64,000 bases of DNA from an uncultured archaeon (GTDB lineage Archaea > Nanobdellota > Nanobdellia > Woesearchaeales > CAIVOO01). Positions 1 through 64,000 of the stretch are shown here, piece after piece. A program made the position numbers and the translations under genes. How positions within the stretch are numbered: the first letter of the stretch is position 1; every line of letters starts with the position of its first letter. The notes under the pieces were generated by a model that ran no database searches, had not been told where the DNA came from, and saw only the letters and a list, made by a program, of their open reading frames with translations. The stretch lies in NCBI GenBank assembly GCA_903904885.1, contig CAIVED010000037.1, positions 2,032-66,031 on the forward strand. Direction: 5' to 3'.

Positions 1-1580
1 GAGTCAGAATATTTTTTTGCCCAGCTGGAAAGCACAAGGAAATGCTCCGAAGGGGTGCATTTGTTCTTGCTAACTGCCGCATAAATGTTACTGGCAGCCA
101 GGTCTTTTGCAGTTTTTCCGCAGTTAAGAATCCTGAAAATCCCTGCAGAAAGGCTTTCATTGTCTGTTGAGAGGGCCCGCGCAATAAGATACATTTTCTT
201 CGCATCAGGGTTTCCCTCGACACTCACCTTCCTGTTTGCAAACGCGCGATAGAAATGGCCCTCATCCCACCAGGAGGTTATTGCAGCATCATTGCTTGAG
301 TTTGCATTTATCATCATTGCTGTTTCATAGACTGAGGAATCCATCAAAGGCGGCGCATTGGCCTCACTCCATGCTTTGGGAAGCAGAAAAACCAAAAACA
401 GCGCCAGGATAATTGCTCCGCAGGCAAATCCTGCTTTTTTGCGGCTTGCCTTCTGGAAAAACCCGGAAACAGAATTGCACAGGCCGCAGATTCCGCCTGC
501 TGCGAATATGACCGAAGCCAAAACCAGGAAAGGAGCTGTTCTGACAGCAAACACCATTCCCGCAGCTGAAAAAGCGAGGAAAACAATCAGGTAAATCTGA
601 AAAAGCGTTTTTTTATTTTTCCGGCTGAAATTCTTCATTTCCGTGAATGAAAAAAATACACCTGCCAGGGCTGCAACCGCCACAGGCCAGCCCAAGGCTC
701 CGATAAATGAGCCCCAGTCAGAACTCCTCAGCTCTTTTATCTGAGAGCTCCAGTCAGGATATATTCCCGTTATCTCCGGCTTGAAAAGATAGGTGTACAG
801 TTTTGAATTTAAAATCTGGCCTGAAAAGAGTATTCCGCAAAATAAAACAACTGCCGCAACGGCCAGGGCAAAAAGGGCCATTTTCCTGTAGTCCTTTTTT
901 GAATAAAGCCGGGCAAGGATGTAAACCGCAAAAAAAGCTGAGGTGATAATCAGAATATAGTAATAGCCAGACCATGCTAATTTGAACACAACCAATGACA
1001 ATAAAGCCAAAACCGCAAATATTGCCCCCTGCTTTTTTGAGCCCTCCCTGAATGATTCAACTGACTTTAGCAGGAACAGCATGAAAAAAAGGGAAAGCAT
1101 TATGTTCAGCGGGCCGGTATCACTGTAGCCGGCCTTGAATATGCTGATAAGCGAAAAATGCACAGCAAATAAAAAAGATGCTATAAACCCCGCTGCGGGG
1201 CCGAATGCTTTTTTCGCCAACAGGAAGATAAGTATTATTGAAACAACCCCAAAAATAAGCGGCAGGTAAAAAATGGCAGCCATCAATGAAAACTCCGGGT
1301 TGAAAATCTTTCCCAGTGAGAGCACTGAATTCTCCAGATAAGGCAAAAGAGATGGATTTTTAACCTCCTTTCCCTCTGAAAGGTCCAGGGCCTGCTTGTA
1401 GAAAAGGTAGCCGTCAACAGAAGACGGATAAATATACCCTCCGCAACAGGTGTAAAATCCCTTCTCTGCTTCGGGGATTCCTTCCAGCTTGGATGAGAAG
1501 GATGCGAGAAAAATGTAGGCCAGAATGGGCACTAAAACCAGAAGTGCATATACAAATTTGTTAGTATTAATAGTTTTCAC
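1..1580 (-). CDS. aglB: STT3/AglB-like oligosaccharyltransferase (GT-C fold), 3' end runs off window
   Basis: Not in the ORF track. Hand translation from GTG at 1580 gives an open frame to the window edge with many TM segments, DGYLFY and GYSDT loop motifs, LAWSGYY, and WWDEGH at 255-272 (WWDxG signature), followed by RALSTDNESLSAGIFR. Confidence 0.8.
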   Translation of the reverse strand, partial: MKTINTNKFVYALLVLVPILAYIFLASFSSKLEGIPEAEKGFYTCCGGYIYPSSVDGYLFYKQALDLSEGKEVKNPSLLPYLENSVLSLGKIFNPEFSLMAAIFYLPLIFGVVSIILIFLLAKKAFGPAAGFIASFLFAVHFSLISIFKAGYSDTGPLNIMLSLFFMLFLLKSVESFREGSKKQGAIFAVLALLSLVVFKLAWSGYYYILIITSAFFAVYILARLYSKKDYRKMALFALAVAAVVLFCGILFSGQILNSKLYTYLFKPEITGIYPDWSSQIKELRSSDWGSFIGALGWPVAVAALAGVFFSFTEMKNFSRKNKKTLFQIYLIVFLAFSAAGMVFAVRTAPFLVLASVIFAAGGICGLCNSVSGFFQKASRKKAGFACGAIILALFLVFLLPKAWSEANAPPLMDSSVYETAMMINANSSNDAAITSWWDEGHFYRAFANRKVSVEGNPDAKKMYLIARALSTDNESLSAGIFRILNCGKTAKDLAASNIYAAVSKNKCTPSEHFLVLSSWAKKYSD

Positions 1581-1777
1581 ACTTTTCCTAATATTTGGCT
1601 ATTTTTAATATTTTGCATATTCCTAACCTTCAAGTTTTTAAACCATTTTTAAACCTTTTAAACGGCAACCTGCCACCAGCGATTATCTATTTCAGAGTGA
1701 TGAAAGCTTGAATTTGGCGAATTCGCAGGGGAGAACGCTTGAAACGCTATCGTCGGTAAACGGAGCAGATTTGCTTT

Positions 1778-1792
1778 CGAAAGATTTATAAA
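1778..1792 (+). promoter_or_regulatory. BRE-TATA promoter candidate for S-layer gene
   Basis: CGAAAGATTTATAAA. A second CAAAGATTTAAAAA lies at about 1851-1864 and a GGAGGTG RBS at 1972-1978. Confidence 0.5.
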
Positions 1793-1983
1793 CAAAAGTT
1801 GTTTTTTTGGTATCCAGAACTAAATCAATCTACCCCAACATTACACATGGCAAAGATTTAAAAACCGGCCAAAAAATCATCATAAAATCACGTTTACTTC
1901 CAGAGTTTGTAACGGGCCTATGAAACTAACATAAGGCCCATACAAGCAACAATAACAAAAAAATAAATTTCGGAGGTGTTTAA

Positions 1984-4437
1984 ATGGAAGTTAAAAAGGC
2001 AATTAAAAAAGTCGTTGCCTTGGCAGCTGGTGCAACCATGCTTGGCGCAACAATGTTCAGCGCTATGGCAGCATCAAGCCTGACAGCATACCCTAGCCCA
2101 TTCGTAAAGGATGGCAAGTTCGACGCATTTATCGTCGTGGGTGATAAGGCAGCAGCAGAGGATGTCGTAGGAGCTGTAGACATAGGAGCAAGTCTTCAGT
2201 TTGAGATGAAAAAGGACTCGATGGTTTCCACAGGAAGCGAGAATGTCCTTATTTCTGACGGCGTCAAGATAAAAGGAACTGGTTCTGAGGTTTTGAACTA
2301 CAACGAGTCGCTTGGAGAAGTACGAGCAACTCCTATTGATTCAGAAGACCTGCCAGTTTTGCTTGCAGACGGAAGATACGTTGAAAGCGAAGGAGCAACA
2401 GACAACGACCAGTCATACACTCAGGAAATCAGGCTGAATGACACAAACGGAAGGTCACTTCACGACCAGCCTACAGACATGGTGCATGACGACTACTTGG
2501 AACTGATTGGAGGAGATGTCGTATACAAGTACACTCTCCAGTTTGACGACCCTGTTGAGTATGACACCGATGGGAGTATTAACGGCGCACTGGCTGATGA
2601 CATCGAAGGGACTCAGATTGAACTGCAGGGCAATGTCTATACAATTACAAAAGCAAGGTTCACATCTGGCGGAAACCTGAGCGACATGACTTTGATGGCA
2701 GGAGACACACTATTGTGGCTAATGCAGGACCAGGTCATTGAAAAGACAGTCAACGGCGTAAAGCACGAAGTCAAGGTTGTTGATGTAACTGATGCGCAGG
2801 ATTCTTGCGGCGTTTCTGTTGACGGATACGTTGCATGGATTGACACCAAATCAGACAAGGTAATCAACGGCATAGACATCGGCGTTCTTGACGCAAAGGC
2901 AGTCCACGCTCAGTTGCAGGATGTTGATATTTGTGAATTGAACATCGGAGCAACAGAGATAAAGATTGAAGACGCAATGACTGGAAGCGTAGCAGCAATG
3001 CCAGGAAGCAGCAGGATAACTGTTGACGGAATGGAAATCAAGAAAGCGAGAGTAGGTCTTGTAAATGCTGGAGCAGGAAACTGGGACGCTCTTACAATAG
3101 AGTTCACTCCACAGGACGACGTTTTCCTTAAGAAAGACGAGACTTTCGCAGACCCTGTGCTTGGCAACTTCAAGCTCCTTATGGGAGGAGTTGTAACACC
3201 TAGGGAAGTAATAGACGTAAAGGCTTCCGGTTCAAAGAAAGCAACTATCGACTTTACTAACAACGACGGGAAAGCTGTCAGCGTACCTATAGAAGTAAAC
3301 GACACAGAGACAGGATGGAGACTTGGAACAAGGGACAAAGAGCCTGTATTAATGGAAGGCGATTCCTACTACTGCGGAGTTTCAATTGAAGACTGCGACG
3401 GCGTTTTGCTTTACGCTATATCAAGCGGAAGAGCAGCCCACGTGCTTGAGATAACAAGCATCAGCACAGACGACACATCCATTGACTTGAGAGACCTGAC
3501 ATACGGAAGGACATTTGACAACAAGAACTACTCGCAACTGATTGACCTTGGTTCGCTTGGCTACATAAAGTTGGCCGATGGCGGATCAGGAGTGCTTACT
3601 GCAACTGAACTGTCCAATGTCACAGACAATGTCGCTGAGACAAACTACGGCGCAAGGATTGAGCTTGACCCATTAAATGCATTCGATGGGACAGTCTTCA
3701 TGCCGGCTGGCACAACTAACGTACTAGGAACAGACGCTGCCCTATTAGTAAGGGTAAACGAGTCAGACATTGACGACGTTGACATAAGAGCGCAGTTGAT
3801 AAACGTGACTGGCATGTACGACAACGTTAGTGATGACCAGTTTGAGATAAGGCTGCAAACAAGCGGCTTAATCATTGAACCTAAGGGCGGAGTCGACGAG
3901 AGCGAAGACAACTCAGACATACAGTACTACACAACACTGCACGGAACATTGGTAAAGGCTGATGACCAGGACAACAAGTACGTTATCATTAACTACCCTA
4001 AGCAGGAAGTTGAGATAAACGCATTCATTGCACCTGTCGCAGCACAGATAAGCACATCAGGAGGTAACATCGCAACTGTTACTCTTGACAAAATCAATGT
4101 CGGTGCGGCAAGACTAGCATCTGAGATAAGCGACGTCACAAAGGATAACTTAATCCTTGTCGGTGGAGCATGCGCAAACGCAGCAACTGCAACAGTTGAG
4201 GGCGTTTCACAGTCAGAACCTGACTGCATCGCAGGCCTACAGTCCGGAGAGGCAGTCATAAAGCTTTACGACCAGAGCAGCGGAAAAGTTGCTATGGTAG
4301 TGGCTGGTATGGACGCCATGGACACAAGGAGAGCTACAAGAGTTATCTCAAACTTTGATGCCTACAATCTAAGCGGCAGCGAAGTTAAAGTGACTGGAAC
4401 TAGCCTAACAGACATAAAGGTAAGCATGCCTTCCTAA
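1984..4437 (+). CDS. S-layer protein (S_layer_N / S_layer_C type)
   Basis: 817 aa acidic protein. It has a KKVVALAAGATMLGAT signal, YPSPFVKDGKFDAFIVVG..AAAEDVVGAVDI N-domain, NLILVGGACAN and DAMDTRRA C-domain, a strong RBS and a T-run terminator. Confidence 0.9.
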   Translation: MEVKKAIKKVVALAAGATMLGATMFSAMAASSLTAYPSPFVKDGKFDAFIVVGDKAAAEDVVGAVDIGASLQFEMKKDSMVSTGSENVLISDGVKIKGTGSEVLNYNESLGEVRATPIDSEDLPVLLADGRYVESEGATDNDQSYTQEIRLNDTNGRSLHDQPTDMVHDDYLELIGGDVVYKYTLQFDDPVEYDTDGSINGALADDIEGTQIELQGNVYTITKARFTSGGNLSDMTLMAGDTLLWLMQDQVIEKTVNGVKHEVKVVDVTDAQDSCGVSVDGYVAWIDTKSDKVINGIDIGVLDAKAVHAQLQDVDICELNIGATEIKIEDAMTGSVAAMPGSSRITVDGMEIKKARVGLVNAGAGNWDALTIEFTPQDDVFLKKDETFADPVLGNFKLLMGGVVTPREVIDVKASGSKKATIDFTNNDGKAVSVPIEVNDTETGWRLGTRDKEPVLMEGDSYYCGVSIEDCDGVLLYAISSGRAAHVLEITSISTDDTSIDLRDLTYGRTFDNKNYSQLIDLGSLGYIKLADGGSGVLTATELSNVTDNVAETNYGARIELDPLNAFDGTVFMPAGTTNVLGTDAALLVRVNESDIDDVDIRAQLINVTGMYDNVSDDQFEIRLQTSGLIIEPKGGVDESEDNSDIQYYTTLHGTLVKADDQDNKYVIINYPKQEVEINAFIAPVAAQISTSGGNIATVTLDKINVGAARLASEISDVTKDNLILVGGACANAATATVEGVSQSEPDCIAGLQSGEAVIKLYDQSSGKVAMVVAGMDAMDTRRATRVISNFDAYNLSGSEVKVTGTSLTDIKVSMPS

Positions 4438-4446
4438 GGCAGCTTA

Positions 4447-4465
4447 TTTTTTTTTCTTTTTTTTT
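4447..4465 (+). terminator. oligo-T archaeal terminator
   Basis: T9-C-T9 starting 10 nt after the S-layer stop. Confidence 0.7.
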
Positions 4466-4519
4466 AATTGCTTCTTGATGAGACTACGTTTCTGTTATCT
4501 CTTTTGAATAATATCTCTC

Positions 4520-4676
4520 TTGCTGGTTCTTGCGTTACTCTCCCTGTTTATTCTGCGTCTTCTGCTCAAGTGCCACGTAAGAAGTAATATTTAGCTGTCG
4601 AGCGCAACGAGACAGCTTAAAGCAGGCCTGGCAATCGAGGCAACTAGTGAAAGAAAGAAGACAGCCTAAGGCCTGC
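4520..4676 (+). repeat. dispersed structured intergenic element, copy 1 (full)
   Basis: TTGCTGGTTCTTGCGTTA-N21-CTTCTGCTCAAGTGCCACGTAAGAAG, then stems AGCTGTC/GACAGCT and GCAGGCCT/AGGCCTGC. Aligns with copies at 11926, 16768, 48178 and 56230. Confidence 0.85.
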
Positions 4677-4714
4677 CCAGAAAACGGGATTTTGTTGCAA
4701 TTAGCTAAATGATA

Positions 4715-5929
4715 TCACAAAGCTTTCCCGGCAAAGCAGTTGTGCTTGTCGCGGAGGATTTTGACCTTTATCTGGCTGCCTGTCTTGGCGTCGCAGCCAA
4801 AGACATTTATGCTTCTCCCCTCGGCAGCGGCTATTTTCTCGCTGCCGTACATGCCCTCGCACATCACAGTTGCCTTCACAACATCCCCCTTGCTGAACGG
4901 CTTTGGAAGCAATTTTGCCCTGTGTATGCCGAAATCCTCAGCCTTCAGGATGAGCTTTGCCCCGTATTTCTCCTCGAGCTTTTTCAGCCTGCTGTAGAAT
5001 TCTTCCCAGGGCATCTGCTTTGCGGGCTTCCTGCCCTTGTCATACTCAAGGAAGTTTTGTATGCCCAGCTTAACATTGCCCCGGCAGTATTTCATTGCAA
5101 ATTCAACCAGTTTCTCCATCTGGCTGTCATTCCATCCATTAACCCATACGGGAGCAATAAGTACATCTGACTTTTTACCTATGTATTCTATTATTTTTTT
5201 TACATGGCCAATGTTATAGCTGCAGCCGGCCATTTTGCATGCAATATTCTCGTCGAGAGAATCCAGGGATACATTGAACCTTGTGAGCCCCGCTTCAATC
5301 AGCTGGTCTGCTTTTTCTTCAGTAAGAAAAACAGCGTTTGTGTCCATTGAAATGGCCCCGAGATTCTTTATTTTCGAAATCTCGCCTATCAGTTCTACCA
5401 ATTCAGGATAAAGCAGGGGCTCCCCGTGGGTGCCGATGTGGCAGTTCCATTCCTCCCCGATGAACTCAGCAATTTTCTTTATTTCCTGGACAAGATAATC
5501 CTGCTCTATCAAAAAATCTGTTTTCTTGCCTGAACCAGTTCCCTCGTCGATGGAGCAGTAAACGCAGTTTAAATTGCATCCTGTTACCGGCTTTACCTCA
5601 ATTACATTTGAATTCCTGTAGACTATCCCGAATGCGGTGTTGCCAATCAAAGGTATGCCTGAATTTTTATGGATGTAAACAGAGCGCTTTCCCGTAAGAA
5701 CGTTTGTAAGCTCTGAAAAATACTTTTCAACAAGAAAATTGAATTTCCTTTGGACGCTTTCCATTGAGGCATTCCTGAATGTTATGCTGTTTTTCCCGAT
5801 TTCAAAATCAGCTATTTTTCGCAGCTCATTTTTCGGGATTCTAAAATAATAGCTTTTCAGGAAAAACACCTTAATATGACCTTCCTCCTCGGAAAATTCC
5901 AGCTGTTCAAAGGTTAAGGCGGCATTCAT
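4715..5929 (-). CDS. radical SAM protein with C-terminal TRAM-like domain
   Basis: CNLNCVYC, HGEPLLY, DTNAVFL, and a C-terminal OB/TRAM-like GDVVKATV...GSQIKVKI. Confidence 0.85.
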   Translation of the reverse strand: MNAALTFEQLEFSEEEGHIKVFFLKSYYFRIPKNELRKIADFEIGKNSITFRNASMESVQRKFNFLVEKYFSELTNVLTGKRSVYIHKNSGIPLIGNTAFGIVYRNSNVIEVKPVTGCNLNCVYCSIDEGTGSGKKTDFLIEQDYLVQEIKKIAEFIGEEWNCHIGTHGEPLLYPELVELIGEISKIKNLGAISMDTNAVFLTEEKADQLIEAGLTRFNVSLDSLDENIACKMAGCSYNIGHVKKIIEYIGKKSDVLIAPVWVNGWNDSQMEKLVEFAMKYCRGNVKLGIQNFLEYDKGRKPAKQMPWEEFYSRLKKLEEKYGAKLILKAEDFGIHRAKLLPKPFSKGDVVKATVMCEGMYGSEKIAAAEGRSINVFGCDAKTGSQIKVKILRDKHNCFAGKAL

Positions 5930-5990
5930 GTTATAAAGGGGCTTTCAAAAAGTATTTAAATGCTCTTGTTTTGTTTCTGCCGGGGGCAAG

Positions 5991-6671
5991 ATGGAAAAAG
6001 AAGTTGTAATAACATACGAAACGCTTTTTGAAATTCTGAGAAGGGAAAAAACACGGGAAGAGCTGCAGAAGCTTCCTGAAAATTTCCATGAGGAGGTTAA
6101 AAAATACCTTGCGGACAAAAAGCAGACCATGCTCTCAATATCCAATGACCAATTTTCCGAGATTGAGCAGGAAAAAACCCAGAGGCAGATGGTAAACCTT
6201 AAGAAAATACTTAATGACCTTTATGAAAGGCGGGAGAAGAAAATCGTCTCCATGGCGCTTAACAAGAGCAGGATGCCGAAAAGCGTCATTGACATCTCAA
6301 CGCTTGCTGAAAATGAGAAGCGCTTCTATGAGCTTCTGGTCTCAACCTTCAACGATGCCCGGGGCGATGCGCTGAGATACAACCTGCTCGAAAGCCAGGC
6401 AAGCCAGGAGGAAAGGCCGAAAACAGATGCTAAGGCTGTCCAGGAACTGCCCCTGGAGCAGGCAGATGAGCAGCCGCAGGAAGAAAAGCCTGCCTTCAAG
6501 ATAGCGGACAGCATGAAGAAGGTCAAGTTCGTATGCGATGTTTCCCAGTTTGTAGGCCCAAATCTTGAGATTTACGGCCCTTTCAGGGCAGAGGAGATAG
6601 CTGTCCTGCCTGTTTCTGTCTGCAATGTGCTTTTGAACAGGGATAAAGCGGAATTGGATGAATCCAGCTAG
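5991..6671 (+). CDS. gins15: GINS complex subunit (Gins15/Gins51 type)
   Basis: ITYETLFEILRREK..ELQKLPENF, LYERREKKIVSMAL, C-terminal B-domain FVGPNLEIYGPF, and the conserved position before rpl44e. Confidence 0.8.
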   Translation: MEKEVVITYETLFEILRREKTREELQKLPENFHEEVKKYLADKKQTMLSISNDQFSEIEQEKTQRQMVNLKKILNDLYERREKKIVSMALNKSRMPKSVIDISTLAENEKRFYELLVSTFNDARGDALRYNLLESQASQEERPKTDAKAVQELPLEQADEQPQEEKPAFKIADSMKKVKFVCDVSQFVGPNLEIYGPFRAEEIAVLPVSVCNVLLNRDKAELDESS

Positions 6672-6683
6672 CCCCAGAGTAGC

Positions 6684-6771
6684 GAAAACCCCAACTATCC
6701 TGCAGAGAGGGGGTTTTCTGACTCAATTTTTGCTCTGAGAAGCGAAACTCTAAATCCCTCAAAAATTGAGT
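6684..6771. other. pair of intergenic hairpins
   Basis: GAAAACCCC/GGGGTTTTC (6684-6718) and ACTCAATTTTTG/CAAAAATTGAGT (6721-6771). Confidence 0.6.
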
Positions 6772-6807
6772 AAACTTTTTAAATAACCCCTAAAATCCTT
6801 GTATACT

Positions 6808-7122
6808 ATGGCAAAATATCCTAAAACAGTCAAGAGATTGTGCCCATACTGCAAGAAGCACACAGAGCATAAGGTCATGCAGGCAAAGAAAAAGACCAGA
6901 GGCACTGCCCACCCTCTTTCCTGGGGTTCCAGGACAAGAATCAAGCTTAGGGGAAGGGCAAGGGGCTATGGCAATACAGGAAAGTATTCAAAGCCTGCAA
7001 AGCCTAAAATGACCGGAAAAAAGCAGTCAAAAAAGACTGACTTCAGGTATGAGTGCAAGGAATGCCGAAAGCAGCACGTCCAGAGAAAGGGCTTCAGGGC
7101 AAAGAAAATAGAGATGGTATAA
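6808..7122 (+). CDS. rpl44e: 50S ribosomal protein L44e
   Basis: CPYCKKHTEHKV, KPKMTGKKQSKKTDFRYECKEC. ATG at 6808 chosen over the upstream TTG. Confidence 0.95.
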   Translation: MAKYPKTVKRLCPYCKKHTEHKVMQAKKKTRGTAHPLSWGSRTRIKLRGRARGYGNTGKYSKPAKPKMTGKKQSKKTDFRYECKECRKQHVQRKGFRAKKIEMV

Positions 7123-7124
7123 TT

Positions 7125-7310
7125 ATGAAAAAAACAAAACAGTCTCCAAGCAAGTTCATAAAGATAAAATGCTCCAAGTGCAAGAACGAGCAGATTATAT
7201 TCGGCAAGGCGGCAACGGCAATAAAATGCCTTGTATGCGAAAAGCCGATTGCAGAGCCCACGGGCGGCAAGGTTAAAATCAAGGCAAGAATACTGGAAGT
7301 CCTTGAGTAA
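7125..7310 (+). CDS. rps27e: 30S ribosomal protein S27e
   Basis: SKFIKIKCSKCKNEQIIF..CLVCEKPIAEPTGGK, with ATG 2 nt after the rpl44e stop. Confidence 0.95.
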   Translation: MKKTKQSPSKFIKIKCSKCKNEQIIFGKAATAIKCLVCEKPIAEPTGGKVKIKARILEVLE

Positions 7311-7312
7311 TA

Positions 7313-8095
7313 ATGACAATGCTTCTGAGAAGACCGGGATGGCCTGAGGAAGGCGAGCTTGTACTTTCTACTGTAACCAAGGTTACAGGCAATTCTGTTT
7401 TCTGCAATCTTGACGAATACGGCAGAAGCGGGATGATCCATATTTCTGAAGTCTCTCCCGGGAGAATAAGAAACCTGAGGGACTTTGTTTCCGAGGGCAG
7501 GGTCGTTGTCTGCAAGGTAATAGGGGTTGACAAGGAGAGGGGTTACATTGACCTTTCGCTAAGGCGAGTTTCTGAGATGATGCGCCAGGAGAAGATGAAT
7601 GAGGTCAAGCAAGAGCAGAAGGCAGAGAAAATAATCGAGGCTGTTGCAAAATCGCTTAAAATACCTGCAAAACAGCTCTATGATTCTGTCTCAGCAAAAG
7701 TGACGGAAAAATACGCTTTCATTTACAATGCATTTGAGGATGTTGTTCTGGGCAATAAATCGCTGTCTGAGCTTGGCATCGACAAGAAATATGCCGACGC
7801 GCTGGACGAGGCAGTGAGGCTGAAAATAAAGCCGCCGAAAATTGAGATAAGCGGGACTTTCAGGATTTCAACCTATGCCTCTGAAGGGATTGATGTGATT
7901 AAAGCTGCACTGAAGCCTGCTGAGGAGACGAAAGATGTTTCGCTTAGCTATCTTGGAAACGGGCAGTATCATATCAAAATTACAGCAGGCGACTACAAAA
8001 GCGCAGAGAAAATACTGAAGCCGATTGTTGAGAACGCGATAGCCTATGTTGAAAAGCATGAGGGCGTCGCATCCTTTGAGAGGAAGGAAGAATAA
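7313..8095 (+). CDS. eif2a: translation initiation factor 2 alpha subunit
   Basis: PEEGELVL S1 domain, GMIHISEVSPGRIRN, GYIDLSLRRV, and operon context. Confidence 0.95.
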   Translation: MTMLLRRPGWPEEGELVLSTVTKVTGNSVFCNLDEYGRSGMIHISEVSPGRIRNLRDFVSEGRVVVCKVIGVDKERGYIDLSLRRVSEMMRQEKMNEVKQEQKAEKIIEAVAKSLKIPAKQLYDSVSAKVTEKYAFIYNAFEDVVLGNKSLSELGIDKKYADALDEAVRLKIKPPKIEISGTFRISTYASEGIDVIKAALKPAEETKDVSLSYLGNGQYHIKITAGDYKSAEKILKPIVENAIAYVEKHEGVASFERKEE

Positions 8096-8113
8096 TCCTA
8101 TTTAGGGGGTATA

Positions 8114-8269
8114 ATGAAGCACCTGATGAAATGCGTTGTCTGCAATTCTTACACAATGAAAGATGAGCACTGCAGCCAGAAGACAATACAAACCAAACCC
8201 GCCAAGTATTCTCCCGACGACAAATGGGCGGAATGGAGAAGGAAGGCGAAGAAGGAGAATGCGAAATGA
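8114..8269 (+). CDS. nop10: H/ACA RNP protein Nop10
   Basis: Hand translation (51 aa, below the track cutoff) gives MKHLMKCVVCNSYTMKDEHC..KPAKYSPDDKWAEWRR, in the canonical position after eIF2alpha. Confidence 0.9.
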   Translation: MKHLMKCVVCNSYTMKDEHCSQKTIQTKPAKYSPDDKWAEWRRKAKKENAK

Positions 8270-8727
8270 GATATAATGTTCCGCAGGGAGAAGAATTTGA
8301 GATAAATACAATCATCCTTGACCTAAACGGGACTTTGTCTGTTAATGGAAAAATTCCTGCGGGAGCAAAAGAAAGAATAAGGAAATTGCAAAGGCTTGGC
8401 TTTAGGGTAATTCTTTTCAGCGGGGACCAGAGAGGAACCGCAGGAAAAATCTGCAGCAATCTAGGCATAGAATTGCGCCTAACCCCGACAGGCAGGGAAA
8501 AAGAGCGGGAAATGCTCAAGCTAGACTTTAAAAAATGCGCATCCATCGGCAACGCAAGGATTGACCTTGGGACATTCAAGCATGCAAAACTTTCAATCAT
8601 AACGCTGCAGGCAGAAGGAATTCACGCCAGAGCGATTGAGCATGCAGATATCATTGTTCCTTCAATTAATGACGCTCTGGATTTATTCCTGAATCCGGAT
8701 TCCCTATGCGCTACCTTGAGAGAATAA
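8266..8727 (+). CDS. HAD-superfamily hydrolase (soluble P-type ATPase-like)
   Basis: IILDLNGTL, LFSGD, SIGNARID, and ATGA overlap with the nop10 stop. Confidence 0.75.
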   Translation: MRYNVPQGEEFEINTIILDLNGTLSVNGKIPAGAKERIRKLQRLGFRVILFSGDQRGTAGKICSNLGIELRLTPTGREKEREMLKLDFKKCASIGNARIDLGTFKHAKLSIITLQAEGIHARAIEHADIIVPSINDALDLFLNPDSLCATLRE

Positions 8728-8749
8728 GCCGCGGGTAAGAAGCGGTCCG

Positions 8750-9154
8750 TCAGGATTTCAGTTCTTCAATCTTATCAATGAATTTTCGTCTTTTCTGGAA
8801 AAATGAGTCCATGCCTCTGATGAACTCCCGTTTTATTTTGCTCTCCAGCACTTCCCCCTTGACTATCCTTGCCGGCGAAGACATGGGCCGCAAAATCTGG
8901 GACAGCCCTTCCATTTGGTGGTACCATCCATCCGGCCTGTATTCCCTGCCGCAGTCTGTTTTCAGCCGGACAGCCATCCTTCTCTTCAGGTATAGGATGT
9001 CAGTTTCTCTTTTTCCGCAGCCAAGATTTTTAGGAACCCGGAAATAATAGGCAGAATCCCTGAATTCGACCATCACCGGCGTTCCCGGGGCGCAGGCCTT
9101 GAGCGCGGGATATATTTTTTCTCCGGGAGGCAGGTAAATAACATCATCATTCAT
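8750..9154 (-). CDS. hypothetical protein
   Basis: ORF with GGAGT RBS before ATG 9154 and no recognisable motif. Confidence 0.55.
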   Translation of the reverse strand: MNDDVIYLPPGEKIYPALKACAPGTPVMVEFRDSAYYFRVPKNLGCGKRETDILYLKRRMAVRLKTDCGREYRPDGWYHQMEGLSQILRPMSSPARIVKGEVLESKIKREFIRGMDSFFQKRRKFIDKIEELKS

Positions 9155-9240
9155 AACTACTCCTGCAGGGATAAGAAAATATAAAGCTTCTGCTTTTGAA
9201 AACTGAAACCTTTTTAAATCCCAAAAAAACAAGCATCAAT

Positions 9241-10497
9241 ATGCTGATACTTGGCGTAAAGGGGCGGGAAGTTCTTGATTCGAGAGGCAACCCCACTGTT
9301 GAATGCGATGTTAGGACAGACAAGGGAATATTCTCTGCGATTGTCCCGTCAGGAGCGTCAACAGGAATTCATGAGGCGCTTGAGCTTCGCGACGGCGGAA
9401 AAAGATTTCTCGGGATGGGTGTTTTGAAGGCAGTCAAAAACATCAATGAAACAATATCAAAAAGGATAACTAAAAAGATGTTCACAGAGCAGATGGAACT
9501 TGATGAAACTTTAATCAGGCTAGACGGGACTCCAAACAAGAAAAAGCTTGGCGCGAATGCAATTTTGGCTGTCAGCATGGCCTGCTGCAGGGCTTTTGCC
9601 GCCGAGAAAAACCAGAAACTGTACGAGCATATTGCGGAAATCTCCGGCAACAACAAATTATTGCTGCCGATTCCTGCATTCAACATCATCAACGGCGGAA
9701 AGCATGCGCAGAATAATCTTGACATCCAGGAATTCATGATTCTGCCTGCCAAGGCAAAAACATTCGAAGAGGCCTACCAGATGGGCTCCGAGGTTTACCA
9801 TTGCCTGAAGAAGCTCATAGCAGACAAAAAAGGCAAGGAGCAGACAAATGTCGGCGATGAAGGCGGATTTGCCCCAAAAGTGAGCGGGATGGAAGAGCCG
9901 ATACAGCTGATACTTGATGCAATAAAAGAAGCCGGCTACAAAAACAAAATCTTTATCGGAATGGACTGCGCAGCATCGGAGTTTTACAAGAACGGAAGAT
10001 ACTATCTTGACGGGATAGAATACAGCGCAGGCGACCTGGCAGAAAAATATTACGAACTGTCACAGAAATATCCGATTGTCACAATTGAGGACCCGTTTGC
10101 CCAGGAAGACTGGCAGAGCTGGCAGAAACTAATGGAGAAAATGAAAGGCGTTCAAATTGTAGGTGACGATTTGCTTTGCACAAACACAAAGAGAATTGAA
10201 AAAGCGATTGTCCTGAATGCCTGCAATGCATTGCTTCTAAAAGTAAATCAAATCGGCACAGTTACAGAAGCAATTCAGGCTGCCCAGCTGGCAATGAAAA
10301 ACAAATGGAACATCATGGTCAGCCACAGGAGCGGGGAAACAGAGGACACCTTCATTGCAGACCTGGTTGTCGGGCTTGGCTGCGGGCAGATTAAATCCGG
10401 CGCTCCCTGCAGGGGAGAAAGGACAGCAAAATACAACAGGCTTCTCAGGATAGAGGAAGAGCTAGGGAAGAAGGCGAAGTTTAATTCTTTGAAATAA
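9241..10497 (+). CDS. eno: enolase
   Basis: [61 protein letters not shown]. Confidence 0.98.
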
Positions 10498-10619
10498 AAA
10501 ACTCCGTCCTAAGTGACAGAATACTCTTTAGGTAGCTTAGTACATCTTGACGGAGTTTTTTAGCAGAAAAAGAATGTGCGGGTCAAACACCATCCTAAAG
10601 GAATATGTGTTCTTTTTCT
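10497..10619. other. two long-loop inverted repeats downstream of eno
   Basis: AAAAACTCCGTC/GACGGAGTTTTT (10497-10560) and AGAAAAAGAA/TTCTTTTTCT (10565-10619). Confidence 0.6.
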
Positions 10620-10664
10620 CGAATAACCAAAATCTTTAAAAACAACCTCCTTCTTTGATTAGCT

Positions 10665-10940
10665 ATGGAACACAAAGCAAAGGCAATAATCATCGGAAGG
10701 AAAAAGGAGTCCGGGCAGTACGGCGCATTTGTGGCTATTTTTGACATGAATGACCCGCACAAGAGCGGTCAGGCGCCGAGAGAGATTATTGATTTCCTCG
10801 GATGCAGGAATGTGAAGATAAAGGGATTCGACCTGAAATTCATGATTGGCGGGGCGGACATCGTCATCAATGACATTGAAAAGCTTGAAATCGAAGACAA
10901 GGATATGCGGGTCACCATAACCGGCAAGCAGAAGAAATAA
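10665..10940 (+). CDS. hypothetical protein
   Basis: 91 aa ORF, 2 nt from the next gene and preceded by a TATA-like CTTTAAAA. Confidence 0.65.
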   Translation: MEHKAKAIIIGRKKESGQYGAFVAIFDMNDPHKSGQAPREIIDFLGCRNVKIKGFDLKFMIGGADIVINDIEKLEIEDKDMRVTITGKQKK

Positions 10941-10942
10941 GA

Positions 10943-11608
10943 ATGCTTCTTGAAGACATAAAAGACAAAATCCATCCTGAACTTTATTCTGTTCTCAATA
11001 AAGAGAAAATAAAAGAGCTTAGGCCTGCCCAAGAAAAGGCGATTAATGCGGGGCTTCTTGACTGGAAAAATCTTCTGGTCTGCACCCCGACAGCTTCAGG
11101 GAAAACACTGATTGCGGAAATTGCCGCGATGAATTCAATTTTGAAGGGAATCGGAAAGGCAATCTACATTGTCCCGCTGAAAGCGCTGGCAACAGAGAAA
11201 TTCAAGGATTTCAAAAGGAAATACGAGCACCTGGCAAAAATAATTGTTTCAATCGGCGACAGGGATACTGCCGACCCGTTCATCAGCAAATATGACCTGG
11301 TCATAACAACATCAGAGAAGCTTGACTCGCTAATCAGGCACAAGGCGCCCTGGCTGAAGGACGTGAAAGTCATAATTGTTGACGAGATTCACCTGATAAA
11401 CGACCCGGGCAGGGGACCGACGGTTGAGATTCTGATAACGCTTCTGAGGCAGCTTCTGAAAGACGTCCAGATTATCGGGTTAAGCGCAACAATCGGCAAT
11501 CCAAAAGAACTGGCGAAATGGCTGAATGCCAAACTTGTAGAAGACAGCTGGAGACCGGTTGAACTGCGCAAGGGGATTTACCTGAATGGGAACGTGGAGT
11601 TTTATTAA
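10943..11608 (+). CDS. Ski2/Hel308-like DEAD/DEAH helicase, RecA1 domain only
   Basis: LRPAQEKAI, PTASGKT, PLKALA, DEIH, LSAT, WRPVEL. The ORF stops at 221 aa. Confidence 0.85.
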   Translation: MLLEDIKDKIHPELYSVLNKEKIKELRPAQEKAINAGLLDWKNLLVCTPTASGKTLIAEIAAMNSILKGIGKAIYIVPLKALATEKFKDFKRKYEHLAKIIVSIGDRDTADPFISKYDLVITTSEKLDSLIRHKAPWLKDVKVIIVDEIHLINDPGRGPTVEILITLLRQLLKDVQIIGLSATIGNPKELAKWLNAKLVEDSWRPVELRKGIYLNGNVEFY

Positions 11609-11631
11609 AAAAATAAAATAAATAGAATTAT

Positions 11632-11856
11632 TTATTTCTTCGCCTTCAATCCCAACAGCGCGATTACAAACACAATCGCATACATCACAAATCCATAGAC
11701 GCAGGAAGGCAGTCCGATGATGCTTGTGCATCCTCCTCCCAATGCGCAGAATTTCTGGAACAGTTCAGTGTAGCTCAGATATCCTGAGAAAGCCATTCCT
11801 GCGATGGAAATCCCAAAAATTATCTTCAATGCTGTTTTTTTGTTTTTAATGCACAT
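11632..11856 (-). CDS. small membrane protein resembling N-terminal half of VKOR family
   Basis: Two TM helices, SGYLSY..CALGGGC..GLPSCVYG. Confidence 0.55.
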   Translation of the reverse strand: MCIKNKKTALKIIFGISIAGMAFSGYLSYTELFQKFCALGGGCTSIIGLPSCVYGFVMYAIVFVIALLGLKAKK

Positions 11857-11925
11857 TTTGACACCTCTTTCTCTTTATTATGTACTTCTCTCTTTTAAAA
11901 TTTAACTGTAAAAATAGCATGATAC

Positions 11926-12179
11926 GCAGTTCTTAACATTTCTGCTTGCTGTTTATTGTCCCCTCACTGCCAGAACTGCCATAAACTGCAAGAAATGGCC
12001 TTGCCATTCACAAGAAAAGCTTCGCTTTTCTGTGCCCAGAAAACGCTTTGCGTTTTCTTGGGTTCTGCACAGAAAATGCTATGCATTTTCTTGTGCCTTC
12101 GGCAGTTAGTATAAACTTCTTGTATGGCACTCAAGCAGAAAAAGCCAAACAACTTGAAGTATAATGCAAGAACCAGCAA
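11926..12179 (-). repeat. dispersed structured intergenic element, copy 2 (full, expanded by mini-palindromes)
   Basis: TAATGCAAGAACCAGCAA at 12162-12179, GCAGTTCT/AGAACTGC stem at 11926-11979, and three bulged AGAAAA..TTTTCT palindromes at 12009-12096. Confidence 0.85.
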
Positions 12180-12233
12180 ACGGGATTTTATTATAAGAGC
12201 TAAAAAAGAAAAAAGAAGAAAATAAAATAAAAT

Positions 12234-12947
12234 TTACTGCTGCTGGTACTTCGCCATCTGGGCCTTTATGTCCTGGTTGTCCTGCGGTTCTGCCGGTAAT
12301 GTGAATACCGAATCGGAAACGCTTGTTGAGTATTCTGTCGCAGTCCTCTCAAATGTGCTGTTGTCGGAGGTTGATTTTATGTAAAGCGGAACTCCCTCCT
12401 TGGAATAGCACAGTTCAGCAGTTCCCTGGCTGTTTGCCATACTGAAGCATTTTGCCGTTGTTCCCGCTATCTGCCTTGAAGGCATCACAGCAATTTTGTA
12501 GCTGTCAATATTTCCCTCAACCTGCTCTGTCCCGGTCTGGGGCTGCTCTGACTGGTTGCCGAAAAAGACGCACATTTTCGGCATGGATGAGCATTGGTAC
12601 ATCTTGCCGTCAATCGCGAAAAGTGAAACCTGGTTGCCGTGGGAAACCATGTCGTATCTCATGTTCTTGTTTTTGAAATACATGGTCATCTTTGCCAGCT
12701 CTTCCTCGCCTTTCACATCATAGCTTACCTGGTATGTCGGAGACTTGCCCGAAATCAGGCCCGTGATAACGCCCTTCGCGTCCCCTGAAGGAACTGCTTC
12801 ATTGCCCGTAGCTGCCGGTTGAGCTTCCTTTGTTACTGCAGGCGTTCCAGCCTCCTTTGCCGCCGGCTGATTCGCGCATGAAGAAACCAAAACTATGATT
12901 GCGAAAAACAAAGAAAGAAAAATAAAAAATCGGTTTAGATTTTCCAT
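12234..12947 (-). CDS. putative secreted lipoprotein
   Basis: Hydrophobic signal ending VSSC, a P/A/T-rich linker, and a beta-rich Cys-containing domain. Confidence 0.65.
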   Translation of the reverse strand: MENLNRFFIFLSLFFAIIVLVSSCANQPAAKEAGTPAVTKEAQPAATGNEAVPSGDAKGVITGLISGKSPTYQVSYDVKGEEELAKMTMYFKNKNMRYDMVSHGNQVSLFAIDGKMYQCSSMPKMCVFFGNQSEQPQTGTEQVEGNIDSYKIAVMPSRQIAGTTAKCFSMANSQGTAELCYSKEGVPLYIKSTSDNSTFERTATEYSTSVSDSVFTLPAEPQDNQDIKAQMAKYQQQ

Positions 12948-13261
12948 TTTTCAGCAATCCCGCCGATTACCGGCAATGGCTTGTACTTTCCTGTTGCTGC
13001 GTTCACAATTCCGATTATGAACAGAACAAGTACCACTATCCACAGCAGTGTGTCTATGACCCATCCGATGAACGGGATGAACATCAGCACGAATGCGATG
13101 ACCCATATAATTATTGCCGCTATGAACAGCACCAGGCCCTGCTTTGCATGGTACAGCGCAAACTTGTTGTCCTTCTTTGCAAGCAAAGGAACAAGAAACA
13201 AAATCCCAATGTAGCCGATTACGGCCCAAATAATTCCTTCTTCAACTTCTTTATCTGCCAT
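12935..13261 (-). CDS. DUF4870-like integral membrane protein
   Basis: GYIGILFLVPLL..KFALYHAKQGLVL, YKPLPVIG, with a GGAGGTG RBS. Confidence 0.8.
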   Translation of the reverse strand: MADKEVEEGIIWAVIGYIGILFLVPLLAKKDNKFALYHAKQGLVLFIAAIIIWVIAFVLMFIPFIGWVIDTLLWIVVLVLFIIGIVNAATGKYKPLPVIGGIAEKWKI

Positions 13262-13357
13262 CAAACCACCTCCAATGGAGCTATGTTTGATTATTTGTTT
13301 TTAAAGGTTTTGGTCAGAAGCCTTTGAAAGAAAAAATAAAAAAATCTTCCATTAATT

Positions 13358-13425
13358 CAGCCCATCATGCCTCACCTCCAGCTAATTTCGGATTAGTGTT
13401 CATGCAAATCATGATGGCGGGGCTG
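13358..13425. other. stem-loop element 3' of ftsY
   Basis: CAGCCCATCATG...CATGATGGCGGGGCTG enclosing CTAAT-TTCGG-ATTAG. Confidence 0.5.
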
Positions 13426-13469
13426 CTTAAATAGGATGTTAATGAAAAGTATAGAACTATAATCCACAA

Positions 13470-14813
13470 TTACAGGCCCAGATTCCCCATAATCTTCTTC
13501 TTGTCAAATTCCTCGATGTCGTCGTAGCCCTGGCCGCTTCCCAAAAACAAAATTGGCTTCTTGGTTACGTAGGCCGCGGATATTGTTGCACCGCCTTTCT
13601 CGTCCACGTCCGCCTTTGCCAAAATTATGCCATCAATTCCCGTAGTTTCTGCATACTTCTCTGCCTGCTCAACCATGTCGTTGCCCGTGAGGGAATCGCC
13701 GACAAATATTTTCATGTCCGGATTTGACACGCGAATTATTTTTTTCAGCTCGTCCATGAGATTTGCGTTTGAATGGCTTCTTCCGGCAGTGTCAATCAGA
13801 ACGACATCAATGTTTTTTGCCTTGGCATATTGAATGGCATCGTAGGCAACCGCAGCGGCGTCTGAACCGTATTCGCTTTTGATTACTTTTACTCCGAGAT
13901 TGTCGCCGTGCTTCTGCAGCTGGTCTATGGCAGCTGCCCTGAATGTGTCTGCGGCAGCCAAAACAACGGAAATTCCCTTTTTCTTTATGGCATTTGCCAG
14001 CTTTGCTATCGAAGTCGTTTTCCCGCTGCCGTTTATGCCGAAAAAGCAGATGACAAAGGGCTTCTTTGATTTTATAGTCTTGAAAAAATCAACCTTCTCC
14101 TGGGTAAGAACATCGTCAATCCCGTCACGCAATGCGCCGATTATGGTTTCCTCTATTGCCGACCTTTTCAGCTTTTGATTAACCAATTTTGCCTTCATGT
14201 CGCTTTTTATTTTTTCAATTACAGCCACAGCAACATTGTTTTCCAGCATCGCAACTTCCAGCTCCCAGAATATCTCGTCAAATTTTGATTCTGATAATGT
14301 TTTTGTTGTGAAAACCTCGCCAAATTTCCGGAAGAATCCCTTTTTCTCCTCTGCCTCTTCTTCGGCTTCTTCCTCAGCTTCTTCCGGCTTCTCTTTCTTT
14401 TCCTCTGGCTTTGGCTTTTCCTCTTTTATCTTTTCAGGTTTCTTTTCTTCCTTTTCTTCTTTTTCCTCTTCTTCCTCTTCAGCCTCTTCTTTAGGGCCGG
14501 CAAACTTTTCTTTTAATTTTGCAAAGAAACCTTTTTTCTCCTCGGGAACTTCCTCCTCAACCTTTTTCTCTTCCTGTTTTATTTCCTTTTTTATCTCTTT
14601 CTTGGCTTCGGGCTTTTCTTTTCTTATTTTTTCAGCAACTTCCGGCTTTTCTTTCTTTGCCTCTTTCTTCAGTTCCTCTTTTTTCTTCTCAGGCTTTTTT
14701 GCTTCCTTTGGTTTCTCTTTCTTTGCCTTGGGCTCTTCCTCTACCTCTTCCTCAACCTTCCTGGAGAATATTGAAACCGCGCTCTTCAGTTTTTCTTTTA
14801 GAAACTTGAACAT
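13470..14813 (-). CDS. ftsY: SRP receptor FtsY
   Basis: [35 protein letters not shown], and a long Glu/Lys N-terminal region. Confidence 0.97.
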
Positions 14814-14815
14814 AT

Positions 14816-15214
14816 TTACCCTTCCCTTGAAACAGCAGCCTCTATCTCGCCGGCCCTTGAAGAAAGCAGCTGCATGCCCTTGGCCATCTGCTCCCTATAA
14901 CCCCTCATCTCAACAAGCTGCTTTTCTATCAGCCCCTTTGTTTCGACGGCGGGTTTCTCAACAGCAACCCCTGCGCCGACATTAACTATGAAGTTATCCG
15001 TGTCATGCAGTTTTGCCTTTGCGTAAATGCCAGAGCTTACAGGAACAAATGCTTCCTCCCCGGATTTGCTTTTCAGCTCGTCAATGCTTTTGACAGCATT
15101 TTCAAATTCAATTATATTCTGCTCCAGGTTTTCCATCTGCTGCTGGAGCTGCTTCATCTGCTCCTCAATCATCTTCAGTTCAAAATACGCTTCCCGCGCT
15201 TCTTTCTCATTCAT
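14816..15214 (-). CDS. pfdA: prefoldin alpha subunit
   Basis: Coiled coil plus EAFVPVSSGIYAKAKL..FIVNVGAGVAVEK, adjacent to ftsY. Confidence 0.93.
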   Translation of the reverse strand: MNEKEAREAYFELKMIEEQMKQLQQQMENLEQNIIEFENAVKSIDELKSKSGEEAFVPVSSGIYAKAKLHDTDNFIVNVGAGVAVEKPAVETKGLIEKQLVEMRGYREQMAKGMQLLSSRAGEIEAAVSREG

Positions 15215-15936
15215 TTTTCTTCAGCTATGCTTATGTCAATGTCCCCGAAAGGAGACTGCTGGTCAATGTCAACCTTGCCCTGGGTTGTGAGGTGAAGCAA
15301 AGGCACCAGGGTTACAACCTGGTCCTCTTTCGTGTCAGAGCCCACAAGCTCGGAAAAAGTAAGCCTGCCTTTTTCTGAAAACATTTTCCTTATTTTCCTG
15401 TTCAGGTCAAGTATTAATTTTGTTACATCCAATGTCCTGTCTATGAACGGCATTTCCATGGGAACAACAACATCCCTCAGCACTCTCCTCTGCTTAACCT
15501 CCAGGGCCTTCTGAAGAGCCTCAACAAGGTCAAAAACAGAAATCTTCCTTTTTCTCGGCTGGGGAGTTCTCGGAATCAGGGTTATCTTGTCTGAAGGAAT
15601 CCCATCAAGTGAAAACCGCTGGTAGCCAACTTCATCATCATCCTCAAGCGCAGGAGGGTTAATTATGTCATCAAGCCGCGATTCCTCATCAAGAAGCTTT
15701 GTGGATTTTATGTTAAGGAGTATTGCTGCCGCAAGCACAACCTTGCCCGATATCCTTACATCAAACTCCTGCAGTTTTTTCAGGGTTGCTATGTATTTAT
15801 GGGAAAGCAGCGATATGTTGATATCCCAGGGATCCATCTCCTCAGTCTTTACAAGCTCGTAGATGATGGACTGCCAGGTAATCTCGTTTTCATTGAATAA
15901 AATTTCGAAAATCCGGTCTGTGCTGCTCACTGCCAT
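15211..15936 (-). CDS. scpA: segregation and condensation protein A (kleisin)
   Basis: MDPWDINISLL, SGKVVLAAAILL, LVEALQKAL, and a C-terminal winged helix LHLTTQGKVDIDQQSPFGDI. ATG 15936 chosen because a TATA lies about 25 nt upstream. Confidence 0.9.
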   Translation of the reverse strand: MAVSSTDRIFEILFNENEITWQSIIYELVKTEEMDPWDINISLLSHKYIATLKKLQEFDVRISGKVVLAAAILLNIKSTKLLDEESRLDDIINPPALEDDDEVGYQRFSLDGIPSDKITLIPRTPQPRKRKISVFDLVEALQKALEVKQRRVLRDVVVPMEMPFIDRTLDVTKLILDLNRKIRKMFSEKGRLTFSELVGSDTKEDQVVTLVPLLHLTTQGKVDIDQQSPFGDIDISIAEEK

Positions 15937-16088
15937 GGATGCTTTTTTACAGAGTTTATTTATAAAGTTATGCCTCAATCCGGGCTCCGGCACCCTCCAG
16001 CAACCCCCAAAAAAAGCGATAGATTTAAATATAACTAACTGTTTTTTAGGCGGATAACAAATATTTTAAAAACCAAAAGAGGGGGTTT

Positions 16089-16700
16089 ATGATGGCAAAG
16101 AAAAAGTCAAAATCCAAAAACGTTAGAAAAGCTGAGCCAGTCAAAAAGGCTCAAAAAAAGAAAACAAACACCGTAGGGTGGGTTATTGGCGCGATAATCG
16201 TCATCGTTATTATCATAGCGATTATCCTTCTAATGCGAGGAGTTACAAAAGCTCCAGTTGTACCTACAACTCCAACTACACCTGCTGCACCAGCGCCAAC
16301 AGAAACGACGCCTTCTGCAAAACCTGAAATAGTTGCGCAGGGACCTGAAGAAATCAAGGCCTGCACAATAAGATACGCAATCGGATGGCCTAAAAACAAG
16401 CTAGGCAATGAGGTCTGTTCAATAAGCGGAACCCAGGTTAATGCGCAGATTATGTACTCAGGAAAGGGCGACTCGTTGAGCGGAATGTGGTTCAAGATTA
16501 CAACCACTGATGGAAAGGTTCAGTACCTTAAGGACTCAACAACTGTAAAGTCCAATGAAACAAGGACCTACTCCGTTGATGTTGGCCAGAAAATAGAAGA
16601 CATGTTAGCATTGCCTATAATTGCAATCGACAATGTTGACAAGGCCTGCCTTAACCAGAGGCTTTTGGTCATAAAAGCTGAAAGCTGCGTAGCAGGATAA
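16089..16700 (+). CDS. membrane-anchored surface protein, paralog of 61875-62447
   Basis: Lys-rich N-terminus, one TM, a P/T/A linker, and a 4-Cys domain ending ACLNQRLLVIKAESC. Confidence 0.75.
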   Translation: MMAKKKSKSKNVRKAEPVKKAQKKKTNTVGWVIGAIIVIVIIIAIILLMRGVTKAPVVPTTPTTPAAPAPTETTPSAKPEIVAQGPEEIKACTIRYAIGWPKNKLGNEVCSISGTQVNAQIMYSGKGDSLSGMWFKITTTDGKVQYLKDSTTVKSNETRTYSVDVGQKIEDMLALPIIAIDNVDKACLNQRLLVIKAESCVAG

Positions 16701-16767
16701 ATTTTTTATTTTCTCTTTTATTTTTTTGTTTTATTAACTCCTTATCAGGTTTCTAACAAAAGCCCCC

Positions 16768-16903
16768 TTGCTGGTTCTTGCATTAGTCTTAATGCTCAGT
16801 TTGCTTCTTCTGCAGCGCAAGAAAAGCTTTGCTTTTCTGCGCGCAGAAAATCCCCGGGGGATTTTCTTGCGGATTGCCATGCAAGAAGTAAAGAAGTAAT
16901 ATT
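16768..16903 (+). repeat. dispersed structured intergenic element, copy 3 (5' half, with two inserted mini-palindromes)
   Basis: TTGCTGGTTCTTGCATTA-N21-CTTCTGC, insertion at 16815-16870, then TTGCCATGCAAGAAG. Confidence 0.8.
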
Positions 16904-16906
16904 AAC

Positions 16907-16993
16907 TGCGCCGACCGGGATTCGAACCCGGGTCACAGCCTGTTTGCATTCTAGTTTGGCAAGGCCGCATACTGACCACTGTACTATCGGCGC
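16907..16993 (-). tRNA. tRNA-Gly(GCC) with 15-nt intron at 37/38
   Basis: Cloverleaf GCGCCGA/TCGGCGC, T-loop TTCGAAT, and BHB with TTGC/GCAA central helix. Confidence 0.92.
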
Positions 16994-16995
16994 GC

Positions 16996-17087
16996 TGGGC
17001 CCGACCGGATTCGAACCGGTGACATACACCTTTCCTGCTTCTTTTGAAAGCTGTAAGGGTGTCGTCATACCGCTAGACCACGGGCCC
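16996..17087 (-). tRNA. tRNA-Val(TAC) with 20-nt intron at 37/38
   Basis: GGGCCCG acceptor, ACACC/GGTGT anticodon stem, TTCGAAT. The BHB central helix is imperfect. Confidence 0.9.
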
Positions 17088-17135
17088 GATAAGAAGTAAA
17101 TTTAAGACCTGTTTTAAAAATCTTTTGAAAATGAA

Positions 17136-18446
17136 TTAATATCTCAACTTCACGCTTCGCTTGTCCCTGCTGAAGACAAGCTCCTCTATATTATATGTGC
17201 CGTATTTCGGCGCCTCTGTAGAACCTTCCCAGGCGGCTTCTGCCAGTATTCCCTTGTCAAGCCACTCGAAAAGCCATTCCTCTGCATATTTCGGGTCCTC
17301 CTGCGGGAATCCTGTGCCCATCTGAACAAGCCACTGCTCGTTGAACTTTTCATGGGCTCCCAGGGGAGGGGTTGTTATTACCGGCAAGCCCAGCGCGGTG
17401 TAGAAAACAAGCTCGCTGGGCTTTGTCCAGAGTATGTCAGTAGTGTGCAAAAGCTCATTGAATTTTTCAAAATGGCTTTTCTTGTCCAGTTCGCAGACAA
17501 TGTTTACATACCTGCCAATCTCCTGTTCAAGATGCAATTCCGAGACAATCTTCCTGAAATACTGGGCCACCTCAAGCCTTGTCCCGGCGACAAGATTTAT
17601 CCTGATTTGATGGTATTTTATCTTATTCTTCAGGCTTCTCATTACATCCCCGCCAATCTCCTTCTGTGCACCTGCCCCTCCGACGACAAATGTGAGTGTC
17701 AGCGGATGGAAACTTTTTGTTTTGTAATTTTTTCCCAGGTTTTTTTCAATTGTTTCCTTGTATCTTGCTGTGTAAACTTTCTTGGGGTCCAGATTCGGAA
17801 GCCGCTCGCCCAGGTCTTTCCTAAGAATTTCCATGTTCCCGCCGGTGTTTTCCTTAGGCAAGGGGAATCCTGTAAAGAAAACATTCTCCTTCGGGACGCC
17901 ATATTCAATCAGCCTCTTTGCGCTGTGCTCTGTGGGAGCAAGATAAAATATCCTGTCCAGCCTTGGGAATTCAGGAACCCAAATCCGGTTTATGTCAGTG
18001 TCTGTAACAACGCAGTAAACATCCTTCAGCCCGATATGGGCAGCAGCGAGGGCGGGCGCAAAAAAAGTGCTTATTATGGGAATGTCTTTTTTTCTCATGT
18101 AGTCAACAATGCTGCCTATAAAGTTCTTGTTGATCAGATAATGCATAAACATGGAGCCGACATTCGGCTTTGACAGGTCGCGAAAGGGGTAATAGGGAGA
18201 TATTGCCTGGAATTTGTCATACATCCTCCAGAAGAATTTCAAAAAAGGCGTGTTGCTGAATCTTGAAAGCCCCTCATAATAGGTCCTCAGCCTCTGCCAT
18301 TGCTTTTTCTCGTTTTCAGTCACAATCTTGTCGCTGTTCGCAGTGATTATCCTTTCATAGGCGATGTCTTTAAGCGGGTAGGCTGCCCGCTGGTGGCCGT
18401 AGCCCATGTCAACGGATACGACCCATGCCCTTTTTTCAGAAGCCAT
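17136..18446 (-). CDS. GT-B fold glycosyltransferase-like protein (MGDG synthase/GT28-like)
   Basis: VSVDMGYGHQRAA, FFTGFPL, TDILWTKPSEL, PPLGAHE. Start moved to ATG 18446 because the track ORF overlaps tRNA-Ile. Confidence 0.75.
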   Translation of the reverse strand: MASEKRAWVVSVDMGYGHQRAAYPLKDIAYERIITANSDKIVTENEKKQWQRLRTYYEGLSRFSNTPFLKFFWRMYDKFQAISPYYPFRDLSKPNVGSMFMHYLINKNFIGSIVDYMRKKDIPIISTFFAPALAAAHIGLKDVYCVVTDTDINRIWVPEFPRLDRIFYLAPTEHSAKRLIEYGVPKENVFFTGFPLPKENTGGNMEILRKDLGERLPNLDPKKVYTARYKETIEKNLGKNYKTKSFHPLTLTFVVGGAGAQKEIGGDVMRSLKNKIKYHQIRINLVAGTRLEVAQYFRKIVSELHLEQEIGRYVNIVCELDKKSHFEKFNELLHTTDILWTKPSELVFYTALGLPVITTPPLGAHEKFNEQWLVQMGTGFPQEDPKYAEEWLFEWLDKGILAEAAWEGSTEAPKYGTYNIEELVFSRDKRSVKLRY

Positions 18447-18527
18447 GGGGGTATTAATTGAAGATGCTTTATAAATTTTTTCAGACGCGAAATCTTTATA
18501 AACAAACTGCCTAATTTCCCCTATCGT

Positions 18528-18659
18528 GAGCCCGTAGCTCAGCCCGGTGCAAAGTCGCAGCTGGCGGCTAGCTGGCAATTAGAGCGCTGGTCTTATATGT
18601 CCACGTTTTAAACACACTAAGACAGCCAGTGGTCGGGAGTTCAAATCTCCTCGGGCTCA
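18528..18659 (+). tRNA. tRNA-Ile(TAT) with 26-nt 37/38 intron and ~31-nt D-loop insertion
   Basis: GAGCCCG/CGGGCTC acceptor, anticodon TAT at 18594-18596, intron at 18598-18623 with CTTA/TAAG BHB helix, and TTCAAAT T-loop. Confidence 0.85.
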
Positions 18660-18669
18660 TCAAACAAAG

Positions 18670-18757
18670 GCAAAATGCCGATGAGCTTGCGAGTCGGCAC
18701 TTTTGCATTTTTTGATGCTCCATAATTCCGATGAGCTTGCGAGTCGGAATTATGAGG
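18670..18757. repeat. two hairpins with identical 20-nt core
   Basis: CCGATGAGCTTGCGAGTCGG at 18678-18697 and 18728-18747, each with a different self-complementary flank. Confidence 0.8.
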
Positions 18758-18760
18758 CAT

Positions 18761-19798
18761 CTATTTCTTCTCATACTTCATTCTGCTGAAGCGCATTTCA
18801 GCTGCCCTGAGAATTTTATAGAGAACATTAGATGCGTAGCACATTACAGACTGTTCCTCGCCAAGCATGTAAGCTATTGAAAGATGGCTGTCATCACTCA
18901 CGCCGCAGTTTGGATTCACTTCCATAAGTTTTGGCTTTCCGAACCTGTCAAGCCGCCAGTCGATGCGAGCGTAGTCCCTGCAGCCAAACTCGCGAAACAT
19001 TCTCAGGGAATGGATTACTGCAGTTTCCTGCGCCTCCAGGCTGAATTCAGGGTATTTTGAATGGGTGCCTTTAAAGTGGTCCGGGTCCCACTTCACGCGC
19101 TGGGAAATCATGCCCTCATCTTCCAAATCCTCCTCAAGAACGCGGGTTTCGAGATAAAACGGATTGCCTATGATCGCTACTGTGAATTCGTTTCCAGGAA
19201 GGTATTCTTCCACAAGAATGTCATTTCGCGCGTTTGCACTGGATAACACGCCTCTCAGCCATGCAACCTGCCTCGTGTAATCCTGACGGGTATGCACAAT
19301 ATTTTCCTTTACTATCCCGAAGCTCCCGTCGCCGAAAACCGGCTTTATGAATGCGGGAAAGTCGAACGGGGGCATAGTAACAAGGTCGTTTCCAGACAGA
19401 ACTATGCCTCGCGTTACAGGGACGTCAAGCCCGAACGCCTTTTTTTTAACCTCCGATTTGTTATAGCAAAACCGCAGGCATTCACTGCCGGCACCGGTGA
19501 ACAGCACCCTGTTTTCCTCAAGGGCATCTGTGATGTCTGCCTCCCGTTCAGGGTCGTTGTACAGTCCCTCGTCGCAGAAATTAATTGCATAATCAACTCT
19601 GCCCGGGAAACCCGCAATATCCCGAAGTATGGTTGAGTGATTGCCAAAATATTGAAACCTGTGGCCCGGAATCATCGCAAGAGCCCGCTTCATAGTCCTA
19701 ATTACCTTAAGGTCTTCAGGCTGAAAACGCCCGCCATGTTTTACACGGTCCTCGAGCCCCTTGTCTCCTAGCAGGACTGCAACTTCAATGGTTTTCAT
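18761..19798 (-). CDS. ATP-grasp ligase, D-Ala-D-Ala ligase-like
   Basis: NFCDEG, FTGAG..CYNK, FIKPVFGDGSFG, VEEYLPGNEFTV, CRDYARIDWR, MEVNPNCG. Confidence 0.85.
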   Translation of the reverse strand: MKTIEVAVLLGDKGLEDRVKHGGRFQPEDLKVIRTMKRALAMIPGHRFQYFGNHSTILRDIAGFPGRVDYAINFCDEGLYNDPEREADITDALEENRVLFTGAGSECLRFCYNKSEVKKKAFGLDVPVTRGIVLSGNDLVTMPPFDFPAFIKPVFGDGSFGIVKENIVHTRQDYTRQVAWLRGVLSSANARNDILVEEYLPGNEFTVAIIGNPFYLETRVLEEDLEDEGMISQRVKWDPDHFKGTHSKYPEFSLEAQETAVIHSLRMFREFGCRDYARIDWRLDRFGKPKLMEVNPNCGVSDDSHLSIAYMLGEEQSVMCYASNVLYKILRAAEMRFSRMKYEKK

Positions 19799-19906
19799 GT
19801 GCAATATAACAAAGGAAAGGCTTAAATCTCTTTCCCAAAAGCGAGGTTGTAATCTCTTTAATAGTAGTAAAATATATAAACTACCTTTTTTTGAAAATGC
19901 CCCATT

Positions 19907-21469
19907 GTGAAATCTAAGTATCTAAAGTCCAAAGGCAAACATAGGGCTGAAGAGAGCCAAAAAAGCCCAGACACATTTAATTATGCTGATGCCAGGGAGT
20001 TTCTGGAAGATGTAGAGGGAGAAACAGCCCAGCTCATTAAAAATAACCGGTTCACCCGGCTCAAGCAGGGGCTGGACAGGGAATCAAAGGCACTCGAAAA
20101 AGCAATAGATGATGAAACAATAACTGCATCAAGCATAAAATCCCGCCTTGACTCATTAAAGGAAAAAGCCAGAATAATCAGCGAGAATGAAAGGATTGTT
20201 CATGCAGCCAGAATTGCTGTTACAGACTTCCTAAATCCGCTTATACACGGAAATTTTGAATTTATTGCTTTTGAATATCCTATTGAAGACATGCTTCTTA
20301 ACCCTGCTCTCGCCAGATGGGCAGAAACCTCAGCAAAAGGATTTCCTGTTGGAGAAAGAATAGGTGCTACCTTTTTGCCCATGGACCACCACAGCGCTTT
20401 CTCAGGCCCTGCGGTTTTGAGGGGTTATTTTTATTCACCTGGGGAAGAAGGGCTGAGAAGATTTGGCATACCCCTGATTTACAATCCTGCAGCCGGCAGG
20501 GAGGCTGGGGAATTTGGCCGCCGCATGCTAAAGGAGAATTTTGCAGTTATGAGAGATGAAAAATGGATCCATAGCGTCATGGCAAACCGCGCAGAAATAG
20601 CATTTAAGTATTACGTTGGGCTTATTAAAGAATTGTCCAATTATGCCCAAACATTCCAGAAAAATTTCAATGCACTGACTCCTAGGAAAATCCTTGCAAG
20701 GCAAAGAAGACTGCCTAAGGAAGCGGAAAAAACAGATAGGCCATACGACCTCCAGATAGGCAGAGGAAAATACCTGCCGATTCAGGAGCAGGAATTTAAC
20801 AGCCTCTGGGCAGTCAGGGGAGACTGGGAGAGCCCCGTATTCAGGCACTCCGGGAATGAAACCGCATCTTATCTTTACAGCACCAACCGTAAAAAAGCCC
20901 TGAACTGGGCCAACATCCCAATCAGGGAAGTTGTGCACCCAAACACGCTGGAAGCCATTGCAAACAACGGATTTGAACAGGGCGTTTTTTTCACCAGCGA
21001 CGGAAACATATTCCGGGGGGATATGGCAGACTTGGTCAACCTCATATTCATATACGCAACATGCAACAATGTCCCGCCTGACAAAAATACCCGAAATGCA
21101 ATGACATACATAGGAAAGCAGCGTTACGGAAGGCATTCGCGAAAGGCAGTACCAAGAGACTGGGGTTTTGAATATCTTGACGGGTTAGAAGGCTGCAGCC
21201 AAAAAGAGATACTTGGAATAAATGCTGAAGGATGCTGCTTTATAGCATATCATTTTCCTGATAAAAACGCAGTTGTTGTTGAACCGAGCCTCAAGCCAGC
21301 AGCAACCTATGTTTTCGACGGTGACAGGTTTAAAACGCTCAGGCATGTGGACATACAGACTTTGAGAAAAATGAAACCAGATGGATTCAGGGGCAAGGTG
21401 GATCACAGGGAAGAAGAGCAAAGAAAATATCGCTGGTCTGAGGGAGTTAGCGGGCTTATCAACCAGTAA
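19907..21469 (+). CDS. hypothetical protein (520 aa)
   Basis: Long GTG-start ORF with an N-terminal coiled coil and no motif recognised. Confidence 0.7.
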   Translation: MKSKYLKSKGKHRAEESQKSPDTFNYADAREFLEDVEGETAQLIKNNRFTRLKQGLDRESKALEKAIDDETITASSIKSRLDSLKEKARIISENERIVHAARIAVTDFLNPLIHGNFEFIAFEYPIEDMLLNPALARWAETSAKGFPVGERIGATFLPMDHHSAFSGPAVLRGYFYSPGEEGLRRFGIPLIYNPAAGREAGEFGRRMLKENFAVMRDEKWIHSVMANRAEIAFKYYVGLIKELSNYAQTFQKNFNALTPRKILARQRRLPKEAEKTDRPYDLQIGRGKYLPIQEQEFNSLWAVRGDWESPVFRHSGNETASYLYSTNRKKALNWANIPIREVVHPNTLEAIANNGFEQGVFFTSDGNIFRGDMADLVNLIFIYATCNNVPPDKNTRNAMTYIGKQRYGRHSRKAVPRDWGFEYLDGLEGCSQKEILGINAEGCCFIAYHFPDKNAVVVEPSLKPAATYVFDGDRFKTLRHVDIQTLRKMKPDGFRGKVDHREEEQRKYRWSEGVSGLINQ

Positions 21470-21494
21470 TCCATACCGGAAATCTTTCATTTTC

Positions 21495-21734
21495 ATGAGC
21501 GTTGGGGAACACATACATGTATTTACAACATCAGAATGCAATTTAAACTGTAGCTATTGCTTTGGTCCGAATACGAAATATTCTGATTCCAGGCTTCCTG
21601 AGATTGCCGAGATTCTTGCACAGAATGAAGTTAAGATGGTAACCGCGGGAGGGGGAGAGCCGCGCCTGGTGCTTACATTAAAAAGCACAACCTTTAAAAA
21701 CCACCATTTTTCTTTTAAACCAATGCCCCTGTAG
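21495..21734 (+). pseudogene. truncated radical SAM gene remnant
   Basis: CNLNCSYC and GGGEP, then the frame loses similarity and runs through the tRNA-Glu promoter to a stop inside the tRNA. Confidence 0.7.
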
Positions 21735-21820
21735 TGTAGTCCGGTCAATCATGCCGCCCTTTCAATTCGGGAAACCGACAAAGCAAGGCGGCGACTCGGG
21801 TTCAAATCCCGGCGGGGGCA
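21725..21820 (+). tRNA. tRNA-Glu(TTC) with 21-nt intron at 37/38
   Basis: GCCCCTG/CGGGGGC acceptor, CCGCC/GGCGG stem, intron at 21765-21785 with CTTT/AAAG BHB helix and a GAAA tetraloop. Confidence 0.93.
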
Positions 21821-21868
21821 TATTATCTTAATAACATTTTAAGTATTTATTTGTTTTTCGGCATCATC

Positions 21869-23215
21869 ATGGCAGAGCAGGCACTCGAGGAAAGAATCAA
21901 TGACCTGAAGGATGACATTATAAGGTATGACTTTGCCGCAGACATAGTTGTCAGAATAAGGGAAAGCGAGAATATCACCCCCTTGGTTATACCTGCAATT
22001 GATGAGCTTGTCAGGTTATACTGCAGAGCAGGCAAGATAAGGAGAAAAAATAGCGTTATAGTGGTTGAAGGGAACTATTCCGCCAGAATCAATCCAGTCC
22101 ACACCTTGGGCAGACGCGTCCCTTCAACTGAATATAAGATTACACTTTTCAATAGGCGTTATTTACTCAAGGTCTTCTCAGGCTTTAAGGACTTCCCGAT
22201 TGATGTCAAAATAAGGCTGAAAAAAGGGAATCTTGAATTCGATTGGGACCTTGATGGGAATAAGCATACAAAGAGCTACAGCAAAAATGATTTCTTCTAT
22301 TACCAATTTCTCTCAGGGGATAGGCTCATCAATTCGAGCGGTGCTGCAATCAAGAGAACCCGCACGAATGGCCGTCTCAGGATAGGCAGCGATTACTGCA
22401 TATTGGGGGAGTCTAGTGGAGACCAGGACATCCTTGTTGTTTTCAGCAGAGGACATGTCTACCATTTCGATTTTTTCGGCAGAAGAATTCTTCCAGCCAT
22501 AGGCTCTCTTGAAAGGATTGAAACAAGAAAGATGATTAAGACATCGGATACTTGCGACAGAATGAAGAATCTCGACCTAGACGATTGGACGGAGAAACTC
22601 TTCAAGCAGGTTGTGCAGAGATGGCTTGATCGCCCTTTAGATTTCCAGATGAGTGCAGTTAATATAATAACTTACGGGGAATTTGCCGTGAAGACATCCA
22701 AGGCAGGTATCATCCCTTGGTACAATCACCGGCGAGATGGATCTGGCAGGAGAAACTATGCAATCAATGTTGGATATGACTGCCCATACAAGAGTGTTGT
22801 ACTGAAAGTAAAGGGGAACTATGTTTCTGTCCACGATAAGGAAGAGGTGCTCAATGCACACTGCCTGCCAGCCCCCCTCACTTTTGGCAGTCTGGGAAGA
22901 AGGTATCATATTGCGGACGATATTGGCATAATCTCAGTGAAGACATTGGAAATGAACATAACCCATCCGCGTGATAAACATGGGCTGTTTGTGGGGAGAC
23001 AGGAGTATCAATTCGGTACGGCTCATCTCAAATACGTCTTGGGATGCCCGATTGATAGCTTTGACAGGGCGGGCATTGTTGGGTTCAGAAACGGCAGGAA
23101 TACTTCATTCATAATTCTGGCAAAGAGGGGAGCTGACCTGTTTTCTTTTGATGTTGAGCATACAGGTGTTAAGGACACAGATTATCAGGGAATAAACCGC
23201 AAGATTTTAAAATAG
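21869..23215 (+). CDS. hypothetical protein (~448 aa)
   Basis: Long, apparently beta-rich ORF with no motif recognised. Confidence 0.7.
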   Translation: MAEQALEERINDLKDDIIRYDFAADIVVRIRESENITPLVIPAIDELVRLYCRAGKIRRKNSVIVVEGNYSARINPVHTLGRRVPSTEYKITLFNRRYLLKVFSGFKDFPIDVKIRLKKGNLEFDWDLDGNKHTKSYSKNDFFYYQFLSGDRLINSSGAAIKRTRTNGRLRIGSDYCILGESSGDQDILVVFSRGHVYHFDFFGRRILPAIGSLERIETRKMIKTSDTCDRMKNLDLDDWTEKLFKQVVQRWLDRPLDFQMSAVNIITYGEFAVKTSKAGIIPWYNHRRDGSGRRNYAINVGYDCPYKSVVLKVKGNYVSVHDKEEVLNAHCLPAPLTFGSLGRRYHIADDIGIISVKTLEMNITHPRDKHGLFVGRQEYQFGTAHLKYVLGCPIDSFDRAGIVGFRNGRNTSFIILAKRGADLFSFDVEHTGVKDTDYQGINRKILK

Positions 23216-23247
23216 TCGTTCAAAAAGCACAAACAAGGCGAAATATC

Positions 23248-23397
23248 GTGGTAACAGTTGAAGAGAGACTGAAAAACAAGAAGCTCACAGATTTTGAAGG
23301 CCTGTATGAGTTTGTTGTTTCAAATTCTGTAAAGGGAACGAAGCAGATGAAAAAGCAGAAGAGTGAGGAAAACAACAGGGCATTGTTTGAATTCTGA
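23248..23397 (+). CDS. small hypothetical protein (49 aa)
   Basis: Hand translation from GTG 23248, with TGATG coupling to the next gene. Confidence 0.4.
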   Translation: MVTVEERLKNKKLTDFEGLYEFVVSNSVKGTKQMKKQKSEENNRALFEF

Positions 23398-23864
23398 TGA
23401 AACAGCTGACAACACTGAAGGACTGCATCGAATGCAAGGATTGCTGCTATTACCACAGGCATTATCTCGGGCTGAGCACAATTCTCGAGAAGAACGCAAG
23501 GTTCACAAAAAAGGAGAAAGAAAAGCTGGTTGACAAAGGGAAATTTTACCAGGCAAAATGCGAGAGAAAAAAATCATTGAATTATTTTTTCTGCGATTTC
23601 AAGGATGGCGATTTGTGCCAATTGAAGGAAAAACGGCCGTTCGGCTGCAAATTGTACCCGTTCAATGTGATGAAAAACAGGGAAGGGAAACCTGTTGTCG
23701 GACTCGACAGGGACTGCCTGGGAATAAAAAACAAGACAGAGAAGCAGATAAAAGATTATGTTAAATATCTTAAGCCATTGCTTAAAAAAACAATTAAATC
23801 AAAACCATATTATGTTGAAGAATTCCAGGAAGAACTGGAGGTTATTGACTGTTTATTTCCCTAG
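23397..23864 (+). CDS. YkgJ-like Zn/Fe-chelating cysteine cluster protein
   Basis: CIECKDCC, FFCDF..LCQLKEKRPFGCKLYPF. Confidence 0.8.
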   Translation: MKQLTTLKDCIECKDCCYYHRHYLGLSTILEKNARFTKKEKEKLVDKGKFYQAKCERKKSLNYFFCDFKDGDLCQLKEKRPFGCKLYPFNVMKNREGKPVVGLDRDCLGIKNKTEKQIKDYVKYLKPLLKKTIKSKPYYVEEFQEELEVIDCLFP

Positions 23865-23935
23865 CAGTTATTTAACTACCACTAAGTGGTTAAAAACGAA
23901 AGATTTAAATACTCCTTCTTTTTTATCTTAATCCT

Positions 23936-24568
23936 ATGACAAATGAGATCGTTTTAGCAACACCTGGAGAAATATTCTCTAACCGCCCAATCATAGCATA
24001 CGACACGCTAAATGAAGCCGGCAAAATTACTGGAACAGACCCGGAAGAACTAAAGAAGAGGATAATGTTATTCGGCTTTTTAAGAGCAACAGGTTACACT
24101 TTAGTACAAGATCCTCCACGTCAAGATGGAATAATCGAAACTGTAAAAAAAGCGCCAGCCGGAGAGACTTACAAGTTTAATGCAAATGGAGGAATTATGA
24201 CCTTATCTGACAATGAAGGAGACATGTTTGTCAGGCCATACTTGGCAGTTAATGACTTCATGGATTTTTTGAGAAAATTGGGTTATGGATCGAGTTGTCA
24301 TGTAGGCACGATGATTGGACATATGATATATGCAGATAACTCCCTTCAAGATACGTATGATACTTTACAATTTTATTCCACTGCCGTAGAAGAGATGCTT
24401 GAGCAACTGAAAGAAGCGGGGGCTGATGCAAGTGTATTATTTCAGATGGCCCCTGAAACCGGAGGAGTAAAAATAGGAAGAAGGATATTTATCCCCGGAG
24501 ATATCAGTCAGAAAATAATTCAGATACCTGATTTTTCAATAACTGGTTTTCCTCAACTTCCAATGTGA
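23936..24568 (+). CDS. hypothetical protein
   Basis: 210 aa ORF with an upstream AGATTTAAAT TATA. Confidence 0.65.
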   Translation: MTNEIVLATPGEIFSNRPIIAYDTLNEAGKITGTDPEELKKRIMLFGFLRATGYTLVQDPPRQDGIIETVKKAPAGETYKFNANGGIMTLSDNEGDMFVRPYLAVNDFMDFLRKLGYGSSCHVGTMIGHMIYADNSLQDTYDTLQFYSTAVEEMLEQLKEAGADASVLFQMAPETGGVKIGRRIFIPGDISQKIIQIPDFSITGFPQLPM

Positions 24569-24570
24569 GT

Positions 24571-25245
24571 TCAGAACATCTTCTTCACAACATCAAGCGT
24601 ATAGAGAATTATCGCGTGCGCCTGCTCCTTGGACGGACTAAACGGCTCCTGCTTCTTGTGCACAGAATAAATCCTGACCTGGTTGATTAAATGAATCTGC
24701 TCGCTGATTCCCGGGTCGAAATTAAACTGCAGTTCCTTCATCTTTGCCACAAGATTCCCCAAACCTATTCCCGGGCTTGTCTCGAGAATATCCCTGCCAG
24801 TTATTTCATAGTATTTCCTGTGCAAAGCTGTTTCAAGAATCCTGCCGCAGAGGATTATTGTTGACCTGTAGCATTCATTCTCAAAGCATTTGTGCAGCTC
24901 TGCCAAATCCGCGTTCACCTCCTCTTTTATCTCAAAGGGAACTCTTGGAATTGAAAAACCCAGTTTCAGCTTTTCCTTTTTCTCCTCTTTCTCCTTGCCT
25001 TTAATTTCGTCAAGAAGAGGCAGCATTTCGCTTAGCCTGTTTTCCTTGTAAAGCTTCCAAAGCTTCAGATAGCTGTCCTCCCCAACGCTGGTTCTTATCT
25101 TATTCAGGGAGCTCTCAACAAGCTTCTTGTAATATTCAGCTCTTTGGTCTTTATAATTGCTGATATCAAACTTATCCTTAGCAATATCAAGCCTAGACGC
25201 AATTACCGCCTTTATCGCGCTGTATGCCTCTTCAGAATGTTTCAT
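24571..25245 (-). CDS. DUF4145-like (HEPN-related) domain protein
   Basis: CFENECYRSTIILCGRILETAL, NQVRIYSVH. Confidence 0.7.
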   Translation of the reverse strand: MKHSEEAYSAIKAVIASRLDIAKDKFDISNYKDQRAEYYKKLVESSLNKIRTSVGEDSYLKLWKLYKENRLSEMLPLLDEIKGKEKEEKKEKLKLGFSIPRVPFEIKEEVNADLAELHKCFENECYRSTIILCGRILETALHRKYYEITGRDILETSPGIGLGNLVAKMKELQFNFDPGISEQIHLINQVRIYSVHKKQEPFSPSKEQAHAIILYTLDVVKKMF

Positions 25246-25270
25246 GGCAATAGGAAAACAGAATGGATAT

Positions 25271-26302
25271 TTATGCTTTTCCTGTGGTGCTTATAAGGTA
25301 CTTGCTTCCGTCCGACATAATCATAACCGTGCCCTGCTCCTTGCTGTAAATCTTGACTCCCTCGGGCTTTATGCTGTCCTTGGTTAAATTGTCGTAGACA
25401 ATTATCTTAGGAGACACCGCGGAAATGATGTCCTCAGGAACATAGCCATGAACGCTAAGCACATCCGCATCTAGGCCTGAATTCTTTATTTGGTCCCAGC
25501 AAACATCCCTGCAGTCTCCAAGGAAAAGGAATGAAGCGTCCTCAAATTCCAGCTTGTATACAATTGTGTCATTTGCAGGATTCCCGTTTGACATGCCTTC
25601 CTCATAGGGAACAAATGCGCTTAGCTTAAGGCCATCCTCAATGTCAAAGACCCTGCTTTCTGTCATCGGTATTGAAGGGTATGAATATGCCTTTGCATAA
25701 TTTCTGTAGCTCCTGAATCCTGTGTAGGCGGTAGAGTAATCTATTGCTGTTGCGTATGACTGCGAGTTGTTGAAGTTGAAAATTATGCTGGAAAGCGCCC
25801 CTGAATTGGCACTGTCCGCATTTGAATCAAAAATATATTCAAACTTGGATATTCCCTTGGCCAGCAGATATTTTACAAGCCTGAGCCCGTCATTGTTCTT
25901 GCCCCCGTCGATAATGATATTTTTCTTCGTAGGGGTTCGGATAAGTATGGAATTTCCCCCGAGGTCTATGAAATCCACTGTAAGATTCCTTACACGCTCA
26001 GAATTCGTTGCGGCAGGAACAGATGAATTTTCGGTTTCGTTTGATGTGGTATTAGCTGTTAAATTAGATGAATTTGAAGAAAGGTTTGCTGAAATATTCG
26101 ATGAGATATTGGCTGAAATATTAGCAGATATATTTGAGGAAATATTCGCGGTCACGTTTGGGGTTGTGTTCTGCGGGGCAGGAACAGTTACATTTGCAGT
26201 TACATTTGTCCTGTTTATCCTGACAACCTTTATTGTCTCATTTCCTGCGCAGCCGGCTACCAAAATCGCTATCACCAACGCCAGGATGACAAATTTTCTC
26301 AT
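25271..26302 (-). CDS. ComEC/Rec2-like metallo-beta-lactamase-fold lipoprotein, metal ligands degenerate
   Basis: VAGC lipobox, Asn/Ser linker, VDFIDLGGNSILIRTP, IIDGG, NDTIVYKLEFEDASFLFLGD. The HxHxDH motif is absent. Confidence 0.75.
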   Translation of the reverse strand: MRKFVILALVIAILVAGCAGNETIKVVRINRTNVTANVTVPAPQNTTPNVTANISSNISANISANISSNISANLSSNSSNLTANTTSNETENSSVPAATNSERVRNLTVDFIDLGGNSILIRTPTKKNIIIDGGKNNDGLRLVKYLLAKGISKFEYIFDSNADSANSGALSSIIFNFNNSQSYATAIDYSTAYTGFRSYRNYAKAYSYPSIPMTESRVFDIEDGLKLSAFVPYEEGMSNGNPANDTIVYKLEFEDASFLFLGDCRDVCWDQIKNSGLDADVLSVHGYVPEDIISAVSPKIIVYDNLTKDSIKPEGVKIYSKEQGTVMIMSDGSKYLISTTGKA

Positions 26303-26335
26303 AACATTTAAAAATTGGGGTTATTTATAAAGCTT

Positions 26336-26752
26336 ATGCCGCAAGAGTTCTCAGCGGGGCTGATAGCCTTTATAAGGGCTGAAACCATTAAATTCCTGCT
26401 TCTGAAATACCCGAGGGGCTATTTCAGCTTCTCAAGGGGCGCCATTGAGCCAGGTGAAGACAGCCGGACAGCGGCCATAAGGGAATTCAGGGAAGAAACA
26501 AATCTTGAGCCGGCAAAGATATTTGACGGGTTCAAGGAGCTGGTTGGATTATTCTACAGAAAAGAGGGCAAGATAGTCCACAAGGACATAACGTTTTATC
26601 TTGCCGAGGCAAAAGAAGGTGAAATTAAATTGACAGAACATTCTGATTCTGGATGGTTCACGTTTGAGGAAGCAATGGAAAAATTGCAGTTCAAAAATGA
26701 CAAGGAAGTTCTGAAGAAGGCGAATGAGTTTCTGGAGAAGTATTACTGCTAA
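26336..26752 (+). CDS. Nudix hydrolase (Ap4A hydrolase-like)
   Basis: GAIEPGEDSRTAAIREFREETNL Nudix box. Confidence 0.9.
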   Translation: MPQEFSAGLIAFIRAETIKFLLLKYPRGYFSFSRGAIEPGEDSRTAAIREFREETNLEPAKIFDGFKELVGLFYRKEGKIVHKDITFYLAEAKEGEIKLTEHSDSGWFTFEEAMEKLQFKNDKEVLKKANEFLEKYYC

Positions 26753-28080
26753 CGTTTTTTATTTTCTTCCTGCCATTGCCTTATGTGCTTCCCAAAGTCT
26801 TTAAGCCCTGCCCACCCGCTTTTTTCAGGCTTCCACCCGAGAAACTTAAGCACAATCTCCATTGCTGCTCTGCCAGGCCCAAGGTCAAGAAGCGGCAATG
26901 AAACCAGTTCGCCGGTATCTGCCATTGCTCTTAAAGCGTTCATACCCTTCGCAAATTCTGCTTCCCACACCCTGGGAGAATAATAAACTTTGCCTTCGCC
27001 AAACAAAGTAATGCCACTAACTATATCTGACAGCAGAGGATAGTAAGGTTTGGCCGCACAGGGGGTTATTCTTAACAATGAAAACCCCTGTTCAACCTGA
27101 AGCGCAGGATAGTTTCCTCCGACATCAGGATCATCGCACAGCCTTTTGTTAAACTCCTCCCATTCTTCAGGAGTTTTCAGTTTGGTTCCAAAAACATGAT
27201 ATGCATTGCCTGATAAAACCTCTGCGGCAGGCCCAAGGCCAAAAAATGCTATAGTGTCTGTTGCATCATCACCCGACGCGCATTCTTTGAAGTCAATCAT
27301 CGGGATGTGCATGACCCGCCCATCAGACATTATAACCTTTGATGCCAGCCCCACAGCAAAATCCGGAGTTAAATTTCTTTTCTTTATCTCATCATCCAGT
27401 ATCTCGATATCAACACCGTCGTTATTTGGGACTGCTATCACTTCAAATGGGGCATTTGGCACCAATATTACATCGTCACTGTTTGTTGCCAGCCGGTTTG
27501 GGCTGTAAATAACAAAATGATATGTTTGTATATCCGGGTTGTATGGCAAAATTTGATTCAGCAGTTTTCGTGTCGATTCATTTACAATCCCCTCCCTTGC
27601 AATTATTTCCTCCAAAAAAATGTGCTCCACTGAAAAAAAGTTGTCCAATGGCGAAGGATACATTCCCTGTTCCTCCATAAAACAAGCAGTGTTATCCCAG
27701 TACGAGTCTAGAAGTTCTTCAATATTATGAGGCAGCTTTATGCTGTACAGACTGCATGCCCTGGCAAGAGAAACCGCATTAAACACCTTGCTTCCCAACT
27801 CAGATTCTTCGGTGAACTCTTTTTCAGCAATCCTGTAGCCGAGGGGTTCCAGCGCGTTTCGGATATTCTGCTTGTCTTCATCTCTGCCTAATCGCCTGAA
27901 CACAACAAGTTTTAATCCGGAATGCAAAGCGCCGGCGCAAAGACTACGATTTTTTGGTTTAATGGTAAACGCATGCTTCGAATCCCACCCAATCTCATAT
28001 CCGGGAAGAACCCTCTTTAACTGGTCGTTTACTTTAACGCCTTCTTCCAATAAGGTTCCAGGATATTGTGAAACATTCAT
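26749..28080 (-). CDS. hypothetical protein with putative AEP (primase-like) domain
   Basis: HIPMIDF, SGNAYHVFG and GFSLLRIT resemble AEP motifs I-III. Confidence 0.55.
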   Translation of the reverse strand: MNVSQYPGTLLEEGVKVNDQLKRVLPGYEIGWDSKHAFTIKPKNRSLCAGALHSGLKLVVFRRLGRDEDKQNIRNALEPLGYRIAEKEFTEESELGSKVFNAVSLARACSLYSIKLPHNIEELLDSYWDNTACFMEEQGMYPSPLDNFFSVEHIFLEEIIAREGIVNESTRKLLNQILPYNPDIQTYHFVIYSPNRLATNSDDVILVPNAPFEVIAVPNNDGVDIEILDDEIKKRNLTPDFAVGLASKVIMSDGRVMHIPMIDFKECASGDDATDTIAFFGLGPAAEVLSGNAYHVFGTKLKTPEEWEEFNKRLCDDPDVGGNYPALQVEQGFSLLRITPCAAKPYYPLLSDIVSGITLFGEGKVYYSPRVWEAEFAKGMNALRAMADTGELVSLPLLDLGPGRAAMEIVLKFLGWKPEKSGWAGLKDFGKHIRQWQEENKKR

Positions 28081-28192
28081 TTAACCACCCGGTAAAAATA
28101 AGAGAAGAGAAGATATTTAACCTTATCGCCAAAGAGGGCTAATCTTTATAAACAAAACTTCATTTTTATGAATAAAAACGAGGTGATATTAA

Positions 28193-28387
28193 ATGGCAAA
28201 AGGAAAAGATGAGTGCTGGTGCAAGTGGAAGATGAAGAAAGGCATTTGCCTGCTTGTTATTGGCGTATTGGTCTGGTTAAACGAGATGTACAGTTGGACC
28301 AGCCTGGGAAAGTTGATTGCAATCATTGCAGGTGTTCTTGGAATAATAATGATTCTCAAGGCAGCATTCTGCAAGTGCAGGAAGTAA
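28193..28387 (+). CDS. small two-TM membrane protein
   Basis: 64 aa with two hydrophobic helices, a GAGGTG RBS and a T-rich 3' flank. Confidence 0.65.
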   Translation: MAKGKDECWCKWKMKKGICLLVIGVLVWLNEMYSWTSLGKLIAIIAGVLGIIMILKAAFCKCRK

Positions 28388-28444
28388 GTTCTTTTTTATT
28401 ATTTTTTATTTTATTTCTTTTTCAAATTAAGAAAATAAAAAAAA

Positions 28445-28819
28445 TTATTTTTTTGGACTTCTGTAAACTGCCCTTGGTCCCCTTGCCCTTGGAACGCCAG
28501 GATGGCGTTTATAAACTGCGCGCATCTTAGGCGCTTTTTCTTCTGAAAATTCTATTCCCAGATGGCCTGCAGAGCGGGCCAGGCATTTGTCCCATAAGTT
28601 TGCAACTAATTCCTGGTCTCCTTCTCCTTTCTCAATCATAAGCCTATAAGCTTCTGCAAGAATTGCATATCCTCCAGGCTTATTTATTGTTAGTGCTGCA
28701 TCAAAAGCTTCCATTGGATCTTCTCTGGCAAGCAGATGCAGCTCGCTTGCTGCATTTGCAATATCCCCGACACATTGCACTGTACGATTAAAAATCCTTA
28801 AATCCTTGGCATCTCCCAT
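28445..28819 (-). CDS. hypothetical protein
   Basis: 124 aa ORF with a GGAGGG RBS. Confidence 0.55.
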   Translation of the reverse strand: MGDAKDLRIFNRTVQCVGDIANAASELHLLAREDPMEAFDAALTINKPGGYAILAEAYRLMIEKGEGDQELVANLWDKCLARSAGHLGIEFSEEKAPKMRAVYKRHPGVPRARGPRAVYRSPKK

Positions 28820-28872
28820 TATTCCCTCCCCTCTCTTGTCTCTCCAAAAGTCAGAAAAATCTATAAACCTTT

Positions 28873-29787
28873 CTATGGCAACCTTTTCGCCAGCTCATCC
28901 AATTCCTTGACAACCAGTTCAGGAGTGTAGCTTTGCAGTTTCTTAACTAAGCCTTTCTCAGAAAGCATCTTGACAGTAAGTGGAATTGCAACCCCATCAA
29001 CAGTCTTGGCGTCTTTCATGTGCAGCCCGAACGGCGCTCTGCAGAGTTTTCCAGAAGGGGTTTGCGACGGATCTATGTTTATTGCGCCCTTTATCTGTTC
29101 ATGCCCTCCCACAGCATTTATCTTTGACTGCTTTTTTATTTCCGCAGCCCACCTTCCAGTGAAGCTCTCAAGCGGCAAATCCTTTTTGTGTGAAATGTAT
29201 TTTTCGTAATCTGAATTTGCAATTGTTTTTTGCAGCAGCAAATAAACATGGAAAGAGCTTCCAGTCCACATCACAAAGGTCTTGAATTTGAACAATTTAT
29301 TGAACTCGGAATCTTTTTCAATCAGTTCAACAAGCAACCTTGCAACCTCCTGAGCTTTTTCAGCAGGCAAATCGCTTTTGTCAATGTCAAAGAATATCCG
29401 GTCAATGTTCCTGCCGGCGCTTTCGCCGTTTGTTGCATAAAAGAAGTCAATCAGTTTGCGGGGGACAAAATAATGCCATACCTTCGCTTCCTTTTTGCTT
29501 AATTTTGATTCCGCGTCCTTGAGGTTTTCAATGCCTTTCCTAACCTCCAGCAGATGCTCTGTTGCGCCCTCGCACAATTCCTCGATAAAAAGCGGCTCGT
29601 CCTTGGAGCCGCGCCTGATAAAAAAAGGAAGATTCCCCGAAGGCAGCCATATCTTTGCTGCCAGCTCTTTTCCTTTCAGGTACCTCTTCAATTTCTGCGC
29701 CACAATCCCGTAATAAAGAAGGACATCGGTATGCTCATACGGATGAAGAATGTTTTTGCTCTTTTTTGCCAGGTCAGACAAACCCAT
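28873..29787 (-). CDS. AEP-superfamily primase-polymerase (LigD polymerase-domain-like)
   Basis: DRIFFDIDK (DxD), WTGSSFHVY, IDPSQ..GKLCRAPFGL. Confidence 0.75.
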   Translation of the reverse strand: MGLSDLAKKSKNILHPYEHTDVLLYYGIVAQKLKRYLKGKELAAKIWLPSGNLPFFIRRGSKDEPLFIEELCEGATEHLLEVRKGIENLKDAESKLSKKEAKVWHYFVPRKLIDFFYATNGESAGRNIDRIFFDIDKSDLPAEKAQEVARLLVELIEKDSEFNKLFKFKTFVMWTGSSFHVYLLLQKTIANSDYEKYISHKKDLPLESFTGRWAAEIKKQSKINAVGGHEQIKGAINIDPSQTPSGKLCRAPFGLHMKDAKTVDGVAIPLTVKMLSEKGLVKKLQSYTPELVVKELDELAKRLP

Positions 29788-29864
29788 AGAATCTATGAGG
29801 ATTCGTGACTTTTTAAATGTTTTTAGTATTACTTATAAACTAGAAAAACATAATAACCGCTAAA

Positions 29865-30413
29865 ATGTGCGGAATATCACCAAAATCCGGCAGGTTATTT
29901 GATGAATTAAAAGAATTAGATAAGTCAAAAGAAAAGGAGGCGTGTAAGCAACTGATTTTAGAAATTTTAAATGATTATCATTCTCTCGTAAAACACCCAG
30001 AATATAAAGCAAGCGACGGGAGTGAGGCCTGTATTTTAATCGATATTTATCAAAACTATAGAAACCTGGCATGGGAAAAAATAATTAACACATTTATTCT
30101 TATCGCACAAACATGCCCTCATTTTTATACTGATTTCTTCCAAAATGTTTCAGGTTATACTGTAAAAATTTTAGAAAATTCCAGCAAGCAACAAGAAAAG
30201 TATTTTCTAGACAAACTGGAAAAATCAGATAATTGTTATTTGTTGGCATTTGGTTGGGAAGGAACGTTTCATACAAAAAATAAGCGTTCAAAAAAATTTG
30301 GAGAGCTTTTCTCAAAATTTTGTGAAGAACACTTAAAAGGAGGCAGGGACTACAGAACTTCAGACTACTCCCATGTTTTAAGCAAAATTAAAAAATTTGA
30401 TAACTTTTCTTAA
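29865..30413 (+). CDS. hypothetical protein, AT-rich
   Basis: 182 aa ORF that is visibly AT-richer than its neighbours. Confidence 0.55.
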   Translation: MCGISPKSGRLFDELKELDKSKEKEACKQLILEILNDYHSLVKHPEYKASDGSEACILIDIYQNYRNLAWEKIINTFILIAQTCPHFYTDFFQNVSGYTVKILENSSKQQEKYFLDKLEKSDNCYLLAFGWEGTFHTKNKRSKKFGELFSKFCEEHLKGGRDYRTSDYSHVLSKIKKFDNFS

Positions 30414-30829
30414 AAATAATCCTCATAGCAGAAATTCCTGTTTTGCTCGAATGTGCATGTGCCTTTGTCTTCGATAAGGTTTCCCTCGAGAAATTCCTTG
30501 TACTTATTTACAAGCGAACAGCATTCCGTGCACCGCCTGAACTCTGTGCCTATTTCAATCTCAAAATTCTTTTCATCAATTTTAACCAGTTTGCAGGGGG
30601 TTGTGGCATTTTCATTGAACTCTCCGAAAATTGCTTCCATAAATTTATTGTCGGAGAAAACATCGGAAAGAGCCACCTGCAGGACGCATTTCTTGGGGGA
30701 TTTGAAATTCACCACATTCTTTTTTATTTTGATGCATCTCTGGGTTCTGAGCTTCTCCTTGTTCTCCTCTGCCTGCTTTGCCAGCTGGCCCGGGAGCCTG
30801 ATGCTTCCGTCAGGGTTGAATTCTACCAT
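30410..30829 (-). CDS. hypothetical protein
   Basis: MVEFNPDGSI start, Cys motifs CTEC and CTF, 11 nt from the upstream gene. Confidence 0.65.
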   Translation of the reverse strand: MVEFNPDGSIRLPGQLAKQAEENKEKLRTQRCIKIKKNVVNFKSPKKCVLQVALSDVFSDNKFMEAIFGEFNENATTPCKLVKIDEKNFEIEIGTEFRRCTECCSLVNKYKEFLEGNLIEDKGTCTFEQNRNFCYEDYF

Positions 30830-30840
30830 CTTTTCAGAAA

Positions 30841-31815
30841 TTATACGTAAGCTCCTCTTTTTCCCTCAAGGCTCTTTCCTTTTTTGCAGGTCTCTTCCTG
30901 CTTCTTAAGTTCCCTTAGTGACTTGTAAAAGAAAAATCCAAGGATTGCAAATGTTATAACCGGCGAAAGCCAGCTTGGAAGCTCATGGCCGAATCCGTCT
31001 ATGAGCATTATGACACCCAATGCAAGAATCGAGTACATTGCCCCGTTTTTGAGATATTTGTATTTTTTCACCCGGTCAATATTCCCCACCGTAAGCTGCC
31101 TTACAACCAAAGCCCCAATGCCGTTGCCAAGTATTATCAGCGGAACCGCGAGAGTGAAGGCAAAAGCCCCCAAAACACCGTCTATTGAAAATGTTGCATC
31201 AATAACCTCAAGATAAAGTATCTTGCTCCAGTCGCTCAATGAGGAGTCCTTGTGAAGCATCTCATGCTCTGAACGCTCGGCATTCTGCTTGAAACCGTGG
31301 GTTATGAAGAATGCTGTGGAACCGACAACTGCGCCAAAGGCAACCAGCGGGTTCATTTTCATTGCAAACCAGATAATAACCATGAGAATTACTGAGATTG
31401 TGGCGAAAAACCATACAGACTCCCTTTCAAAGAATCTCTCTACGTGAAGCCCATAGTTTTTCGGCTCCATGAAAAGCCAGTGAAAGAATAGGAAAAGGAG
31501 GAAAATCCCGCCGCCAAGCATTAGTATTGGCTTTGCGGCCTCTATTGAGCCGACAATTGATGGGTTTGAGCTGAATGTTGCAGTTAGAGAGCCAATGAAA
31601 CCCAAACTCGGGTCAGTAAACCAGATTATGAGCCAGGGAAGGAGACCCCTTACGATAAAAACAGCAAACACCAGCCCCCAAATAAGGAACCATCTTTTAG
31701 CCTTATTGGACATTGTACCGAGGACTTCTGCATTAATTACCGCGTTGTCAACGCTGCTCACCACCTCAAACATGCAGAGGCCCAGTACGATAAGTATTAG
31801 TGTGAATATCTCCAT
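30841..31815 (-). CDS. TerC/DUF475 family integral membrane protein
   Basis: FEVVSSVDNAVINA, YLEVIDATFSIDGVLGAFA, LKNGAMYSI. Confidence 0.88.
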   Translation of the reverse strand: MEIFTLILIVLGLCMFEVVSSVDNAVINAEVLGTMSNKAKRWFLIWGLVFAVFIVRGLLPWLIIWFTDPSLGFIGSLTATFSSNPSIVGSIEAAKPILMLGGGIFLLFLFFHWLFMEPKNYGLHVERFFERESVWFFATISVILMVIIWFAMKMNPLVAFGAVVGSTAFFITHGFKQNAERSEHEMLHKDSSLSDWSKILYLEVIDATFSIDGVLGAFAFTLAVPLIILGNGIGALVVRQLTVGNIDRVKKYKYLKNGAMYSILALGVIMLIDGFGHELPSWLSPVITFAILGFFFYKSLRELKKQEETCKKGKSLEGKRGAYV

Positions 31816-31887
31816 GAGACCTTGCTAATCAGTTATATTTAAAAAATTTTCCATATTAAAGGTATGCTGGGGCGATGAGATAAACAT

Positions 31888-32481
31888 ATGATAACCAAAA
31901 ATACCCCGCCGATAGAACTTCTACCAAAAACTGGCATTAACTACATAATTGAATTCTACTATGAGTTTAACCAGATAAAACAACTTCTGAGGCAGGGCTG
32001 GCTAAAGAGGGGGCTTCCCGAGGAAAAATGCGAAAGCGTGGGAGACCACATACTCGGAGTTTATTTTTTAGCCTTGATAATAAACAAGGAATATAACCTC
32101 GGTATGGACGACTACAAGCTAGCCCTCCTTTCACCGATTCATGATTTGCCGGAAGCAATTGAAGGCGATCCCACTCCTCACGACGGAATTCCCGAGAACG
32201 AGAAAATCAGAAGGGAAACCGAGGCAATGAGGCGTCTTTTCCGAAATTTTCATTCTCCAGAGAAGTATCTTGCACTTTGGGATGAATATGCCCGCCAGTC
32301 AACGCCTGAGGCAAGGTTTGTGCGCCAGGTTGACAAGCTCGAAATGGCGCTCCAGGCAAGCATCTATGAAAAGCAGTACGGCAAAGACCTTTCTGATTTT
32401 TTTGTCGATGTCCGGTCAAAGCTCCAGGAACCTGCACTTAAATCAATACTGGAAGAAATAATTACGCTTAGGGGGCGTTAA
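31888..32481 (+). CDS. HD-domain hydrolase (HDDC2/YfbR-like)
   Basis: LRQGW..ESVGDH, IHDLPEAIEGD, VRQVDKLEM. Confidence 0.9.
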   Translation: MITKNTPPIELLPKTGINYIIEFYYEFNQIKQLLRQGWLKRGLPEEKCESVGDHILGVYFLALIINKEYNLGMDDYKLALLSPIHDLPEAIEGDPTPHDGIPENEKIRRETEAMRRLFRNFHSPEKYLALWDEYARQSTPEARFVRQVDKLEMALQASIYEKQYGKDLSDFFVDVRSKLQEPALKSILEEIITLRGR

Positions 32482-33398
32482 CTTTTTTGCTTCAGTTTTT
32501 TCCTCAGCGCTCCTATAATCTCGCATTTCTTGCAGATGCTCCTTGCAGACGGCTCTCCGCAGATTTCGCAGGAGCCTACAACATCGTTGCTGTAGTTTGC
32601 CTTTTCCTTGTTTAGGGTGTCAAGAAAGAAATTCACAATATTGTGCTTCACCGACGGATGCTTTTTCTCAAATTCCTCCAGAAACGACCTGAAATTTCTC
32701 CGGTAGGCATCGACAGAGCAGGGGCACCTTTCGTAATTGACAGGGAATTCCATAAGCTTGGAATAAGCAGTTGTCTCCTTTTCTGTGCAGAGATAGAGCG
32801 GCTTGACTCGTTTCACAAAAGCGGAATTACCGCCGGTGCCTGTAATTGGCCCCTGCCTTCTTGCCAAAGCAACGTCATTCCTGAAAATGTTCATCAAAAA
32901 TGCCTGGGCTTCATCATCAAGGGTATGGCCGGTTGCAACGGCATCAAATTTCATTTCCTTGGCATATTTGTTGATTAAATACCTTCTTAATACGCCGCAG
33001 ACCATGCAGGAGGCAAATTTCTTTTCCTTTTTGCTTCCGTTTAAAATAGAAGTGATGTAGCAGAGCGAGTAGCCGAATTCCTCCTTGAACCCGACAACTT
33101 TTAAGGGTATTCTGTATTTCCCGCAAACACTCTTTAGATTTTCAAGATTCTGCTTTGTGTAGTTGCCTATGTAAGCATCGACAGTTATCCCAGTTACATT
33201 GTATTCGAGCTTTTTCAGGACATAAAGCAAAACAGTTGAATCCTTGCCTCCTGAAACAGCAACAGCGATTTTGTCCTTATGGATGAAGAGTTGGAATTTC
33301 CTTATTGTTTTCTGGACCTTTTCCTCAAAATACCTTTTGAAGTGCGCTTTGCAGAAACCTGAGCATAATTCTTCTTTTCCGCATTTGACGCATTTCAT
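32478..33398 (-). CDS. ttuA: tRNA 2-thiolation protein (TtuA/Ncs6 family)
   Basis: CxxC..CxxH Zn finger, AVSGGKDS PP-loop, CMVCGVLRR, ATGHTLDDE, CP, and a C-terminal CxxC..CxxC. Confidence 0.88.
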   Translation of the reverse strand: MKCVKCGKEELCSGFCKAHFKRYFEEKVQKTIRKFQLFIHKDKIAVAVSGGKDSTVLLYVLKKLEYNVTGITVDAYIGNYTKQNLENLKSVCGKYRIPLKVVGFKEEFGYSLCYITSILNGSKKEKKFASCMVCGVLRRYLINKYAKEMKFDAVATGHTLDDEAQAFLMNIFRNDVALARRQGPITGTGGNSAFVKRVKPLYLCTEKETTAYSKLMEFPVNYERCPCSVDAYRRNFRSFLEEFEKKHPSVKHNIVNFFLDTLNKEKANYSNDVVGSCEICGEPSARSICKKCEIIGALRKKLKQKS

Positions 33399-33421
33399 AA
33401 CAGAAAAACCATTATAGAAGT

Positions 33422-33898
33422 TTATAAAGGCTTCGGCAGCTCAAACTCTTTCACAAAAACAAAGCGCAACTCATCATTGTCCATGTAAGAACCTGCATTC
33501 CTGAACCCCAATTTTTCATAGAACTTAATCAGTTTTTCCCTGCAGTCGAGCCACATGCCAGTTCTGCCCTTTCTGGCGCTCCACTTTTGGCAATTGTCAA
33601 TTAAATTTCTGGCAACGCCCTGGTTTCTGTAGCCAGGATGCGAAGCTATCCCGGCAAGGCATGCATAATTTCTGATGCTATCGCCAATTATCTTGCGGGC
33701 CTCAGCATTACATTCTGAACAATTGATGCCTGCATAACCAATCATAGTATCATTTTCCGCAAGAAATATTTGCTGGTCTGGCAGGTATAAATAATGTATT
33801 ACTCTGTCCTGAGCCCAATCTTCAGTCCTATTATCCGCAATCTGCATTAAACGCACAAGATTGGCTATATCGTTCTTGGTTGCATTTCTTATTCTCAT
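33422..33898 (-). CDS. GNAT family N-acetyltransferase
   Basis: IRNAT, HPGYRNQGVARNL, FYEKLGF. Confidence 0.9.
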   Translation of the reverse strand: MRIRNATKNDIANLVRLMQIADNRTEDWAQDRVIHYLYLPDQQIFLAENDTMIGYAGINCSECNAEARKIIGDSIRNYACLAGIASHPGYRNQGVARNLIDNCQKWSARKGRTGMWLDCREKLIKFYEKLGFRNAGSYMDNDELRFVFVKEFELPKPL

Positions 33899-33949
33899 GA
33901 GCAGGCAAGCTAACAAAGATTTTTAAAATTTGCTATTATATATCTAAGT

Positions 33950-34498
33950 ATGAAACTTTTGGTAAGAAAATTATGGTTTCCGTTTAGCGTGGAAGAGAGT
34001 ATTGATGCCCTTTTCAAAATACCGCAGGTTGGAGAAGTATTTAATGAGGACTGGGCTTATGATGGGGAGATGATACCAAGGGGGTTTAAGCTTGGTCCCC
34101 TATACTGGTCCGCGGACAAAATTCTTGAAAAAATGCCTTTTTCTGAAACAGATATCTATCTTGTGATAACCTCTACAGACATCAAACGGGACAAGGACTA
34201 CATTGACCCAAAGTATGATGAAACAGTCCATAGAGTCCATGGCATGGGGAAAAACAGAAAAGCGCTTGCAACAAACTGCTCTTTTATCGGGGGAGATAAA
34301 ATTAAAATTTTTAATCCAAATTATGTTGATTTCAATGCAATTGTATTCGGTGAAATAGGCCATGCGCTTGGGCTTGACCACCATGAATTTGACCCATCCA
34401 ACCCATGCAATATGTCTCATAGCGACAGGCCACGTGCTGAGTGGACACATTTAGAAGATATCCGTTTCTGCAGCAATTGTTACCAGAAAATTAGATAA
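33950..34498 (+). CDS. archaemetzincin-like zinc metalloprotease, variant Zn motif
   Basis: GEIGHALGLDH, CNMS Met-turn, FCSNC. Confidence 0.7.
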   Translation: MKLLVRKLWFPFSVEESIDALFKIPQVGEVFNEDWAYDGEMIPRGFKLGPLYWSADKILEKMPFSETDIYLVITSTDIKRDKDYIDPKYDETVHRVHGMGKNRKALATNCSFIGGDKIKIFNPNYVDFNAIVFGEIGHALGLDHHEFDPSNPCNMSHSDRPRAEWTHLEDIRFCSNCYQKIR

Positions 34499-34544
34499 TC
34501 CCGTTCATCCCAACCTTTTTAAAATCTCTTATCATACTGTCAGC

Positions 34545-35093
34545 GTGACAGAAAACTGCGACTGCTGTGAAAGCGCCCATGATTTCTTTGAAGGACTTAG
34601 GGGCCCGAATTATAGTAAAACCGGTCTACTGCTCGTTTTGCACCATTCAGATTTCCGGGCTTTGACTCCAACACTGCCCGGATTTGACAAGTATGAAACT
34701 ACACTTTGGCAAACTGCAACAGGCATATTTCTCAGCAAAATACTAAATTTTTGCCATCTTTCGCCTGATGATGTTTACATAACTAATTTAGTCAAATGCA
34801 TTTTTGACAGGAAGCTGAAGCCTTCAGACTATGATACTTGCAAATTGTTGCTGACAGAACAAATGTATGATGCTAGTACAAGGGCAATAATGCTGTTTGG
34901 ACAAAAGCCTGCACAAAGCGTACTCTGCGAAAAAAGACTTGAGGATGTTTTGCATAAACCGACTACCTGGTTTGACAAACCAATAATGGCATTAAACCAC
35001 CCTTCAGCGCCCTGGCTGAGGTCTGAAGAGTGGGCAATAAAAGAATACGAAGCTGCGAAGAAACTTCTTGAAATCGCAAATATAACACGCTGA
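34545..35093 (+). CDS. uracil-DNA glycosylase superfamily protein (family 4-like, divergent)
   Basis: VYITNLVKC, IMLFGQ, NHPSA. The GEAPG-type motif A is not seen. Confidence 0.7.
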   Translation: MTENCDCCESAHDFFEGLRGPNYSKTGLLLVLHHSDFRALTPTLPGFDKYETTLWQTATGIFLSKILNFCHLSPDDVYITNLVKCIFDRKLKPSDYDTCKLLLTEQMYDASTRAIMLFGQKPAQSVLCEKRLEDVLHKPTTWFDKPIMALNHPSAPWLRSEEWAIKEYEAAKKLLEIANITR

Positions 35094-35166
35094 AATTGCT
35101 ATTGAGTTATATTCCTCACTGTCTTGTATATAGATAAACATTTTAACAACCCCAGCTAACTAAATC

Positions 35167-35484
35167 ATGCTATACGCCCCTCCCAAGCCCTGGAGCCAGG
35201 AGGGTTCTGGCCACCTCAAATATTCTGTGGCAAAAACAGCTGTTATTCGTCTTGACGGCCTTGCTTTCCTTGTCCAGCAGCAGGTAAAGGATTTCAAATA
35301 TCCATATTATTATACGGTTATACGCGGGATTGTAACTGCGCCCAATCCAGTGCCTGACTGCAACGGCGGGGGAACTCTGTATGAACTTGCTCCTGCCGAC
35401 CCAAAGTACAAAGCTGACCTTGAGGGCCTGCTAAGAGAACATAATTTTAAAGGGCACTTGGAGTTCAGTCGATTTCTTTCCTGA
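35167..35484 (+). CDS. hypothetical protein
   Basis: 105 aa ORF. Confidence 0.5.
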   Translation: MLYAPPKPWSQEGSGHLKYSVAKTAVIRLDGLAFLVQQQVKDFKYPYYYTVIRGIVTAPNPVPDCNGGGTLYELAPADPKYKADLEGLLREHNFKGHLEFSRFLS

Positions 35485-35542
35485 CAATAAGAAGGTTTTT
35501 AAGTTTTTCTGCATTAGGATAATATGAGGGCAGGAGAGTAAA

Positions 35543-35953
35543 ATGGATAAACAATTTGATGGTATTGATAATGCATTGAAAGATGGCTGCAAACTATTCA
35601 TGTTCTGCGCATCACCCCATAACAAAGTCAGGGATGTTCAGTTCAGAGATCCTGACGAAAGGTTAATTGTCTCGGTTGGAGCACCAGACCTTATTACTGC
35701 ATTGAATTTGGCTTCAGAGATTTACCTCATCGGGTACAAATATGTAAAAGGCAATTCAGGATCTCCAACCCCTCTGGATCAAGTTGATAGTTGGGTTTTA
35801 AGCATGCAGGAAGTTCATGGAAGGTACAGAGATGGAAAAGTATGCCTTAATGCAATATCCATCAATACTGATGGAATAGTTGCTTCTGCAGAAGGACCTA
35901 CATTTGAAGAAGCATATTCCAAATTGGATGGCCTGCTTGCAAACCAAAAATAA
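35543..35953 (+). CDS. hypothetical protein
   Basis: 136 aa ORF with a GGAG RBS and a T-rich 3' flank. Confidence 0.55.
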   Translation: MDKQFDGIDNALKDGCKLFMFCASPHNKVRDVQFRDPDERLIVSVGAPDLITALNLASEIYLIGYKYVKGNSGSPTPLDQVDSWVLSMQEVHGRYRDGKVCLNAISINTDGIVASAEGPTFEEAYSKLDGLLANQK

Positions 35954-35988
35954 TCAATCTATTTCTTTTTTTACTTTAATTAATAAAT

Positions 35989-36936
35989 TCACAAATACTT
36001 CACATAAACTTTGAAGAATTTCTCAAATGTCTGCTCAAATTTCTCTACCAAGAATCTCTCCAATTTAGGAGCATGCCCTCCATCAAAGGATTCCAGAGCA
36101 GAGAAATATGCCTGCCTTGATGTCTTCCTTATTATCAAAGGGGGGTAGTTATTATCAATCAGTATTGCATTTGCCAGAACCCTGCCAACCCGCCCATTTC
36201 CGTCCTCAAATGGATGTATCTTCTCAAACTTTCCGTGAAATATGGCTGCAATTTTAAGGGGGTGCATTTTTCCTTTTGCAGAATTGTACCATTCAACAAG
36301 TCGTTTCATTTCAACATAAACCATCTCGGGAGGGGTTGTCTCAACATTTCTCATAAGCAGGAAATTAGGCATTTTCTTAAAGCTGAGACTAACCCCCGTA
36401 TCCTTCATTAAAACTGCATGTATTTTTACTATGTCCTTCAGACTTATCTTTATTTTGCCCCGGAACAAAAGCGCATTTGCAATTCTTGTATTTCTTGTTT
36501 CATAAATCTCTCTAAGGTCTTTGCCTTTAGGCATCATATTTTCAGAAAGAAAGAGGGTAACATCCTTAAGTGTCAGTGAATTTCCTTCTATGGCGTTTGA
36601 TTCATATGTAAAATTAACTGTAAACCTGTCAAGAACATCGCTAATTTGCTTTTTTGTCAGTTTCCTGAGAATCTCCTTATACTCGACCCGGTAACTCTCT
36701 ATTTTAACTATTTTCCTCTCATCAAGCACATCATCTTTTTTATATCGGGCGATGGCGAGTTTTTTATATGCATCTAATTCTTTCTCCCTGAAATACGCAG
36801 ATACTTCCTTCCGTCTAGCATCTTCCTTATTTTTAATCAGCTTGGAGATTTTCTTTATTTTTCCGTCTACCCTGAAAGAGTATTCAGCATACAAATAGCG
36901 CTTTCCCTTTATTTTTTTAATTTTAACACTTACCAT
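35989..36936 (-). CDS. Fic family protein
   Basis: FTYESNAIEGN and an intact HPFEDGNGRVGR motif. Confidence 0.93.
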   Translation of the reverse strand: MVSVKIKKIKGKRYLYAEYSFRVDGKIKKISKLIKNKEDARRKEVSAYFREKELDAYKKLAIARYKKDDVLDERKIVKIESYRVEYKEILRKLTKKQISDVLDRFTVNFTYESNAIEGNSLTLKDVTLFLSENMMPKGKDLREIYETRNTRIANALLFRGKIKISLKDIVKIHAVLMKDTGVSLSFKKMPNFLLMRNVETTPPEMVYVEMKRLVEWYNSAKGKMHPLKIAAIFHGKFEKIHPFEDGNGRVGRVLANAILIDNNYPPLIIRKTSRQAYFSALESFDGGHAPKLERFLVEKFEQTFEKFFKVYVKYL

Positions 36937-36987
36937 GAATACAGTTACCCCTACAGATATTTAAATCTATCGTTTTTGTAGGGGTAA

Positions 36988-39888
36988 CTAATCAATCTCC
37001 TTCCGGACCTTGCACAGGAATTTCGCAATCTCGTCTTCCCAGTACTTCGGAACCGGATGTGAGCAGAAGTCATTGAGCCATTTGACAAAATTATCACTAA
37101 ACCCCTTTCTCTCGCCGTCAATCAATCTGTTTACATCATAGACAATCAATTCCCCCAAATCCCCTTTAAGTCTTGCTTTATTTAACTGCCACCGCAATTT
37201 GTCTTTTTCAGAAACCTCAATCTTCTCTTTCTCCTTTTCCTGCCTTCTCCAGAATTTGTTGTAGTCAATCGTGAATCCGTCACCGATGTCAATTTCTTTT
37301 GCTTTCTTGTCCCCGATTTTTGTACCGATTTTGGCAAGCACCATCTGATGCATCCTCCTCATGAATTCCATTTTGTCTTCAATCCTGAGCAAATCAACAT
37401 ATCCCTGCATGACAAGATTCAATGCAAACGGCGAGGGAATTGTTGTGCTTATTTCTTTTACCTTTATCTTATTGTCCTCGATCATCTCTATAACCCGCTT
37501 TGCGTTGTCAATGTCCATCAAATCCTCCAAAACTTCCCTTCTTGCCTCTTTCAGGACAGAAAAATTATTGCTTATCCTTCTGACAGCAGTGAGAAGTATC
37601 ATAGAACTGACCTGCTGCCTTCCGACTCTCTTCGCTTCACCTTTGTAAATCCTAAGAATCATAAGCGCCCTTGTGGCGCAGTGCCTGAATCTCCTTTTCA
37701 AAACCTCTGTGTTTTCAATCGCATTGTCAAGAATCCCCTTTATCTCCTTTGCATTAAGCATCTCCAGCGCTTTTACTGCATCAAAGCCGCTCTTGGAAGC
37801 AACATAAAACCCGTTGTCATTTATCCCAACTTCAACATCCCGGTGCTGGGCCCTTGCGATTGCATAGGCAACTGCTCTTGAAAGCGCATCATTCACCCTC
37901 CTCCCATAGAGCGCATGGAAAATTGCATAGTGCTTCCCGTCCTCGGTGTAATTTTCAACAATTAATTTCTTCTCGCTCGGAATCTCACCGCAATAAAGGA
38001 ACTGCTCATTGAAATACTCATAGATTGAGTTGGCGGCATTGTCATCAACATAAAGGAATTCGTTTATGAATTTTATAACATCCTGCTTAAGTTCATGGCT
38101 TTTCAGCTTCTCTTCCATCAGTTTCCTGAACCTGCCAATCTCATTTGCCAGGTCAAACGAAAGCGGGAGCATCTCAGAGAACCAGGATGGAACAGTTGGC
38201 TTCCTGCCGATGACTGATTCAACCTGGGCAGTCATTCCCCTTGCAAAATTGAATCTGTAGGTGTCGCCTCCCAAAACAAAAATATCCCCCTTTTTCAGCT
38301 TCTCAAGAAATGCTTCATCAATGGAGCCGATTATCTGCTCGCCAATTTTGACGGAAACAGAAGTCTCCTCAGGAATTGTGCCGATGTTTGTCATGTAAAT
38401 TACACGGCTCATCTTGCCCTTCCTGCCAATCATGCCCGTGCTTTCATCATACCAGATTTTTGAATAGATGTGCCGGTCTTCCAAAGAGATGTATTTTCCT
38501 GCAAGGTAATCAATAACTTCCCCGAAATCCTTTCTCTGCAATGTCGCATAGCAGTAGCTTTTTCTTATTGTTTTGTAAACATCCTCAATATTCTGGTTTC
38601 CTTCAAGAGCAATCCCGTCAATCTGCTGGGCCAGAACATCAAGGCAGTTTTTAGGAATATGAACTTTGTCAATCTTTTTTTCTATTGCACTTTTCAAAAG
38701 AACAGAGCATTCAATCAAATCATCCCTGTCCAATACGACAATCCTGCCCTTTGTTGTCGAGTGAAGCTGGTGGCCCGACCTTCCGACTCTCTGCAGCGCC
38801 CTTGATACGGACTTCGGGGAGCCGAGGAGAATTACCAAGTCTATAAAGCCAATATCAATCCCCAGTTCAAGCGAGGTTGAGCAGACAACGCATTTCAGCT
38901 TTCCGTCCCTGAGACTCTGCTCTATTTTTCTCCGGTGGGTTTTTGAGAGAGAGCCATGATGCGCTCCGATATTCTCTGTATAATTTTTAGGGTATTTTTC
39001 CTTCAGGTGATGCACAACCCTTTCTGTTGCAGCACGGGTGTTTGTGAAAATCAGGGTTGTCTTGTGCGCCTGGATTAGTTTGTCAAGCAGCTCATACAAT
39101 TTGTCATTGAGATATTCCGCGCCGACGTCAGCAAGATTCCTCACCGGGCTGAGCACTTTCATGTCCAGATTTTTCAGGAACTGGACATCAACAATCTTGC
39201 AGTTTCTGTCTGTCCCGACCAGGAACTTCGCTATTTCCTCAAGCGGCGCCACTGTTGCGCTTAACCCTACTCTTGCAAATTCGCAGATTCTCTGCATTCT
39301 CTCAAGAGTCAATGAAAGATGAACTCCCCTCTTGTTTTCAGCCAGCGCATGGATTTCGTCGATAATAACCCATTCAACTGCCTTGAGATGCTCCCTGAAT
39401 TTCAGGGAGGTTATCATTATTGCCAGAGATTCAGGAGTTGTTATCAGAATGTGGGGAGATTTTTTCAGCATGGCCGCTTTTTCAGAGGCAGTTGTGTCCC
39501 CTGTCCTGACGCCAACCCTTATTCCAAGTTTTTTGCCTGCAAGCTTTTCTATCTCCTGGAGGGGGCTTAGGAGATTTACCTGTATGTCATAATTCAACGC
39601 CTTAAGCGGAGAGATGTAAACAGCGTAAACCTTGTCTTCCAATATCCCTTTTTGTGACAGGTCAACAAGCTCGTTCAATATTGACAAAAATCCTGTCAAT
39701 GTCTTGGTTGCCCCTGTGGGAGCGCTCACAAGGATGTTCTCCCTGCTGTGAATTGGCATAACCCCATACAGCTGGGGAATCGAGAACTTCGGGAATTTCG
39801 AGAAAAACCACTGCTTTACGAGGGGATTGAGTATATTAATTAGGTCTTCCGGCCTTTCCGGTTCCTTTTTGTAGATTAGTTTTTCCAT
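36988..39888 (-). CDS. lhr: ATP-dependent helicase Lhr (Lhr-core)
   Basis: YISPLKAL..DI, VRTGDT, TTPESL, DEIH, LSAT, HHGSLS, STSLELGID, QRVGRSGH, YMTNIGTIP. Confidence 0.93.
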   Translation of the reverse strand: MEKLIYKKEPERPEDLINILNPLVKQWFFSKFPKFSIPQLYGVMPIHSRENILVSAPTGATKTLTGFLSILNELVDLSQKGILEDKVYAVYISPLKALNYDIQVNLLSPLQEIEKLAGKKLGIRVGVRTGDTTASEKAAMLKKSPHILITTPESLAIMITSLKFREHLKAVEWVIIDEIHALAENKRGVHLSLTLERMQRICEFARVGLSATVAPLEEIAKFLVGTDRNCKIVDVQFLKNLDMKVLSPVRNLADVGAEYLNDKLYELLDKLIQAHKTTLIFTNTRAATERVVHHLKEKYPKNYTENIGAHHGSLSKTHRRKIEQSLRDGKLKCVVCSTSLELGIDIGFIDLVILLGSPKSVSRALQRVGRSGHQLHSTTKGRIVVLDRDDLIECSVLLKSAIEKKIDKVHIPKNCLDVLAQQIDGIALEGNQNIEDVYKTIRKSYCYATLQRKDFGEVIDYLAGKYISLEDRHIYSKIWYDESTGMIGRKGKMSRVIYMTNIGTIPEETSVSVKIGEQIIGSIDEAFLEKLKKGDIFVLGGDTYRFNFARGMTAQVESVIGRKPTVPSWFSEMLPLSFDLANEIGRFRKLMEEKLKSHELKQDVIKFINEFLYVDDNAANSIYEYFNEQFLYCGEIPSEKKLIVENYTEDGKHYAIFHALYGRRVNDALSRAVAYAIARAQHRDVEVGINDNGFYVASKSGFDAVKALEMLNAKEIKGILDNAIENTEVLKRRFRHCATRALMILRIYKGEAKRVGRQQVSSMILLTAVRRISNNFSVLKEARREVLEDLMDIDNAKRVIEMIEDNKIKVKEISTTIPSPFALNLVMQGYVDLLRIEDKMEFMRRMHQMVLAKIGTKIGDKKAKEIDIGDGFTIDYNKFWRRQEKEKEKIEVSEKDKLRWQLNKARLKGDLGELIVYDVNRLIDGERKGFSDNFVKWLNDFCSHPVPKYWEDEIAKFLCKVRKEID

Positions 39889-39992
39889 TATAAATGCTCA
39901 TTCACCCCAGAACTTGATGCCTGGATAACGTCTGAAGTCATATATAAAGCTTTTGGTGAAGGGTATTTAAATTTTAACGGTATTATGGCGCC

Positions 39993-40979
39993 ATGAGATA
40001 CCTGAATTTGGACATTCTCCGAGAAGAACAAACACCCAATAATTTCCCTGTTTTCTTTCGAGTGGTTAGAGGAGCAACAGATTGCAACATTCACCGCAGG
40101 GTTATAAAATCCATTGATATGGACGGCAGGGATTTTTTCAGAAAAGGCAACTCCATAAGAGCATTGTTCCTGAAGCTTTTCGCGGCAACGGCCTATGAGC
40201 TGGAGGGCTACGACAGGGAAGCAGCAGTTTGCTATGATTACGCAGCCAAAAGCGCAGATGCACTGGAGTTTAGAATGGAACGAGGGGAAATGCTCAAGTG
40301 CTGCGCCTATCGCTATCTGGCTGTCTGCCCCCCCGACTTCTTGAACGCAGGGTTTGCATTTCTCAAGGCAAGCACCTGCGAAGAGGAAAGGCTTAAAATT
40401 TTCAGGGATCTCAAGCGCGCAGAGCACAGCTTTGCCTGCGCAGGCAGGGACATTGAAAGAGACAGCTCGGTTGCTAATTTATACCAGCAAATTCTGCAGG
40501 AGATAAAAGCCCCAACGCTCAATGAAGAATTTCTTGGAGATGTGAGAAAAAGCCTGGAATGTGAAAACCTGGAGGTTCTGATTTCAGAGGTGCTTTTCGC
40601 AAGAAAATCAGAACTGGGCAGATGCCGCATTGACCAGCTGAGAGAGAAGAGCAAAAAAACCAAAAACCGCCCTCCGTCCTACGGCAACATTTTAATCAGT
40701 GCTCTCGCAGGGAGGGGGTACGAACTTCTGCCTCCTTCAGAAATAAAAAATTTTTTTGCAGCAGAGGCCTATGAGCAAGCAGCTGCCTGCGCCGGGGAGC
40801 TTAACTTAATGTATCACTGTGTTGACCTTTCTGTGAGGGCTGCCCGGAACTTCCGGACGGCAGGCAAAAAGGGCAAGGCAGCCCAGGCACTGAGACAGGC
40901 AAGCCAGTACAGCAGGCCTGTTTTCCGGGAGGGTCTTGCCAAAATGGCAGATTCTCTGAGACAGCCAAAACCTTTATAA
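39993..40979 (+). CDS. hypothetical alpha-helical protein
   Basis: 328 aa Ala/Glu/Arg-rich ORF with TPR/SNAP-like helical character. Confidence 0.6.
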   Translation: MRYLNLDILREEQTPNNFPVFFRVVRGATDCNIHRRVIKSIDMDGRDFFRKGNSIRALFLKLFAATAYELEGYDREAAVCYDYAAKSADALEFRMERGEMLKCCAYRYLAVCPPDFLNAGFAFLKASTCEEERLKIFRDLKRAEHSFACAGRDIERDSSVANLYQQILQEIKAPTLNEEFLGDVRKSLECENLEVLISEVLFARKSELGRCRIDQLREKSKKTKNRPPSYGNILISALAGRGYELLPPSEIKNFFAAEAYEQAAACAGELNLMYHCVDLSVRAARNFRTAGKKGKAAQALRQASQYSRPVFREGLAKMADSLRQPKPL

Positions 40980-41051
40980 ATGACCTGTTTTTCACAAATG
41001 CAGGGTTTAGCGGTTCTAGGGGTTGCAGAACAGATAAAGGTGTAAAAAAAT

Positions 41052-41492
41052 ATGTCAAATGCTTACGATGTAAACACAAATGATTTGATAGACGCTGTTG
41101 CTGAAAAGCTGGAGAAGATGCCTGACATGAAGCCGCCTGCATGGGCGAGCATTGTAAAAACAGGCATCCACAAAGAAAGGCCGCCTGCAAACCCGAACTG
41201 GTGGTTTGTGAGGGCAGCGGCAATACTGAGGCAGATTTACATTCTTGGGCCCATAGGAACCTCAAAACTGAGGACCAAATTCGGCGGCGCCCAGAACAGG
41301 GGATATGCCCCTGAGCGATTCAAGAAGGCTTCGGGCAACATAATCAGGAAAATACTGCAGCAGCTTGAGAAATCAGGCCTCTCGGTCCAGACCACAAAGA
41401 AAGGCCACAAGGGCAGGTTTGTCACGGCAAAAGGAAAATCATTGCTTGATAAGACTGCTTCGGAAATTGCAAAATCGCAGAAGAAGGAATAA
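41052..41492 (+). CDS. rps19e: 30S ribosomal protein S19e
   Basis: PPAWASIVKTG, WWFVRAAAILR, SGNIIRKILQQLE. Confidence 0.97.
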   Translation: MSNAYDVNTNDLIDAVAEKLEKMPDMKPPAWASIVKTGIHKERPPANPNWWFVRAAAILRQIYILGPIGTSKLRTKFGGAQNRGYAPERFKKASGNIIRKILQQLEKSGLSVQTTKKGHKGRFVTAKGKSLLDKTASEIAKSQKKE

Positions 41493-41494
41493 AA

Positions 41495-41668
41495 ATGTCA
41501 AGATACATCCATCCAAGCAGGAAAAAAAGGCTGGCAAAGGCAGGAACGCAGACCAAGTGGGCGCCTTTCTGGCTTATTCCTAAGATCTTCGGCAAGGGAA
41601 GAAAGGTTCATCCTTCCAGGATAACCAAAGTAAAGAGAAGCTGGAGAAGAAGAAAGACAAGGGCATAA
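41495..41668 (+). CDS. rpl39e: 50S ribosomal protein L39e
   Basis: Hand translation (57 aa): KKRLAKAGTQTKWAPFW..KRSWRRRK, lying between rps19e and rpl31e. Confidence 0.9.
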   Translation: MSRYIHPSRKKRLAKAGTQTKWAPFWLIPKIFGKGRKVHPSRITKVKRSWRRRKTRA

Positions 41669-41670
41669 AA

Positions 41671-42201
41671 ATGATTGAAAGAACATACAACATACCATTG
41701 AGAAGAGAATTTCTGAGGTCTCCAAGATACCGAAGGGCAAAGAGGGCAGGCATTGCTCTCAGGACATTTCTCGAGAGGCACATGAAGTCAGAGGAAGTTT
41801 ACATAGGCAAAAGGCTGAATGAGAAAATCTGGGAGCACGGGATCAAAAACCCACCCCATCATGTTAAAGTTGATGTTGTTAAGGAAGACGACGGCAAGGT
41901 TTACGCCGAGCTTTCAGGCTTCAAGTATGAAAAGCCAATTGTTGAGGAAGAGAAAAAGAAGGGAAAGGCTGAAGTGAAAAAAGAAGCCAAAAAGGGAGAG
42001 GAAGTCATCAAGGAAGAGCTTGAAAAGTTGGAAGAGAAGACAGAAAAAATAAAAGAAACAAAAGAAAAGAAAGGCGAAGAAAAGGAAAAGAAGCTCGAGA
42101 ACCTCTCAAAGCATGAAGGCAAAATACCATCTCCCAGGGGAAAAACAGTTGTTGAAATGACCGAGAAAAAGAGAAAGGAAAGGTCAGCTAGTTCTTCTTA
42201 A
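41671..42201 (+). CDS. rpl31e: 50S ribosomal protein L31e with Lys/Glu-rich tail
   Basis: ERTYNIPLR, RAKRA, LNEKIWEHGIKNPP. Confidence 0.95.
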   Translation: MIERTYNIPLRREFLRSPRYRRAKRAGIALRTFLERHMKSEEVYIGKRLNEKIWEHGIKNPPHHVKVDVVKEDDGKVYAELSGFKYEKPIVEEEKKKGKAEVKKEAKKGEEVIKEELEKLEEKTEKIKETKEKKGEEKEKKLENLSKHEGKIPSPRGKTVVEMTEKKRKERSASSS

Positions 42202-42724
42202 TTTTTGTTGCTTCGTATAATTGATTTAGGCTTATTGAATAAGAATGTCCGCCCAGTTTTACGATTTTATCTTTAGCTAACGCAACCAAAATTAGGCATT
42301 GCCTCTGTTTATTCTCTACAGGAAAAATTTTTCCCAGCTCGGCATATTTCAATATTTCCCTGCCTGTGCTATCAAGGCCGAGCAGGGAATCAGATGTTAT
42401 CAAAGTCAAAGAATATGCTCCGTTGACAAAACTGTCCCGGTCATCATAATTTGCCCTTGCGCTTATTGAGTAAACATGGCCAGGCTGTTGGCACTGCAAT
42501 ATGCGCGTCCTGCGGAAGGAGTTGAAATCTGAATTTCTGCCTGCAGGAACAATATCGCTAAATGGTATTACCAACCCCGTTTTTAGGTCAGCTTCGTCAT
42601 ACTCCGAAACAAGCCTGAATCCGAGCTCATTTGCGAGCTCTTCCACCAGGCCAAAGAATCTGGGGCTGCTTTTTTGCTCTTCAATCAGCCTGATTCTCTC
42701 CTCAACAGTCAGAGACTTTGCCAT
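42188..42724 (-). CDS. hypothetical protein
   Basis: 178 aa ORF. Confidence 0.6.
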   Translation of the reverse strand: MAKSLTVEERIRLIEEQKSSPRFFGLVEELANELGFRLVSEYDEADLKTGLVIPFSDIVPAGRNSDFNSFRRTRILQCQQPGHVYSISARANYDDRDSFVNGAYSLTLITSDSLLGLDSTGREILKYAELGKIFPVENKQRQCLILVALAKDKIVKLGGHSYSISLNQLYEATKIKKN

Positions 42725-42779
42725 ATCCGGGGAATAAATTAAATTCTATTTAAAATCCTTCAGAAACGTTTAAAAAGAG

Positions 42780-43538
42780 TCATTCAAGGGCAAGCATCGC
42801 AAACATGAGCGCTATCCCCAAAACGAAGAATAAAAGCTGGAGCAGTGAGCGTGACAGTTGCGGGGATTCGCAAACGTCTTTATGAAGTTCAGGTATCAAA
42901 TCTGTCCCTGCAATGTAAATGAACCCGCCGGCTGCCAGGGGCAGGAAGAACAGTTTAATGTTTTCGGAGTAGGCGCCCAATATCAGACCAACAACCGCTC
43001 CCAAAACCGCTGTAAGCGCTGAAAGCATGTTGAACAAAAGCGCCCTTTTCTTTGCGAAACCTGCATGAATCAAAACTCCGAAATCGCCAAGCTCCTGCGG
43101 GATTTCATGGGCTATGACCGCAATGGTTGTGGTAATTCCGATAGGTATGCTGATTAAATAAGATGCTGCAACAATAAGCCCGTCAATGAAATTATGGACT
43201 CCGTCCCCCACAAGGTTGAGGATTCCGACAGGATGGATATGGTTCTTTTCTGTCGGCATGTGGCAGTGCCTCCAATGGATTACCTTTTCCATTATGAAGA
43301 ATATTATTATGCCTGAAAGTACCCCTGCTGATACCATCATAGGCGTGCTAAGCTTAAATGATTCCGGCAAAATATGGATGAACGCGTCCCCGAACAATGC
43401 CCCTGCAGAAAAGCTGACGAAGTAAATAATTATTTTTTTCAAAGTATTTTCTTTCAATGACAAAGCAAAAACGCCAATGAGAGAAATCAGGCTTACAATT
43501 ACGACGCTGATGAGTGTGTAGAGCCAGAGGGTTAACAT
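42780..43538 (-). CDS. ZIP family metal transporter
   Basis: SFSAGALFGDAFIH, HNFIDG, HEIPQELGDF. Confidence 0.93.
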   Translation of the reverse strand: MLTLWLYTLISVVIVSLISLIGVFALSLKENTLKKIIIYFVSFSAGALFGDAFIHILPESFKLSTPMMVSAGVLSGIIIFFIMEKVIHWRHCHMPTEKNHIHPVGILNLVGDGVHNFIDGLIVAASYLISIPIGITTTIAVIAHEIPQELGDFGVLIHAGFAKKRALLFNMLSALTAVLGAVVGLILGAYSENIKLFFLPLAAGGFIYIAGTDLIPELHKDVCESPQLSRSLLQLLFFVLGIALMFAMLALE

Positions 43539-43569
43539 TTCTTTATTGTTTCAATTTTGGTTTATAAGC

Positions 43570-43947
43570 CTATCGGACAGTTTCATTCTGCCAGTATTCT
43601 CTTAGGGATTTTATTTTACCTTTGGATATTTCCATTATTGCAACCTCTTTCATGTGTATTTTTTCTTTTTTCCGTTTGTTGAAGAATCTGGCATCCCATT
43701 CTGCAATTACTATGCTGCCATCAATGTAAAAATTCAGCAGTTTGAATTTTATGTCCTTTTGCTCATTGACAACCTTGTAAGTCCAATATTTTCTTATCTG
43801 CTTATGCCCAATATATGGCTTTTTCAAAACACGCTCATGGTAAATTGCATTTTTCGTGAAAATAGAGAGAATTTTGTCAGGGTCCTGCTCAACCCACGCT
43901 TCGCCGTAGATTTTTAGAAGTTTTGAAATCGTTTTTCTATCAATCAT
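43570..43947 (-). CDS. SnoaL/NTF2-like domain protein
   Basis: YGEAWVEQDPDKILSIFTKNAIY, GHKQIRKYW, SLREYW. Confidence 0.85.
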   Translation of the reverse strand: MIDRKTISKLLKIYGEAWVEQDPDKILSIFTKNAIYHERVLKKPYIGHKQIRKYWTYKVVNEQKDIKFKLLNFYIDGSIVIAEWDARFFNKRKKEKIHMKEVAIMEISKGKIKSLREYWQNETVR

Positions 43948-43948
43948 C

Positions 43949-45289
43949 TCACATCCTCGGCATCTTGGCTCCCATCCTTTTCATCATCTTATCCATGTTG
44001 CCGCCCTTCATCATCTTCACCATTTTCTTTGACTGCTTGTACTGCTTCAGCAAATCCCGCACTTCCGACGCAGGCATTCCGGAGCCCTTTGCAATCCTTT
44101 CAATTCTTGTGCCGGTTATTTCCTCAGGATTTTCCAGTTCATACTGTGTGCAGGAATCCATTATGAATTTCCATTTTTTCAGCTTTCCTTCCTGCACCTG
44201 CAATGCCTCTTTTGGCATTTTTATCTGAGAGAAGCCGGGAATCAGTTCAACCACTTTTGATAGCGGGCCCATCTTGCCCATTGCCTGCAGTTGGTCGTAC
44301 AAGTCAACAAGATTAAACTCGCCCCTAAGCATTTTCTTGCTCAAATCTTCTGCTTTCTCCTCGGGAATTGCTTCTTTAACTTTTTCAAGAAGGGTTTCCA
44401 GATCTCCCATTCCGATAATTCGGCCCACAAACCTCTTTGGGTCAAACATCTCGAAATCGTCAACTTTCTCGCCAACGCCGATGAATTTTACCTTTGCGCC
44501 TGTAACAGAGCATGCAGCAAGCGCGCCGCCGCCCTTTGCAGTCCCGTCCAGTTTTGTTATAATAACACCATTAACACCGCAGGCATCATGGAAAGCCTGG
44601 GCCTGCTTTTCAGCGCCCTGGCCAACATCTGCGCCTATGACAAGCATTCTCTCGTCGGCATTTACCGCTTTCCCGATTTTGTTCAGTTCCTTGATTAAAT
44701 CATCAGAAAGCGCATCCCTTCCGGCAGTATCATAAATTATAACATCAAATTTCTTCAGCTCGCTGTCAAATTCCTTCAGGATTTTCAGCGGGTCTTTCTG
44801 CTTCGGGTTGCCGAAAACAGCGGCGTTGATACTTTTCCCCACCTGGAACAGTTGCTCATAGGCCGCAGGCCTCCAGACATCCAAACCCACAAGCGCAACC
44901 TTGTGGCCCCGCTTCATAAAATATTTTGCCAGCTTGCCTGCGGTTGTTGTCTTCCCGTTTCCGAACAGGCCAACAAGCATTATTTTGTATGGCTTCTTTT
45001 TTACCTCGATTTTTGCAGGCTCTTCGCCGAGAAATTTGACCAGCTCATCATAGACAATCTTTACCAGATGCTCTTTCTTGGAAATGCCCGGCAAATCCTT
45101 CTCTGCCATTGCCTTTTCCTTTATTGATTTTGTAAGGTCAAAAACAAGCTTGACATTGACATCGCTCTGGAGAAGCGCCCTCTGAATGTCTTTCACAAGC
45201 TCGTTTATCAGCTTTTCATCTACAAAAACTGCCTTGGCAATCTTGTCAAAGGTTCCCTTTATGCTTTCCCCCAGTTTTTCAAGGACCAT
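43949..45289 (-). CDS. srp54: signal recognition particle protein SRP54
   Basis: GLFGNGKTTT, DVWRPAA, DTAGR, TKLDGTAKGGG, and a Met-rich M domain. Confidence 0.97.
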   Translation of the reverse strand: MVLEKLGESIKGTFDKIAKAVFVDEKLINELVKDIQRALLQSDVNVKLVFDLTKSIKEKAMAEKDLPGISKKEHLVKIVYDELVKFLGEEPAKIEVKKKPYKIMLVGLFGNGKTTTAGKLAKYFMKRGHKVALVGLDVWRPAAYEQLFQVGKSINAAVFGNPKQKDPLKILKEFDSELKKFDVIIYDTAGRDALSDDLIKELNKIGKAVNADERMLVIGADVGQGAEKQAQAFHDACGVNGVIITKLDGTAKGGGALAACSVTGAKVKFIGVGEKVDDFEMFDPKRFVGRIIGMGDLETLLEKVKEAIPEEKAEDLSKKMLRGEFNLVDLYDQLQAMGKMGPLSKVVELIPGFSQIKMPKEALQVQEGKLKKWKFIMDSCTQYELENPEEITGTRIERIAKGSGMPASEVRDLLKQYKQSKKMVKMMKGGNMDKMMKRMGAKMPRM

Positions 45290-45336
45290 GGCAAAAGACA
45301 AAGAAAAAGGGTTTATAAAACTTCTCCTGGCGGCAA

Positions 45337-47037
45337 CTACTCTTTGACGCTAATAACATCATATATCCTAATCGGCTTCACCTTGCCCTTGACAGTTATT
45401 TCTCCCAGGCTTCTGGCCTTTATTTTATCGCTGATTCGTTGGTATGTTTCTTCGGAAATGATAACCTGCCCTGCCTCTGCCTTGCTGCAGAGCCTTGACG
45501 CTGTGTTGACAGTATCTCCTATGGCAGTGTAGCTTGCCATTTGAACTGAGCCCATGCTGCCGATGACAGCCACTCCAGAATTTATGCCTATGCCCATTCC
45601 CACTTTTTTCTTCTTGCCTTTCTGCATATCAACTATTTTGTCCCGCATTTTTACCGCAGCCTTTACCGCATTAAGGCAGTGGTTTTTGTCAGCCAGGGGA
45701 GCTCCGAATATGGCCATGATGCAGTCCCCTATGTACTTGTCAAGGGTCCCTTTGTTTTCAAAAATAGGCTCGGTCATTCCCCCAAGATATTTGTTCAGCA
45801 TGGCAACAACTTCATGGGGCTTCATGTTTTCAGACATTGAAGTAAACCCTCTTATGTCCGCAAAAATCACTGTTACGTCCTTTTCCTCCCCATTCAGGTC
45901 AATCCTGTCGCTTTTTGTTTTTGAAAGAATCTCATTGACAACATCCTTTGATACATATTTGCTGAAAATCGACTTTATTCTCCTTCTCTCTTTTCCCTCG
46001 GAGAAATAAAAAAGGATTGTTATCCCGACATAGGTTATCGCTATTGCAAGGAATGGGTAAACAATGTTCATTATTATGCCTTTGTCAAATGAATAGACTG
46101 CTAAAAATAAATAGCCGACAAACAATGCTGCGGAAAGCACAGTGGCTGTTAAAAATCTCAGGCAGCAAAGGAGAAGTGCAGTTATGGCCGCAAGCGCGAG
46201 GATTACAGCCAACGCGCTGAGATTTCCCTGCCGGTTTAGAAATCTCTTTGTCAGAAGAGTCTGTATGGCCGAAGCGTGAACCTCAACCCCTACCATGGGC
46301 CTGTCCTGGGAAGTTGGAACGAAAAAATCATCATGCAAATCAGGGGCAGTTGCGCCTATCAGCACAATCTTGTTTTTGAAATCAATATCGCTCCTGCCGT
46401 AATAAACATCCGCAAATGAAACTGTCCTGAAGGTCTTTGGCGGCCCTATGAAATTTATTATGAACCTGTCAAAACCATAGGTTATGTTTTTGTCAAGGTA
46501 TTTCTGCACTATTTTGAGCGCAAAGCTTTGGCTGCTTCCGACAGTAAGCGGGGCTATTCTTGCTATCCCGTCGCTGTCAGCAAAAATATTGATGAAGCCT
46601 GTATCGCTCCTGTTTTCCAGCTCTGCTATGGGCTTCAGAATTTTCCCCGAGACCGATGTCCCGTTTTTTTTATCGAAATCTGCAAATTCTATCGGTATGA
46701 CTGCGTTCAGCCTTGAAAGCGCATTCCCAAGCTCGGCATCAGCTTTTTTATCGTATGGCTCGAAGAATGCAACATCCACACCTATAACCTTGCTTTCGTT
46801 CAGCAGTGGAAGGGCTTTGGCAAAAACCTCCCTGGGCCAGGGCCACCGGCCTATCTCCTGCAAACTATTGTCATCAATTGCTATTATGATTATATTGCTG
46901 AGGGGAGCCTTGGCAGTGTAAAGCGAGTCAGAAAGCTTGTACTCCCAGCCCAGGAAAACCCCTGCGGAGAACAGGGATGCAAGAATGATGAATGCGGCCA
47001 GCGCAACTGCCAGGGAATAAAGTAATTTGCTTCTCAT
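45337..47037 (-). CDS. CHASE2-domain class III adenylate cyclase
   Basis: IAIDDNSLQEIGRWPWPR and GVEVHA (CHASE2), three TM helices, IFADIRGFT, KYIGDCIM, YTAIGDTVNTASRL. Confidence 0.92.
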   Translation of the reverse strand: MRSKLLYSLAVALAAFIILASLFSAGVFLGWEYKLSDSLYTAKAPLSNIIIIAIDDNSLQEIGRWPWPREVFAKALPLLNESKVIGVDVAFFEPYDKKADAELGNALSRLNAVIPIEFADFDKKNGTSVSGKILKPIAELENRSDTGFINIFADSDGIARIAPLTVGSSQSFALKIVQKYLDKNITYGFDRFIINFIGPPKTFRTVSFADVYYGRSDIDFKNKIVLIGATAPDLHDDFFVPTSQDRPMVGVEVHASAIQTLLTKRFLNRQGNLSALAVILALAAITALLLCCLRFLTATVLSAALFVGYLFLAVYSFDKGIIMNIVYPFLAIAITYVGITILFYFSEGKERRRIKSIFSKYVSKDVVNEILSKTKSDRIDLNGEEKDVTVIFADIRGFTSMSENMKPHEVVAMLNKYLGGMTEPIFENKGTLDKYIGDCIMAIFGAPLADKNHCLNAVKAAVKMRDKIVDMQKGKKKKVGMGIGINSGVAVIGSMGSVQMASYTAIGDTVNTASRLCSKAEAGQVIISEETYQRISDKIKARSLGEITVKGKVKPIRIYDVISVKE

Positions 47038-47912
47038 TTCATCTGGGCAAGCCTGGCGTCAATAATCTCAAGCTTTTTGTTAAGCTCTACTATTTTCTCA
47101 GTTATTTTCCTTATCTTTGCGAGCCACATTGTTTTCACAGGGATTTTCCGCTCAACCTCATTAAGGTCCACCTTGCCGGTGTTCACATCATCTATGAACT
47201 GGCTTATGTTTTCATCGGTAAGATTGTTCCGCTTCTTTATTATCCCAATCAGGAATTTTTTCTTTGCCAACTCCCTCATCTGGAGCTGCTCAAGAATTGA
47301 TATTGCCTTTTCTATCCTTCCCCTTGCAAACATCAGCATTCCCCTTGAGATGTTTCCCTCTGAAACCGCACCATTTTTCACAAAGCATGAACGGAATTCT
47401 GTGATGCTCCTGAAATCGGTTTTTCCGATTGCACCGCACTGCACTGTGCCGTCGTCAACATCAATCTGGTCGCCACCCTGGGAAACATTCACCCCGAAGC
47501 CGGTTCCTCTCACGGTTGCAACGCTGTTCGGCGTTTCAACAGTGTACTCCCTTGTGCCGGTCAGCTTGTTAACCCTGTTCCATGTCTCGCCTGATTTCTG
47601 GTTAACTTTTACCTGGCTGGCAACAAGCTGAGCGAGCTCAACCTCTGTATTTGGAGAAAGCTCCATGACATCGCTTTCATAGAAAACAATCGATGCCTGG
47701 CTGTCACTAAGAGTTTTGATGCCGTAATTCTTCCCCAGCTCCATCTGGTCGGTTGCAGCCTGCCATCCGCTTCCTGCATTTACCTGGACATTCCCGGATT
47801 CAATGTTTAGGTATGCAACTGTTTCCGGGCTGCCTGTGAAATAGAAATATGCGCCGATGCCTGCTGCAGCAAGAACAGCTACTATGATTAAAGATATGTA
47901 GACCCCCTTCAT
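47034..47912 (-). CDS. FecR-domain membrane-anchored protein
   Basis: N-terminal TM, SQASIVF..MELSPNT, VETPNSVATVRGTGF, and ATGA overlap with the cyclase. Confidence 0.85.
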   Translation of the reverse strand: MKGVYISLIIVAVLAAAGIGAYFYFTGSPETVAYLNIESGNVQVNAGSGWQAATDQMELGKNYGIKTLSDSQASIVFYESDVMELSPNTEVELAQLVASQVKVNQKSGETWNRVNKLTGTREYTVETPNSVATVRGTGFGVNVSQGGDQIDVDDGTVQCGAIGKTDFRSITEFRSCFVKNGAVSEGNISRGMLMFARGRIEKAISILEQLQMRELAKKKFLIGIIKKRNNLTDENISQFIDDVNTGKVDLNEVERKIPVKTMWLAKIRKITEKIVELNKKLEIIDARLAQMK

Positions 47913-47961
47913 GATAGTGGAAGGTATTGGTTTGTTTATAAAGTTTTTTATAGGAATATAA

Positions 47962-48085
47962 TGCGGGGGAGGAGATTCGAACTCCCGGACCCACTAAGGG
48001 ACAGGATGGCTTAAAGCCGCCAATTCAGTATTGGCTGCCCCATTTCTTAAGTCCTGCGCGTTTGACCAGACTTCGCTACCCCCGC
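47962..48085 (-). tRNA. tRNA-Leu(TAA) with 38-nt intron at 37/38
   Basis: GCGGGGG/CCCCCGC acceptor, long variable arm, intron at 48008-48045 with CTTA/TAAG BHB helix. Confidence 0.93.
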
Positions 48086-48177
48086 ATAAAGGGCATTCTT
48101 AATAGAATTTGGGAGTTTTAAAAAGGTTTTGATTATCTGTGTTATTTCTCCAATTCCTGCGAGCAAAAACCCATTTT

Positions 48178-48247
48178 CTGGTTCTTGCATTACAACTAAT
48201 GTTGGTTCGGCTTCTTCTGCTCAATTGCCATGCAAGAAATAAATATT
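48178..48247 (+). repeat. dispersed structured intergenic element, copy 4 (5' half)
   Basis: CTGGTTCTTGCATTA-N21-CTTCTGCTCAATTGCCATGCAAGAAATAAATATT. Confidence 0.8.
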
Positions 48248-49586
48248 ATTTCTTTTTAGCGAACTGGCTCTTCTTCCACACAGGAGCGTACAATTTATGC
48301 ACTTCTTTTGAATACTTGTCAATCGCTTTCCTTACCTTCTGGTCTCTGATTGGGTCGTCCGCCCCGGGATGGGTCGGATACAGATTGAATTTCTTCTCCA
48401 TTTCCCGGCTGACTTCAGGATGGTCTATCCACTGGCAGGGCAAAAATAAATTTTCATGGTAGGGCTGCCTCGCCCTCAGCGCCTTGAAGTAATCGGAATT
48501 CAAAACGTCTTTCAATGATTTGTTTTTGATGTTGTCAACCGCCATGTGGGTGAATATGCAGGGCTCCACGTCCCCTTTTGATGTGATGTGAACATACTCT
48601 TTTCCTGCGATGCAGCCGCCGACCCAGGGCGCATCGTTCCAGAAATCCACTATGAATATCGGCTTTGTTTCCCTGAGTTTCAAATCCCGGTTGTACAAAT
48701 GCAGCCTCTGCTTCGGCGTCGGCATTAGTTTCGGGTCCGGCTTTGCGCCCACAGGCATGTAAAGGAAAAACCATCCGAGATAGGCCCCTTTTTCAATCAG
48801 GAAATTGACAAACCTGTCGCTGCTGATTTCCTCTGCATTTTTGCTTGTGACCGCCGATGAAAACCCGAATGGAATTTTGTTTCTCTTCAAAATAGCCATG
48901 GCATTCATTATTTTTTTGTAAACTCCCCTGCCTCTCCTTTCATCTGTCCTTTTTTCAAATCCCTCTATGCTGAGAATCGGCAGGGCATTTCCTGTCTTCA
49001 GCAGTTTTTTTGCAACATCCTCGGTAATGAGGGTGCTGTTGGTGTAAACCTGGAAAAAAACATCTTTGTGCTTCTCAAGAATCCTGAACAGATGCGGCCA
49101 GACAAATGGTTCCCCGCCGAGAAATGTGAAAAACGCAACCCCCATTTTTTTGCCTTCTCTTACTATCCTGTCAACAACCTCAAAAGGCAAATCATCTTCT
49201 CTTGCGTATTTCATTGCATAGCAGCCGACGCATTTCAGGTTGCATCTCATGGTCGGGCTTATCAAAACAGTTGTTGGAACAGTGCCGCCTTTTTTGAACT
49301 CCCTGTTCCTTTTTTTGTAATTCATCACCAGGCCCTGGACAATGAGGTTTTCTATCAGCTTTTCCTTGTAAATCGGAGCAACATTGTCAAGTATTCTTCT
49401 TATCAGCTTGTAGCCGACAGTATTCTTTTCAATCATCTCCCTTACGCTGATTATCGCATCCTTGCTTGCCGCAGTGCTGAACTTTTCGAGAAACCGTGTT
49501 ATATTTATCAGGGTTTTATCAGAAACATTTGTTGCCTTTTTCAGAACAGCAGTTATTGCCTTCTTTTTTATGTAGTTTATTACCAT
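48246..49586 (-). CDS. radical SAM protein (SPASM/twitch-type C-terminus)
   Basis: CNLKCVGC, LGGEP, YTNSTL, GCIAG..GDVEPCIF. Confidence 0.9.
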   Translation of the reverse strand: MVINYIKKKAITAVLKKATNVSDKTLINITRFLEKFSTAASKDAIISVREMIEKNTVGYKLIRRILDNVAPIYKEKLIENLIVQGLVMNYKKRNREFKKGGTVPTTVLISPTMRCNLKCVGCYAMKYAREDDLPFEVVDRIVREGKKMGVAFFTFLGGEPFVWPHLFRILEKHKDVFFQVYTNSTLITEDVAKKLLKTGNALPILSIEGFEKRTDERRGRGVYKKIMNAMAILKRNKIPFGFSSAVTSKNAEEISSDRFVNFLIEKGAYLGWFFLYMPVGAKPDPKLMPTPKQRLHLYNRDLKLRETKPIFIVDFWNDAPWVGGCIAGKEYVHITSKGDVEPCIFTHMAVDNIKNKSLKDVLNSDYFKALRARQPYHENLFLPCQWIDHPEVSREMEKKFNLYPTHPGADDPIRDQKVRKAIDKYSKEVHKLYAPVWKKSQFAKKK

Positions 49587-49653
49587 TTTTGGGGTTGATT
49601 TATTTATTATTTATAAATATTATTGCCTGACCAGCTTATACTATTTATATTTT

Positions 49654-50154
49654 TCAGTACTTGTAAAGGTTTAGGAACGACTTTATCTGGGTTGAAAGCT
49701 CGCTTACCTCCCCTCTAAGGGTTGACAAAAACTTGTCTGTGTAGATTTTATAGAAATACTTGTCAACAATCAGCCTCAGGAAATAAATTCCGGCCTTGGT
49801 GTGCCATGCCTCCTCGTAGTCTGTCAACAGCCAGGCGTCGAAGGTTACTGTTACCCTGCCCTCATGCATTTTTTTCTTCTCGCCGTCAATCTCCACAACG
49901 GTTTCCTTCAGGCCCTCCATCTGTATGTGTATTGATATTACAAACTTGACATAGTCACTTTCCTTCCTTGCAGGCTCCAGCTTCAGCTCTATGTATTTGC
50001 CTTCGGGCTTTACGTACTCTATGCTCTCCTTCTCGGTCTTGTCATAGTTGTGCTTCTTCTGCCAGTCGTCAAGAATCTTGTAGAGCTCAAATACATTGAA
50101 AAGCCCTTCATAGCTTACAACCATCCCGCTTACTGCAATGTTTCTCTCTGCCAT
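49654..50154 (-). CDS. hypothetical protein, paralog of 50159-50683
   Basis: Full-length similarity to the upstream neighbour (YEGLFN..LYK..DW, RKESDY, EGR..TF..L.TDY, TQIK..LNL). Confidence 0.75.
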   Translation of the reverse strand: MAERNIAVSGMVVSYEGLFNVFELYKILDDWQKKHNYDKTEKESIEYVKPEGKYIELKLEPARKESDYVKFVISIHIQMEGLKETVVEIDGEKKKMHEGRVTVTFDAWLLTDYEEAWHTKAGIYFLRLIVDKYFYKIYTDKFLSTLRGEVSELSTQIKSFLNLYKY

Positions 50155-50158
50155 TTTG

Positions 50159-50683
50159 TTACCAGGCCGAATAGGCCGTTTCCATGTTCAGCGCCTTTTT
50201 GATTTGCGTATGCAGGCCATAGGCCTCTGCAACAAGATTCCCAGTCCAGAGGATTATTATTTTCTTTCTCCAGAGGGTGAACCTTATCAGGTTAAAAAGG
50301 CGCCTGTTCCACTCCGACTTGTCGAACTTTGAGCTGTAGTCAAGCACCACGTTGAATGATATGGTTATCAGCAATCTCCCTTTATTTATCTTTTGCTTTT
50401 TTCCCCCAATGACCGCCTCAACTTCAACAAGATTCCATGTTTTCAGCTCGACCTCAAGGTCGTATCTCATGAACTCGCTGGTTTTCCTGTTGGCCTTTAT
50501 GCCAAGCTCAACCTCAGTGCCTGTGCCCGTCATCTTGTGCTTGTATGTTTCAACAACCTCATACTGCATCTTCTTGAACCAGTTATGGATGATCAGGTAA
50601 ACCTTTTCATAGTCAAATTCGCCAGAATACCTTATCTCGCCAAGGACATCGCCTACCTTATCGCCCCTTTTTGAAACAACCAT
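50159..50683 (-). CDS. hypothetical protein, paralog of 49654-50154
   Basis: YSGEFD..VY..HNW, RKTSEF, KGR..TISF..LDY, TQIK..LNM. Confidence 0.75.
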   Translation of the reverse strand: MVVSKRGDKVGDVLGEIRYSGEFDYEKVYLIIHNWFKKMQYEVVETYKHKMTGTGTEVELGIKANRKTSEFMRYDLEVELKTWNLVEVEAVIGGKKQKINKGRLLITISFNVVLDYSSKFDKSEWNRRLFNLIRFTLWRKKIIILWTGNLVAEAYGLHTQIKKALNMETAYSAW

Positions 50684-50705
50684 GGGCTTTTTAATGGTAT
50701 TTCGT

Positions 50706-51191
50706 TTATAAACGTTTCTGAGAATTAAATAATGCCTGCTCCTCCTTGAGGAGATTAATCTTTCTTTCCCATTCCCTCAGCTCTATCTTGTCTGCAAGGA
50801 ATTCAAACAGCTGCGGCTGGAGCTTGAGGATGTCTTTTCCTGTCAGGAAACCGACCAGCGCCTTCTTGCTCATCACAGGAAGGTGCCTTATGTTCTTGTC
50901 CCTCATTAGGATTATTGCGTCATAAATGTCCTTCTCAGGCGCGATTGTCGGGAAATCCGTCTCAGCAATTTCGCTCGCCAGAATCCTGGAAGGGTCCTTC
51001 TCCTCTGCGACAACCTTTCTTACAATGTCTTTTTCTGTCAAAAGCCCCACGAACTGGTTTGACTTCTTGACAATCAGGGTGCTGACGTGGCTCTCTGCCA
51101 TTATCTCGGCGCATTTTGCTATTGTAATGTTGTATTCCACCGAAATCGGCCTCTGGGTCATGGCATCGCAGACGAGAAATCCGGTTTTCAT
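50706..51191 (-). CDS. CBS-pair domain protein
   Basis: VCDAMT..PISV, VGLLTEKDIVRKVV, IRHLPV..VGFLTGKDIL. ATG 51191 chosen. Confidence 0.9.
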   Translation of the reverse strand: MKTGFLVCDAMTQRPISVEYNITIAKCAEIMAESHVSTLIVKKSNQFVGLLTEKDIVRKVVAEEKDPSRILASEIAETDFPTIAPEKDIYDAIILMRDKNIRHLPVMSKKALVGFLTGKDILKLQPQLFEFLADKIELREWERKINLLKEEQALFNSQKRL

Positions 51192-51249
51192 GGAGGGGTT
51201 AATGAAATAAATTTTAAATAGGTTTGGTATATATAGTATAGAGAGAAAA

Positions 51250-53172
51250 TCAGTAGTTAACCAGAATCTCAACATTAGAGCCGAAGATTTTCTTCAGGTC
51301 CTCAAACAGCTGCTCTTTTATGAAAACCCTGAGCGGAAGCTTCATGTCAGCAATTGCCTTTTCGTATTCCTCATAGGATGATTTTCTTATTCCTGAGATT
51401 CCGCCTTCTTTTGTAACAACCGCTTTTTGAACGGTTTTTTCAGAGGAATCAACATCATCAATTATGAACGCTTCCTTGTCAAGCAGAATCACTTCGCCGT
51501 ATTTGTCTCCGTACTTAACTCTTATCCTTGCCCTTTCCAGCTCCCTTCCCCGTTTTCTCTGCACATATTCAATCATTGCTTTTATGAATACGCCGGCAGT
51601 CTTGCTTATGTTCTGGATTTCTGTTTTTGTGAGCTTCTTTGAATCGTAATCTTTCTTGGCCTTGGCAATATCATCGAATGAGCGCAGAAGCTTCTCCGGC
51701 ATTTTTCCCGTCAGTACCAGCGCATTCTTGAACATTTTTGCCAGCTCTGCATTTTCAATTTTTTCAATGCCCTCAAGCTTTAGCACATCCCTGACAAGGG
51801 AAACTGCAGTATCGTAAATATTAACCACGTTGTCCTCTTCCTTTTTCTTTTCTATGGCAGAGAACAGTTTTTTCAGCCTTGCAAGGTACTTCTCGGCATT
51901 GTCAAGCAGCTCGTCAATTTCCTTGCCGGAAACATTTTTCTTTGTGCCGTGCTCAACATCCTTCCTTATTTTGATTACCTGCTCAAGGGTTTTCATGAAA
52001 TTCTCCTCAAACAATTTCTCCTTCTCTACAAAAATCTCCCTCATAAGTTCGGGAGTTTCTTTCGGTGTTGGCGGGGGAATCCCGTACATCATCAAAGCTG
52101 CCTGGGAAGGCGTCAGCAATGCGTAGAACAAATCCTCTATGCCTATGTCATTCAATTTGAACTGGATTCTTTTTATCAGCTGCTCCCCTGAGCTGAGGTA
52201 CATTTCAATTGCCTCTGCAGAGGGCTTTATCCTGCCCATCTTAAGCAGTTGCTTCCAGGGCATGAAAATTCCCCGGTCATAGAGCGGAACCCCGTCTCTT
52301 AGGAATGTGAATATTACCGGATGCGCCTCCTTGATGGATTCCCAGAAATCAGTAAGGATGTAAACCTGGATGTTGATTTTATTCCTTATGCCGGTCATCT
52401 CGCCTGCCTGGACTCCCATCCCGATTATTATTGCGCGCAGCTTGTCCTTCAGCTCGGCACGTGTCATTCTCTTTACATCTGTATCGTCAATTACTATGAA
52501 AACATCAATGTCAGATTCAGGCGTTGCCTTGCCCTGTACAAGCGAACCCGCAAGAACATAGGCAACTATGTATTTCTCAAATTTCTCAAGCACCATCTTC
52601 TTGTGGACTTCAGCAATTTTGATTGCAGAAAGCATTCCAAGGTCAAAAACCGGGGCGGACATTGCGATTGTCCTAAGCAAATCGTATTTTGCGTCATAGC
52701 ATGACTGCCAGACCTCTGAAAGAAGCAATGGCTGGGGAGCGAATTTTTCATCAATCTCCTTAGCGTTCTTTTCCATGATTGATGTCAATTTTTGTATCAG
52801 CTCTGCCTTGGTCATCTTTTGCGAATCAGAATCATCAATAAGCACAAGGATGTTAATCTTGTCCTTTGCCGAATTCGCCGCTTCTTCTCCCTCGAATTTC
52901 TTTATGTCATCAAGCTCTTTTTGAGTCAATGGAGGCAGAAGAGAAACGCCCATGATGTACTTGCCGAATTTTTTTACTGTTTCATTTGAGAACTTGTCAA
53001 GCTTTTCCTTTACCTGCTTGAGCTTTTCCTGAACCTCTTTCGGGATTCCTGCCTTTTCCAGCATATCTGCAGGAAGCTCCTTGCTGATTGTTTCCCTCAG
53101 CTCAGAATCAGGGGATTTGTCCTTTTCCTTGGATTTTCCCTTGTCCTTTTCATACTTAGAATACTCTGCCAT
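51250..53172 (-). CDS. nucleotidyltransferase (MNT)-HEPN fusion protein with internal duplication
   Basis: AGSLVQG..SDIDVFIVIDD (intact MNT), a preceding degenerate copy KINILVLIDD, and a HEPN-like region with RKDVEH (RX4H). Confidence 0.75.
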   Translation of the reverse strand: MAEYSKYEKDKGKSKEKDKSPDSELRETISKELPADMLEKAGIPKEVQEKLKQVKEKLDKFSNETVKKFGKYIMGVSLLPPLTQKELDDIKKFEGEEAANSAKDKINILVLIDDSDSQKMTKAELIQKLTSIMEKNAKEIDEKFAPQPLLLSEVWQSCYDAKYDLLRTIAMSAPVFDLGMLSAIKIAEVHKKMVLEKFEKYIVAYVLAGSLVQGKATPESDIDVFIVIDDTDVKRMTRAELKDKLRAIIIGMGVQAGEMTGIRNKINIQVYILTDFWESIKEAHPVIFTFLRDGVPLYDRGIFMPWKQLLKMGRIKPSAEAIEMYLSSGEQLIKRIQFKLNDIGIEDLFYALLTPSQAALMMYGIPPPTPKETPELMREIFVEKEKLFEENFMKTLEQVIKIRKDVEHGTKKNVSGKEIDELLDNAEKYLARLKKLFSAIEKKKEEDNVVNIYDTAVSLVRDVLKLEGIEKIENAELAKMFKNALVLTGKMPEKLLRSFDDIAKAKKDYDSKKLTKTEIQNISKTAGVFIKAMIEYVQRKRGRELERARIRVKYGDKYGEVILLDKEAFIIDDVDSSEKTVQKAVVTKEGGISGIRKSSYEEYEKAIADMKLPLRVFIKEQLFEDLKKIFGSNVEILVNY

Positions 53173-53219
53173 GATTTTTTAAATGATTATACAGAGTTTA
53201 TAAAGGTTTTGCTGGCAAA

Positions 53220-55784
53220 TTAAATCTCATACTTCCTGAAGAAATAATACTTGCCCAGTTCTACCAAAAGCAGGTATGTCAGGACCATCAGTATCAGGAC
53301 GCCGAAGAACAGCAGCGGAGGCGCTACAAACCCGAAGAATTTGCCCAGGAATGTGAACGGTATTGCTATTGCGAATGCCACCCCTGCAAGGCTTGTCAGA
53401 AGCAGGTATTTGCTCGGCCGGCTCTTGAAAAACGGCAGCCTCTTTGTCCTTATGAGGAATATGACAAAAATTTCGGTGCACAAAGATTCTATGAACCATC
53501 CTGTCTGGAAAAGGGCGGGGCTTGCATGGAAAATAAACAGCATAACACCATAGGTCAGGAAGTCATACAAGGAGCTTATGGGGCCGAAGAATACCATGAA
53601 TCTTTTTATTGCCTTTACATTCCACTTCTTCGGCTTTCTCAGGTCCTCCTCATCAACACTGTCAGTTGAAACAGTTATCTCAGAAACATCATAGATAAAA
53701 TTTGTGAGCAGTATCTGCTTCGGGAGCATGGGTAGGAATTTAAGGAACATGGATGCGCCGGCAACGCTGAACATGTTGCCGAAATTGGAGCTTGTGCCCA
53801 TCATTATGTATTTCAGCGTGTTTGCGAAAATTTTCCTTCCCTCAACTATTCCCTGGGCAAGCACATCAAGGCTTTTCCTCAGAAGCACTATGTCTGCAGC
53901 ATCCTTGGCAACATCTGTTGCAGTGTTTACCGATATGCCTACGTCTGCCTCGTGCAGCGCAGAAGCGTCATTCACTCCATCCCCGAGGAAACCGACAACG
54001 CGGCCATTTTGCTTTAATGAGCGTATTACCCTGACCTTTTGCTCAGGGGTTATTCTTGCAAAAACAGTGACGCTGTTTACTGCTTTGCGAAGTTCCTCAT
54101 CACCCATCTTTGCTATCTGCTCTCCTGAAAGAATCCTGCTGACATGTATTTTAAGCTCCTCGCAGACCTTTTTGGCAACAAGGGCGTTGTCGCCGGTTAA
54201 TACCTTCAGGTCAACGTTCAGCTGCCTGAGCCGCTGCATTGAGCTTATGGCTGTTTTTTTAGGCGGGTCCAGGAATGTCAGGAAGCCCTGGAAAATCAAA
54301 CCTGCCTCATTGCGGTTCTTTATGCAGTTATCCCTGCATTCCTTGTAACCAATGGCTATTACAAGATATCCCTCCTCACTCAGCTCGTTGTATTTTCTTA
54401 TTATCTTTTGCCTGTATTTTGCGATTGGCTCCAGACGATTTTTGTTTTTTACATGGGTGCAGAGACCCAGCACTGATTCCGGTGCACCCTTTGTTATGAG
54501 AATGCTTTTGGAATTTTTTCTCACAAGAACAGACATTCTTCTCTTTGAAAAATCAAACGGGACCTCATCAACTTTCTTAAATCCCCTAAGCTCGGCGATT
54601 ATTTTAGGATGCGACTGCCTGGCCCTTTCCCAGATGGCAAGGTCCATGGAGTTTGTGCCGTACAGTTTTTTGCTGTCTTCCACAGAATTGCACAGCAATG
54701 AGTTTTCAAGAAGGCTATGGTCTATCCTGTCCTCCAGGTCAAAAAAATTGATAAGGGCAATTTTTCCCTCGGTCAGCGTGCCTGTCTTGTCTGTGCAGAG
54801 AACATCCATGTTCCCGAAGTCTTCAATTGAAACCAGCCTTTTGACAAGCACCTCCTTTTTTGCCATAAGTTTTGCGCCTCTCGCAAGGCCTGTGGTGACG
54901 ATAATGGGGAGAAGCTCGGGAGTAAGCCCTATGGCCACAGCCAGCGAGAACAAAAGGGATTCCAAAAGGTCATGCTTTAGAAGGGCATTTGCAAGAAATA
55001 TAAATACTGTCAGCAGAAGCGTTACCTTGAGAAGCATTGAGCTGAATTTTTTTATTCCCTTCTGGAAATCTGTCTCAGGGGAGGGAAGCAGAAGTTCCTT
55101 TGATATTTTTCCAAGCTCAGTATTCTGGCCCGTTGCAATAACAACACCCATTCCATAGCCGCCGATAACTTTTGTCCCCGTAAACACATAATTTTTTATG
55201 TCCTGGAGAATCGGGTTTTTTATTTTGACCGGGCTGCTGTTCTTTATGACCGGCACAGACTCTCCTGTCAGGATTGATTCATCAATCTCAAGGTCCCTGA
55301 CGCTCAGAAGCCTCAGGTCAGCAGAAACAACATTTCCCCTTTCCAGAAAAACTATGTCTCCGGGAACCAGATCTTTTGAGCTTATCTCCTCTTTTTTCCC
55401 GTTCCTTAAAACCAGAGTCTTGAATGAAATTCTTTTGTCGAGCTCATAGGCAATTTTTTCTGACTTGTATTCATTGAAGAACCCGAGAGTCACGCTTATC
55501 AGCACCATGACCAGGATTATAAGAGAATTAACCAGCTCTCCCAAAAACATTGAAACAAGGCTTATTACTATAAGCACCAGCAGGAAAGCGCTCTTAAACT
55601 GCCTGAGGAATACAAAAAGCGCGCTAATGCTTTTCTTTTTTACCTCATTTATTCCGTATTCCTTAAGCCGTGACGCCGCCTCTTCAGCAGAGAGCCCCTT
55701 TTCAGAAGTATTTAGCCGGGACAATACTCGGTCATCAGGCATGTCCCAATAGTTCTCAACCAAAACTTCGCGCTCCTTGTTCAT
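53220..55784 (-). CDS. mgtA: magnesium-translocating P-type ATPase
   Basis: TGES, PELLP, DKTGTLT, KGAPE, TGD, GDGVNDA, and the MgtA-typical GTSSNFGNMFS. Confidence 0.92.
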   Translation of the reverse strand: MNKEREVLVENYWDMPDDRVLSRLNTSEKGLSAEEAASRLKEYGINEVKKKSISALFVFLRQFKSAFLLVLIVISLVSMFLGELVNSLIILVMVLISVTLGFFNEYKSEKIAYELDKRISFKTLVLRNGKKEEISSKDLVPGDIVFLERGNVVSADLRLLSVRDLEIDESILTGESVPVIKNSSPVKIKNPILQDIKNYVFTGTKVIGGYGMGVVIATGQNTELGKISKELLLPSPETDFQKGIKKFSSMLLKVTLLLTVFIFLANALLKHDLLESLLFSLAVAIGLTPELLPIIVTTGLARGAKLMAKKEVLVKRLVSIEDFGNMDVLCTDKTGTLTEGKIALINFFDLEDRIDHSLLENSLLCNSVEDSKKLYGTNSMDLAIWERARQSHPKIIAELRGFKKVDEVPFDFSKRRMSVLVRKNSKSILITKGAPESVLGLCTHVKNKNRLEPIAKYRQKIIRKYNELSEEGYLVIAIGYKECRDNCIKNRNEAGLIFQGFLTFLDPPKKTAISSMQRLRQLNVDLKVLTGDNALVAKKVCEELKIHVSRILSGEQIAKMGDEELRKAVNSVTVFARITPEQKVRVIRSLKQNGRVVGFLGDGVNDASALHEADVGISVNTATDVAKDAADIVLLRKSLDVLAQGIVEGRKIFANTLKYIMMGTSSNFGNMFSVAGASMFLKFLPMLPKQILLTNFIYDVSEITVSTDSVDEEDLRKPKKWNVKAIKRFMVFFGPISSLYDFLTYGVMLFIFHASPALFQTGWFIESLCTEIFVIFLIRTKRLPFFKSRPSKYLLLTSLAGVAFAIAIPFTFLGKFFGFVAPPLLFFGVLILMVLTYLLLVELGKYYFFRKYEI

Positions 55785-55899
55785 CAGCCGCCTCTTTTAA
55801 TAGGTCACAAGTTTAAAACATCCTATTTAAATGTTTTGATGGCTTTGCATGGAAAGATTTAAAACAACAAAAAAAATAATAGCTGCAAAGAGGTGCAAA

Positions 55900-56181
55900 A
55901 TGCTATCAGCAATTCCGGTAAAAATCGAGGGGATGAAAAAAGAGGACATTGACAAGGAAGTCCTGAGGGTTGGGATGATGGCCGAGCTTGATGCTGTTTC
56001 ACTTTATGAGCAGCTTGCGGCAATGACAAAAAATTCCGGCATTAAAAAAATATTCCTGGACATCGCAAAGGAAGAGAAAACCCACATGGGCGAATTCCAG
56101 GCGCTGCTTCTAAGTTTGGATCCTGAACAGAAAAAGGAACTTGAGAACGGAAGGAGCGAGGTGGCGGAGAAGCTGGGGTGA
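55900..56181 (+). CDS. short ferritin-like (rubrerythrin/EncFtn-like) protein
   Basis: AELDAVSLYEQLA, DIAKEEKTHMGEF, with a GAGGTG RBS before ATG 55900. Confidence 0.85.
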   Translation: MLSAIPVKIEGMKKEDIDKEVLRVGMMAELDAVSLYEQLAAMTKNSGIKKIFLDIAKEEKTHMGEFQALLLSLDPEQKKELENGRSEVAEKLG

Positions 56182-56229
56182 GGTTGGTTAATTTTATTCT
56201 TTTATTACCAAAACAAACTATTTATTTTG

Positions 56230-56392
56230 GCAGTTCTTATTTTTTATTGTTGTTCCAATACTTGCCCTGATTGCCAGAACTGCCTTAACTTGACTCACTT
56301 CTCTGCGCTCGTCAAGTAAATATTTTTTCTTGCGCATGGCATTCGAGCAGAAGAATCAAGCTAAACCTGGATGGTAATGCAAGAACCAGCAA
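56230..56392 (-). repeat. dispersed structured intergenic element, copy 5 (full)
   Basis: TAATGCAAGAACCAGCAA at 56375-56392, stems ACTTGAC/GTCAAGT (56288-56317) and GCAGTTCT/AGAACTGC (56230-56283). Confidence 0.85.
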
Positions 56393-56414
56393 ACGTAATT
56401 TTAATTTAAAGCAA

Positions 56415-57329
56415 TTACTCCCCTATTTTCTCAAGCTCAATCAAGTGCTTCCACTTCTCATCAATATGCTTCTGTATTTTCTCAATCGCATCTTTGTCTT
56501 CCAATAAATGCTTAAACCTTGCCTGGGCTTTCATGAAATCAATTACAGGAAGCTTTTCGTCCGGCTTGTAATTTATTTTGTATTTTCCTTTCTCAACCTC
56601 ATAAATCGGCCAGAAGCATGACTTAACCGCTTTCTCGGATATTTCAACTGCTTCATCTGACTTAATTCCCCACTGTGCGCAGGGCGCAAGAACGTTTATG
56701 AAAGCAGGTCCTTTTGCATCAAATGCTTTTTTAGCTTTCATGTAAAGGTCAAGCGGATGGGAAAGCGATGCCTGGGCAACATAGGGAATTCCATGTGCAA
56801 CCATTATCTCTGTCAAATCTTTCCTGAATGTTTCATTTCCTTTCTTGAATTTTCCTGAGGGAGAAGTTGTTGTATGCGCTCCGTAAGGCGTTGCAGAGCT
56901 TCTCTGATGGCCTGTGTTCATGTAACCCTCATTGTTGTAGCAGACGTAAACAAAATCATGGCCCCTTTCTGCTGCGCCTGAAAGCGCCTGCAATCCGATA
57001 TCATAGGAACCGCCATCCCCGCCGAAGGCAATGAATTTGACATCCTTTTTGATTTTGCCTTTTTTTCTCAGTGCATTGTAGGCAGATTCTATGCCGGAAA
57101 TTGTTGCTGCGGAATTTTCAAAAGCGTTGTGGATGAAAGGAATGTTCCATGAGGAATACGGATAAATCGTTGTCGCAACCTCTAAACATCCTGTTGCGCA
57201 TGAGGCCACAACTTCCTTGTCTGTTCCTGCAAGGATTATTCTTACAATAGGTATGGCTGCGCAGCCGGGGCAAAGCCTGTGGCCGGAAACGATTCTCTTT
57301 TCCTTTGATGCGATTTCCTTGAAGCTCAT
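56415..57329 (-). CDS. porB: pyruvate:ferredoxin oxidoreductase beta subunit
   Basis: GHRLCPGC, ATGCLEV, GGDGGSYDIG, YNNEGYMNTG. Confidence 0.93.
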   Translation of the reverse strand: MSFKEIASKEKRIVSGHRLCPGCAAIPIVRIILAGTDKEVVASCATGCLEVATTIYPYSSWNIPFIHNAFENSAATISGIESAYNALRKKGKIKKDVKFIAFGGDGGSYDIGLQALSGAAERGHDFVYVCYNNEGYMNTGHQRSSATPYGAHTTTSPSGKFKKGNETFRKDLTEIMVAHGIPYVAQASLSHPLDLYMKAKKAFDAKGPAFINVLAPCAQWGIKSDEAVEISEKAVKSCFWPIYEVEKGKYKINYKPDEKLPVIDFMKAQARFKHLLEDKDAIEKIQKHIDEKWKHLIELEKIGE

Positions 57330-58474
57330 TCTCTCAGCCCTACGTATCTTGTTTTTTCTTCAAACTTGTTCTTCATAAGATTTTCAAAAACATTTTCAAT
57401 GTCTTTTTCCAAAAGCTCCCTTCCGCCAATTCCATAAACATAGCTTTGGATTTTTGCATTGATATCAAAAAGCGAATTCTTTATCTCTGCAAAAAGCGGG
57501 GGATTCGCGCCGAAGGACTCGCTCCTGTCGAGCACGGCGATTTTCTTTCCTTTCAGCGCTGCCTTTATCTCGGAATAGGGAAACGGCCTGAATAAAACCG
57601 GCTTCAGCAAACCGACTTTCTTTCCTTTTTTTCTCAACTTGTCTATTAATGATTTGACTGTGCCGGCGCTGCTGTTCATTGAAACAACAACATAATTTGC
57701 ATCCTTCAGTTTGTAGGACTCGAAATAATTGTATTCCCTTCCGGTTAATTTTGAAAGCTCTTTTCCTGTTTTCAGGAATTCTATTTTCGCCCTTTCGATT
57801 GCGTCAGACTGCTGCTTTTTTGTTTCAAAATTATAATCCGGCAGCTGAAGCGCGCCGAAGGTGGCGTTATTTTTTAATAAACTGGTTTCGGGATTGTATT
57901 CCCCGACAAATCTTTTCACTTTTTCATCGTCCAGGATTTCGACTTCCTCTACGCAATGTGAGGTTATGAATCCGTCCTGCATTACCATAACCGGAAGCTC
58001 AGTCTTTTCTGCAAGTTTTTGTGCGAGTATTGTATTGTCATAAACCTCCTGGTTGTCCTCAGAATAAATCTGCACCCAGCCCAAATCGCGGCAGGCCATG
58101 CTGTCTGAATGGTCGCAGTGAATATTTATTGGGGCGGATATTGCCCGGTTAACAACGTTCATTACAATCGGCAATCGCAACCCTGATGCAATCGGCAAAA
58201 TCTCCAGCATCAGCAGAATTCCCTGGGAAGATGATGCAGTCATCACCCTTGCGCCTGCTGCAGATGCGCCAACAGCTGCGCTCATTGCAGAATGCTCGCT
58301 CTCGACGCGAATCATTTCTGTTTCCACTTTTCCGTCGGCAACAAAATGGGCAAACGATTCGACAATCTGGGTTTGGGGAGTGATAGGATATGCTGGAACA
58401 ACATCAGGATTAATCTGGCGCATCGCTTCCGCTGCCGCCTGGGCTCCTGTTAGCGCGATTTTGTTTTTGTTCAT
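57326..58474 (-). CDS. porA: pyruvate:ferredoxin oxidoreductase alpha subunit
   Basis: AYPITPQT, ESEHSAMS, TASSSQG, NRAISAP, and ATGA overlap with porD. Confidence 0.93.
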   Translation of the reverse strand: MNKNKIALTGAQAAAEAMRQINPDVVPAYPITPQTQIVESFAHFVADGKVETEMIRVESEHSAMSAAVGASAAGARVMTASSSQGILLMLEILPIASGLRLPIVMNVVNRAISAPINIHCDHSDSMACRDLGWVQIYSEDNQEVYDNTILAQKLAEKTELPVMVMQDGFITSHCVEEVEILDDEKVKRFVGEYNPETSLLKNNATFGALQLPDYNFETKKQQSDAIERAKIEFLKTGKELSKLTGREYNYFESYKLKDANYVVVSMNSSAGTVKSLIDKLRKKGKKVGLLKPVLFRPFPYSEIKAALKGKKIAVLDRSESFGANPPLFAEIKNSLFDINAKIQSYVYGIGGRELLEKDIENVFENLMKNKFEEKTRYVGLRE

Positions 58475-58746
58475 CTTGCTTTCTCCATCTTTATGCATTT
58501 CACAGGGCAGACCTTTGCGCACAGTGCGCAACCCTTGCAGTAATCAAGATTGGATGTTATTTTTTCATTTTTCATTTCAATGCACAAATCAGGGCAGAAT
58601 ACGACGCACCTGAAACATTTAATGCATTTTTTGTGGTCCACAACCGGCTTGAATACTTTCCAGTCGCCTGTCTTGACCGCCAAAGATGATGCCGGCTCAA
58701 CCAGTCCTGCTTTTCTCATTTCCTTCCATCCTTTTAGCCTGCTCAT
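58471..58746 (-). CDS. porD: pyruvate:ferredoxin oxidoreductase delta subunit (2x[4Fe-4S])
   Basis: KTGDWKVFKP, CIKCFRCVVFCP, YCKGCALCAKVCP. Confidence 0.93.
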   Translation of the reverse strand: MSRLKGWKEMRKAGLVEPASSLAVKTGDWKVFKPVVDHKKCIKCFRCVVFCPDLCIEMKNEKITSNLDYCKGCALCAKVCPVKCIKMEKAR

Positions 58747-59291
58747 TTTTTGATTTCCCTGTAAGCGATTTCCATTGCTTTTACATTTGCAGCGGCCATT
58801 TTTTCATCCTTGCTTTTTAGCGTGCTGTAAACCTCTTCTTTCAGTTCATTAAAAATATTCTCTTCAATTACCCCTGCCAGCGCCCCAAGCATTACTGCAT
58901 TTACAATGGGCTTCCCGATAACGTCTATTGCAATTCTTGTTGCATCAATTGCCACGACTTTCCCGCCGAATGTTTTTTTGAAATGCTCGGGCTCTTGGCC
59001 TGAGTTGATAATCAGGATTCCCTTCGGTGAAAGACCCTCAGTGATTTCAGGCAGGCCTATGAGTGATTCATCGAGCACAACAACAAAATTTGGATTTGCT
59101 ATGGGCTCGTGGGTTGTGATTTTCTCATCTGATATCCTTGCAAAACTTCTTACAGGAGCGCCCCTCCTTTCCGGCCCGAATTCCGGAAATGCCTGCACAT
59201 GCTTTCCTTTTTTCAGGAAGGCCTCTGCCAGTACAATGGCCGCGGTCTTGACGCCATGGCCTCCCCTTCCGTGAAAGCGTATCTCGAGCAT
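58743..59291 (-). CDS. porC: pyruvate:ferredoxin oxidoreductase gamma subunit
   Basis: EIRFHGRGGHG, FPEFGPERRGAPV, NAVMLGA. Confidence 0.95.
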   Translation of the reverse strand: MLEIRFHGRGGHGVKTAAIVLAEAFLKKGKHVQAFPEFGPERRGAPVRSFARISDEKITTHEPIANPNFVVVLDESLIGLPEITEGLSPKGILIINSGQEPEHFKKTFGGKVVAIDATRIAIDVIGKPIVNAVMLGALAGVIEENIFNELKEEVYSTLKSKDEKMAAANVKAMEIAYREIKK

Positions 59292-59322
59292 GAGAAAAAG
59301 CGCTTTCTGTTGTTTTTAAAAC

Positions 59323-60309
59323 TTATGCAATTTCCTGGAACAGGTAACGCGGCAAATACGACTTCTTGTAATACCTGTAGAACTCGATTATATTAAAGGA
59401 CTCTATCAGGTCCTTGAATTCCTGCCTGACCTGCACAATAAGCGACCTTGTTTTGGACCTGTCCGATGATTCCATGTCCATCTCAATGTCCCAGTCGCCG
59501 ACGGTCTTGTTGAACTGGACAATCTCCTTTGTTTTCAGCATGTAGTCAAAAAGCTGCTTTTCTCTCTCGGGGCTGATATTGTGCAGCTTCAGGAAAAGCC
59601 GGAATTTTGCGACCTCAAGCTGGTCTGTGTCAATTGCGTATTTGAACCCCTTGATGATTTTCCGTTTCTGCAGGGTCTTAACCAGCGCCGTAGCTGTCTT
59701 TATGTTGATTCCGCATTTCTTAGCCAGCGTTGTCATCCTCGTCTTTGGTGACTCAAGGAAATTTTTCATTATTGCCAGCTCGTTTTTTTCAAAGGCCTCT
59801 ATGTTCCTGTCCCCCCCGACGAGAATTTCCGGCTTTACGGTGTCCAGCAGGTGGGCATCTTTTGCAAGGTAGGCCCTTGGGTATATGTGGGTTACAAGAT
59901 TAAGGAGAATCTTATAGTTATTCAGCGTCGGGATTTCGTCAATGATTTTTTTAAGCTCCTTGTTGAATCTTGAGGGATTGGGCGACAAAATTTCTATTGC
60001 CAGGTCAAATTCCCCGTTCAACTCGTAAATTGCAACCACATATGGATTCCCGCTCAGCTGGTGGATAATGCTTTCCCTGTCCTTTTCGCTTGAATAGCCG
60101 CCTTTAAAGTAAATCCTGAACAAGATGAGCCCAAAATAAGAATAATCAAATATGCCGTGGCAGTTGTTGACTATTTTCTCTTTCTCCATCAGTTTAATTG
60201 TGTATTTCAGCCTCTGGGGGCTTTTTTTGAGCAGTTTAGCCAAATCACGTATTTTAGAACGGGCATTCTCCGAATAAAGAAATAGCAGGTTCCTGTCGAT
60301 TTGTGCCAT
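59323..60309 (-). CDS. Lrp/AsnC-family regulator with two HTH-RAM modules
   Basis: DRNLLFLYSENARSK..LAK and second HTH PKTRMTTLAKKCG, each followed by a RAM domain (NGEFDL, VGDWDI). Confidence 0.85.
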   Translation of the reverse strand: MAQIDRNLLFLYSENARSKIRDLAKLLKKSPQRLKYTIKLMEKEKIVNNCHGIFDYSYFGLILFRIYFKGGYSSEKDRESIIHQLSGNPYVVAIYELNGEFDLAIEILSPNPSRFNKELKKIIDEIPTLNNYKILLNLVTHIYPRAYLAKDAHLLDTVKPEILVGGDRNIEAFEKNELAIMKNFLESPKTRMTTLAKKCGINIKTATALVKTLQKRKIIKGFKYAIDTDQLEVAKFRLFLKLHNISPEREKQLFDYMLKTKEIVQFNKTVGDWDIEMDMESSDRSKTRSLIVQVRQEFKDLIESFNIIEFYRYYKKSYLPRYLFQEIA

Positions 60310-60417
60310 AGTGGGTGTAAAAGTTTTATTTATTAATAAATCTTTCGCTTTTTAAGGAAAAAAGTAAAAAAATAGCCCTAGTTAAATATAAATATAGATA
60401 AACGTATACTGGAATAC

Positions 60418-61329
60418 ATGACACTGAGATATGAGCATTTTGATGGAGACCTGGGATTTGAAATAGGGGCTTATTTGAAATTCAAAAATCTTAGCGAGTG
60501 CCTTCCTGAAATAATCCGAATGCGCAATGGCGAGATAAATGTAGTTGAGGGCCAGGACAGCACCAGTTTCCCTGAAGATCTCGGCACGCTTATTATTCTT
60601 GACGGAAAAACGCGGGCAGAAATGGAAGCCCAGGGGGCAATATCCCGAGAAGGCGACCGTCTGCCGTTTGAAAGTTTCCGCGGAGTCCCAGGCGCAGAAA
60701 AGTATATCAGAGATCATTACGATGACGGCGCAGTTTTTGTCGACGCCGATAACCAGAAAATTTCACTTGTTGGCCCGGTGATTCCCTCACGAGAAATATC
60801 GCTGAAAACAAATACAAAATATCTTGCGCCTCCGGGGTTTAATGTGGGCTGCAAGGCAAAAGCAGCCATGCTGCTCCCGCTTGAATATGAACTGGTAAGA
60901 ACGACCAGAGTTAGCAGCACTCCAAGGGGCTCCCTTAAAATGGGCAGGGTCGAGGGATTTGGGCAGGAAGGACTGGACATAGAGCTTGAACTTACAGAAG
61001 ACCCTAGCAGAAAAGAATATGCAATATCGCCTGAATTTTTGGGGCTTGACAGCAGAAGCACCAATCCAGAGGTCATAGCCCAATTGGATTTGCTGCGAAA
61101 TGTTGTTCCTGTTCTCAGGGCGTATGAAAACCGCGACTGGGAAAATCCCGTTGAGAAACTCATGATGGTTGACAGGTATGGGAGAATGACCACTGTTTCC
61201 TATGACTCGAAATCCCAGCCAAGAAGCAAAGAAATCCAAACTGCAAAAATTCCTACTAATTTTAGAGAAACCTGCGGCGGAGTTCTCGGTCAACATGAAC
61301 ACCCACTGCATTTGGAACAGGCATACTAA
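60418..61329 (+). CDS. DisA_N/diadenylate-cyclase-like domain protein, divergent
   Basis: LGTLIIL, DDGAVFV (DGA), GCKAKAA in place of GTRHRAA, RVSS. Confidence 0.55.
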   Translation: MTLRYEHFDGDLGFEIGAYLKFKNLSECLPEIIRMRNGEINVVEGQDSTSFPEDLGTLIILDGKTRAEMEAQGAISREGDRLPFESFRGVPGAEKYIRDHYDDGAVFVDADNQKISLVGPVIPSREISLKTNTKYLAPPGFNVGCKAKAAMLLPLEYELVRTTRVSSTPRGSLKMGRVEGFGQEGLDIELELTEDPSRKEYAISPEFLGLDSRSTNPEVIAQLDLLRNVVPVLRAYENRDWENPVEKLMMVDRYGRMTTVSYDSKSQPRSKEIQTAKIPTNFRETCGGVLGQHEHPLHLEQAY

Positions 61330-61379
61330 ACCCAAACTTTTAAATTCTCAAATTTATTTCTTTTCTCTGAGGGGAATTA

Positions 61380-61874
61380 GTGAATGAGCCATACGTCAGT
61401 TCGCCGGTTGGAACAGAGATAAGGTGCACTTTCTATGGAATCCCGGAAAAAGGGCTGCTTGAATCCGGCGAATTTGTAGGAGGAGAGGATTTCCCAGGCT
61501 ACATAACCAGGACATTCAGGCGGATAAGTTTTGAGGCGATTCTTCTTCGCGCGCTTAGGGAGGACGGATTTACAATTTTGAAATCCATGAGCACTAAATT
61601 CGAGCCCAGGGGCTACAGCTGCGCAATCCAGCTTGCCGAGTCAGACATAACAGTCCACACTTACCCGGAGCATGATTCTTTTGTCGTTAAACTTTATACC
61701 TGCCGGAGGCCTTTCGACGGTCGTAGGACAATAGCCAGCCTAATGAGACAGCTAAGGCCTTCGATTGTGGAATTAAAAGAGAGCGCGGTTATAGTAAAGG
61801 AAGGAAATGCAGATGATTACGAATTCAAACTTTCCATAGACTACAAAAATGGAAAATTCAAAAGAAAAAACTAA
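61380..61874 (+). CDS. S-adenosylmethionine decarboxylase-like proenzyme
   Basis: KFEPRGYSCAIQLAESDITVHTYPE..LYTC. The usual ESH is ESD here. Confidence 0.75.
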   Translation: MNEPYVSSPVGTEIRCTFYGIPEKGLLESGEFVGGEDFPGYITRTFRRISFEAILLRALREDGFTILKSMSTKFEPRGYSCAIQLAESDITVHTYPEHDSFVVKLYTCRRPFDGRRTIASLMRQLRPSIVELKESAVIVKEGNADDYEFKLSIDYKNGKFKRKN

Positions 61875-62447
61875 TCATCCTCTGCAGGCTTCAGCTTTTA
61901 TTATCAAAAGCCTCTGGTTGAAGCAGGCATTGTCCTTGCCGTCAACGGTCTTGACAGGAAATGCCGTCATCTCTTCAATCTTGCTTCCTACTTTTGACTC
62001 AAGGTCAGAGATTGAAAAAGAGTATTCTGCAACACCATTATAGTCTGCTTTGGTGTTGTCCTGGAAAATCTTTATGACTTTGTTGACTCCGGTAACATAG
62101 AACACCATTCCGCTTATTCCGTTCTGCCCTGATGCCTTAATTCTTACTTTCAGGTTATCCCCCGACATCTCGCAGGAATTTGGAATCCACCCTATGCTGT
62201 AGACTGATTCGCACATCTTTATCTCCTGAACCTGGGCTTCTGCCGCAGAAGGCGCAGATGTTGTTGCAGGAAGATTTGCCGGTTCAGCCGGAGCCGCTGT
62301 TCCTGTTGAAGGCGTTGAAGCTGCGGGAGTTGCGCTCCCGGTGGCCTCCTGACCCTGCGGCGGATAAATTGTTGTGGTTGTGCCGCAGCCAACCAAGAAC
62401 ATTGAAACTACAAGCAAAACTGCAAAACCGATTATGTATTTTTTCAT
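61875..62447 (-). CDS. putative lipoprotein, paralog of 16089-16700
   Basis: LVGC lipobox, P/T/A linker, and a 4-Cys domain ending ACFNQRLLIIKAEAC. Confidence 0.75.
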   Translation of the reverse strand: MKKYIIGFAVLLVVSMFLVGCGTTTTIYPPQGQEATGSATPAASTPSTGTAAPAEPANLPATTSAPSAAEAQVQEIKMCESVYSIGWIPNSCEMSGDNLKVRIKASGQNGISGMVFYVTGVNKVIKIFQDNTKADYNGVAEYSFSISDLESKVGSKIEEMTAFPVKTVDGKDNACFNQRLLIIKAEACRG

Positions 62448-62527
62448 CTTGACACCTCTGGTTGAAAGCAGATAAAGCTTTTTGGTTTATAAATATTGTT
62501 GCTAAATCAGGCAAATAGCAGAAAAAT

Positions 62528-62668
62528 TGGTGGGGCTGCCCGGATTCGAACCGGGGTCGTCCGGTTTTTTGCGTTCCTTGCGAAACGGCCCAAACCGGAA
62601 AGGATGGTTGCTCCAACGCAACCCAGCAAATCCGCTGATTTGCGCTGGCCAAGCTACCCCACAGCCCC
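62528..62668 (-). tRNA. tRNA-Pro(TGG) with 23-nt 37/38 intron, ~41-nt D-loop insertion and encoded CCA
   Basis: GGGGCTG/CAGCCCC acceptor, intron at 62566-62588 with TTTG/CAAA BHB helix, and insertion at about 62605-62646. Confidence 0.87.
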
Positions 62669-62781
62669 ATTATTATATAGAATGGAAAATTGGCTTTTTA
62701 AAAATGTATCTGTTTAACGAGGAATAACAGCAAGGTTTATAAACTAAATATTCATTACTACGCCATTTTAAAAGGTGTTTG

Positions 62782-64000
62782 ATGAATAAGAGCGCGATAA
62801 GAGGCATTGTAGCATTGTTTGTGTTTATTTTCTGCTTGAATTTTGCAAATGCAGCCAATTGCGGCGGAGCAACGGCATGCAATTGCGGGGATAATCTGAC
62901 CGATTCTAGAACTTTTGACGGTTCTGATAACCTGATCAATTGTGCTGGAACAGGACTGGAAATAGGAACAAGCAATCTCACTTTGGACTGCAATGGCTAT
63001 CTTATTAATTACAGCAAGACTCAAACCGGATTGGGGATAAATGCGACTGGGCGCTCAAATATAACAGTAACAAACTGCTGGATAAACCAGGTTGCAGCAA
63101 ATCCGGATTCTCATGCAATATATCTTAATTCTGCCAATGGGATTATAACAAATAATAATATTACAACAATAGGCCAGTGGAGCGACGCAGTTACATTGAT
63201 TGCAGGCGCGGATAATACTCTTGTTTCGGGAAACAGGTTTAATGGGACTGCCAGCGGTTTCAATGGAATCCTTTTGGATATTCAGTCTGATTCAAATATG
63301 CTTCTTGGCAACTATATCACATTCGGGGGCCTGATGGAAGCATTGATTTTTGAGCTTGGTGCAGACAATAACCAAATTATAAATAACACAATTTTATTTT
63401 ATGGGGGCGCTACCACTTCGGATACAATTTATATTTCAGCAAGCAGCAATAATAATTTTACTGGGAATGTCATCCTAAACACACGATCATCTGGTGGAAA
63501 TGGAATCAGTCTTGCTGGAGGCAGCAGCGGAAACAGGTTCTATAATAATTTCATCAATGCAACTTACCAGGTTGATGGAGCATCAGCCTCATATGCAAAT
63601 TACTGGAACACGACAAAGCAGTCATCAACTAATATTATGGGCGGGTCTTTTTTGGGAGGAAATTATTATGCTGACCGTTTAGGCACAGGATTTTCCCAGA
63701 CCTGCACAGACGCTAATTCCGACGGAATCTGCGACAGCACAAATTCTTTTTCAGTGAACAATGTTGATTACCTTCCTCTGGCCAATCCTCCGATTCCTAT
63801 AGGCTGCGTCGGAGCAACACACACTTTTGTCTGCGGTGAGAACATAACTGAGTCCTGCACAATGAGCGGGGATTTGAACAGCACATCAACTTGTTTCACG
63901 GTAAATGCGAGCAATATTGTTTTGGATGGAGCAGGTCATACATTAACCGGAACATCTCATAACGGGTATGGAATAGATAACGAGGGTTACGAGAATGTAA
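62782..64000 (+). CDS. secreted parallel beta-helix (NosD/CASH-like) surface protein, runs off window
   Basis: Not in the track. Signal peptide, Asn-rich repeats (NITVTNCWIN, NNNITT, GNRFN), YWNT..GGNYY..DYLPL, then a second CG..ITESCTM..VLDGAG module. Confidence 0.8.
   Translation, partial: MNKSAIRGIVALFVFIFCLNFANAANCGGATACNCGDNLTDSRTFDGSDNLINCAGTGLEIGTSNLTLDCNGYLINYSKTQTGLGINATGRSNITVTNCWINQVAANPDSHAIYLNSANGIITNNNITTIGQWSDAVTLIAGADNTLVSGNRFNGTASGFNGILLDIQSDSNMLLGNYITFGGLMEALIFELGADNNQIINNTILFYGGATTSDTIYISASSNNNFTGNVILNTRSSGGNGISLAGGSSGNRFYNNFINATYQVDGASASYANYWNTTKQSSTNIMGGSFLGGNYYADRLGTGFSQTCTDANSDGICDSTNSFSVNNVDYLPLANPPIPIGCVGATHTFVCGENITESCTMSGDLNSTSTCFTVNASNIVLDGAGHTLTGTSHNGYGIDNEGYENV

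Follow-up and report, generated by a model that had tools for sequence, protein, structure and literature searches.

A 64-kb stretch of a contig from an uncultured archaeon (the window) carries several similar intergenic sequences that appear to fold into hairpins beside gene ends, raising the question of whether they form a true family, what has been conserved within them and how they came to occupy these positions. The element is a ~200-nt three-hairpin repeat that is new to the databases searched, and its host is a Woesearchaeota-like uncultured archaeon.

Members of the repeat family

Allowing at most one mismatch, the block A word TTGCTGGTTCTTGCATTA matches the window five times (4520+, 12179-, 16768+, 48175+ and 56392-), where 0.12 matches are expected by chance and none of 100 shuffles equalled the observed five. 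A covariance model built from 11 full copies also returned exactly five copies over the window, with nothing further down to E=0.01. The pattern scan and covariance model together uphold the original prediction of a real repeat family, comprising three full copies (1, 2 and 5) and two truncated copies (3 and 4) that have invariant blocks in common (Table 1). For the two copies on the minus strand, the starts it quoted (11926 and 56230) are their left ends, and the gene 3' end it placed next to each copy is present, with at least one abutting every copy in the window. The size of ~160 nt it gave is too small, as the element also includes a conserved 5' box (AATAAAAAyCCCGTTTGC) and, on its 3' side, a T-run tail. 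The density is one copy per ~13 kb, and the copies of one genome are ~65-70% alike. The family extends beyond the window, with 12 copies in JGI lake-sediment metagenomes, one in an 86% relative and one divergent copy in the MAG CAZAIK01. Truncation, as in window copies 3 and 4, is also seen in L096 and L124.

Table 1. Copies of the repeat and their component features within the 64-kb window
Feature	Coordinates	Strand	Evidence
Copy 1, full	4502..4704	+	covariance-model match 200 bits, E=1.4e-38; sequence; neighbouring proteins
Copy 1 5' box (decayed)	4502-4519	+	
Copy 1 stem 1	4527-4535 / 4575-4583	+	
Copy 1 stem 2	4593-4599 / 4611-4617	+	
Copy 1 stem 3	4622-4629 / 4669-4676	+	
Copy 1 tail GAAAACGGGATTTTGTTGC	4680-4698	+	
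Copy 2, full	11897..12197	-	covariance-model match 154 bits; sequence
Three tandem ~30-nt mini-hairpins nested in copy 2	12009..12095	-	hairpin scans
Copy 3, truncated	16750..16906	+	covariance-model match 51.7 bits; sequence; tRNA annotation
Copy 4, module 1 only (5' box, stem 1, spacer)	48157..48254	+	covariance-model match 87 bits; sequence; hairpin scan
Copy 5, full	56202..56410	-	covariance-model match 187 bits; sequence

Copy 1 is flanked by the stop codon of an S-layer gene (4437) and that of a convergent radical-SAM gene (4715). What looks like a 1-kb stretch without ORFs upstream of the S-layer gene is in reality an AglB/STT3 gene running off the start of the window. Copy 2 lies 3' of the gene at 12234-12947(-) and 5' of a small ORF at 11632-11856(-), and the apical loop of its stem 2 holds three or four nested mini-hairpins that drive its fold z-score of -5.4. 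These follow the pattern (G/C)xCA(A)GAAAAnGC-loop-GCnTTTTCT(T)Gx(G/C), and their orientation is mixed, with two in one direction and one reversed. Copy 3 consists of module 1 and the 5' arm of stem 2, with two mini-hairpins (16816-16871) inserted between CTTCTGC and TGCCATGCAAGAA, and stops at AACTGC, flush with the 3' end of a tRNA gene, 16907-16993(-). The mini-hairpins of copies 2 and 3 were absent from the earlier description of the element. Five of these ~30-nt structures are found in the window, two in L186 and two to three in L161, only ever within the large element. In copy 4, block C folds locally (AAGAAATAA-ATA-TTATTTCTT, then TTTT), and the copy is antisense to both of its neighbours, a SPASM radical-SAM gene, 48246-49586(-), and a tRNA, 47962-48085(-). 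Read on the antisense strand, it presents the upstream gene with stem 1 and then GGGTTTTTG. The 5' box of copy 5 begins ~12 nt past the stop codon of a pyruvate:ferredoxin oxidoreductase (POR) beta gene (56415-57329, -), and the copy and a rubrerythrin-like gene (55849-56181, +) converge. L013 and L014 hold a copy identical to copy 5, and both contigs end within it.

Architecture of the element

From 5' to 3', the element is arranged as an A-rich box, stem 1, an AT-rich linker, stem 2, stem 3 and a T-run tail. Stem 1 (TTCTTGCAT/ATGCAAGAA, or TTCTTGCGT/ACGTAAGAA in copy 1) encloses a T-rich segment of 21-23 nt and the invariant CTTCTGC. Stem 2 is a 7-bp helix of free sequence (AGCTGTC/GACAGCT, ACTTGAC/GTCAAGT and AACTGC/GCAGTT, depending on the copy), with a tip that accepts zero to four mini-hairpin insertions. 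Stem 3 has the consensus GCAgTTCT/AGAAcTGC, with variants GCAGGCCT/AGGCCTGC versus GCAGTTCT/AGAACTGC, and a ~39-nt loop that contains the conserved CTGGCAAT..GGCAA. Unpaired blocks that are invariant or nearly so include TGGTTCTTGCATTA, CTTCTGC, TGCC, CTGGCA and TAAG. All 12 full copies have a T-run of 4-7 within 35 nt of stem 3, and in nearly all copies the 5' box includes an A-run of 4-6. The far end of the element bears a T-run on both strands, being GGGTTTTTGTTTTT on one and, on the other, GGGATTTTTATTTT, the complement of the 5' box.

The spacer within stem 1 was originally regarded as unrelated between copies. Its pairwise identity of 55%, compared to 39% +/- 8% for shuffled spacers, shows it to be homologous, and it is T-rich (49% T), faster-evolving and falls into recognisable subgroups. 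With homologous, T-rich spacers that vary from 21 to 23 nt, a role as the variable portion of a guide RNA was rejected.

Comparative evidence for secondary structure

RNAalifold, applied to the 11 full copies, independently recovered the three stems put forward previously, and the pairings quoted for each all read as stated in the sequence. Across these copies 95.8% of cells are paired, with double-sided changes at nine pairs (25 cells), a result reached by none of 500 shuffles; slid controls gave only 0-2 pairs. Five of the seven pairs of stem 2 and three of the eight in stem 3 change on both sides, in each case a value reached by 0/500 shuffles. Stem 1 is nearly invariant with almost no covariation, although further compensations were observed as a G-C pair in copy 1 and as TCCTGC/GCAGGA in L163. 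Two alignments were left out of these counts, one made by the covariance model that mixed sense and antisense matches, and one from MAFFT that misregistered stem 2 of L186. The hairpins are therefore preserved through compensatory change, strongly in stems 2 and 3. The proposal that selection acts on structure rather than sequence holds for these two stems, but not for the nearly invariant stem 1 or the several conserved unpaired blocks.

Folded as single sequences, copies 1 and 5 gained no stability over shuffles (z -0.35 and -1.47), so the evidence for structure is comparative and not thermodynamic. The functional strand is ambiguous, as was suspected: G-U and A-C cells number 9 and 4, respectively, and the consensus energy is -25.2 versus -24.5 kcal/mol. 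An attenuator-like switch in which block C pairs with the 5' arm of stem 3 was discarded, given that the stem 3 changes of copy 1 are compensated in the 3' arm and not in block C.

Gain and loss at orthologous sites

Empty orthologous sites were sought and found at three positions. The HIT-gene site is filled in L134, L107 and L126 and empty in L180, L181-183, L177-179 and L176, where the stop codon meets the tRNA promoter directly; placed on the tree, this distribution corresponds to at least two gains, or to one gain and at least three losses. The POR-beta site is filled in the window and in the 86% relative and empty in the 89%, 78% and 75% relatives, and L188 and L184 have an empty site orthologous to that of copy 4. 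L163 carries an inverted copy at the S-layer site, and contigs break off inside copies. Given this patchy occupation of three sites with clean empty counterparts, the inverted copy and the contig breaks, the element has been both gained and lost, and copies come and go between related genomes. The copy of L186 at the copy 5 site has a 3' end like that of copy 2, and the HIT site is occupied by differing spacer subgroups.

Copy 1 and the L161 copy have a common flank (GCTTCTTGATG..ACTA.G); that of L161 has decayed and copy 1 retains all three stems by compensatory changes. Copy 1 is thus an old copy that stayed in place with its hairpins maintained. The orthologous sites in L161 also hold a second repeat family (family B), 97% identical, with GGTTCTTG in common.

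The majority of copies are found where two gene ends converge or right after a stop codon. Syntenic core genes (S-layer, GINS, POR, HIT/topo VI and tRNAs) of mixed orientation flank the copies. Within tandem gene contexts the orientation of the element varies, being sense at copy 2 and the HIT sites and antisense at copy 4 and in L163.

Database searches and hallmarks of mobile elements or genes

No match to an Rfam family was found, in keeping with the original prediction: Rfam 15 returned only four tRNAs for the window at the gathering threshold, and copies 1 and 5 at E<=10 gave nothing but one 17.6-bit chance match (gathering score 52). BLAST against plasmids and phages and a viral contig scan produced no match. 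In the GTDB representative genomes, among which the lineage itself is absent, exact and degenerate patterns found chance matches and the divergent CAZAIK01 copy only. Literature searches revealed no structured interspersed repeat like this for archaea or small DPANN-type genomes.

Among the ~60 ORFs of the window scanned against Pfam or NCBIfam, no Y1_Tnp, TnpB or DDE transposase was present. In the alignment, no GT[AG]G tetranucleotide occurs at a fixed position beside any stem. A terminal inverted repeat or closing helix gained no support, as the 5' box and 3' tail are 61% paired, a level reached by 63/500 shuffles and spanned by slid registers (49-67%), and local alignment of the termini gave only A/T low-complexity matches. 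Target-site duplications around the copies were likewise unsupported: direct-repeat scores average 6.75 between a copy's own flanks and 6.57 +/- 1.36 between flanks of different copies, and the two duplication-like cases (L105 TCAACAAAAT and L100 TTTTTTTAATAAA) are within this between-copy background. No fixed insertion target word could be defined across copies. Integron attC core sites (RYYYAAC / GTTRRRY) are not visible in the alignment, and the flanks do not resemble a one-orientation cassette array. In favour of the REP/MITE/PATE-like non-autonomous element first envisaged is the patchy orthologous presence; a GTAG head, terminal inverted repeat, target duplication and HUH gene in the window were not found. 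As mobilising enzyme, terminal repeat and target duplication were all missing from these searches, it is presence and absence at orthologous sites that argue for mobility.

The local TATA type is TTTAWAWA, and the regions upstream of 16 copies contain TATA-like words at varying positions or none, so that an own promoter was rejected. Without a local-type TATA box at a fixed distance from the copies, the independent ncRNA gene raised initially is disfavoured, and the patchy presence at orthologous sites favours a non-autonomous repeat that is mobile and settles beside gene 3' ends.

Possible roles of the element

An even chance is given to the reading of the element as a structured, interspersed and non-autonomous repeat with the role of a 3'-end or terminator cassette. 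The repeat would have spread into gene 3' ends within a single lineage of Woesearchaeota-like uncultured archaea and would be transcribed as the 3' end of any neighbouring gene reading into it. Because the stems are near-palindromic and a T-run lies at the far end of both strands, a transcript from either orientation would contain hairpins and an oligo-U tract. In this way the element may act as a portable bidirectional terminator and 3'-end-protecting cassette, much as REP/BIME, BOX or Correia elements do in bacteria. Its transcription, the positions of transcript 3' ends and a stabilising role are all predictions from sequence. Strong oligo-T tracts upstream of copies 1-3 should already terminate the upstream gene, in which case the cassette would not be needed at these sites; archaeal termination does not require a hairpin, and its signals are usually seen as bare oligo-T. 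Runs of T and A are a frequent sight in these AT-rich spacers and may be a sign of target preference instead of function. Nor are ~40-nt loops with invariant unpaired blocks explained by a simple terminator or stabiliser, which suggests a specific protein or RNA partner.

Gene ends may instead merely tolerate insertion. The hairpins and invariant blocks of a purely selfish element, devoid of host function, would be ssDNA cis-signals for a trans-acting recombinase encoded at another locus, either HUH/Y1 of the RAYT or IS200/IS605 TnpA type or novel. This is rather doubtful. The patchy presence, the clean empty sites that preserve the ancestral stop-codon/promoter junction, and the lack of target duplication and terminal inverted repeat, as in IS200/IS605 and REP systems, lend it weight. 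Mosaic relationships such as that of the L186 copy, different spacer subgroups at one HIT site, mini-hairpins that alternate in orientation as in BIMEs, the family-B repeat of L161 and a greater tolerance of G-T than A-C on one strand are also consistent with it. However, no Y1_Tnp, TnpB or DDE gene was found among the ORFs scanned in 64 kb (one may lie elsewhere in the genome), a GTAG-type head is absent, and stems with ~40-nt loops differ from the compact hairpins such enzymes recognise. The divergence of copies within a genome indicates no recent burst, and the in-place compensation in copy 1, set against its decayed L161 orthologue, argues for selection at the locus. Invariant unpaired blocks beside covarying helices would also suit non-coding RNA genes or cis-regulatory RNA domains, inherited vertically with occasional duplication, in which the loops bind a specific protein or RNA. 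Stem 2 has RNA-like details (tandem GA/GA flanks; GCAA and GAA(G) loops), its tip acts as an expansion segment, and there is a lean towards one strand, with 6 G-U versus 1 A-C in stems 2 and 3 and a lower forward-strand MFE in 7/11 copies. Such RNAs are nevertheless unlikely given the missing fixed-distance promoter, the density of one copy per ~13 kb, the truncated copies, both orientations in tandem gene contexts, the lack of copies at the same sites in close relatives and the absence of an Rfam match.

Two further readings draw on the conserved words themselves. Each element contains the same 6-8-nt words four to six times, in either orientation, and they recur in the mini-hairpins and the family-B repeat (GGTTCTTG), as expected if the element were a dsDNA array of binding sites (candidate words TTCTTGC/GCAAGAA and TGGCAA/TTGCCA) for a chromosomal or regulatory protein, with the stems being inverted half-sites. 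A reader of half-sites would conserve sequence, whereas it is complementarity that is conserved: stem 2 is paired without any conserved sequence (5/7 pairs change on both sides) and both arms of stem 3 change together. As no candidate protein is known to us either, this is very improbable. There is practically no likelihood that the conserved block is the coding sequence of a small hydrophobic peptide (LLVLAL...), such as a type I toxin. The five window copies open from TTG CTG GTT CTT GCA TTA for ~25-55 codons and a 71-aa ORF is listed in copy 2, but spacers of 21, 22 and 23 nt shift the frame, copies 3 and 4 read block C in different frames, the copy 4 start is TTT and not TTG, a ribosome-binding site is absent, and hydrophobic codons are expected from T-richness alone. 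The ORF was ruled out since its frame is inconsistent across 17 copies.

A more speculative proposal, and a long shot, joins mobility to function. A new archaeal mobile structured nucleic acid would spread without terminal repeats, target duplication or a recognisable transposase and land only a few bases from stop codons, in A/T tracts. It might move via an RNA or ssDNA intermediate and a novel enzyme, with the invariant loops (CTTCTGC and CTGGCAAT..GGCAA) as recognition or catalytic core, while host selection concurrently keeps the hairpins as 3'-end modules.

Were the 3'-end cassette reading true, the repeat would give Rfam-type curation an RNA or ssDNA structure family backed by covariation, and would represent a likely portable 3'-end/terminator module in archaea. 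It would also mark recent genome flux in a lineage known from metagenomes alone, which would explain why the assemblies fragment at these sites, and provide a concrete place to seek a mobilising enzyme. If only a selfish repeat, it would be ordinary, though previously uncatalogued.

Relationship to known repeat systems

Interspersed repeats that fold into structures are well known from bacteria. REPs are co-transcribed, with a reported stabilising effect on the mRNA upstream and a reported part in termination; Correia and ERIC/IRU elements can provide a terminator or promoter and can change the stability of mRNAs. The archaeal repeat is most like the bacterial REP, BOX and Correia repeats. As with IS200/IS605 PATEs and the omega-RNA/TnpB relatives, it has structured ends and precise-looking empty sites and lacks a terminal inverted repeat or target duplication; in contrast, TnpA/TnpB were not found in the window, Rfam omega-RNA and HEARO were unmatched, and the loops of its hairpins are very large. 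Its variable segment lies inside the element and is homologous from copy to copy, and so is not a flanking guide, in contrast to omega-RNA systems. Correia (NEMIS, Neisseria) and ERIC/IRU (Enterobacteria) elements are also structured (100-150 nt), co-transcribed with their neighbours and patchy between strains, but have long terminal inverted repeats and, for Correia, a TA target duplication, neither of which was found here. The BOX element of Streptococcus pneumoniae (boxA-boxB(n)-boxC) is similarly modular and intergenic (~100-300 nt), with a predicted stable fold, a variable number of internal modules and no transposase of its own. Its sequence is unrelated, its host is bacterial, and its ends A and C pair, whereas a closing helix is unsupported here.

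REP/BIME elements of Enterobacteria and Pseudomonas, associated with RAYT transposases (general background in PMC12306157), are interspersed extragenic palindromes found at the 3' ends of genes, in many cases where two genes converge, with a hairpin maintained by compensatory change as sequence drifts. REP units cluster in alternating orientation, as do the mini-hairpins described here. The element differs in its archaeal host, the lack of a GTAG-like head, of a RAYT gene in the window and of sequence similarity, and in having three distinct hairpins with large conserved loops over ~200 nt, where a REP is a single palindrome of 20-40 nt. Although the whole element does not match this palindrome, the ~30-nt mini-hairpins, inside the large element only, match it in size and shape.

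Anatomy and copies of the element

A scan of the window for the 18-mer TTGCTGGTTCTTGCATTA, allowing at most one mismatch, returned five places against 0.12 expected in shuffled sequence, and a covariance model run over the window recovered exactly these five copies (c1 to c5) with no further match. Rereading of all five places gave the same blocks and pairings as the original prediction, while an alignment of 11 full copies, from which the anatomy was defined, extended the proposed length of 160 nt to about 200 nt. The element begins with a 5' box (AATAAAAAyCCCGTTTGC), followed by TGG, the 5' arm of stem 1 (TTCTTGCAT) and TTA, a T-rich segment of 21-23 nt (the spacer), an invariant CTTCTGC, 5 nt, TGCC and the 3' arm of stem 1 (ATGCAAGAA; block C). 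The linker ATAAATATTTA leads to stem 2, which consists of 7 bp of free sequence, and to TTAAAG. Stem 3 (GCAGTTCT ... AGAACTGC) encloses a loop of about 39 nt that starts with CTGGCAAT-N3-GGCAA and contains a GCAAGAA-like word, and the 3' end is formed by GCC, an A-rich stretch and a T-run such as GGGTTTTTGTTTTT. The 5' box, stem 1 and spacer are referred to as module 1.

Coordinates of the element copies and other features (positions in the window unless a related contig, L number, is named)
Feature	Position	Strand	Remark
c1	4502-4704	+	full length; 18-mer at 4520(+)
c2	11897-12197	-	full length; 18-mer at 12179(-)
c3	16750-16906	+	truncated; stops at 5' arm of stem 2, abutting 3' end of tRNA gene; 18-mer at 16768(+)
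c4	48157-48254	+	truncated; first module only; 18-mer at 48175(+)
c5	56202-56410	-	full length; 18-mer at 56392(-)
tRNA gene	16907-16993	-	
tRNA gene	16996-17087	-	
tRNA gene	21725-21820	+	tRNA-Glu
tRNA gene	47962-48085	-	
92-nt inverted repeat	16638-16729 and 61843-61934		78% complementary
Gene at inverted repeat	16089-16700	+	scanned; no Pfam match
Gene at inverted repeat	61875-62447	-	
Region of mainly family-less ORFs	19907-30829		around and after tRNA-Glu gene
AEP-like primase	26749-28080		
PrimPol-like protein	28873-29787		
Fic gene	35989-36936		
AglB/STT3 homologue	3-1505	-	runs off window start
Second repeat family	L161:597-676 and 12089-12200		direct copies
Accessory-gene loci	L161:11294-11962, L159:3693-5972, L184:1982-2398		

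The spacer, 49% T, had been taken as unrelated between copies, a description contradicted by a pairwise identity of 55% (39% +/- 8% when shuffled) and by visible subgroups (..TCCCTGTTTA.. and ..TCAAAGTTG..). Because the spacers are homologous among copies a guide role was excluded, and because they vary in length (21, 22 or 23 nt), with block C in differing frames, so was a peptide-coding one.

At the gathering threshold of Rfam 15 only tRNAs were found in the window, and c1 and c5 matched nothing in Rfam even at E<=10. Plasmids, phages and IMG/VR gave no match to the element. Literature searches returned nothing specific on such an element; a 2025 survey mentions REP-like palindromes in archaea only in generic terms (PMC12306157).

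Outside the window, a degenerate pattern retrieved 12 true copies in JGI sediment metagenomes (contigs L096, L097, L099, L100, L102, L105, L107, L121, L124, L126, L134 and L136), all 12 confirmed by the covariance model at 82-211 bits; the remaining matches fell in a coding region of a marine phage or arose by chance. Copies were also present at orthologous sites in L186 (an 86% relative), in divergent form in the related MAG CAZAIK01 (GCA_964485195.1; L163/L168), and in decayed form in L161 (a 72%-identity relative). Five contigs (L013, L014, L107, L121 and L136) end within a copy, the expected effect of a multi-copy repeat on short-read assemblies. The element is therefore multi-copy, lineage-restricted and about 200 nt long.

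Covariation and strand

RNAalifold, applied unprompted to a MAFFT alignment, returned the same three stems as originally proposed, with 95.8% of 264 cells paired and both-side changes in 9 pairs (25 cells). None of 500 column shuffles reached the observed values, and a control with the 3' partners slid by 1-3 columns gave just 0-2 both-side-changed pairs. Covariation was seen in 5 of the 7 pairs of stem 2 and 3 of the 8 pairs of stem 3. Stem 1 is nearly invariant, with a single compensation in c1 (G-C) and an inner-end mismatch in four copies; a second compensation occurs in the divergent L163 copy (TCCTGC/GCAGGA vs TCTTGC/GCAAGA). The proposal that selection acts on secondary structure rather than sequence thus holds for helices 2 and 3, which are selected for pairing, but not for stem 1 or for several unpaired blocks that are invariant.

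The folds of c1 and c5 were no better than those of shuffles (z -0.35 and -1.47), so the structure is not evident from thermodynamics alone. A closing helix or terminal inverted repeat between the 5' box and 3' tail was not supported, the 61% pairing there resembling that of shuffles and slid registers. The functional strand was ambiguous, as first stated: G-U and A-C cells numbered 9 and 4 overall (6 and 1 in stems 2 and 3), consensus energies were -25.2 kcal/mol forward and -24.5 reverse, and single sequences were more stable on the forward strand in 7 of 11 cases.

Nested mini-hairpins

The tip of stem 2 in c2 carries three tandem hairpins of about 30 nt, (G/C)xCA(A)GAAAAnGC-loop-GCnTTTTCT(T)Gx(G/C), and possibly a fourth of another type (AATGGC-AA-GGCCATT). 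Two mini-hairpins lie within module 1 of c3 and two at the stem 2 tip of the L186 copy, two or three of a related CAGAAA type adjoin the decayed L161 copy, and in c4 block C and the following sequence form a hairpin of the mini-hairpin type. Orientation is set by a bulged base and alternates between neighbours, as in BIMEs. Within about 250 kb of related sequence scanned, typical mini-hairpins are confined to the inside or side of the large element, the exceptions being two atypical GAAAA...TTTTC hairpins in L163 and L136. The element offers a permissive site for nested mini-hairpins.

Gain and loss at orthologous sites

Four orthologous sites were comparable (HIT gene, POR-beta, c4 and S-layer), and among relatives the element has been both gained and lost. 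The HIT-gene 3' end is filled in L134, L107 and L126, where the element starts at the stop codon and the consensus 5' box supplies the TAA stop. It is empty in L176, L181 and L182, where the BRE/TATA of a downstream tRNA gene comes immediately after the stop codon, in L180, where a comparable BRE/TATA-like word in front of a protein gene takes that place, and in L177-179, with a convergent gene 50 nt after the stop codon. Filled alleles keep the promoter word TAGAAAT.TTTATAAA downstream of the insert, and the protein tree requires either two gains or a single gain with three or more losses.

The POR-beta 3' end (c5 site) is filled in the window and L186 and empty in L184 (89% relative; 6 nt to the next gene), L188 (78%) and L015 (75%). 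Stem 2 of the L186 copy is entirely different from that of c5 (AGCTAC/GTAGCT vs ACTTGAC/GTCAAGT); together with two extra mini-hairpins and a c2-like 3' end (CTGCGTATCAT), this indicates that copies are mosaic or independently inserted. The c4 site is empty in L188, with a tRNA promoter 11 nt after the stop codon, and in L184. At the S-layer 3' end, the upstream flank (GCTTCTTGATG..ACTA.G) is common to c1 and the L161 copy, which thus stem from one insertion; block C, stem 2 and stem 3 have disappeared from the L161 copy, whereas all three stems of c1 persist through compensatory changes. The same intergenic site in L163 is occupied by a full copy that points the other way. Where L161 is syntenic with window 1-18 kb (about 21 kb), it holds one decayed copy, against three in the window. 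No target duplication was detectable around copies, and no transposase-like protein was found among roughly 60 window ORFs scanned.

Position and end signals

Most copies lie between convergent gene ends, where orientation is uninformative, or 0-80 nt from a stop codon. Where the flanking genes run in tandem, c2 and the two HIT insertions share their direction and c4 and the L163 copy oppose it, giving no clear orientation bias. Window tRNA and protein promoters carry a TATA box of the form TTTAWAWA with an A-rich BRE ahead of it; upstream of 16 copies TATA-like words are missing or at varying distance, and conservation starts abruptly about 20 nt ahead of TGG. The element is without a promoter of its own. 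Stem 3 is followed within 35 nt by 4-7 consecutive T in each of the 12 full copies, and the 5' box of nearly all copies contains 4-6 consecutive A, a T-run on the opposite strand. Read antisense, c4 gives its upstream gene stem 1 and then GGGTTTTTG.

Interpretation

The finding is real and uncatalogued. By testable features, the element does not appear to belong to REP/RAYT, MITE, PATE, attC or any Rfam family. It is best filed with the known class of structured interspersed repeats, in an archaeal lineage for which none were found described. Given near-palindromic stems and a T-run on one strand at each end, a transcript entering from either side would acquire hairpins followed by oligo-U. 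From these sequence features, we consider the chances about even that the element works as a portable cassette that terminates transcription in both directions and protects 3' ends, the role generally ascribed to REP/BIME, BOX and Correia elements. Two points weaken this reading: oligo-T tracts ahead of c1-c3 should by themselves end transcription of the upstream genes, and the invariant loops are not accounted for.

The main rival, a purely selfish element whose hairpins would be ssDNA signals for an enzyme encoded elsewhere, appears rather unlikely; clean empty sites, mosaic copies and the lack of terminal repeats and target duplications agree with it, but the large loops fit less well, recent near-identical copies are lacking and c1 was compensated in place. 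An independent ncRNA gene family is less probable again, and an array of dsDNA binding sites is very unlikely.

Host and neighbouring genes

The window DNA is archaeal (GC 43.8%) and encodes GINS, eIF2-alpha, L44e/S27e, SRP54/FtsY, prefoldin and an S-layer protein. The closest named relatives of two window proteins are from 'Candidatus Woesearchaeota' / 'Nanoarchaeota' MAGs (50-65% identity). The window's own lineage was absent among the GTDB representatives searched, of which CAZAIK01 (L163/L015/L168) is closest (protein identity 68-75%). It is titled 'uncultured Methanosarcinales archaeon', a label that may be in error, its closest named protein relatives being Woesearchaeota/Nanoarchaeota, as for the window.

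In relatives, the spacers corresponding to those that harbour a copy in the window are occupied by other accessory genes, namely a PIN/RHH pair, modules of the Fic, PemK and HicAB kinds, and a response regulator; the window's own Fic gene lies elsewhere. Gene 3' junctions in the lineage look like general insertion hot spots. L161 has a second repeat family, absent from the window, with two copies of about 70-110 nt (97% identical) at sites orthologous to c3 and c1. In it a 10-bp inverted repeat (CAAGAACCAC/GTGGTTCTTG) encloses the hairpin CACCTGC-TTTA-GCAGGTG, and the only word in common with the window element is GGTTCTTG.

With lengths of 87-124 nt, the four window tRNA genes are probably intron-bearing; Rfam detected all four and ARAGORN two, one with undetermined anticodon. 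tRNA genes or tRNA promoters adjoin c3, c4 and the HIT-site copies elsewhere. The 92-nt inverted repeat spans the 3' ends and T-rich tracts of two apparently paralogous genes. In L188, NUDIX, PrimPol, PP-loop ATPase and Lhr are tightly packed, so the window region containing the two primase-like genes seems to hold extra inserted genes and may be an integrated element. The AglB/STT3 oligosaccharyltransferase homologue, missing from the ORF listing because the window edge cuts it, is divergent from the S-layer gene; a single reading frame aligns with the L161 gene over 502 aa at 43% identity.

Follow-up and report, generated by a model that had tools for sequence, protein, structure and literature searches.

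Paired bulged mini-hairpins, an apparently undescribed repeat family of Woesearchaeota/Pacearchaeota-type DPANN archaea

The mini-palindromes found in the 64-kb stretch of DNA analysed here (below, the window) belong, as far as can be judged from sequence, to an apparently undescribed repeat family of Woesearchaeota/Pacearchaeota-type DPANN archaea, which is made up of pairs of bulged hairpins. The explanation that we prefer, with a probability of about 0.55, is that they are a non-autonomous REPIN/BIME-like family of hairpin doublets, in other words, a small mobile repeat. The palindromes would then be copies of a short asymmetric hairpin with a one-base bulge, common to archaea of this type, and would be gained or lost as whole head-to-head doublets, like the bacterial REPIN with its two inverted REPs. 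Such doublets would pile up beside or inside other intergenic hairpins and form mosaic BIME-like clusters; in the window a younger doublet (12009-12062) would have landed precisely in an arm of an older one (11987-12096).

The hairpin units of the window (six at two loci, 26-30 nt each) are carried by two copies of a larger repeat of about 200 nt, hereinafter the host repeat. The features are as follows, the hairpins being given without strand.

4505-4700, plus strand: host repeat copy 1, full length, without mini-hairpins
11908-12200, minus strand: host repeat copy 2, about 200 nt when the array is subtracted; doublets a and b follow its second hairpin (CTGCC GAA GGCA)
11987-12008: 5' part of F_a, the older hairpin split by doublet b; TG-CAAGAAA-TGGC CTT GCCA-TT
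12009-12062: doublet b (F_b + R_b, 54 nt), within the T-run of the F_a 3' arm
12009-12034: hairpin F_b (unit 1); CA-CAAGAAAA-GC TTC GC-TTTTCTG-TG, bulged A in the 5' arm
12035-12062: hairpin R_b (unit 2); CC-CAGAAAA-CGC TTT GCG-TTTTCTTG-GG, bulged T in the 3' arm
12063-12069: 3' remainder of F_a; TTCTG-CA
12067-12096: hairpin R_a (unit 3), partner of F_a in the older doublet a; G-CA-CAGAAAA-TGC TAT GCA-TTTTCTTG-TG-C
16750-16906, plus strand: host repeat copy 3, shortened by the 3' end of a tRNA gene; holds doublet c
16815-16842: hairpin F_c; GCG-CAAGAAAA-GC TTT GC-TTTTCTG-CGC
16843-16870: hairpin R_c; G-CAGAAAA-TCCCC G GGGGA-TTTTCTTG-C
16907-16993, minus strand: tRNA gene that cuts host repeat copy 3
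48157-48245, plus strand: host repeat copy 4, 5' module only, without mini-hairpins
56196-56418, minus strand: host repeat copy 5, full length, without mini-hairpins

Each unit consists of an outer stem of 1-3 bp, one bulged base, the arms AGAAAA/TTTTCT, and a self-complementary tip with 1-3 nt in the loop. In every unit of the window CAAGAAAA or TTTTCTTG stands opposite CAGAAAA or TTTTCTG, and, since the arms are asymmetric, the hairpin has two orientations, which we call F (CAAGAAAA...TTTTCTG, with a bulged A) and R (CAGAAAA...TTTTCTTG, with a bulged T); thus, R_b is an F hairpin in reverse orientation. The five palindromes of the preliminary description (12009-12034, 12035-12062, 12067-12096, 16815-16842 and 16843-16870) were all recovered when the sequence was re-read, every one of them with the one-base bulge and the AGAAAA/TTTTCT anatomy, and the GCGAAGC mentioned there was found on the minus strand of unit 1. 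In the window the pattern AGAAAA-N(3-16)-TTTTCT has 7 matches, far above the 0.71 expected from 100 dinucleotide shuffles of the 64 kb (none of the 100 reached 7), an outcome that favours the preliminary description, and five of the 13 distinct perfect hairpins of at least 8 bp in the 64 kb are AGAAAA/TTTTCT units. The tip of each hairpin in the window differs from the others, an observation that speaks against recent copying.

The two arrays lie at different positions of the host repeat, as described before: the array of copy 2 stands after ...CTGCCGAAGGCA, the 3' strand of the second hairpin, and that of copy 3 between TTCTGC and TGCCATGCAAGAA of block B. In copy 3 the order on the plus strand is F-R; F_c and R_c make up doublet c (16815-16870), which the paralogous host copies lack. 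Copy 2 had been said to hold three tandem palindromes; their positions stand, but the three are not equivalent, as an intact doublet (12009-12062) is nested in an older hairpin, whose partner is unit 3, so that the older doublet a spans 11987-12096, behind the second hairpin of the host copy. The R_a hairpin is found beside an intact F_a in one contig (X2 rec 5; 1 mismatch in 42 nt). Upon single-strand folding, both arrays form bulged hairpins side by side, whichever strand is taken (copy 2, z = -8.9/-8.6; copy 3, z = -5.8/-5.7).

Outside the window, the unit of the family is the head-to-head doublet, CAAGAAAA-tip-TTTTCTG, 2-8 nt, CAGAAAA-tip-TTTTCTTG. The query CAAGAAAA-N5-13-TTTTCTG-N2-8-CAGAAAA, with 22 specified bases, was run against one genome per prokaryotic species and found at least 115 loci. 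Of the 80 records among the matches listed, 64 come from archaea, almost all of them designated Woesearchaeota, Pacearchaeota or Nanoarchaeota, and the 16 bacterial ones look like chance matches; a self-complementary tip is present in 106 of the 139 F-R matches listed, that is, at least 106 are hairpin-like. As to the mirror-order control (R-F, also 22 specified bases, complete scan), it gave 73 matches with only 12 hairpin-like ones, of which 11 belong to DPANN genomes and lie within longer arrays. In 1.12 Mb of unrelated loci there were no F/R units, versus five in the 64-kb window. Taken together, the controls and the absence of F/R units from unrelated loci indicate that the hairpin marks this archaeal group and that its usual form is the head-to-head doublet. 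The genomes with these arms have 31-45% G+C and span a phylum-level group; conservation of the arms at such a depth is explained by a conserved host function no less well than by a selfish element. A viral or plasmid origin was considered and rejected, the IMG/VR viral contigs having yielded 10 matches to the doublet pattern, none of them hairpin-like.

The bulge, whose conservation in other copies had been named earlier as a check, is indeed retained. It was examined in the second hairpin of each match, where only the 5' arm (CAGAAAA) is required by the query: opposite CA-GAAAA the 3' arm is TTTTCTTG (TTG, bulged) in 59 cases, TTTTCTG (TG, unbulged) in 3 and something else in 17. Among the units with both arms of the form CA(A)/T(T)G, 114 of 118 have the single-base bulge. 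Directly outside CA(A)G/C(T)TG the first foot pair is Watson-Crick in 95 of 103 distinct units, with four types of pairs, and the second one in 79 of 103. The tips are 6-14 nt long, unrelated in sequence and nevertheless paired, with loops mostly of 3 nt, and G-T pairs are no commoner in the hairpins than other mismatches. The 2-bp foot covaries within each hairpin (CC/GG versus CA/TG in copy 2, CG/CG versus CC/GG in locus L137), which excludes an alternative, unbulged four-way-junction fold of the doublet with CAAGAAAA/TTTTCTTG as outer and TTTTCTG/CAGAAAA as inner stem.

The host repeat is represented by 13 copies, five from the window and eight from one set of JGI sediment metagenome contigs. 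It opens with a conserved 5' block, CTGGTTCTTGCATTA, and a variable stretch of about 20 nt; the block that follows, GGCTTCTTCTGC-N5-TGCCATGCAAGAA, pairs with the 5' block to form a stem. Next come a hairpin (CTGCC GAA GGCAG) and a long-range stem (GCAGTTCT...AGAACTGC), both of which covary, and the repeat closes with an A-run/T-run. RNAalifold predicts 35 pairs, 9 of them with compensatory changes; there is an A/T-rich box upstream and a T-run at the end. Most copies are located at gene 3' ends, and in 9 of 11 the gene downstream is convergent. Eleven of the 13 copies are without mini-palindromes, which are therefore additions to the host repeat. Judging by its occurrence, the host repeat is specific to this lineage, while the hairpins are common to a wider group. 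No host repeat was detected in ~1 Mb of other DPANN loci, and the doublet is present in more than 100 loci; hence the hairpins are a separate repeat family, and the independence from the larger element proposed in the preliminary description is borne out. An 18-mer of the host repeat gave only chance matches in species-representative genomes (a match in 'Odinarchaeota' lies within coding sequence). The nearest relatives, according to a 2-oxoacid oxidoreductase subunit, are Woesearchaeota-type MAGs with 62-75% identity, and the 77 loci found via the beta subunit of this enzyme (best 75% identical) contain neither hairpins nor host repeat. In Rfam 15 the window matched only four tRNAs at the gathering score, host copy 5 had no meaningful match at E up to 10, and eight doublet-bearing loci had no match at E up to 0.1; the window locus and a Rifle MAG locus had no match in the RNA runs searched.

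A gain or loss of a whole doublet can be traced in four freshwater-sediment metagenome runs that contain the window sequence at a depth of 2-4x, the empty site being read from loose contig ends. At least four contigs (X2 rec 4, 5, 6; X4 rec 9), which are paralogues or divergent strains and not proven alleles, read ...CAAGAAAATGGCTTnGCCATT and then directly window position 12063 (TTCTGCACAGAAAATGC...), whereas the window has CAAGAAATGGCCTTGCCATT, then 12009-12062, then TTCTGCACAG... at this site. As the contigs join 12008 to 12063, the 54 nt in question are an insertion in the T-run of the F_a 3' arm. Its borders are unambiguous, with neither target duplication nor microhomology at the junctions (one event, read in short contigs). 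The comparison thus points to at least one event in which just a single doublet was gained or lost without a scar, precise gain and precise loss being indistinguishable. Other contigs have doublets at further positions of other host-repeat copies, as well as host copies without doublets; in one related array the neighbours are the same and one hairpin tip is completely different. The wholly different tip here suggests that recombination or some other diversifying process is at work. At their junctions the two insertions of the window differ in sequence, and no fixed target tetranucleotide emerges. A 2-nt target-site duplication, for which CA...CA in copy 2 and CG...CG in copy 3 might be taken, was rejected in view of the inverted flanks of other doublets.

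The doublets are intergenic in every gene arrangement: of the 56 classified, 32 lie between tandem, 13 between convergent and 11 between divergent genes. Thirty-four of 100 stand at contig ends, and short public contigs of the window's own locus break off exactly at the start of the array. No protein family recurs beside the doublets among 830 ORFs, which indicates that the repeat is non-autonomous; a neighbouring transposase or recombinase was rejected on the same ground. An association with tRNA genes, suggested by copy 3 and by loci L197 and L241, was rejected too, a tRNA being within 100 nt in only 2 of 60 scanned loci. Within individual MAGs, multicopy composite elements with sharp ends are built around the doublet and contain hairpin modules that are optional. 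JAUYDD01, for instance, has 13 near-identical composite copies bounded by ATGTC(A/G)GAAAT ... CATTGTTTTTTTGAT, and the optional modules of composites of this type are themselves pairs of bulged hairpins. The resemblance to the inverted pairs and mosaic clusters of REP/BIME/REPIN sequences, pointed out earlier for the window, therefore extends to the doublets and composites of DPANN MAGs.

The preliminary description also connected the palindromes with HUH Y1 transposases of the RAYT kind, a link that the searches did not support. phmmer searches with IS608 TnpA and E. coli RAYT in six-frame ORFs of the window and of 1.5 Mb of fetched loci revealed no Y1 ORF in the 64-kb window and none within 4-8 kb of about 100 doublets, except for a single archaeal match (L170:3783-4256), located 1.25 kb from a doublet in a Woesearchaeota MAG rich in doublets. 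This ORF is a Y1_Tnp (Pfam PF01797, E 5.6e-17) from a tight family (299 clusters) of proteins of about 157 aa, which records from Pacearchaeota and Nanoarchaeota call IS200/IS605 transposase and which have the motif H-U-Q or H-U-H and an invariant tyrosine. Identical proteins of the family occur in at least 10 different gene contexts each, so that the family constitutes an active IS of about 0.75 kb with many copies and is not a RAYT, which would be single-copy. The IS begins with AATTAG... on the left, where its bulged hairpin is CTACAC(T)CC TTTA GGGTGTAG, and finishes with GGAGGATGTCAC on the right, both ends being unlike those of the doublets. No F/R hairpins were found in 48 kb around 22 sampled Y1 copies, nor were IS-end motifs found in the 64-kb window. 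The GTAG/CGTC tag is absent from the foot of the hairpins, where a 2-bp stem of variable sequence precedes CA(A)G/C(T)TG. The only link seen between this IS and the doublets is that 17 of the 119 doublets, versus 2.6 expected, have a hairpin of the IS-end type (CCAC..TTTA..GTGG) no more than 200 nt away; one composite module of JAUYDD01 is also similar to the right end of the IS. As for the idea of a second REP-like unit, it stands as regards the hairpins being a family of their own, the bulge, the doublets and mosaics, and the precise insertion, but not as regards the RAYT link, the tag and the uniformity of tips.

If the doublets are mobile, the hairpins probably act as folded single-stranded DNA. 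An enzyme acting in trans would read the stem CA(A)GAAAA/TTTTC(T)TG, with the bulge marking strand and orientation, and would move the doublet without target duplication. By analogy, HUH Y1 transposases of the IS200/IS605/RAYT kind may be put forward, tentatively, as the best candidate class of mover, since enzymes of this class work in such a way and the family is active in these archaea. The Y1 enzyme class is, by the sequence evidence, present and active here; its connection with the doublets is a candidate one only.

The deep conservation of the arms, together with the diversity of the tips, leaves room for a host function or for enzyme-free growth of palindromes with exchange of tips. In the former case the hairpins would be cis-signals under selection, either bidirectional terminators or hairpins for RNA 3'-end processing or stabilisation, and a useful module, rather than a selfish one, would have spread. 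Whichever strand is transcribed, the A-run/T-run arms would yield a U-tract, and exonucleases would be stopped by the stem; both arrays of the window are behind gene 3' ends, where the host repeat with its mostly (9/11) convergent downstream genes is found as well, and other convergent gene ends in the window have A/T palindromes of their own (11616-11637 and 48234-48254). The persistence of the arms across very distant genomes and of tip pairing despite varying tip sequence would also be expected of such signals. We nevertheless consider them unlikely. The divergent placement of 11 of the 56 classified doublets is close to random intergenic placement, and the doublets do not appear as stem-loops with a T-run confined to the region behind gene 3' ends, as terminators would. 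A consensus terminator scan does not flag the hairpins, which is explained by the position of the T4 run inside the stem. Signals of this kind would leave unexplained why the CA(A)G/C(T)TG foot is conserved, why the one-base bulge is fixed, why the F-R order is so strict, why doublets are nested and why tandem arrays of 3-4 units occur, and an RNA role is poorly compatible with G-T pairs being no commoner than other mismatches and with the lack of Rfam matches. Growth without an enzyme, which we regard as quite improbable, would proceed by intrastrand template switching and snap-back synthesis at the A-run/T-run arms, gene conversion swapping the tips and duplicating the units. This would account for units that adjoin or sit in arm-like sequence (TTCTTCTGC and GCAAGAA in block B, the T-run of F_a), for tips that are perfect palindromes of unrelated sequence, for the related array with a wholly different tip in the same context and for the absence of a transposase linked to the units. 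However, template switching yields perfect palindromes, so the bulge conserved in 114 of 118 units would be unexplained, as would the same arms in a phylum-level group of genomes with 31-45% G+C; the 54-nt insertion without junction microhomology and the near-identical composites at many unrelated sites of one genome also argue against it.

Two further explanations deny the hairpins either their independence or their folding. According to one of them, the ~200-nt host repeat is a structured non-coding RNA in which the hairpins form expansion segments. The consensus fold of the repeat with compensatory changes in 9 of 35 pairs, its A/T-rich box and terminal T-run, and the tolerance of hairpins at several of its positions are in line with this; even so, the doublets at more than 100 loci without a host repeat largely refute it, and the 11 of 13 host copies without hairpins and the lack of an Rfam match make it still less attractive, so that we give it very little weight. 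The other one, hardly credible in our opinion, would see in the hairpins double-stranded operators for a dimeric regulator. Lrp/FFRP-type proteins bind GAAA...TTTC palindromes, and archaeal operators of the TGAAA-N-TTTCA type exist, which the palindromic half-sites may resemble by analogy. The half-site spacing of 6-14 nt with an always self-complementary spacer would, however, make sense only if a hairpin forms, and the doublets are not enriched upstream of genes.

A further possibility, which we consider rather speculative, is that the doublet is a site recognised by a factor conserved across Woesearchaeota and Pacearchaeota. This might be a new single-stranded DNA transposition or recombination system, unrelated to RAYT, or a lineage-wide DNA or RNA punctuation signal copied around the genome. 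DPANN genomes are very small, with little space for junk, and the same stem and bulge in distant genomes would therefore imply a conserved partner protein and process. With either of these, the doublets would represent a REP-like system of phylum-wide extent for which there is no precedent described in Archaea, its arm sequence staying constant over distances that make bacterial REPs unrecognisable; the literature searched contained nothing connecting DPANN archaea with repeats of the REP, MITE or IS200 type. Apart from this, the doublet motif is a simple sequence marker for this archaeal group and explains why its assemblies break at certain intergenic sites; as the multicopy host repeat offers both filled and empty sites in nature, the chemistry of insertion can be tested directly.

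Considering the doublets, as we prefer to, a REPIN/BIME-like mobile family, one may compare them with several known systems of hairpin-forming DNA. With attC sites they share the folded single-strand hairpins, the extrahelical bases that set polarity, and the conserved ends with a variable though paired centre. In contrast to attC, they have no R''/R' boxes (RYYYAAC / GTTRRRY) and no AAC/GTT cores in the CAAGAAAA/TTTTCTG arms; they are not gene-cassette boundaries, and no integrase lies nearby and no neighbouring recombinase recurs. Double-hairpin elements (DHEs) are hairpin-forming repeats of fungal and algal mitochondrial genomes. For these and similar mitochondrial hairpin repeats no mobilising enzyme is known. 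The likeness consists in two adjacent hairpins acting as a unit that is inserted in intergenic DNA and in other repeats; unlike the doublets, DHEs are organellar and G+C-rich, with unrelated sequences and without a conserved bulge. Haloarchaea have PATEs, palindrome-associated, gene-less derivatives of IS200/IS605. IS200/IS605 and PATEs resemble the doublets in precise insertion or excision without target duplication or terminal inverted repeats (seen here for one doublet event) and in their bulged hairpins, which are subterminal and act in single-stranded DNA; in addition, an active IS200-like family is present in the same archaea and IS-end-like hairpins occur in some doublet mosaics. The difference is that the LE/RE hairpins of the IS detected here are distinct from those of the doublets, and that neither this IS nor its end motifs are present in the window. 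Repetitive hairpin elements are also described for sponge mitochondria (PMC2800124).

REP/RAYT systems, finally, have been described from bacteria (PMC3733652, PMC3337134). The DPANN doublets differ from them in having no GTAG/CGTC tag and no flanked RAYT gene, in the restriction of conservation to the arms, the tips varying from copy to copy even within one genome, and in an arm sequence that spans a phylum-level archaeal group instead of a species or genus. Neither the variation of tips within one genome nor phylum-wide arms are usual for REPs. At the same time, they are, like REP/BIME/REPIN sequences, extragenic and non-autonomous imperfect palindromes of 26-30 nt in which a stem irregularity gives polarity, and they are arranged in inverted doublets, as are REPINs and head-to-head REP dimers, and in mosaics, as are BIMEs.

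The repeat that carries the bulged mini-hairpins (26-30-nt AGAAAA...TTTTCT units) is a structured, intergenic element of about 200 nt, present in five copies in the 64-kb window.

Host repeat copies, tRNA genes and A/T palindromes of the window
4505-4700, + strand: host repeat, copy 1
11908-12200, - strand: host repeat, copy 2
16750-16906, + strand: host repeat, copy 3
48157-48245, + strand: host repeat, copy 4
56196-56418, - strand: host repeat, copy 5
16907-16993: tRNA gene
16996-17087: tRNA gene
21725-21820: tRNA gene
47962-48085: tRNA gene
11616-11637: pure A/T palindrome at convergent gene ends
28438-28454: pure A/T palindrome at convergent gene ends
48234-48254: pure A/T palindrome at convergent gene ends

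Outside the window it was found at loci L095, L096, L098, L100, L101, L109, L113 and L125; the repeat is lineage-specific and has no entry in Rfam. Its stems covary, it includes a variable region some 20 nt long, and it ends in a T-run; most of the copies are located at the 3' ends of genes. It could be a gene for an RNA or, alternatively, a DNA repeat of the BIME type. Its TTCTTGC/GCAAGAA arms are similar to those of the mini-hairpins.

Beside copy 2, a 221-aa ORF (10943-11608, +) encodes only the N-terminal domain of a DEAD-box helicase and is a fragmentary paralogue of the helicase encoded at 36988-39888 (966 aa). It is followed on the opposite strand by a 74-aa VKOR-like fragment (11632-11856, -). 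In view of these partial genes, copy 2 may be adjoined by gene remnants. Copy 3 is truncated and abutted by two tandem tRNA genes. All four tRNA genes of the window (87-124 nt) evidently contain introns; several of them were missed or mis-read by ARAGORN.

The A/T palindromes (e.g., AAATAAATAGAATTATTTATTT) are separate from the bulged hairpins and resemble conventional bidirectional T-run terminators. In two ORFs (16089-16700, +; 61875-62447, -), the 3' end and the T-rich sequence after it are covered by a 92-nt inverted repeat (78%; 16638-16729 and 61843-61934); the two are probably paralogous genes with unassigned function. Low-complexity CTTC/TTTC repeats (14323-14750) lie within a 447-aa ORF (13470-14813, -), in whose product they would encode a Glu/Lys-rich repetitive segment.

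Logan contigs from freshwater sediments (X2 rec 3 / X3 rec 7) contain an array related to window 11988-12043, with the same neighbours, in which one hairpin tip is wholly different (TCACAAGGTGA in place of CGCTTTGCG) and still self-complementary. The occurrence of such a tip between the same neighbours suggests that hairpins may swap tips via their common arms.

IS200-like Y1 transposases of 157 aa form a tight family in Pacearchaeota/Nanoarchaeota (L170:3783-4256; L326-L346), whose HUH motif is of the variant type H-U-Q. Proteins of identical sequence recur in at least 10 differing gene contexts, and the public contigs that encode family members are mostly just about 1 kb long. In the MAG JAUYDD01, a mosaic element about 200-330 nt long is present in multiple copies. 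Its ends are sharp (ATGTC(A/G)GAAAT ... CATTGTTTTTTTGAT), and it is found twice in one locus (L141:5100-5500 and L141:7130-7400) and in 11 further loci (L139, L158, L165, L185, L193, L200, L210, L217, L224, L225, L229). Its centre is the head-to-head F-R hairpin doublet, surrounded by optional hairpin modules, one of which is similar to the IS200-like element's right end.

What the first reader, a model, noticed from the sequence alone, without database searches (positions are those of the whole stretch)
51250..53172. Internally duplicated MNT-HEPN fusion (dead NTase + active NTase + RX4H HEPN + degenerate HEPN)
SEEN: two similar segments occur, KINILVLIDDSDSQKMTKAELIQKL and DIDVFIVIDDTDVKRMTRAELKDKL, and only the second has GS..DxD. 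A helical region with RKDVEH follows, then a similar helical region lacking it. KNOWN: MNT-HEPN pairs are toxin-antitoxin modules in which MNT AMPylates a Tyr next to the HEPN RX4H, and here no Tyr follows (HGT). INFERENCE: a 640-aa single-chain, possibly housekeeping RNA-processing or signalling enzyme rather than a classic TA pair.
Basis: partly seen in the sequence, partly recalled or inferred. Interest (0 to 1): 0.65.

Follow-up and report, generated by a model that had tools for sequence, protein, structure and literature searches.

The report
Duplicated single-chain NTase–HEPN enzyme, Woesearchaeota
This 640-residue protein of Woesearchaeota/Nanoarchaeota joins a dead and a live nucleotidyltransferase domain to an intact-motif and a degenerate HEPN domain plus an unrecognised C-terminal domain, and it looks like a toxin-antitoxin module tamed into a conserved chromosomal nucleotide-transferring enzyme rather than a toxin or RNase.

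Summary
ORF 51250..53172 (−) encodes 640 aa with five parts:
- N1, a catalytically dead NTase (GS→PP, DxD→KxN).
- N2, an active-looking NTase (GS-x10-DxD).
- H1, a HEPN domain carrying R403-KDVE-H408.
- H2, a degenerate HEPN copy (KKDYDS).

Both duplications are significant in profile-profile comparison (N1~N2 E=2e-20; H1~H2 E=3e-11).

H1 matches the PF05168/UPF0332 ("class II") HEPN type (AF0298, E=6.6e-7), not the DUF86 RNase toxins with RX4HXY.

Across 150 representative clusters the NTase site is nearly invariant. R403 and H408 occur together in only 45%, while K404, E407 and Q357 are about 90% conserved.

The family is in at least 588 species-level genomes (the 80 best loci are nearly all labelled Woesearchaeota/Nanoarchaeota). 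It was not found on viral contigs, sits in housekeeping or metabolic neighbourhoods, and often precedes a CBS-domain gene. The best fold matches are two-lobed aminoglycoside nucleotidyltransferases.

Best reading: a domesticated, single-chain pseudo-(MNT2-HEPN2) nucleotidyltransferase in which H1 is the substrate-binding lobe. The acceptor is unknown. A housekeeping role is supported; an RNase role is not. It is a new variant of a known kind, of moderate interest.

The parts
51250..53172 (-). Whole gene, 640 aa plus stop: single-chain N1-N2-H1-H2-C protein
   Evidence: ORF list. More than 3755 full-length homologs.
53041..53172 (-). aa 1-44: disordered, variable Lys/Glu-rich N-terminal tail
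   Evidence: pLDDT below 50 for aa 1-40. Mean pairwise identity 28% (close set) and 19% (divergent set), with variable length.
52636..53040 (-). aa 45-179: N1, a catalytically dead copy of the minimal NTase fold. GS is replaced by invariant P80-P81 and DxD by K105-x-N107. A variable loop is inserted between strands 1 and 2.
   Evidence: hhalign N1~N2 probability 99.3%, E=2e-20, with residue equivalences. Same secondary-structure order as N2. Degenerate across the family (G75 41/84, D113 34/94).
52267..52635 (-). aa 180-302: N2, the active-looking Pol-beta-type minimal NTase. It is the most constrained domain.
   Evidence: Pfam NTP_transf_2 scores 33.1 bits against a cut-off of 21; Polbeta 28.8 against 26.9. 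Family profile hits MntA 5yep at E=2.5e-4. Mean pairwise identity 88% (close) and 48% (divergent).
52504..52548 (-). aa 209-223: catalytic motif G-S-x10-D-x-D (GSLVQGKATPESDID)
   Evidence: Translation. G209 114/114, S210 107/114, D221 109/112, D223 108/111 across representative clusters.
51838..52266 (-). aa 303-445: H1, a HEPN domain of the PF05168/UPF0332 (HEPN-T, 'class II') type. It is the second most constrained domain.
   Evidence: Family profile against PDB sequences: AF0298 (2hsb) E=6.6e-7 over the whole HEPN domain, and 9xbd_A/9xbc_A HEPN proteins. By Foldseek the whole-chain model matches 2hsb at target TM 0.80, rmsd 2.4 A; the output does not say which helical unit aligns. Q357 115/124, K404 111/124, E407 109/122.
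51949..51966 (-). aa 403-408: R-K-D-V-E-H, an R-x4-H motif at the end of the third HEPN helix
   Evidence: Translation. Helix 390-407 in the model. Near-invariant in close homologs (118/120), but R and H co-occur in only 55/122 representative clusters.
51547..51837 (-). aa 446-542: H2, a degenerate second HEPN copy. The motif reads K506-K-D-Y-D-S511 (R to K, H to S).
   Evidence: hhalign H1~H2 probability 97.2%, E=2.8e-11, with alignment. Window 51640..51660 translates to AKKDYDS. Mean pairwise identity 59% (close) and 19% (divergent).
51253..51546 (-). aa 543-640: beta-rich C-terminal domain (six strands, then alpha-beta-alpha-beta) of unassigned fold
   Evidence: Separate AlphaFold2 model with pLDDT 82, pTM 0.71. 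No significant match in the PDB (best E=0.38) or BFVD (best E=0.086).
50706..51191 (-). Downstream CBS-pair protein gene, a likely operon partner (the start taken here is the internal Met; the listed ORF runs to 51275)
   Evidence: Pfam CBS E=1e-23, two repeats. Downstream on the same strand in 36-37 of 72 related loci with enough flank, within 300 nt in 26. A CBS gene is also adjacent, in divergent orientation, to the distant homolog P0149.

Best explanation
The gene encodes a domesticated, single-chain relative of the class II (PF01909 + PF05168) MNT-HEPN module. Both the NTase and the HEPN domain have been duplicated in tandem (N1-N2-H1-H2), so one polypeptide plausibly mimics a 2:2 MNT:HEPN assembly.

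Only one NTase (N2, GS-x10-DxD) keeps catalytic residues. I infer that it binds Mg-NTP, most likely ATP, and transfers the NMP to a hydroxyl acceptor. H1 packs against N2 as the substrate-binding or catalytic-assist lobe, as the helical C-terminal domains do in kanamycin, streptomycin and spectinomycin nucleotidyltransferases and in GlnE/GlnD. It contributes the conserved Q357, K404 and E407, plus R403/H408 in the Woesearchaeal clade.

N1 and H2 are pseudo-domains that stand in for the second protomers as scaffolds. The orphan C-terminal domain and the charged N-tail probably recruit the acceptor.

The protein is a chromosomal, vertically inherited, probably single-copy gene of Woesearchaeota/Nanoarchaeota. 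It is not a toxin-antitoxin or defence module.

What is shown: the domain architecture, the two duplications, the conservation pattern, the phyletic spread and the gene context. What is inferred: NTase activity, the role of H1, and the pseudo-tetramer geometry.

My most likely guess for the acceptor, at roughly one chance in three, is a protein side chain. That would be regulatory AMPylation of the enzyme itself or of a partner, possibly coupled to the adjacent adenosine-nucleotide-sensing CBS protein.
For: Architecture and duplications.

NTase-2: passes the Pfam cut-offs, and its catalytic residues are 94-100% conserved in 150 representative clusters.

H1 as HEPN: the family profile hits AF0298/UPF0332 at E=6.6e-7 and two other solved HEPN proteins. 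By Foldseek the whole model matches 2hsb at TM 0.80.

Two-lobed enzyme: the best whole-chain fold matches are two-lobed NTases. AAD(9) 6xz0 scores E=1.2e-4, followed by KNTase 1kny, AadA and HalB, each over about 280 aligned columns.

Constraint gradient: N2 > H1 >> N1, H2, C.

The R/H dyad is dispensable. It is present in only 55 of 122 clusters, yet 43 of the 49 clusters lacking it keep GS...DxD. K404, E407 and Q357 are about 90% conserved.

Housekeeping character:
- More than 3755 homologs at 60-89% identity.
- At least 588 species-level genomes, with each of the 80 best loci on a different contig.
- No relative on 2.9 million viral contigs.
- Neighbours are PFOR subunits, a P-type ATPase and a radical-SAM enzyme in the window, and EF-1alpha, S10, S17e, L35Ae, Alba, Trm1 and TFIIB in distant homologs' loci.
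- Only weak generic MNT hits in PADLOC.

Literature: HEPN domains fused to MNTs typically lack the RNase residues and act as substrate-binding or regulatory lobes of domesticated TA modules (PMC3710099). Class II HEPNs lack the RNase motif and are uncharacterised (PMC7641770).
Against: No biochemical evidence exists for any member.

The inter-domain geometry is uncertain. The full model has pTM 0.51 and mean pLDDT 74, the Foldseek E-values are only about 1e-4, and I could not read coordinates to measure how close the N2 active site is to the H1 motif.

Within the Woesearchaeal clade that holds this window, R403 and H408 are essentially invariant, so a clade-specific RNase activity cannot be excluded.

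The acceptor is a guess. The CBS adjacency holds in about half of the related loci and could partly reflect inherited synteny.

'Core' and 'single copy' are inferred from loci, not from whole-genome presence/absence tables.
Confidence: 0.6

Rival explanations
1. It is a self-restrained HEPN ribonuclease, that is, a housekeeping RNA-processing enzyme or a fused toxin-antitoxin like FhepTA. H1 (R403/H408), possibly paired with H2 or with H1 of a second chain, would cleave RNA. N2 would switch it off by AMPylation or by blocking dimerisation.
For: R-x4-H lies at the canonical position at the end of HEPN helix 3 and is kept in 118 of 120 close homologs. The whole-chain model also matches a HEPN toxin chain, 7ae9_G. 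Fused MNT-HEPN proteins with self-oligoAMPylation exist (PMC13000451). H1 and H2 are mildly basic (pI 8.7 and 9.3).
Against: R and H co-occur in only 45% of representative clusters, while the rest of the protein, the NTase site included, stays conserved. The substitutions are aromatic (R to Y/F/W, H to Y), which is not what a conserved catalytic dyad would tolerate.

H1 belongs to the PF05168/class II type, which lacks RX4HXY and has no demonstrated RNase activity (PMC7641770). There is no Tyr at H+2 (H-G-T). From general knowledge, HEPN RNase sites are normally composites of two R-x4-H motifs, and here the in-chain partner H2 has K...S.

The distribution and context are unlike TA modules.
Confidence: 0.2
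2. It is a signal-nucleotide synthase. N2 would make a linear or cyclic oligonucleotide, or another nucleotide second messenger, that is read by the adjacent CBS-domain protein, by analogy with HalB or CD-NTase type enzymes.
For: There is structural similarity to Hailong HalB, an NTase plus helical domain that makes oligodeoxyadenylate (E about 5e-3), and a weak NCBIfam HalB hit. A CBS-pair gene is the only strongly recurrent neighbour. From general knowledge, CBS pairs bind adenosine-containing ligands.
Against: No effector gene or defence-island context is present. The HalB similarity is weaker than that to ANT enzymes and is mostly the shared NTase fold. The CBS neighbour is missing from half the loci. 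Nothing separates this from simple regulation of the enzyme by energy charge.
Confidence: 0.1
3. It modifies a small molecule or an RNA 3' end. That would make it an ANT-like small-molecule nucleotidyltransferase, or a tailing enzyme acting on tRNA or rRNA.
For: The top fold matches are small-molecule ANTs. There are weak palm-domain hits to the poly(A)-polymerase-like PF22600 in 20 of 30 members. Distant homologs sit among translation and tRNA-modification genes.
Against: NCBIfam ANT models score far below their cut-offs (31.5 bits against 340). No CCA-adding or poly(A)-polymerase structure appears among the top 50 fold matches. No recognisable RNA-binding domain was found, and the C-terminal domain has no match.
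Confidence: 0.1

Closest known systems
Class II HEPN/MNT gene pairs (PF05168 HEPN + PF01909 MNT; e.g. the UPF0332 protein AF0298, PDB 2hsb)
   Same: The two domain families are the same. H1 aligns over the whole AF0298 HEPN domain (E=6.6e-7), with R-K-D-x-E-H-G matching L-R-E-E-S-D-Y-G. N2 carries GS-x10-DxD like the MNT partners.
   Different: Here there is one polypeptide, not two genes. Both domains are duplicated, with one copy of each degenerate. The class II Tyr position holds His (Tyr in 14 of 122 relatives). There is an extra C-terminal domain. The gene is conserved and not on viral contigs, whereas the pairs are abundant and multi-copy. Class II pairs are themselves biochemically uncharacterised (PMC7641770).
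[quoted passage not shown]
   Same: Both have an MNT-type NTase next to a HEPN domain with an R-x4-H motif, and FhepTA is also a single chain (PMC13000451). The family profile hits MntA 5yep at E=2.5e-4.
   Different: Class I HEPNs are DUF86/NTase_sub_bind with RX4HXY and an AMPylated Tyr. Here the HEPN is the PF05168 type, reads H-G-T with no Tyr, and R/H are not conserved family-wide. FhepTA is 276 aa, unduplicated and carried by prophages or islands. This protein is 640 aa, duplicated, and its family was not found on viral contigs.
Two-domain aminoglycoside nucleotidyltransferases (KNTase/ANT(4'), AadA/ANT(3'')(9), AAD(9))
   Same: These are the best whole-chain fold matches: an N-terminal Pol-beta NTase plus a helical HEPN-related substrate-binding domain, over about 280 aligned columns at E=1e-4 to 1e-2. 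From general knowledge, KNTase works as a homodimer whose two chains share each active site, which the N1-N2-H1-H2 chain may imitate.
   Different: Sequence identity is 12-15%, and NCBIfam ANT models score about one tenth of their cut-offs. The domain order is N-N-H-H in one chain rather than an (N-H)2 dimer. The hosts are DPANN archaea with no resistance-gene context.
GlnE/GlnD and DUF294-type protein nucleotidyltransferases
   Same: Each is an NTase with a HEPN-clan helical substrate-binding domain that modifies protein Tyr. GlnE also contains two NTase units. From general Pfam knowledge, DUF294 proteins fuse CBS pairs to the NTase, which parallels the CBS gene next to this one. There are weak DUF294 hits in 11 of 30 members (best E=8.5e-4).
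   Different: No hit reaches a family threshold. The domain order differs (GlnE is N-H-N-H). There is no glutamine-synthetase or PII context.

Membership tests
Pol-beta-like minimal nucleotidyltransferase (PF01909 / PF18765) | The Pfam model is matched above its gathering score | tested here: met
   NTP_transf_2 scores 33.1 bits against 21, and Polbeta 28.8 against 26.9, at aa 192-248.
Pol-beta-like minimal nucleotidyltransferase (PF01909 / PF18765) | The catalytic motif hG[GS]-x9-13-Dh[DE]h is present and conserved | tested here: met
   G209-S210-x10-D221-I-D223. These residues are 94-100% conserved in 150 representative clusters. The N1 copy fails this feature (PP and K-x-N).
HEPN superfamily, PF05168 / UPF0332 (HEPN-T) type | A four-helix up-down bundle similar to solved HEPN domains | tested here: met
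   The model has helices 319-338, 344-363, 390-407 and 416 onward. By Foldseek the whole model matches 2hsb at target TM 0.80, rmsd 2.4 A. The family profile matches 2hsb at E=6.6e-7 over chain residues 9-124.
HEPN superfamily, PF05168 / UPF0332 (HEPN-T) type | The Pfam HEPN model is matched above its gathering score by the protein itself | tested here: not met
   The window protein has no PF05168 hit. Its only HEPN hit is HEPN_SAV_6107 at E=0.26. PF05168 is hit by 4 of 30 divergent relatives, best E=8.5e-4.
HEPN superfamily, PF05168 / UPF0332 (HEPN-T) type | An Rx4-6H motif at the end of helix 3, conserved as a catalytic dyad | tested here: inconclusive
   R403...H408 is present in the window protein and in 118 of 120 close homologs. 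Across the family R is 72/124, H is 92/122, and both occur together in only 55/122.
[quoted passage not shown] | The HEPN is of the DUF86 / NTase_sub_bind type with an RX4HXY motif, where Tyr is the AMP acceptor | tested here: not met
   The motif reads R-K-D-V-E-H-G-T, with no Tyr at H+2. The HEPN aligns with the PF05168 type. The class definition is from PMC7641770.
[quoted passage not shown] | A patchy, mobile, often multi-copy distribution on islands or prophages | tested here: not met
   The family is in at least 588 species genomes, with the 80 best loci each on a different contig. It was not found on viral contigs. Its neighbours are housekeeping genes.
[quoted passage not shown] | The HEPN moiety is toxic, and the toxicity is neutralised by MNT-dependent AMPylation | not testable with these tools
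   This needs expression and toxicity assays.
[quoted passage not shown] | The two domain families occur together | tested here: met
[quoted passage not shown] | Two separate adjacent genes, with the HEPN bearing a conserved Tyr in the motif | tested here: not met
   The protein is a single chain with duplicated domains. The Tyr position holds His408, and Tyr appears there in only 14 of 122 relatives.
Aminoglycoside nucleotidyltransferases (ANT(4'), ANT(9), ANT(3'')) | A two-lobed NTase plus helical-domain fold | tested here: met
   These are the top Foldseek hits: 6xz0 at E=1.2e-4, then 1kny and 5lpa, with target TM 0.48-0.56 over about 285 columns. The model is of moderate confidence.
Aminoglycoside nucleotidyltransferases (ANT(4'), ANT(9), ANT(3'')) | An NCBIfam ANT family model is matched above its cut-off | tested here: not met
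   ANT_9 scores 31.5 bits against a cut-off of 340, and the other ANT models 12-17 bits against 193-505. Only the NTase motif region is matched.

The most novel reading that the evidence does not exclude
A former class II MNT-HEPN toxin-antitoxin module was duplicated, fused into one pseudo-heterotetrameric chain and fixed as a core, possibly essential, regulatory AMPylase of genome-reduced Woesearchaeota/Nanoarchaeota. It would work with a CBS-domain energy sensor and use an orphan-fold C-terminal domain to pick its target. If so, it would give the first function for the uncharacterised class II HEPN/MNT lineage and a clear case of a selfish module becoming housekeeping machinery.
Probability: 0.25. 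Interest if true: 0.65.

Novelty: new variant of a known kind. Interest (0 to 1): 0.45.

Why it matters
MNT-HEPN modules are among the most abundant predicted toxin-antitoxin systems in archaea, yet the archaeal-dominant class II type has no known biochemistry (PMC7641770).

This family is a large, strongly conserved derivative of that type. It has more than 3755 homologs and occurs in at least 588 species-level genomes. Its conservation pattern points to what is functionally important: the NTase site plus K404, E407 and Q357 of HEPN-1, not the R/H dyad.

It also offers a natural single-chain model of how MNT and HEPN subunits assemble. If the census confirms it as a core gene, it adds a candidate nucleotidylation-based regulatory enzyme to the poorly understood physiology of DPANN archaea.

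It is not a surprise in kind. Domestication of MNT-HEPN into two-lobed transferases was already proposed in PMC3710099.

Tried and rejected
- phmmer of the single protein against PDB sequences found nothing. Only the family profile worked.
- The C-terminal domain was modelled separately (pLDDT 82) and searched against the PDB and BFVD. No significant match, so no functional clue.
- The PADLOC defence library gave only weak generic MNT-domain hits, so a known defence system was rejected.
- Cluster look-ups for ten divergent relatives returned no organism names, so the taxonomy of the deep branches stays unresolved.
- The TPR-fused relatives (1083-1340 aa) add only protein-interaction repeats. 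One sits beside a Trypco1 gene, suggesting that branch may be conflict-related, but this does not carry over to the Woesearchaeal form.
- Literature searches for this architecture in Woesearchaeota, and for class II characterisation, returned nothing.
- Sequencing runs holding the locus are DNA-only freshwater sediment metagenomes, so there is no expression evidence.
- A CCA-adding or poly(A)-polymerase identity was considered and rejected. No such structure appears among the top 50 fold matches, and the PF22600 hits are below threshold.
Full report
**Observation**

The window carries one uninterrupted 640-codon ORF at 51250..53172 on the minus strand. Only the second unit has G209-S210-x10-D221-I-D223 (window 52504..52548 translates to GSLVQGKATPESDID). 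RKDVEH is aa 403-408 (window 51949..51966).

**Are the repeats more than chance?**

Pairwise blastp of aa 55-190 against aa 185-335 gives 28% identity over 121 residues, E=2.6e-11. The two helical regions match only weakly at this level (E=0.013).

I then cut sub-alignments out of the family alignments and compared profiles:
- N1 (aa 45-179) against N2 (aa 180-302): 99.3% probability, E=2e-20.
- H1 (aa 303-445) against H2 (aa 446-542): 97.2% probability, E=2.8e-11 with the divergent alignment.
- All six cross-domain controls: 7% probability or less.

The profile alignments give these residue equivalences:
- In N1 the G-S is replaced by P80-P81, which is invariant among close homologs.
- In N1 the D-x-D is replaced by K105-x-N107.
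- In H2, R-K-D-V-E-H-G becomes K-K-D-Y-D-S-K.

An AlphaFold2 model built with 30 homologs (mean pLDDT 74, pTM 0.51) shows two alpha/beta units of identical secondary-structure order (aa 45-177 and 180-299). Nine helices follow (aa 303-541), then a beta-rich domain (aa 543-640). The first 40 residues are disordered.

**Domain identities**

- N2 passes the Pfam thresholds for NTP_transf_2 and Polbeta.
- The protein alone has no significant HEPN hit (HEPN_SAV_6107, E=0.26).
- A profile of 30 divergent family members does hit PDB sequences. AF0298, a UPF0332/HEPN protein (2hsb), scores E=6.6e-7 over its whole length. Two further HEPN proteins (9xbd_A, 9xbc_A) and the MntA antitoxin over N2 also score.
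- By fold, the whole chain best matches two-lobed aminoglycoside nucleotidyltransferases: AAD(9) 6xz0 at E=1.2e-4, then KNTase and AadA, over about 280 columns. Hailong HalB, a HEPN toxin chain, 2hsb (target TM 0.80, rmsd 2.4 A) and MNT antitoxins follow.
- The C-terminal domain, modelled alone (pLDDT 82), has no significant match in the PDB or BFVD. Its fold is unassigned.

**Which kind of HEPN?**

In the residue alignment, the family's l-R-K-D-l-E-H-G pairs with D-L-R-E-E-S-D-Y-G of AF0298 and D-L-R-N-R-S-D-Y-D of 9xbd_A. This is the PF05168 type.

Yao et al. (PMC7641770) call PF05168/PF01909 pairs "class II". They note that these lack the RX4HXY RNase motif, carry a conserved Tyr, predominate in archaea, and have had no biochemical study. 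Class I (DUF86 or NTase_sub_bind, with RX4HXY) are the proven RNase toxins neutralised by Tyr oligo-AMPylation.

**Family-wide conservation**

The word-indexed search found more than 3755 homologs. The best 120 are all about 600-650 aa and 60-89% identical, and are labelled Woesearchaeota/Nanoarchaeota where a name exists. JGI calls them "UPF0332 family / predicted nucleotidyltransferase". The exhaustive search of cluster representatives found 728 clusters at E<=1e-3 and 189 at E<=1e-30, down to about 27% identity.

Among close homologs, GS, DxD and R-K-x-x-E-H-G are invariant or nearly so. Across 150 representative clusters aligned to the query:

| Position | Conserved in |
|---|---|
| G209 | 114/114 |
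| S210 | 107/114 |
| D221 | 109/112 |
| D223 | 108/111 |
| D230 | 110/112 |
| Q357 | 115/124 |
| K404 | 111/124 |
| E407 | 109/122 |
| R403 | 72/124 (replaced by Y 28, F 6, H 5, W 3) |
| H408 | 92/122 (replaced by Y 14) |

R and H occur together in 55 of 122 clusters. Of the 49 clusters without the dyad that can be scored at the NTase site, 43 still have the complete GS...DxD set.

Mean pairwise identity per domain, in the close and divergent sets respectively:

| Domain | Close set | Divergent set |
|---|---|---|
| N2 | 88% | 48% |
| H1 | 71% | 38% |
| N1 | 62% | 24% |
| C | 63% | 22% |
| H2 | 59% | 19% |

The catalytic NTase and the first HEPN therefore form the constrained core. What is constrained in H1 is not the RNase dyad.

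**Distribution and context**

The 80 best loci each lie on a different contig. Almost all are labelled Woesearchaeota or Nanoarchaeota, or carry placeholder names.
- No relative was found on 2.9 million viral contigs.
- An ORF clustering of the 80 loci found only two recurrent neighbours. One is a CBS-pair gene downstream on the same strand, in 36-37 of the 72 loci with enough flank and within 300 nt in 26. The other is a family of about 170-aa proteins further downstream, in 15 loci. The upstream side is variable.
- In the window the CBS gene (50706..51191) starts about 56 nt after the stop codon. The other neighbours are a radical-SAM/SPASM enzyme, a P-type cation ATPase, a rubrerythrin-like protein and PFOR subunits.
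- Distant homologs sit among EF-1alpha, S10, S17e, L35Ae, Alba, SpoU, Trm1 and TFIIB genes. The short-N1 form has an M50 peptidase plus PRC-barrel pair downstream, and in one case a divergently oriented CBS gene upstream.
- PADLOC gives only weak generic MNT hits.
- Nothing here resembles a toxin-antitoxin or defence island.

**Mechanism**

Anantharaman et al. (PMC3710099) reported that PF05168-type HEPN domains occur both stand-alone and fused to MNT. They also noted that HEPN domains fused to MNTs within multidomain proteins typically lack the RNase residues. They proposed that such proteins are domesticated TA modules in which HEPN became the substrate-binding or regulatory lobe, as in KNTase, GlnE/GlnD and DrrA.

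The present family fits that scenario, with an added twist. Both domains were duplicated in tandem to give N1-N2-H1-H2, and one copy of each decayed. The single chain therefore plausibly imitates a 2:2 MNT:HEPN assembly, a stoichiometry reported for a class I pair (PMC11586414), but with one active site.

I infer the following. N2 binds Mg-NTP. H1 closes the cleft and supplies Q357, K404 and E407, plus R403/H408 in this clade, for binding the acceptor or the phosphates. N1 and H2 act as scaffolds. The orphan C-domain and the charged tail help recruit the acceptor.

The acceptor is not determined. A protein hydroxyl (regulatory AMPylation, possibly involving the CBS protein) is my first guess. 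It rests on the MntA/GlnE/DrrA precedents, on weak DUF294 similarity in 11 of 30 members, and on the CBS fusion in DUF294 proteins, which I know from general Pfam knowledge. An RNA 3' end, a small molecule or a signal nucleotide remain possible.

**Rivals**

The main rival is a self-restrained HEPN RNase. It is supported by the invariance of R403/H408 in the Woesearchaeal clade. Several points weigh against it:
- The dyad is lost in more than half of the family.
- H1 has class II identity.
- There is no acceptor Tyr.
- The in-chain partner H2 lacks a second R-x4-H.
- The gene context is unlike that of TA modules.

It cannot be excluded for this clade without an assay.

**Limits**

- There is no biochemistry and no expression data. 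The only runs that hold the locus are DNA from freshwater sediment metagenomes.
- The inter-domain geometry rests on a moderate-confidence model, and I could not read its coordinates.
- The taxonomy of the deep branches is unresolved.
- "Core" and "single copy" are inferred from loci rather than from a genome-wide census.

**Verdict**

The domain parse and the "not a classic TA pair" inference are supported, but the RNase/RX4H emphasis is not supported family-wide. The protein is a new variant of a known kind: a duplicated, single-chain, domesticated class II MNT-HEPN nucleotidyltransferase of DPANN archaea. It is of moderate interest, mainly as an entry point to the uncharacterised class II lineage.

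Noticed in passing
window 49654..50154 (-) and 50159..50683 (-): Two tandem paralogous ORFs of 166 and 174 aa have no Pfam hit and no convincing PADLOC hit. Relatives recur downstream of the NTase-HEPN gene in 15 of 80 related loci, usually as 2-3 tandem copies. Their function is unknown.
   Followed up: partly
window 51253..51546 (-), aa 543-640 of the protein: The C-terminal beta-rich domain models confidently (pLDDT 82, pTM 0.71) but has no significant structural match in the PDB or BFVD. It may be an undescribed small fold.
   Followed up: yes
window 16907..17087 (-), 21725..21820 (+), 47962..48085 (-): Rfam finds four tRNA genes of 87-124 nt, long enough to suggest archaeal introns, and two of them are in tandem. 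ARAGORN reports only two and cannot name one anticodon.
   Followed up: no
relatives P0183, P0186, P0193, P0197, P0199, P0214, P0217, P0236 (not in the window): A branch of the family is fused to long N-terminal TPR arrays (1083-1340 aa). P0217 lies next to a Trypco1-domain gene, which from general knowledge is a conflict-system marker. That branch may have a different, conflict-related role.
   Followed up: partly
L083:5128-5955 (+): In the locus of the distant homolog P0147, a second 275-aa NTP_transf_2 gene sits directly upstream of the NTase-HEPN gene. L35Ae, Trm1 and TFIIB genes are nearby.
   Followed up: no
L081:7653-8663 and L084:7665-8752: The short-N1 (about 550 aa) subfamily shares a conserved downstream pair, an M50 peptidase-like gene and a PRC-barrel gene, in two independent contigs. 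L084 also has a CBS gene divergently upstream (5500-5928).
   Followed up: partly
L021 (JAFCCF010000027.1) and many loci titled 'uncultured Methanosarcinales archaeon': Contigs labelled Aminicenantes bacterium or Methanosarcinales carry a gene 60-64% identical to this Woesearchaeal protein. The labels are probably placeholder names or mis-binned contigs.
   Followed up: no
window 48246..49586 (-): A radical-SAM/SPASM-domain enzyme (446 aa) lies downstream of the small paralogue pair. It was not found in any of the 80 related loci.
   Followed up: no
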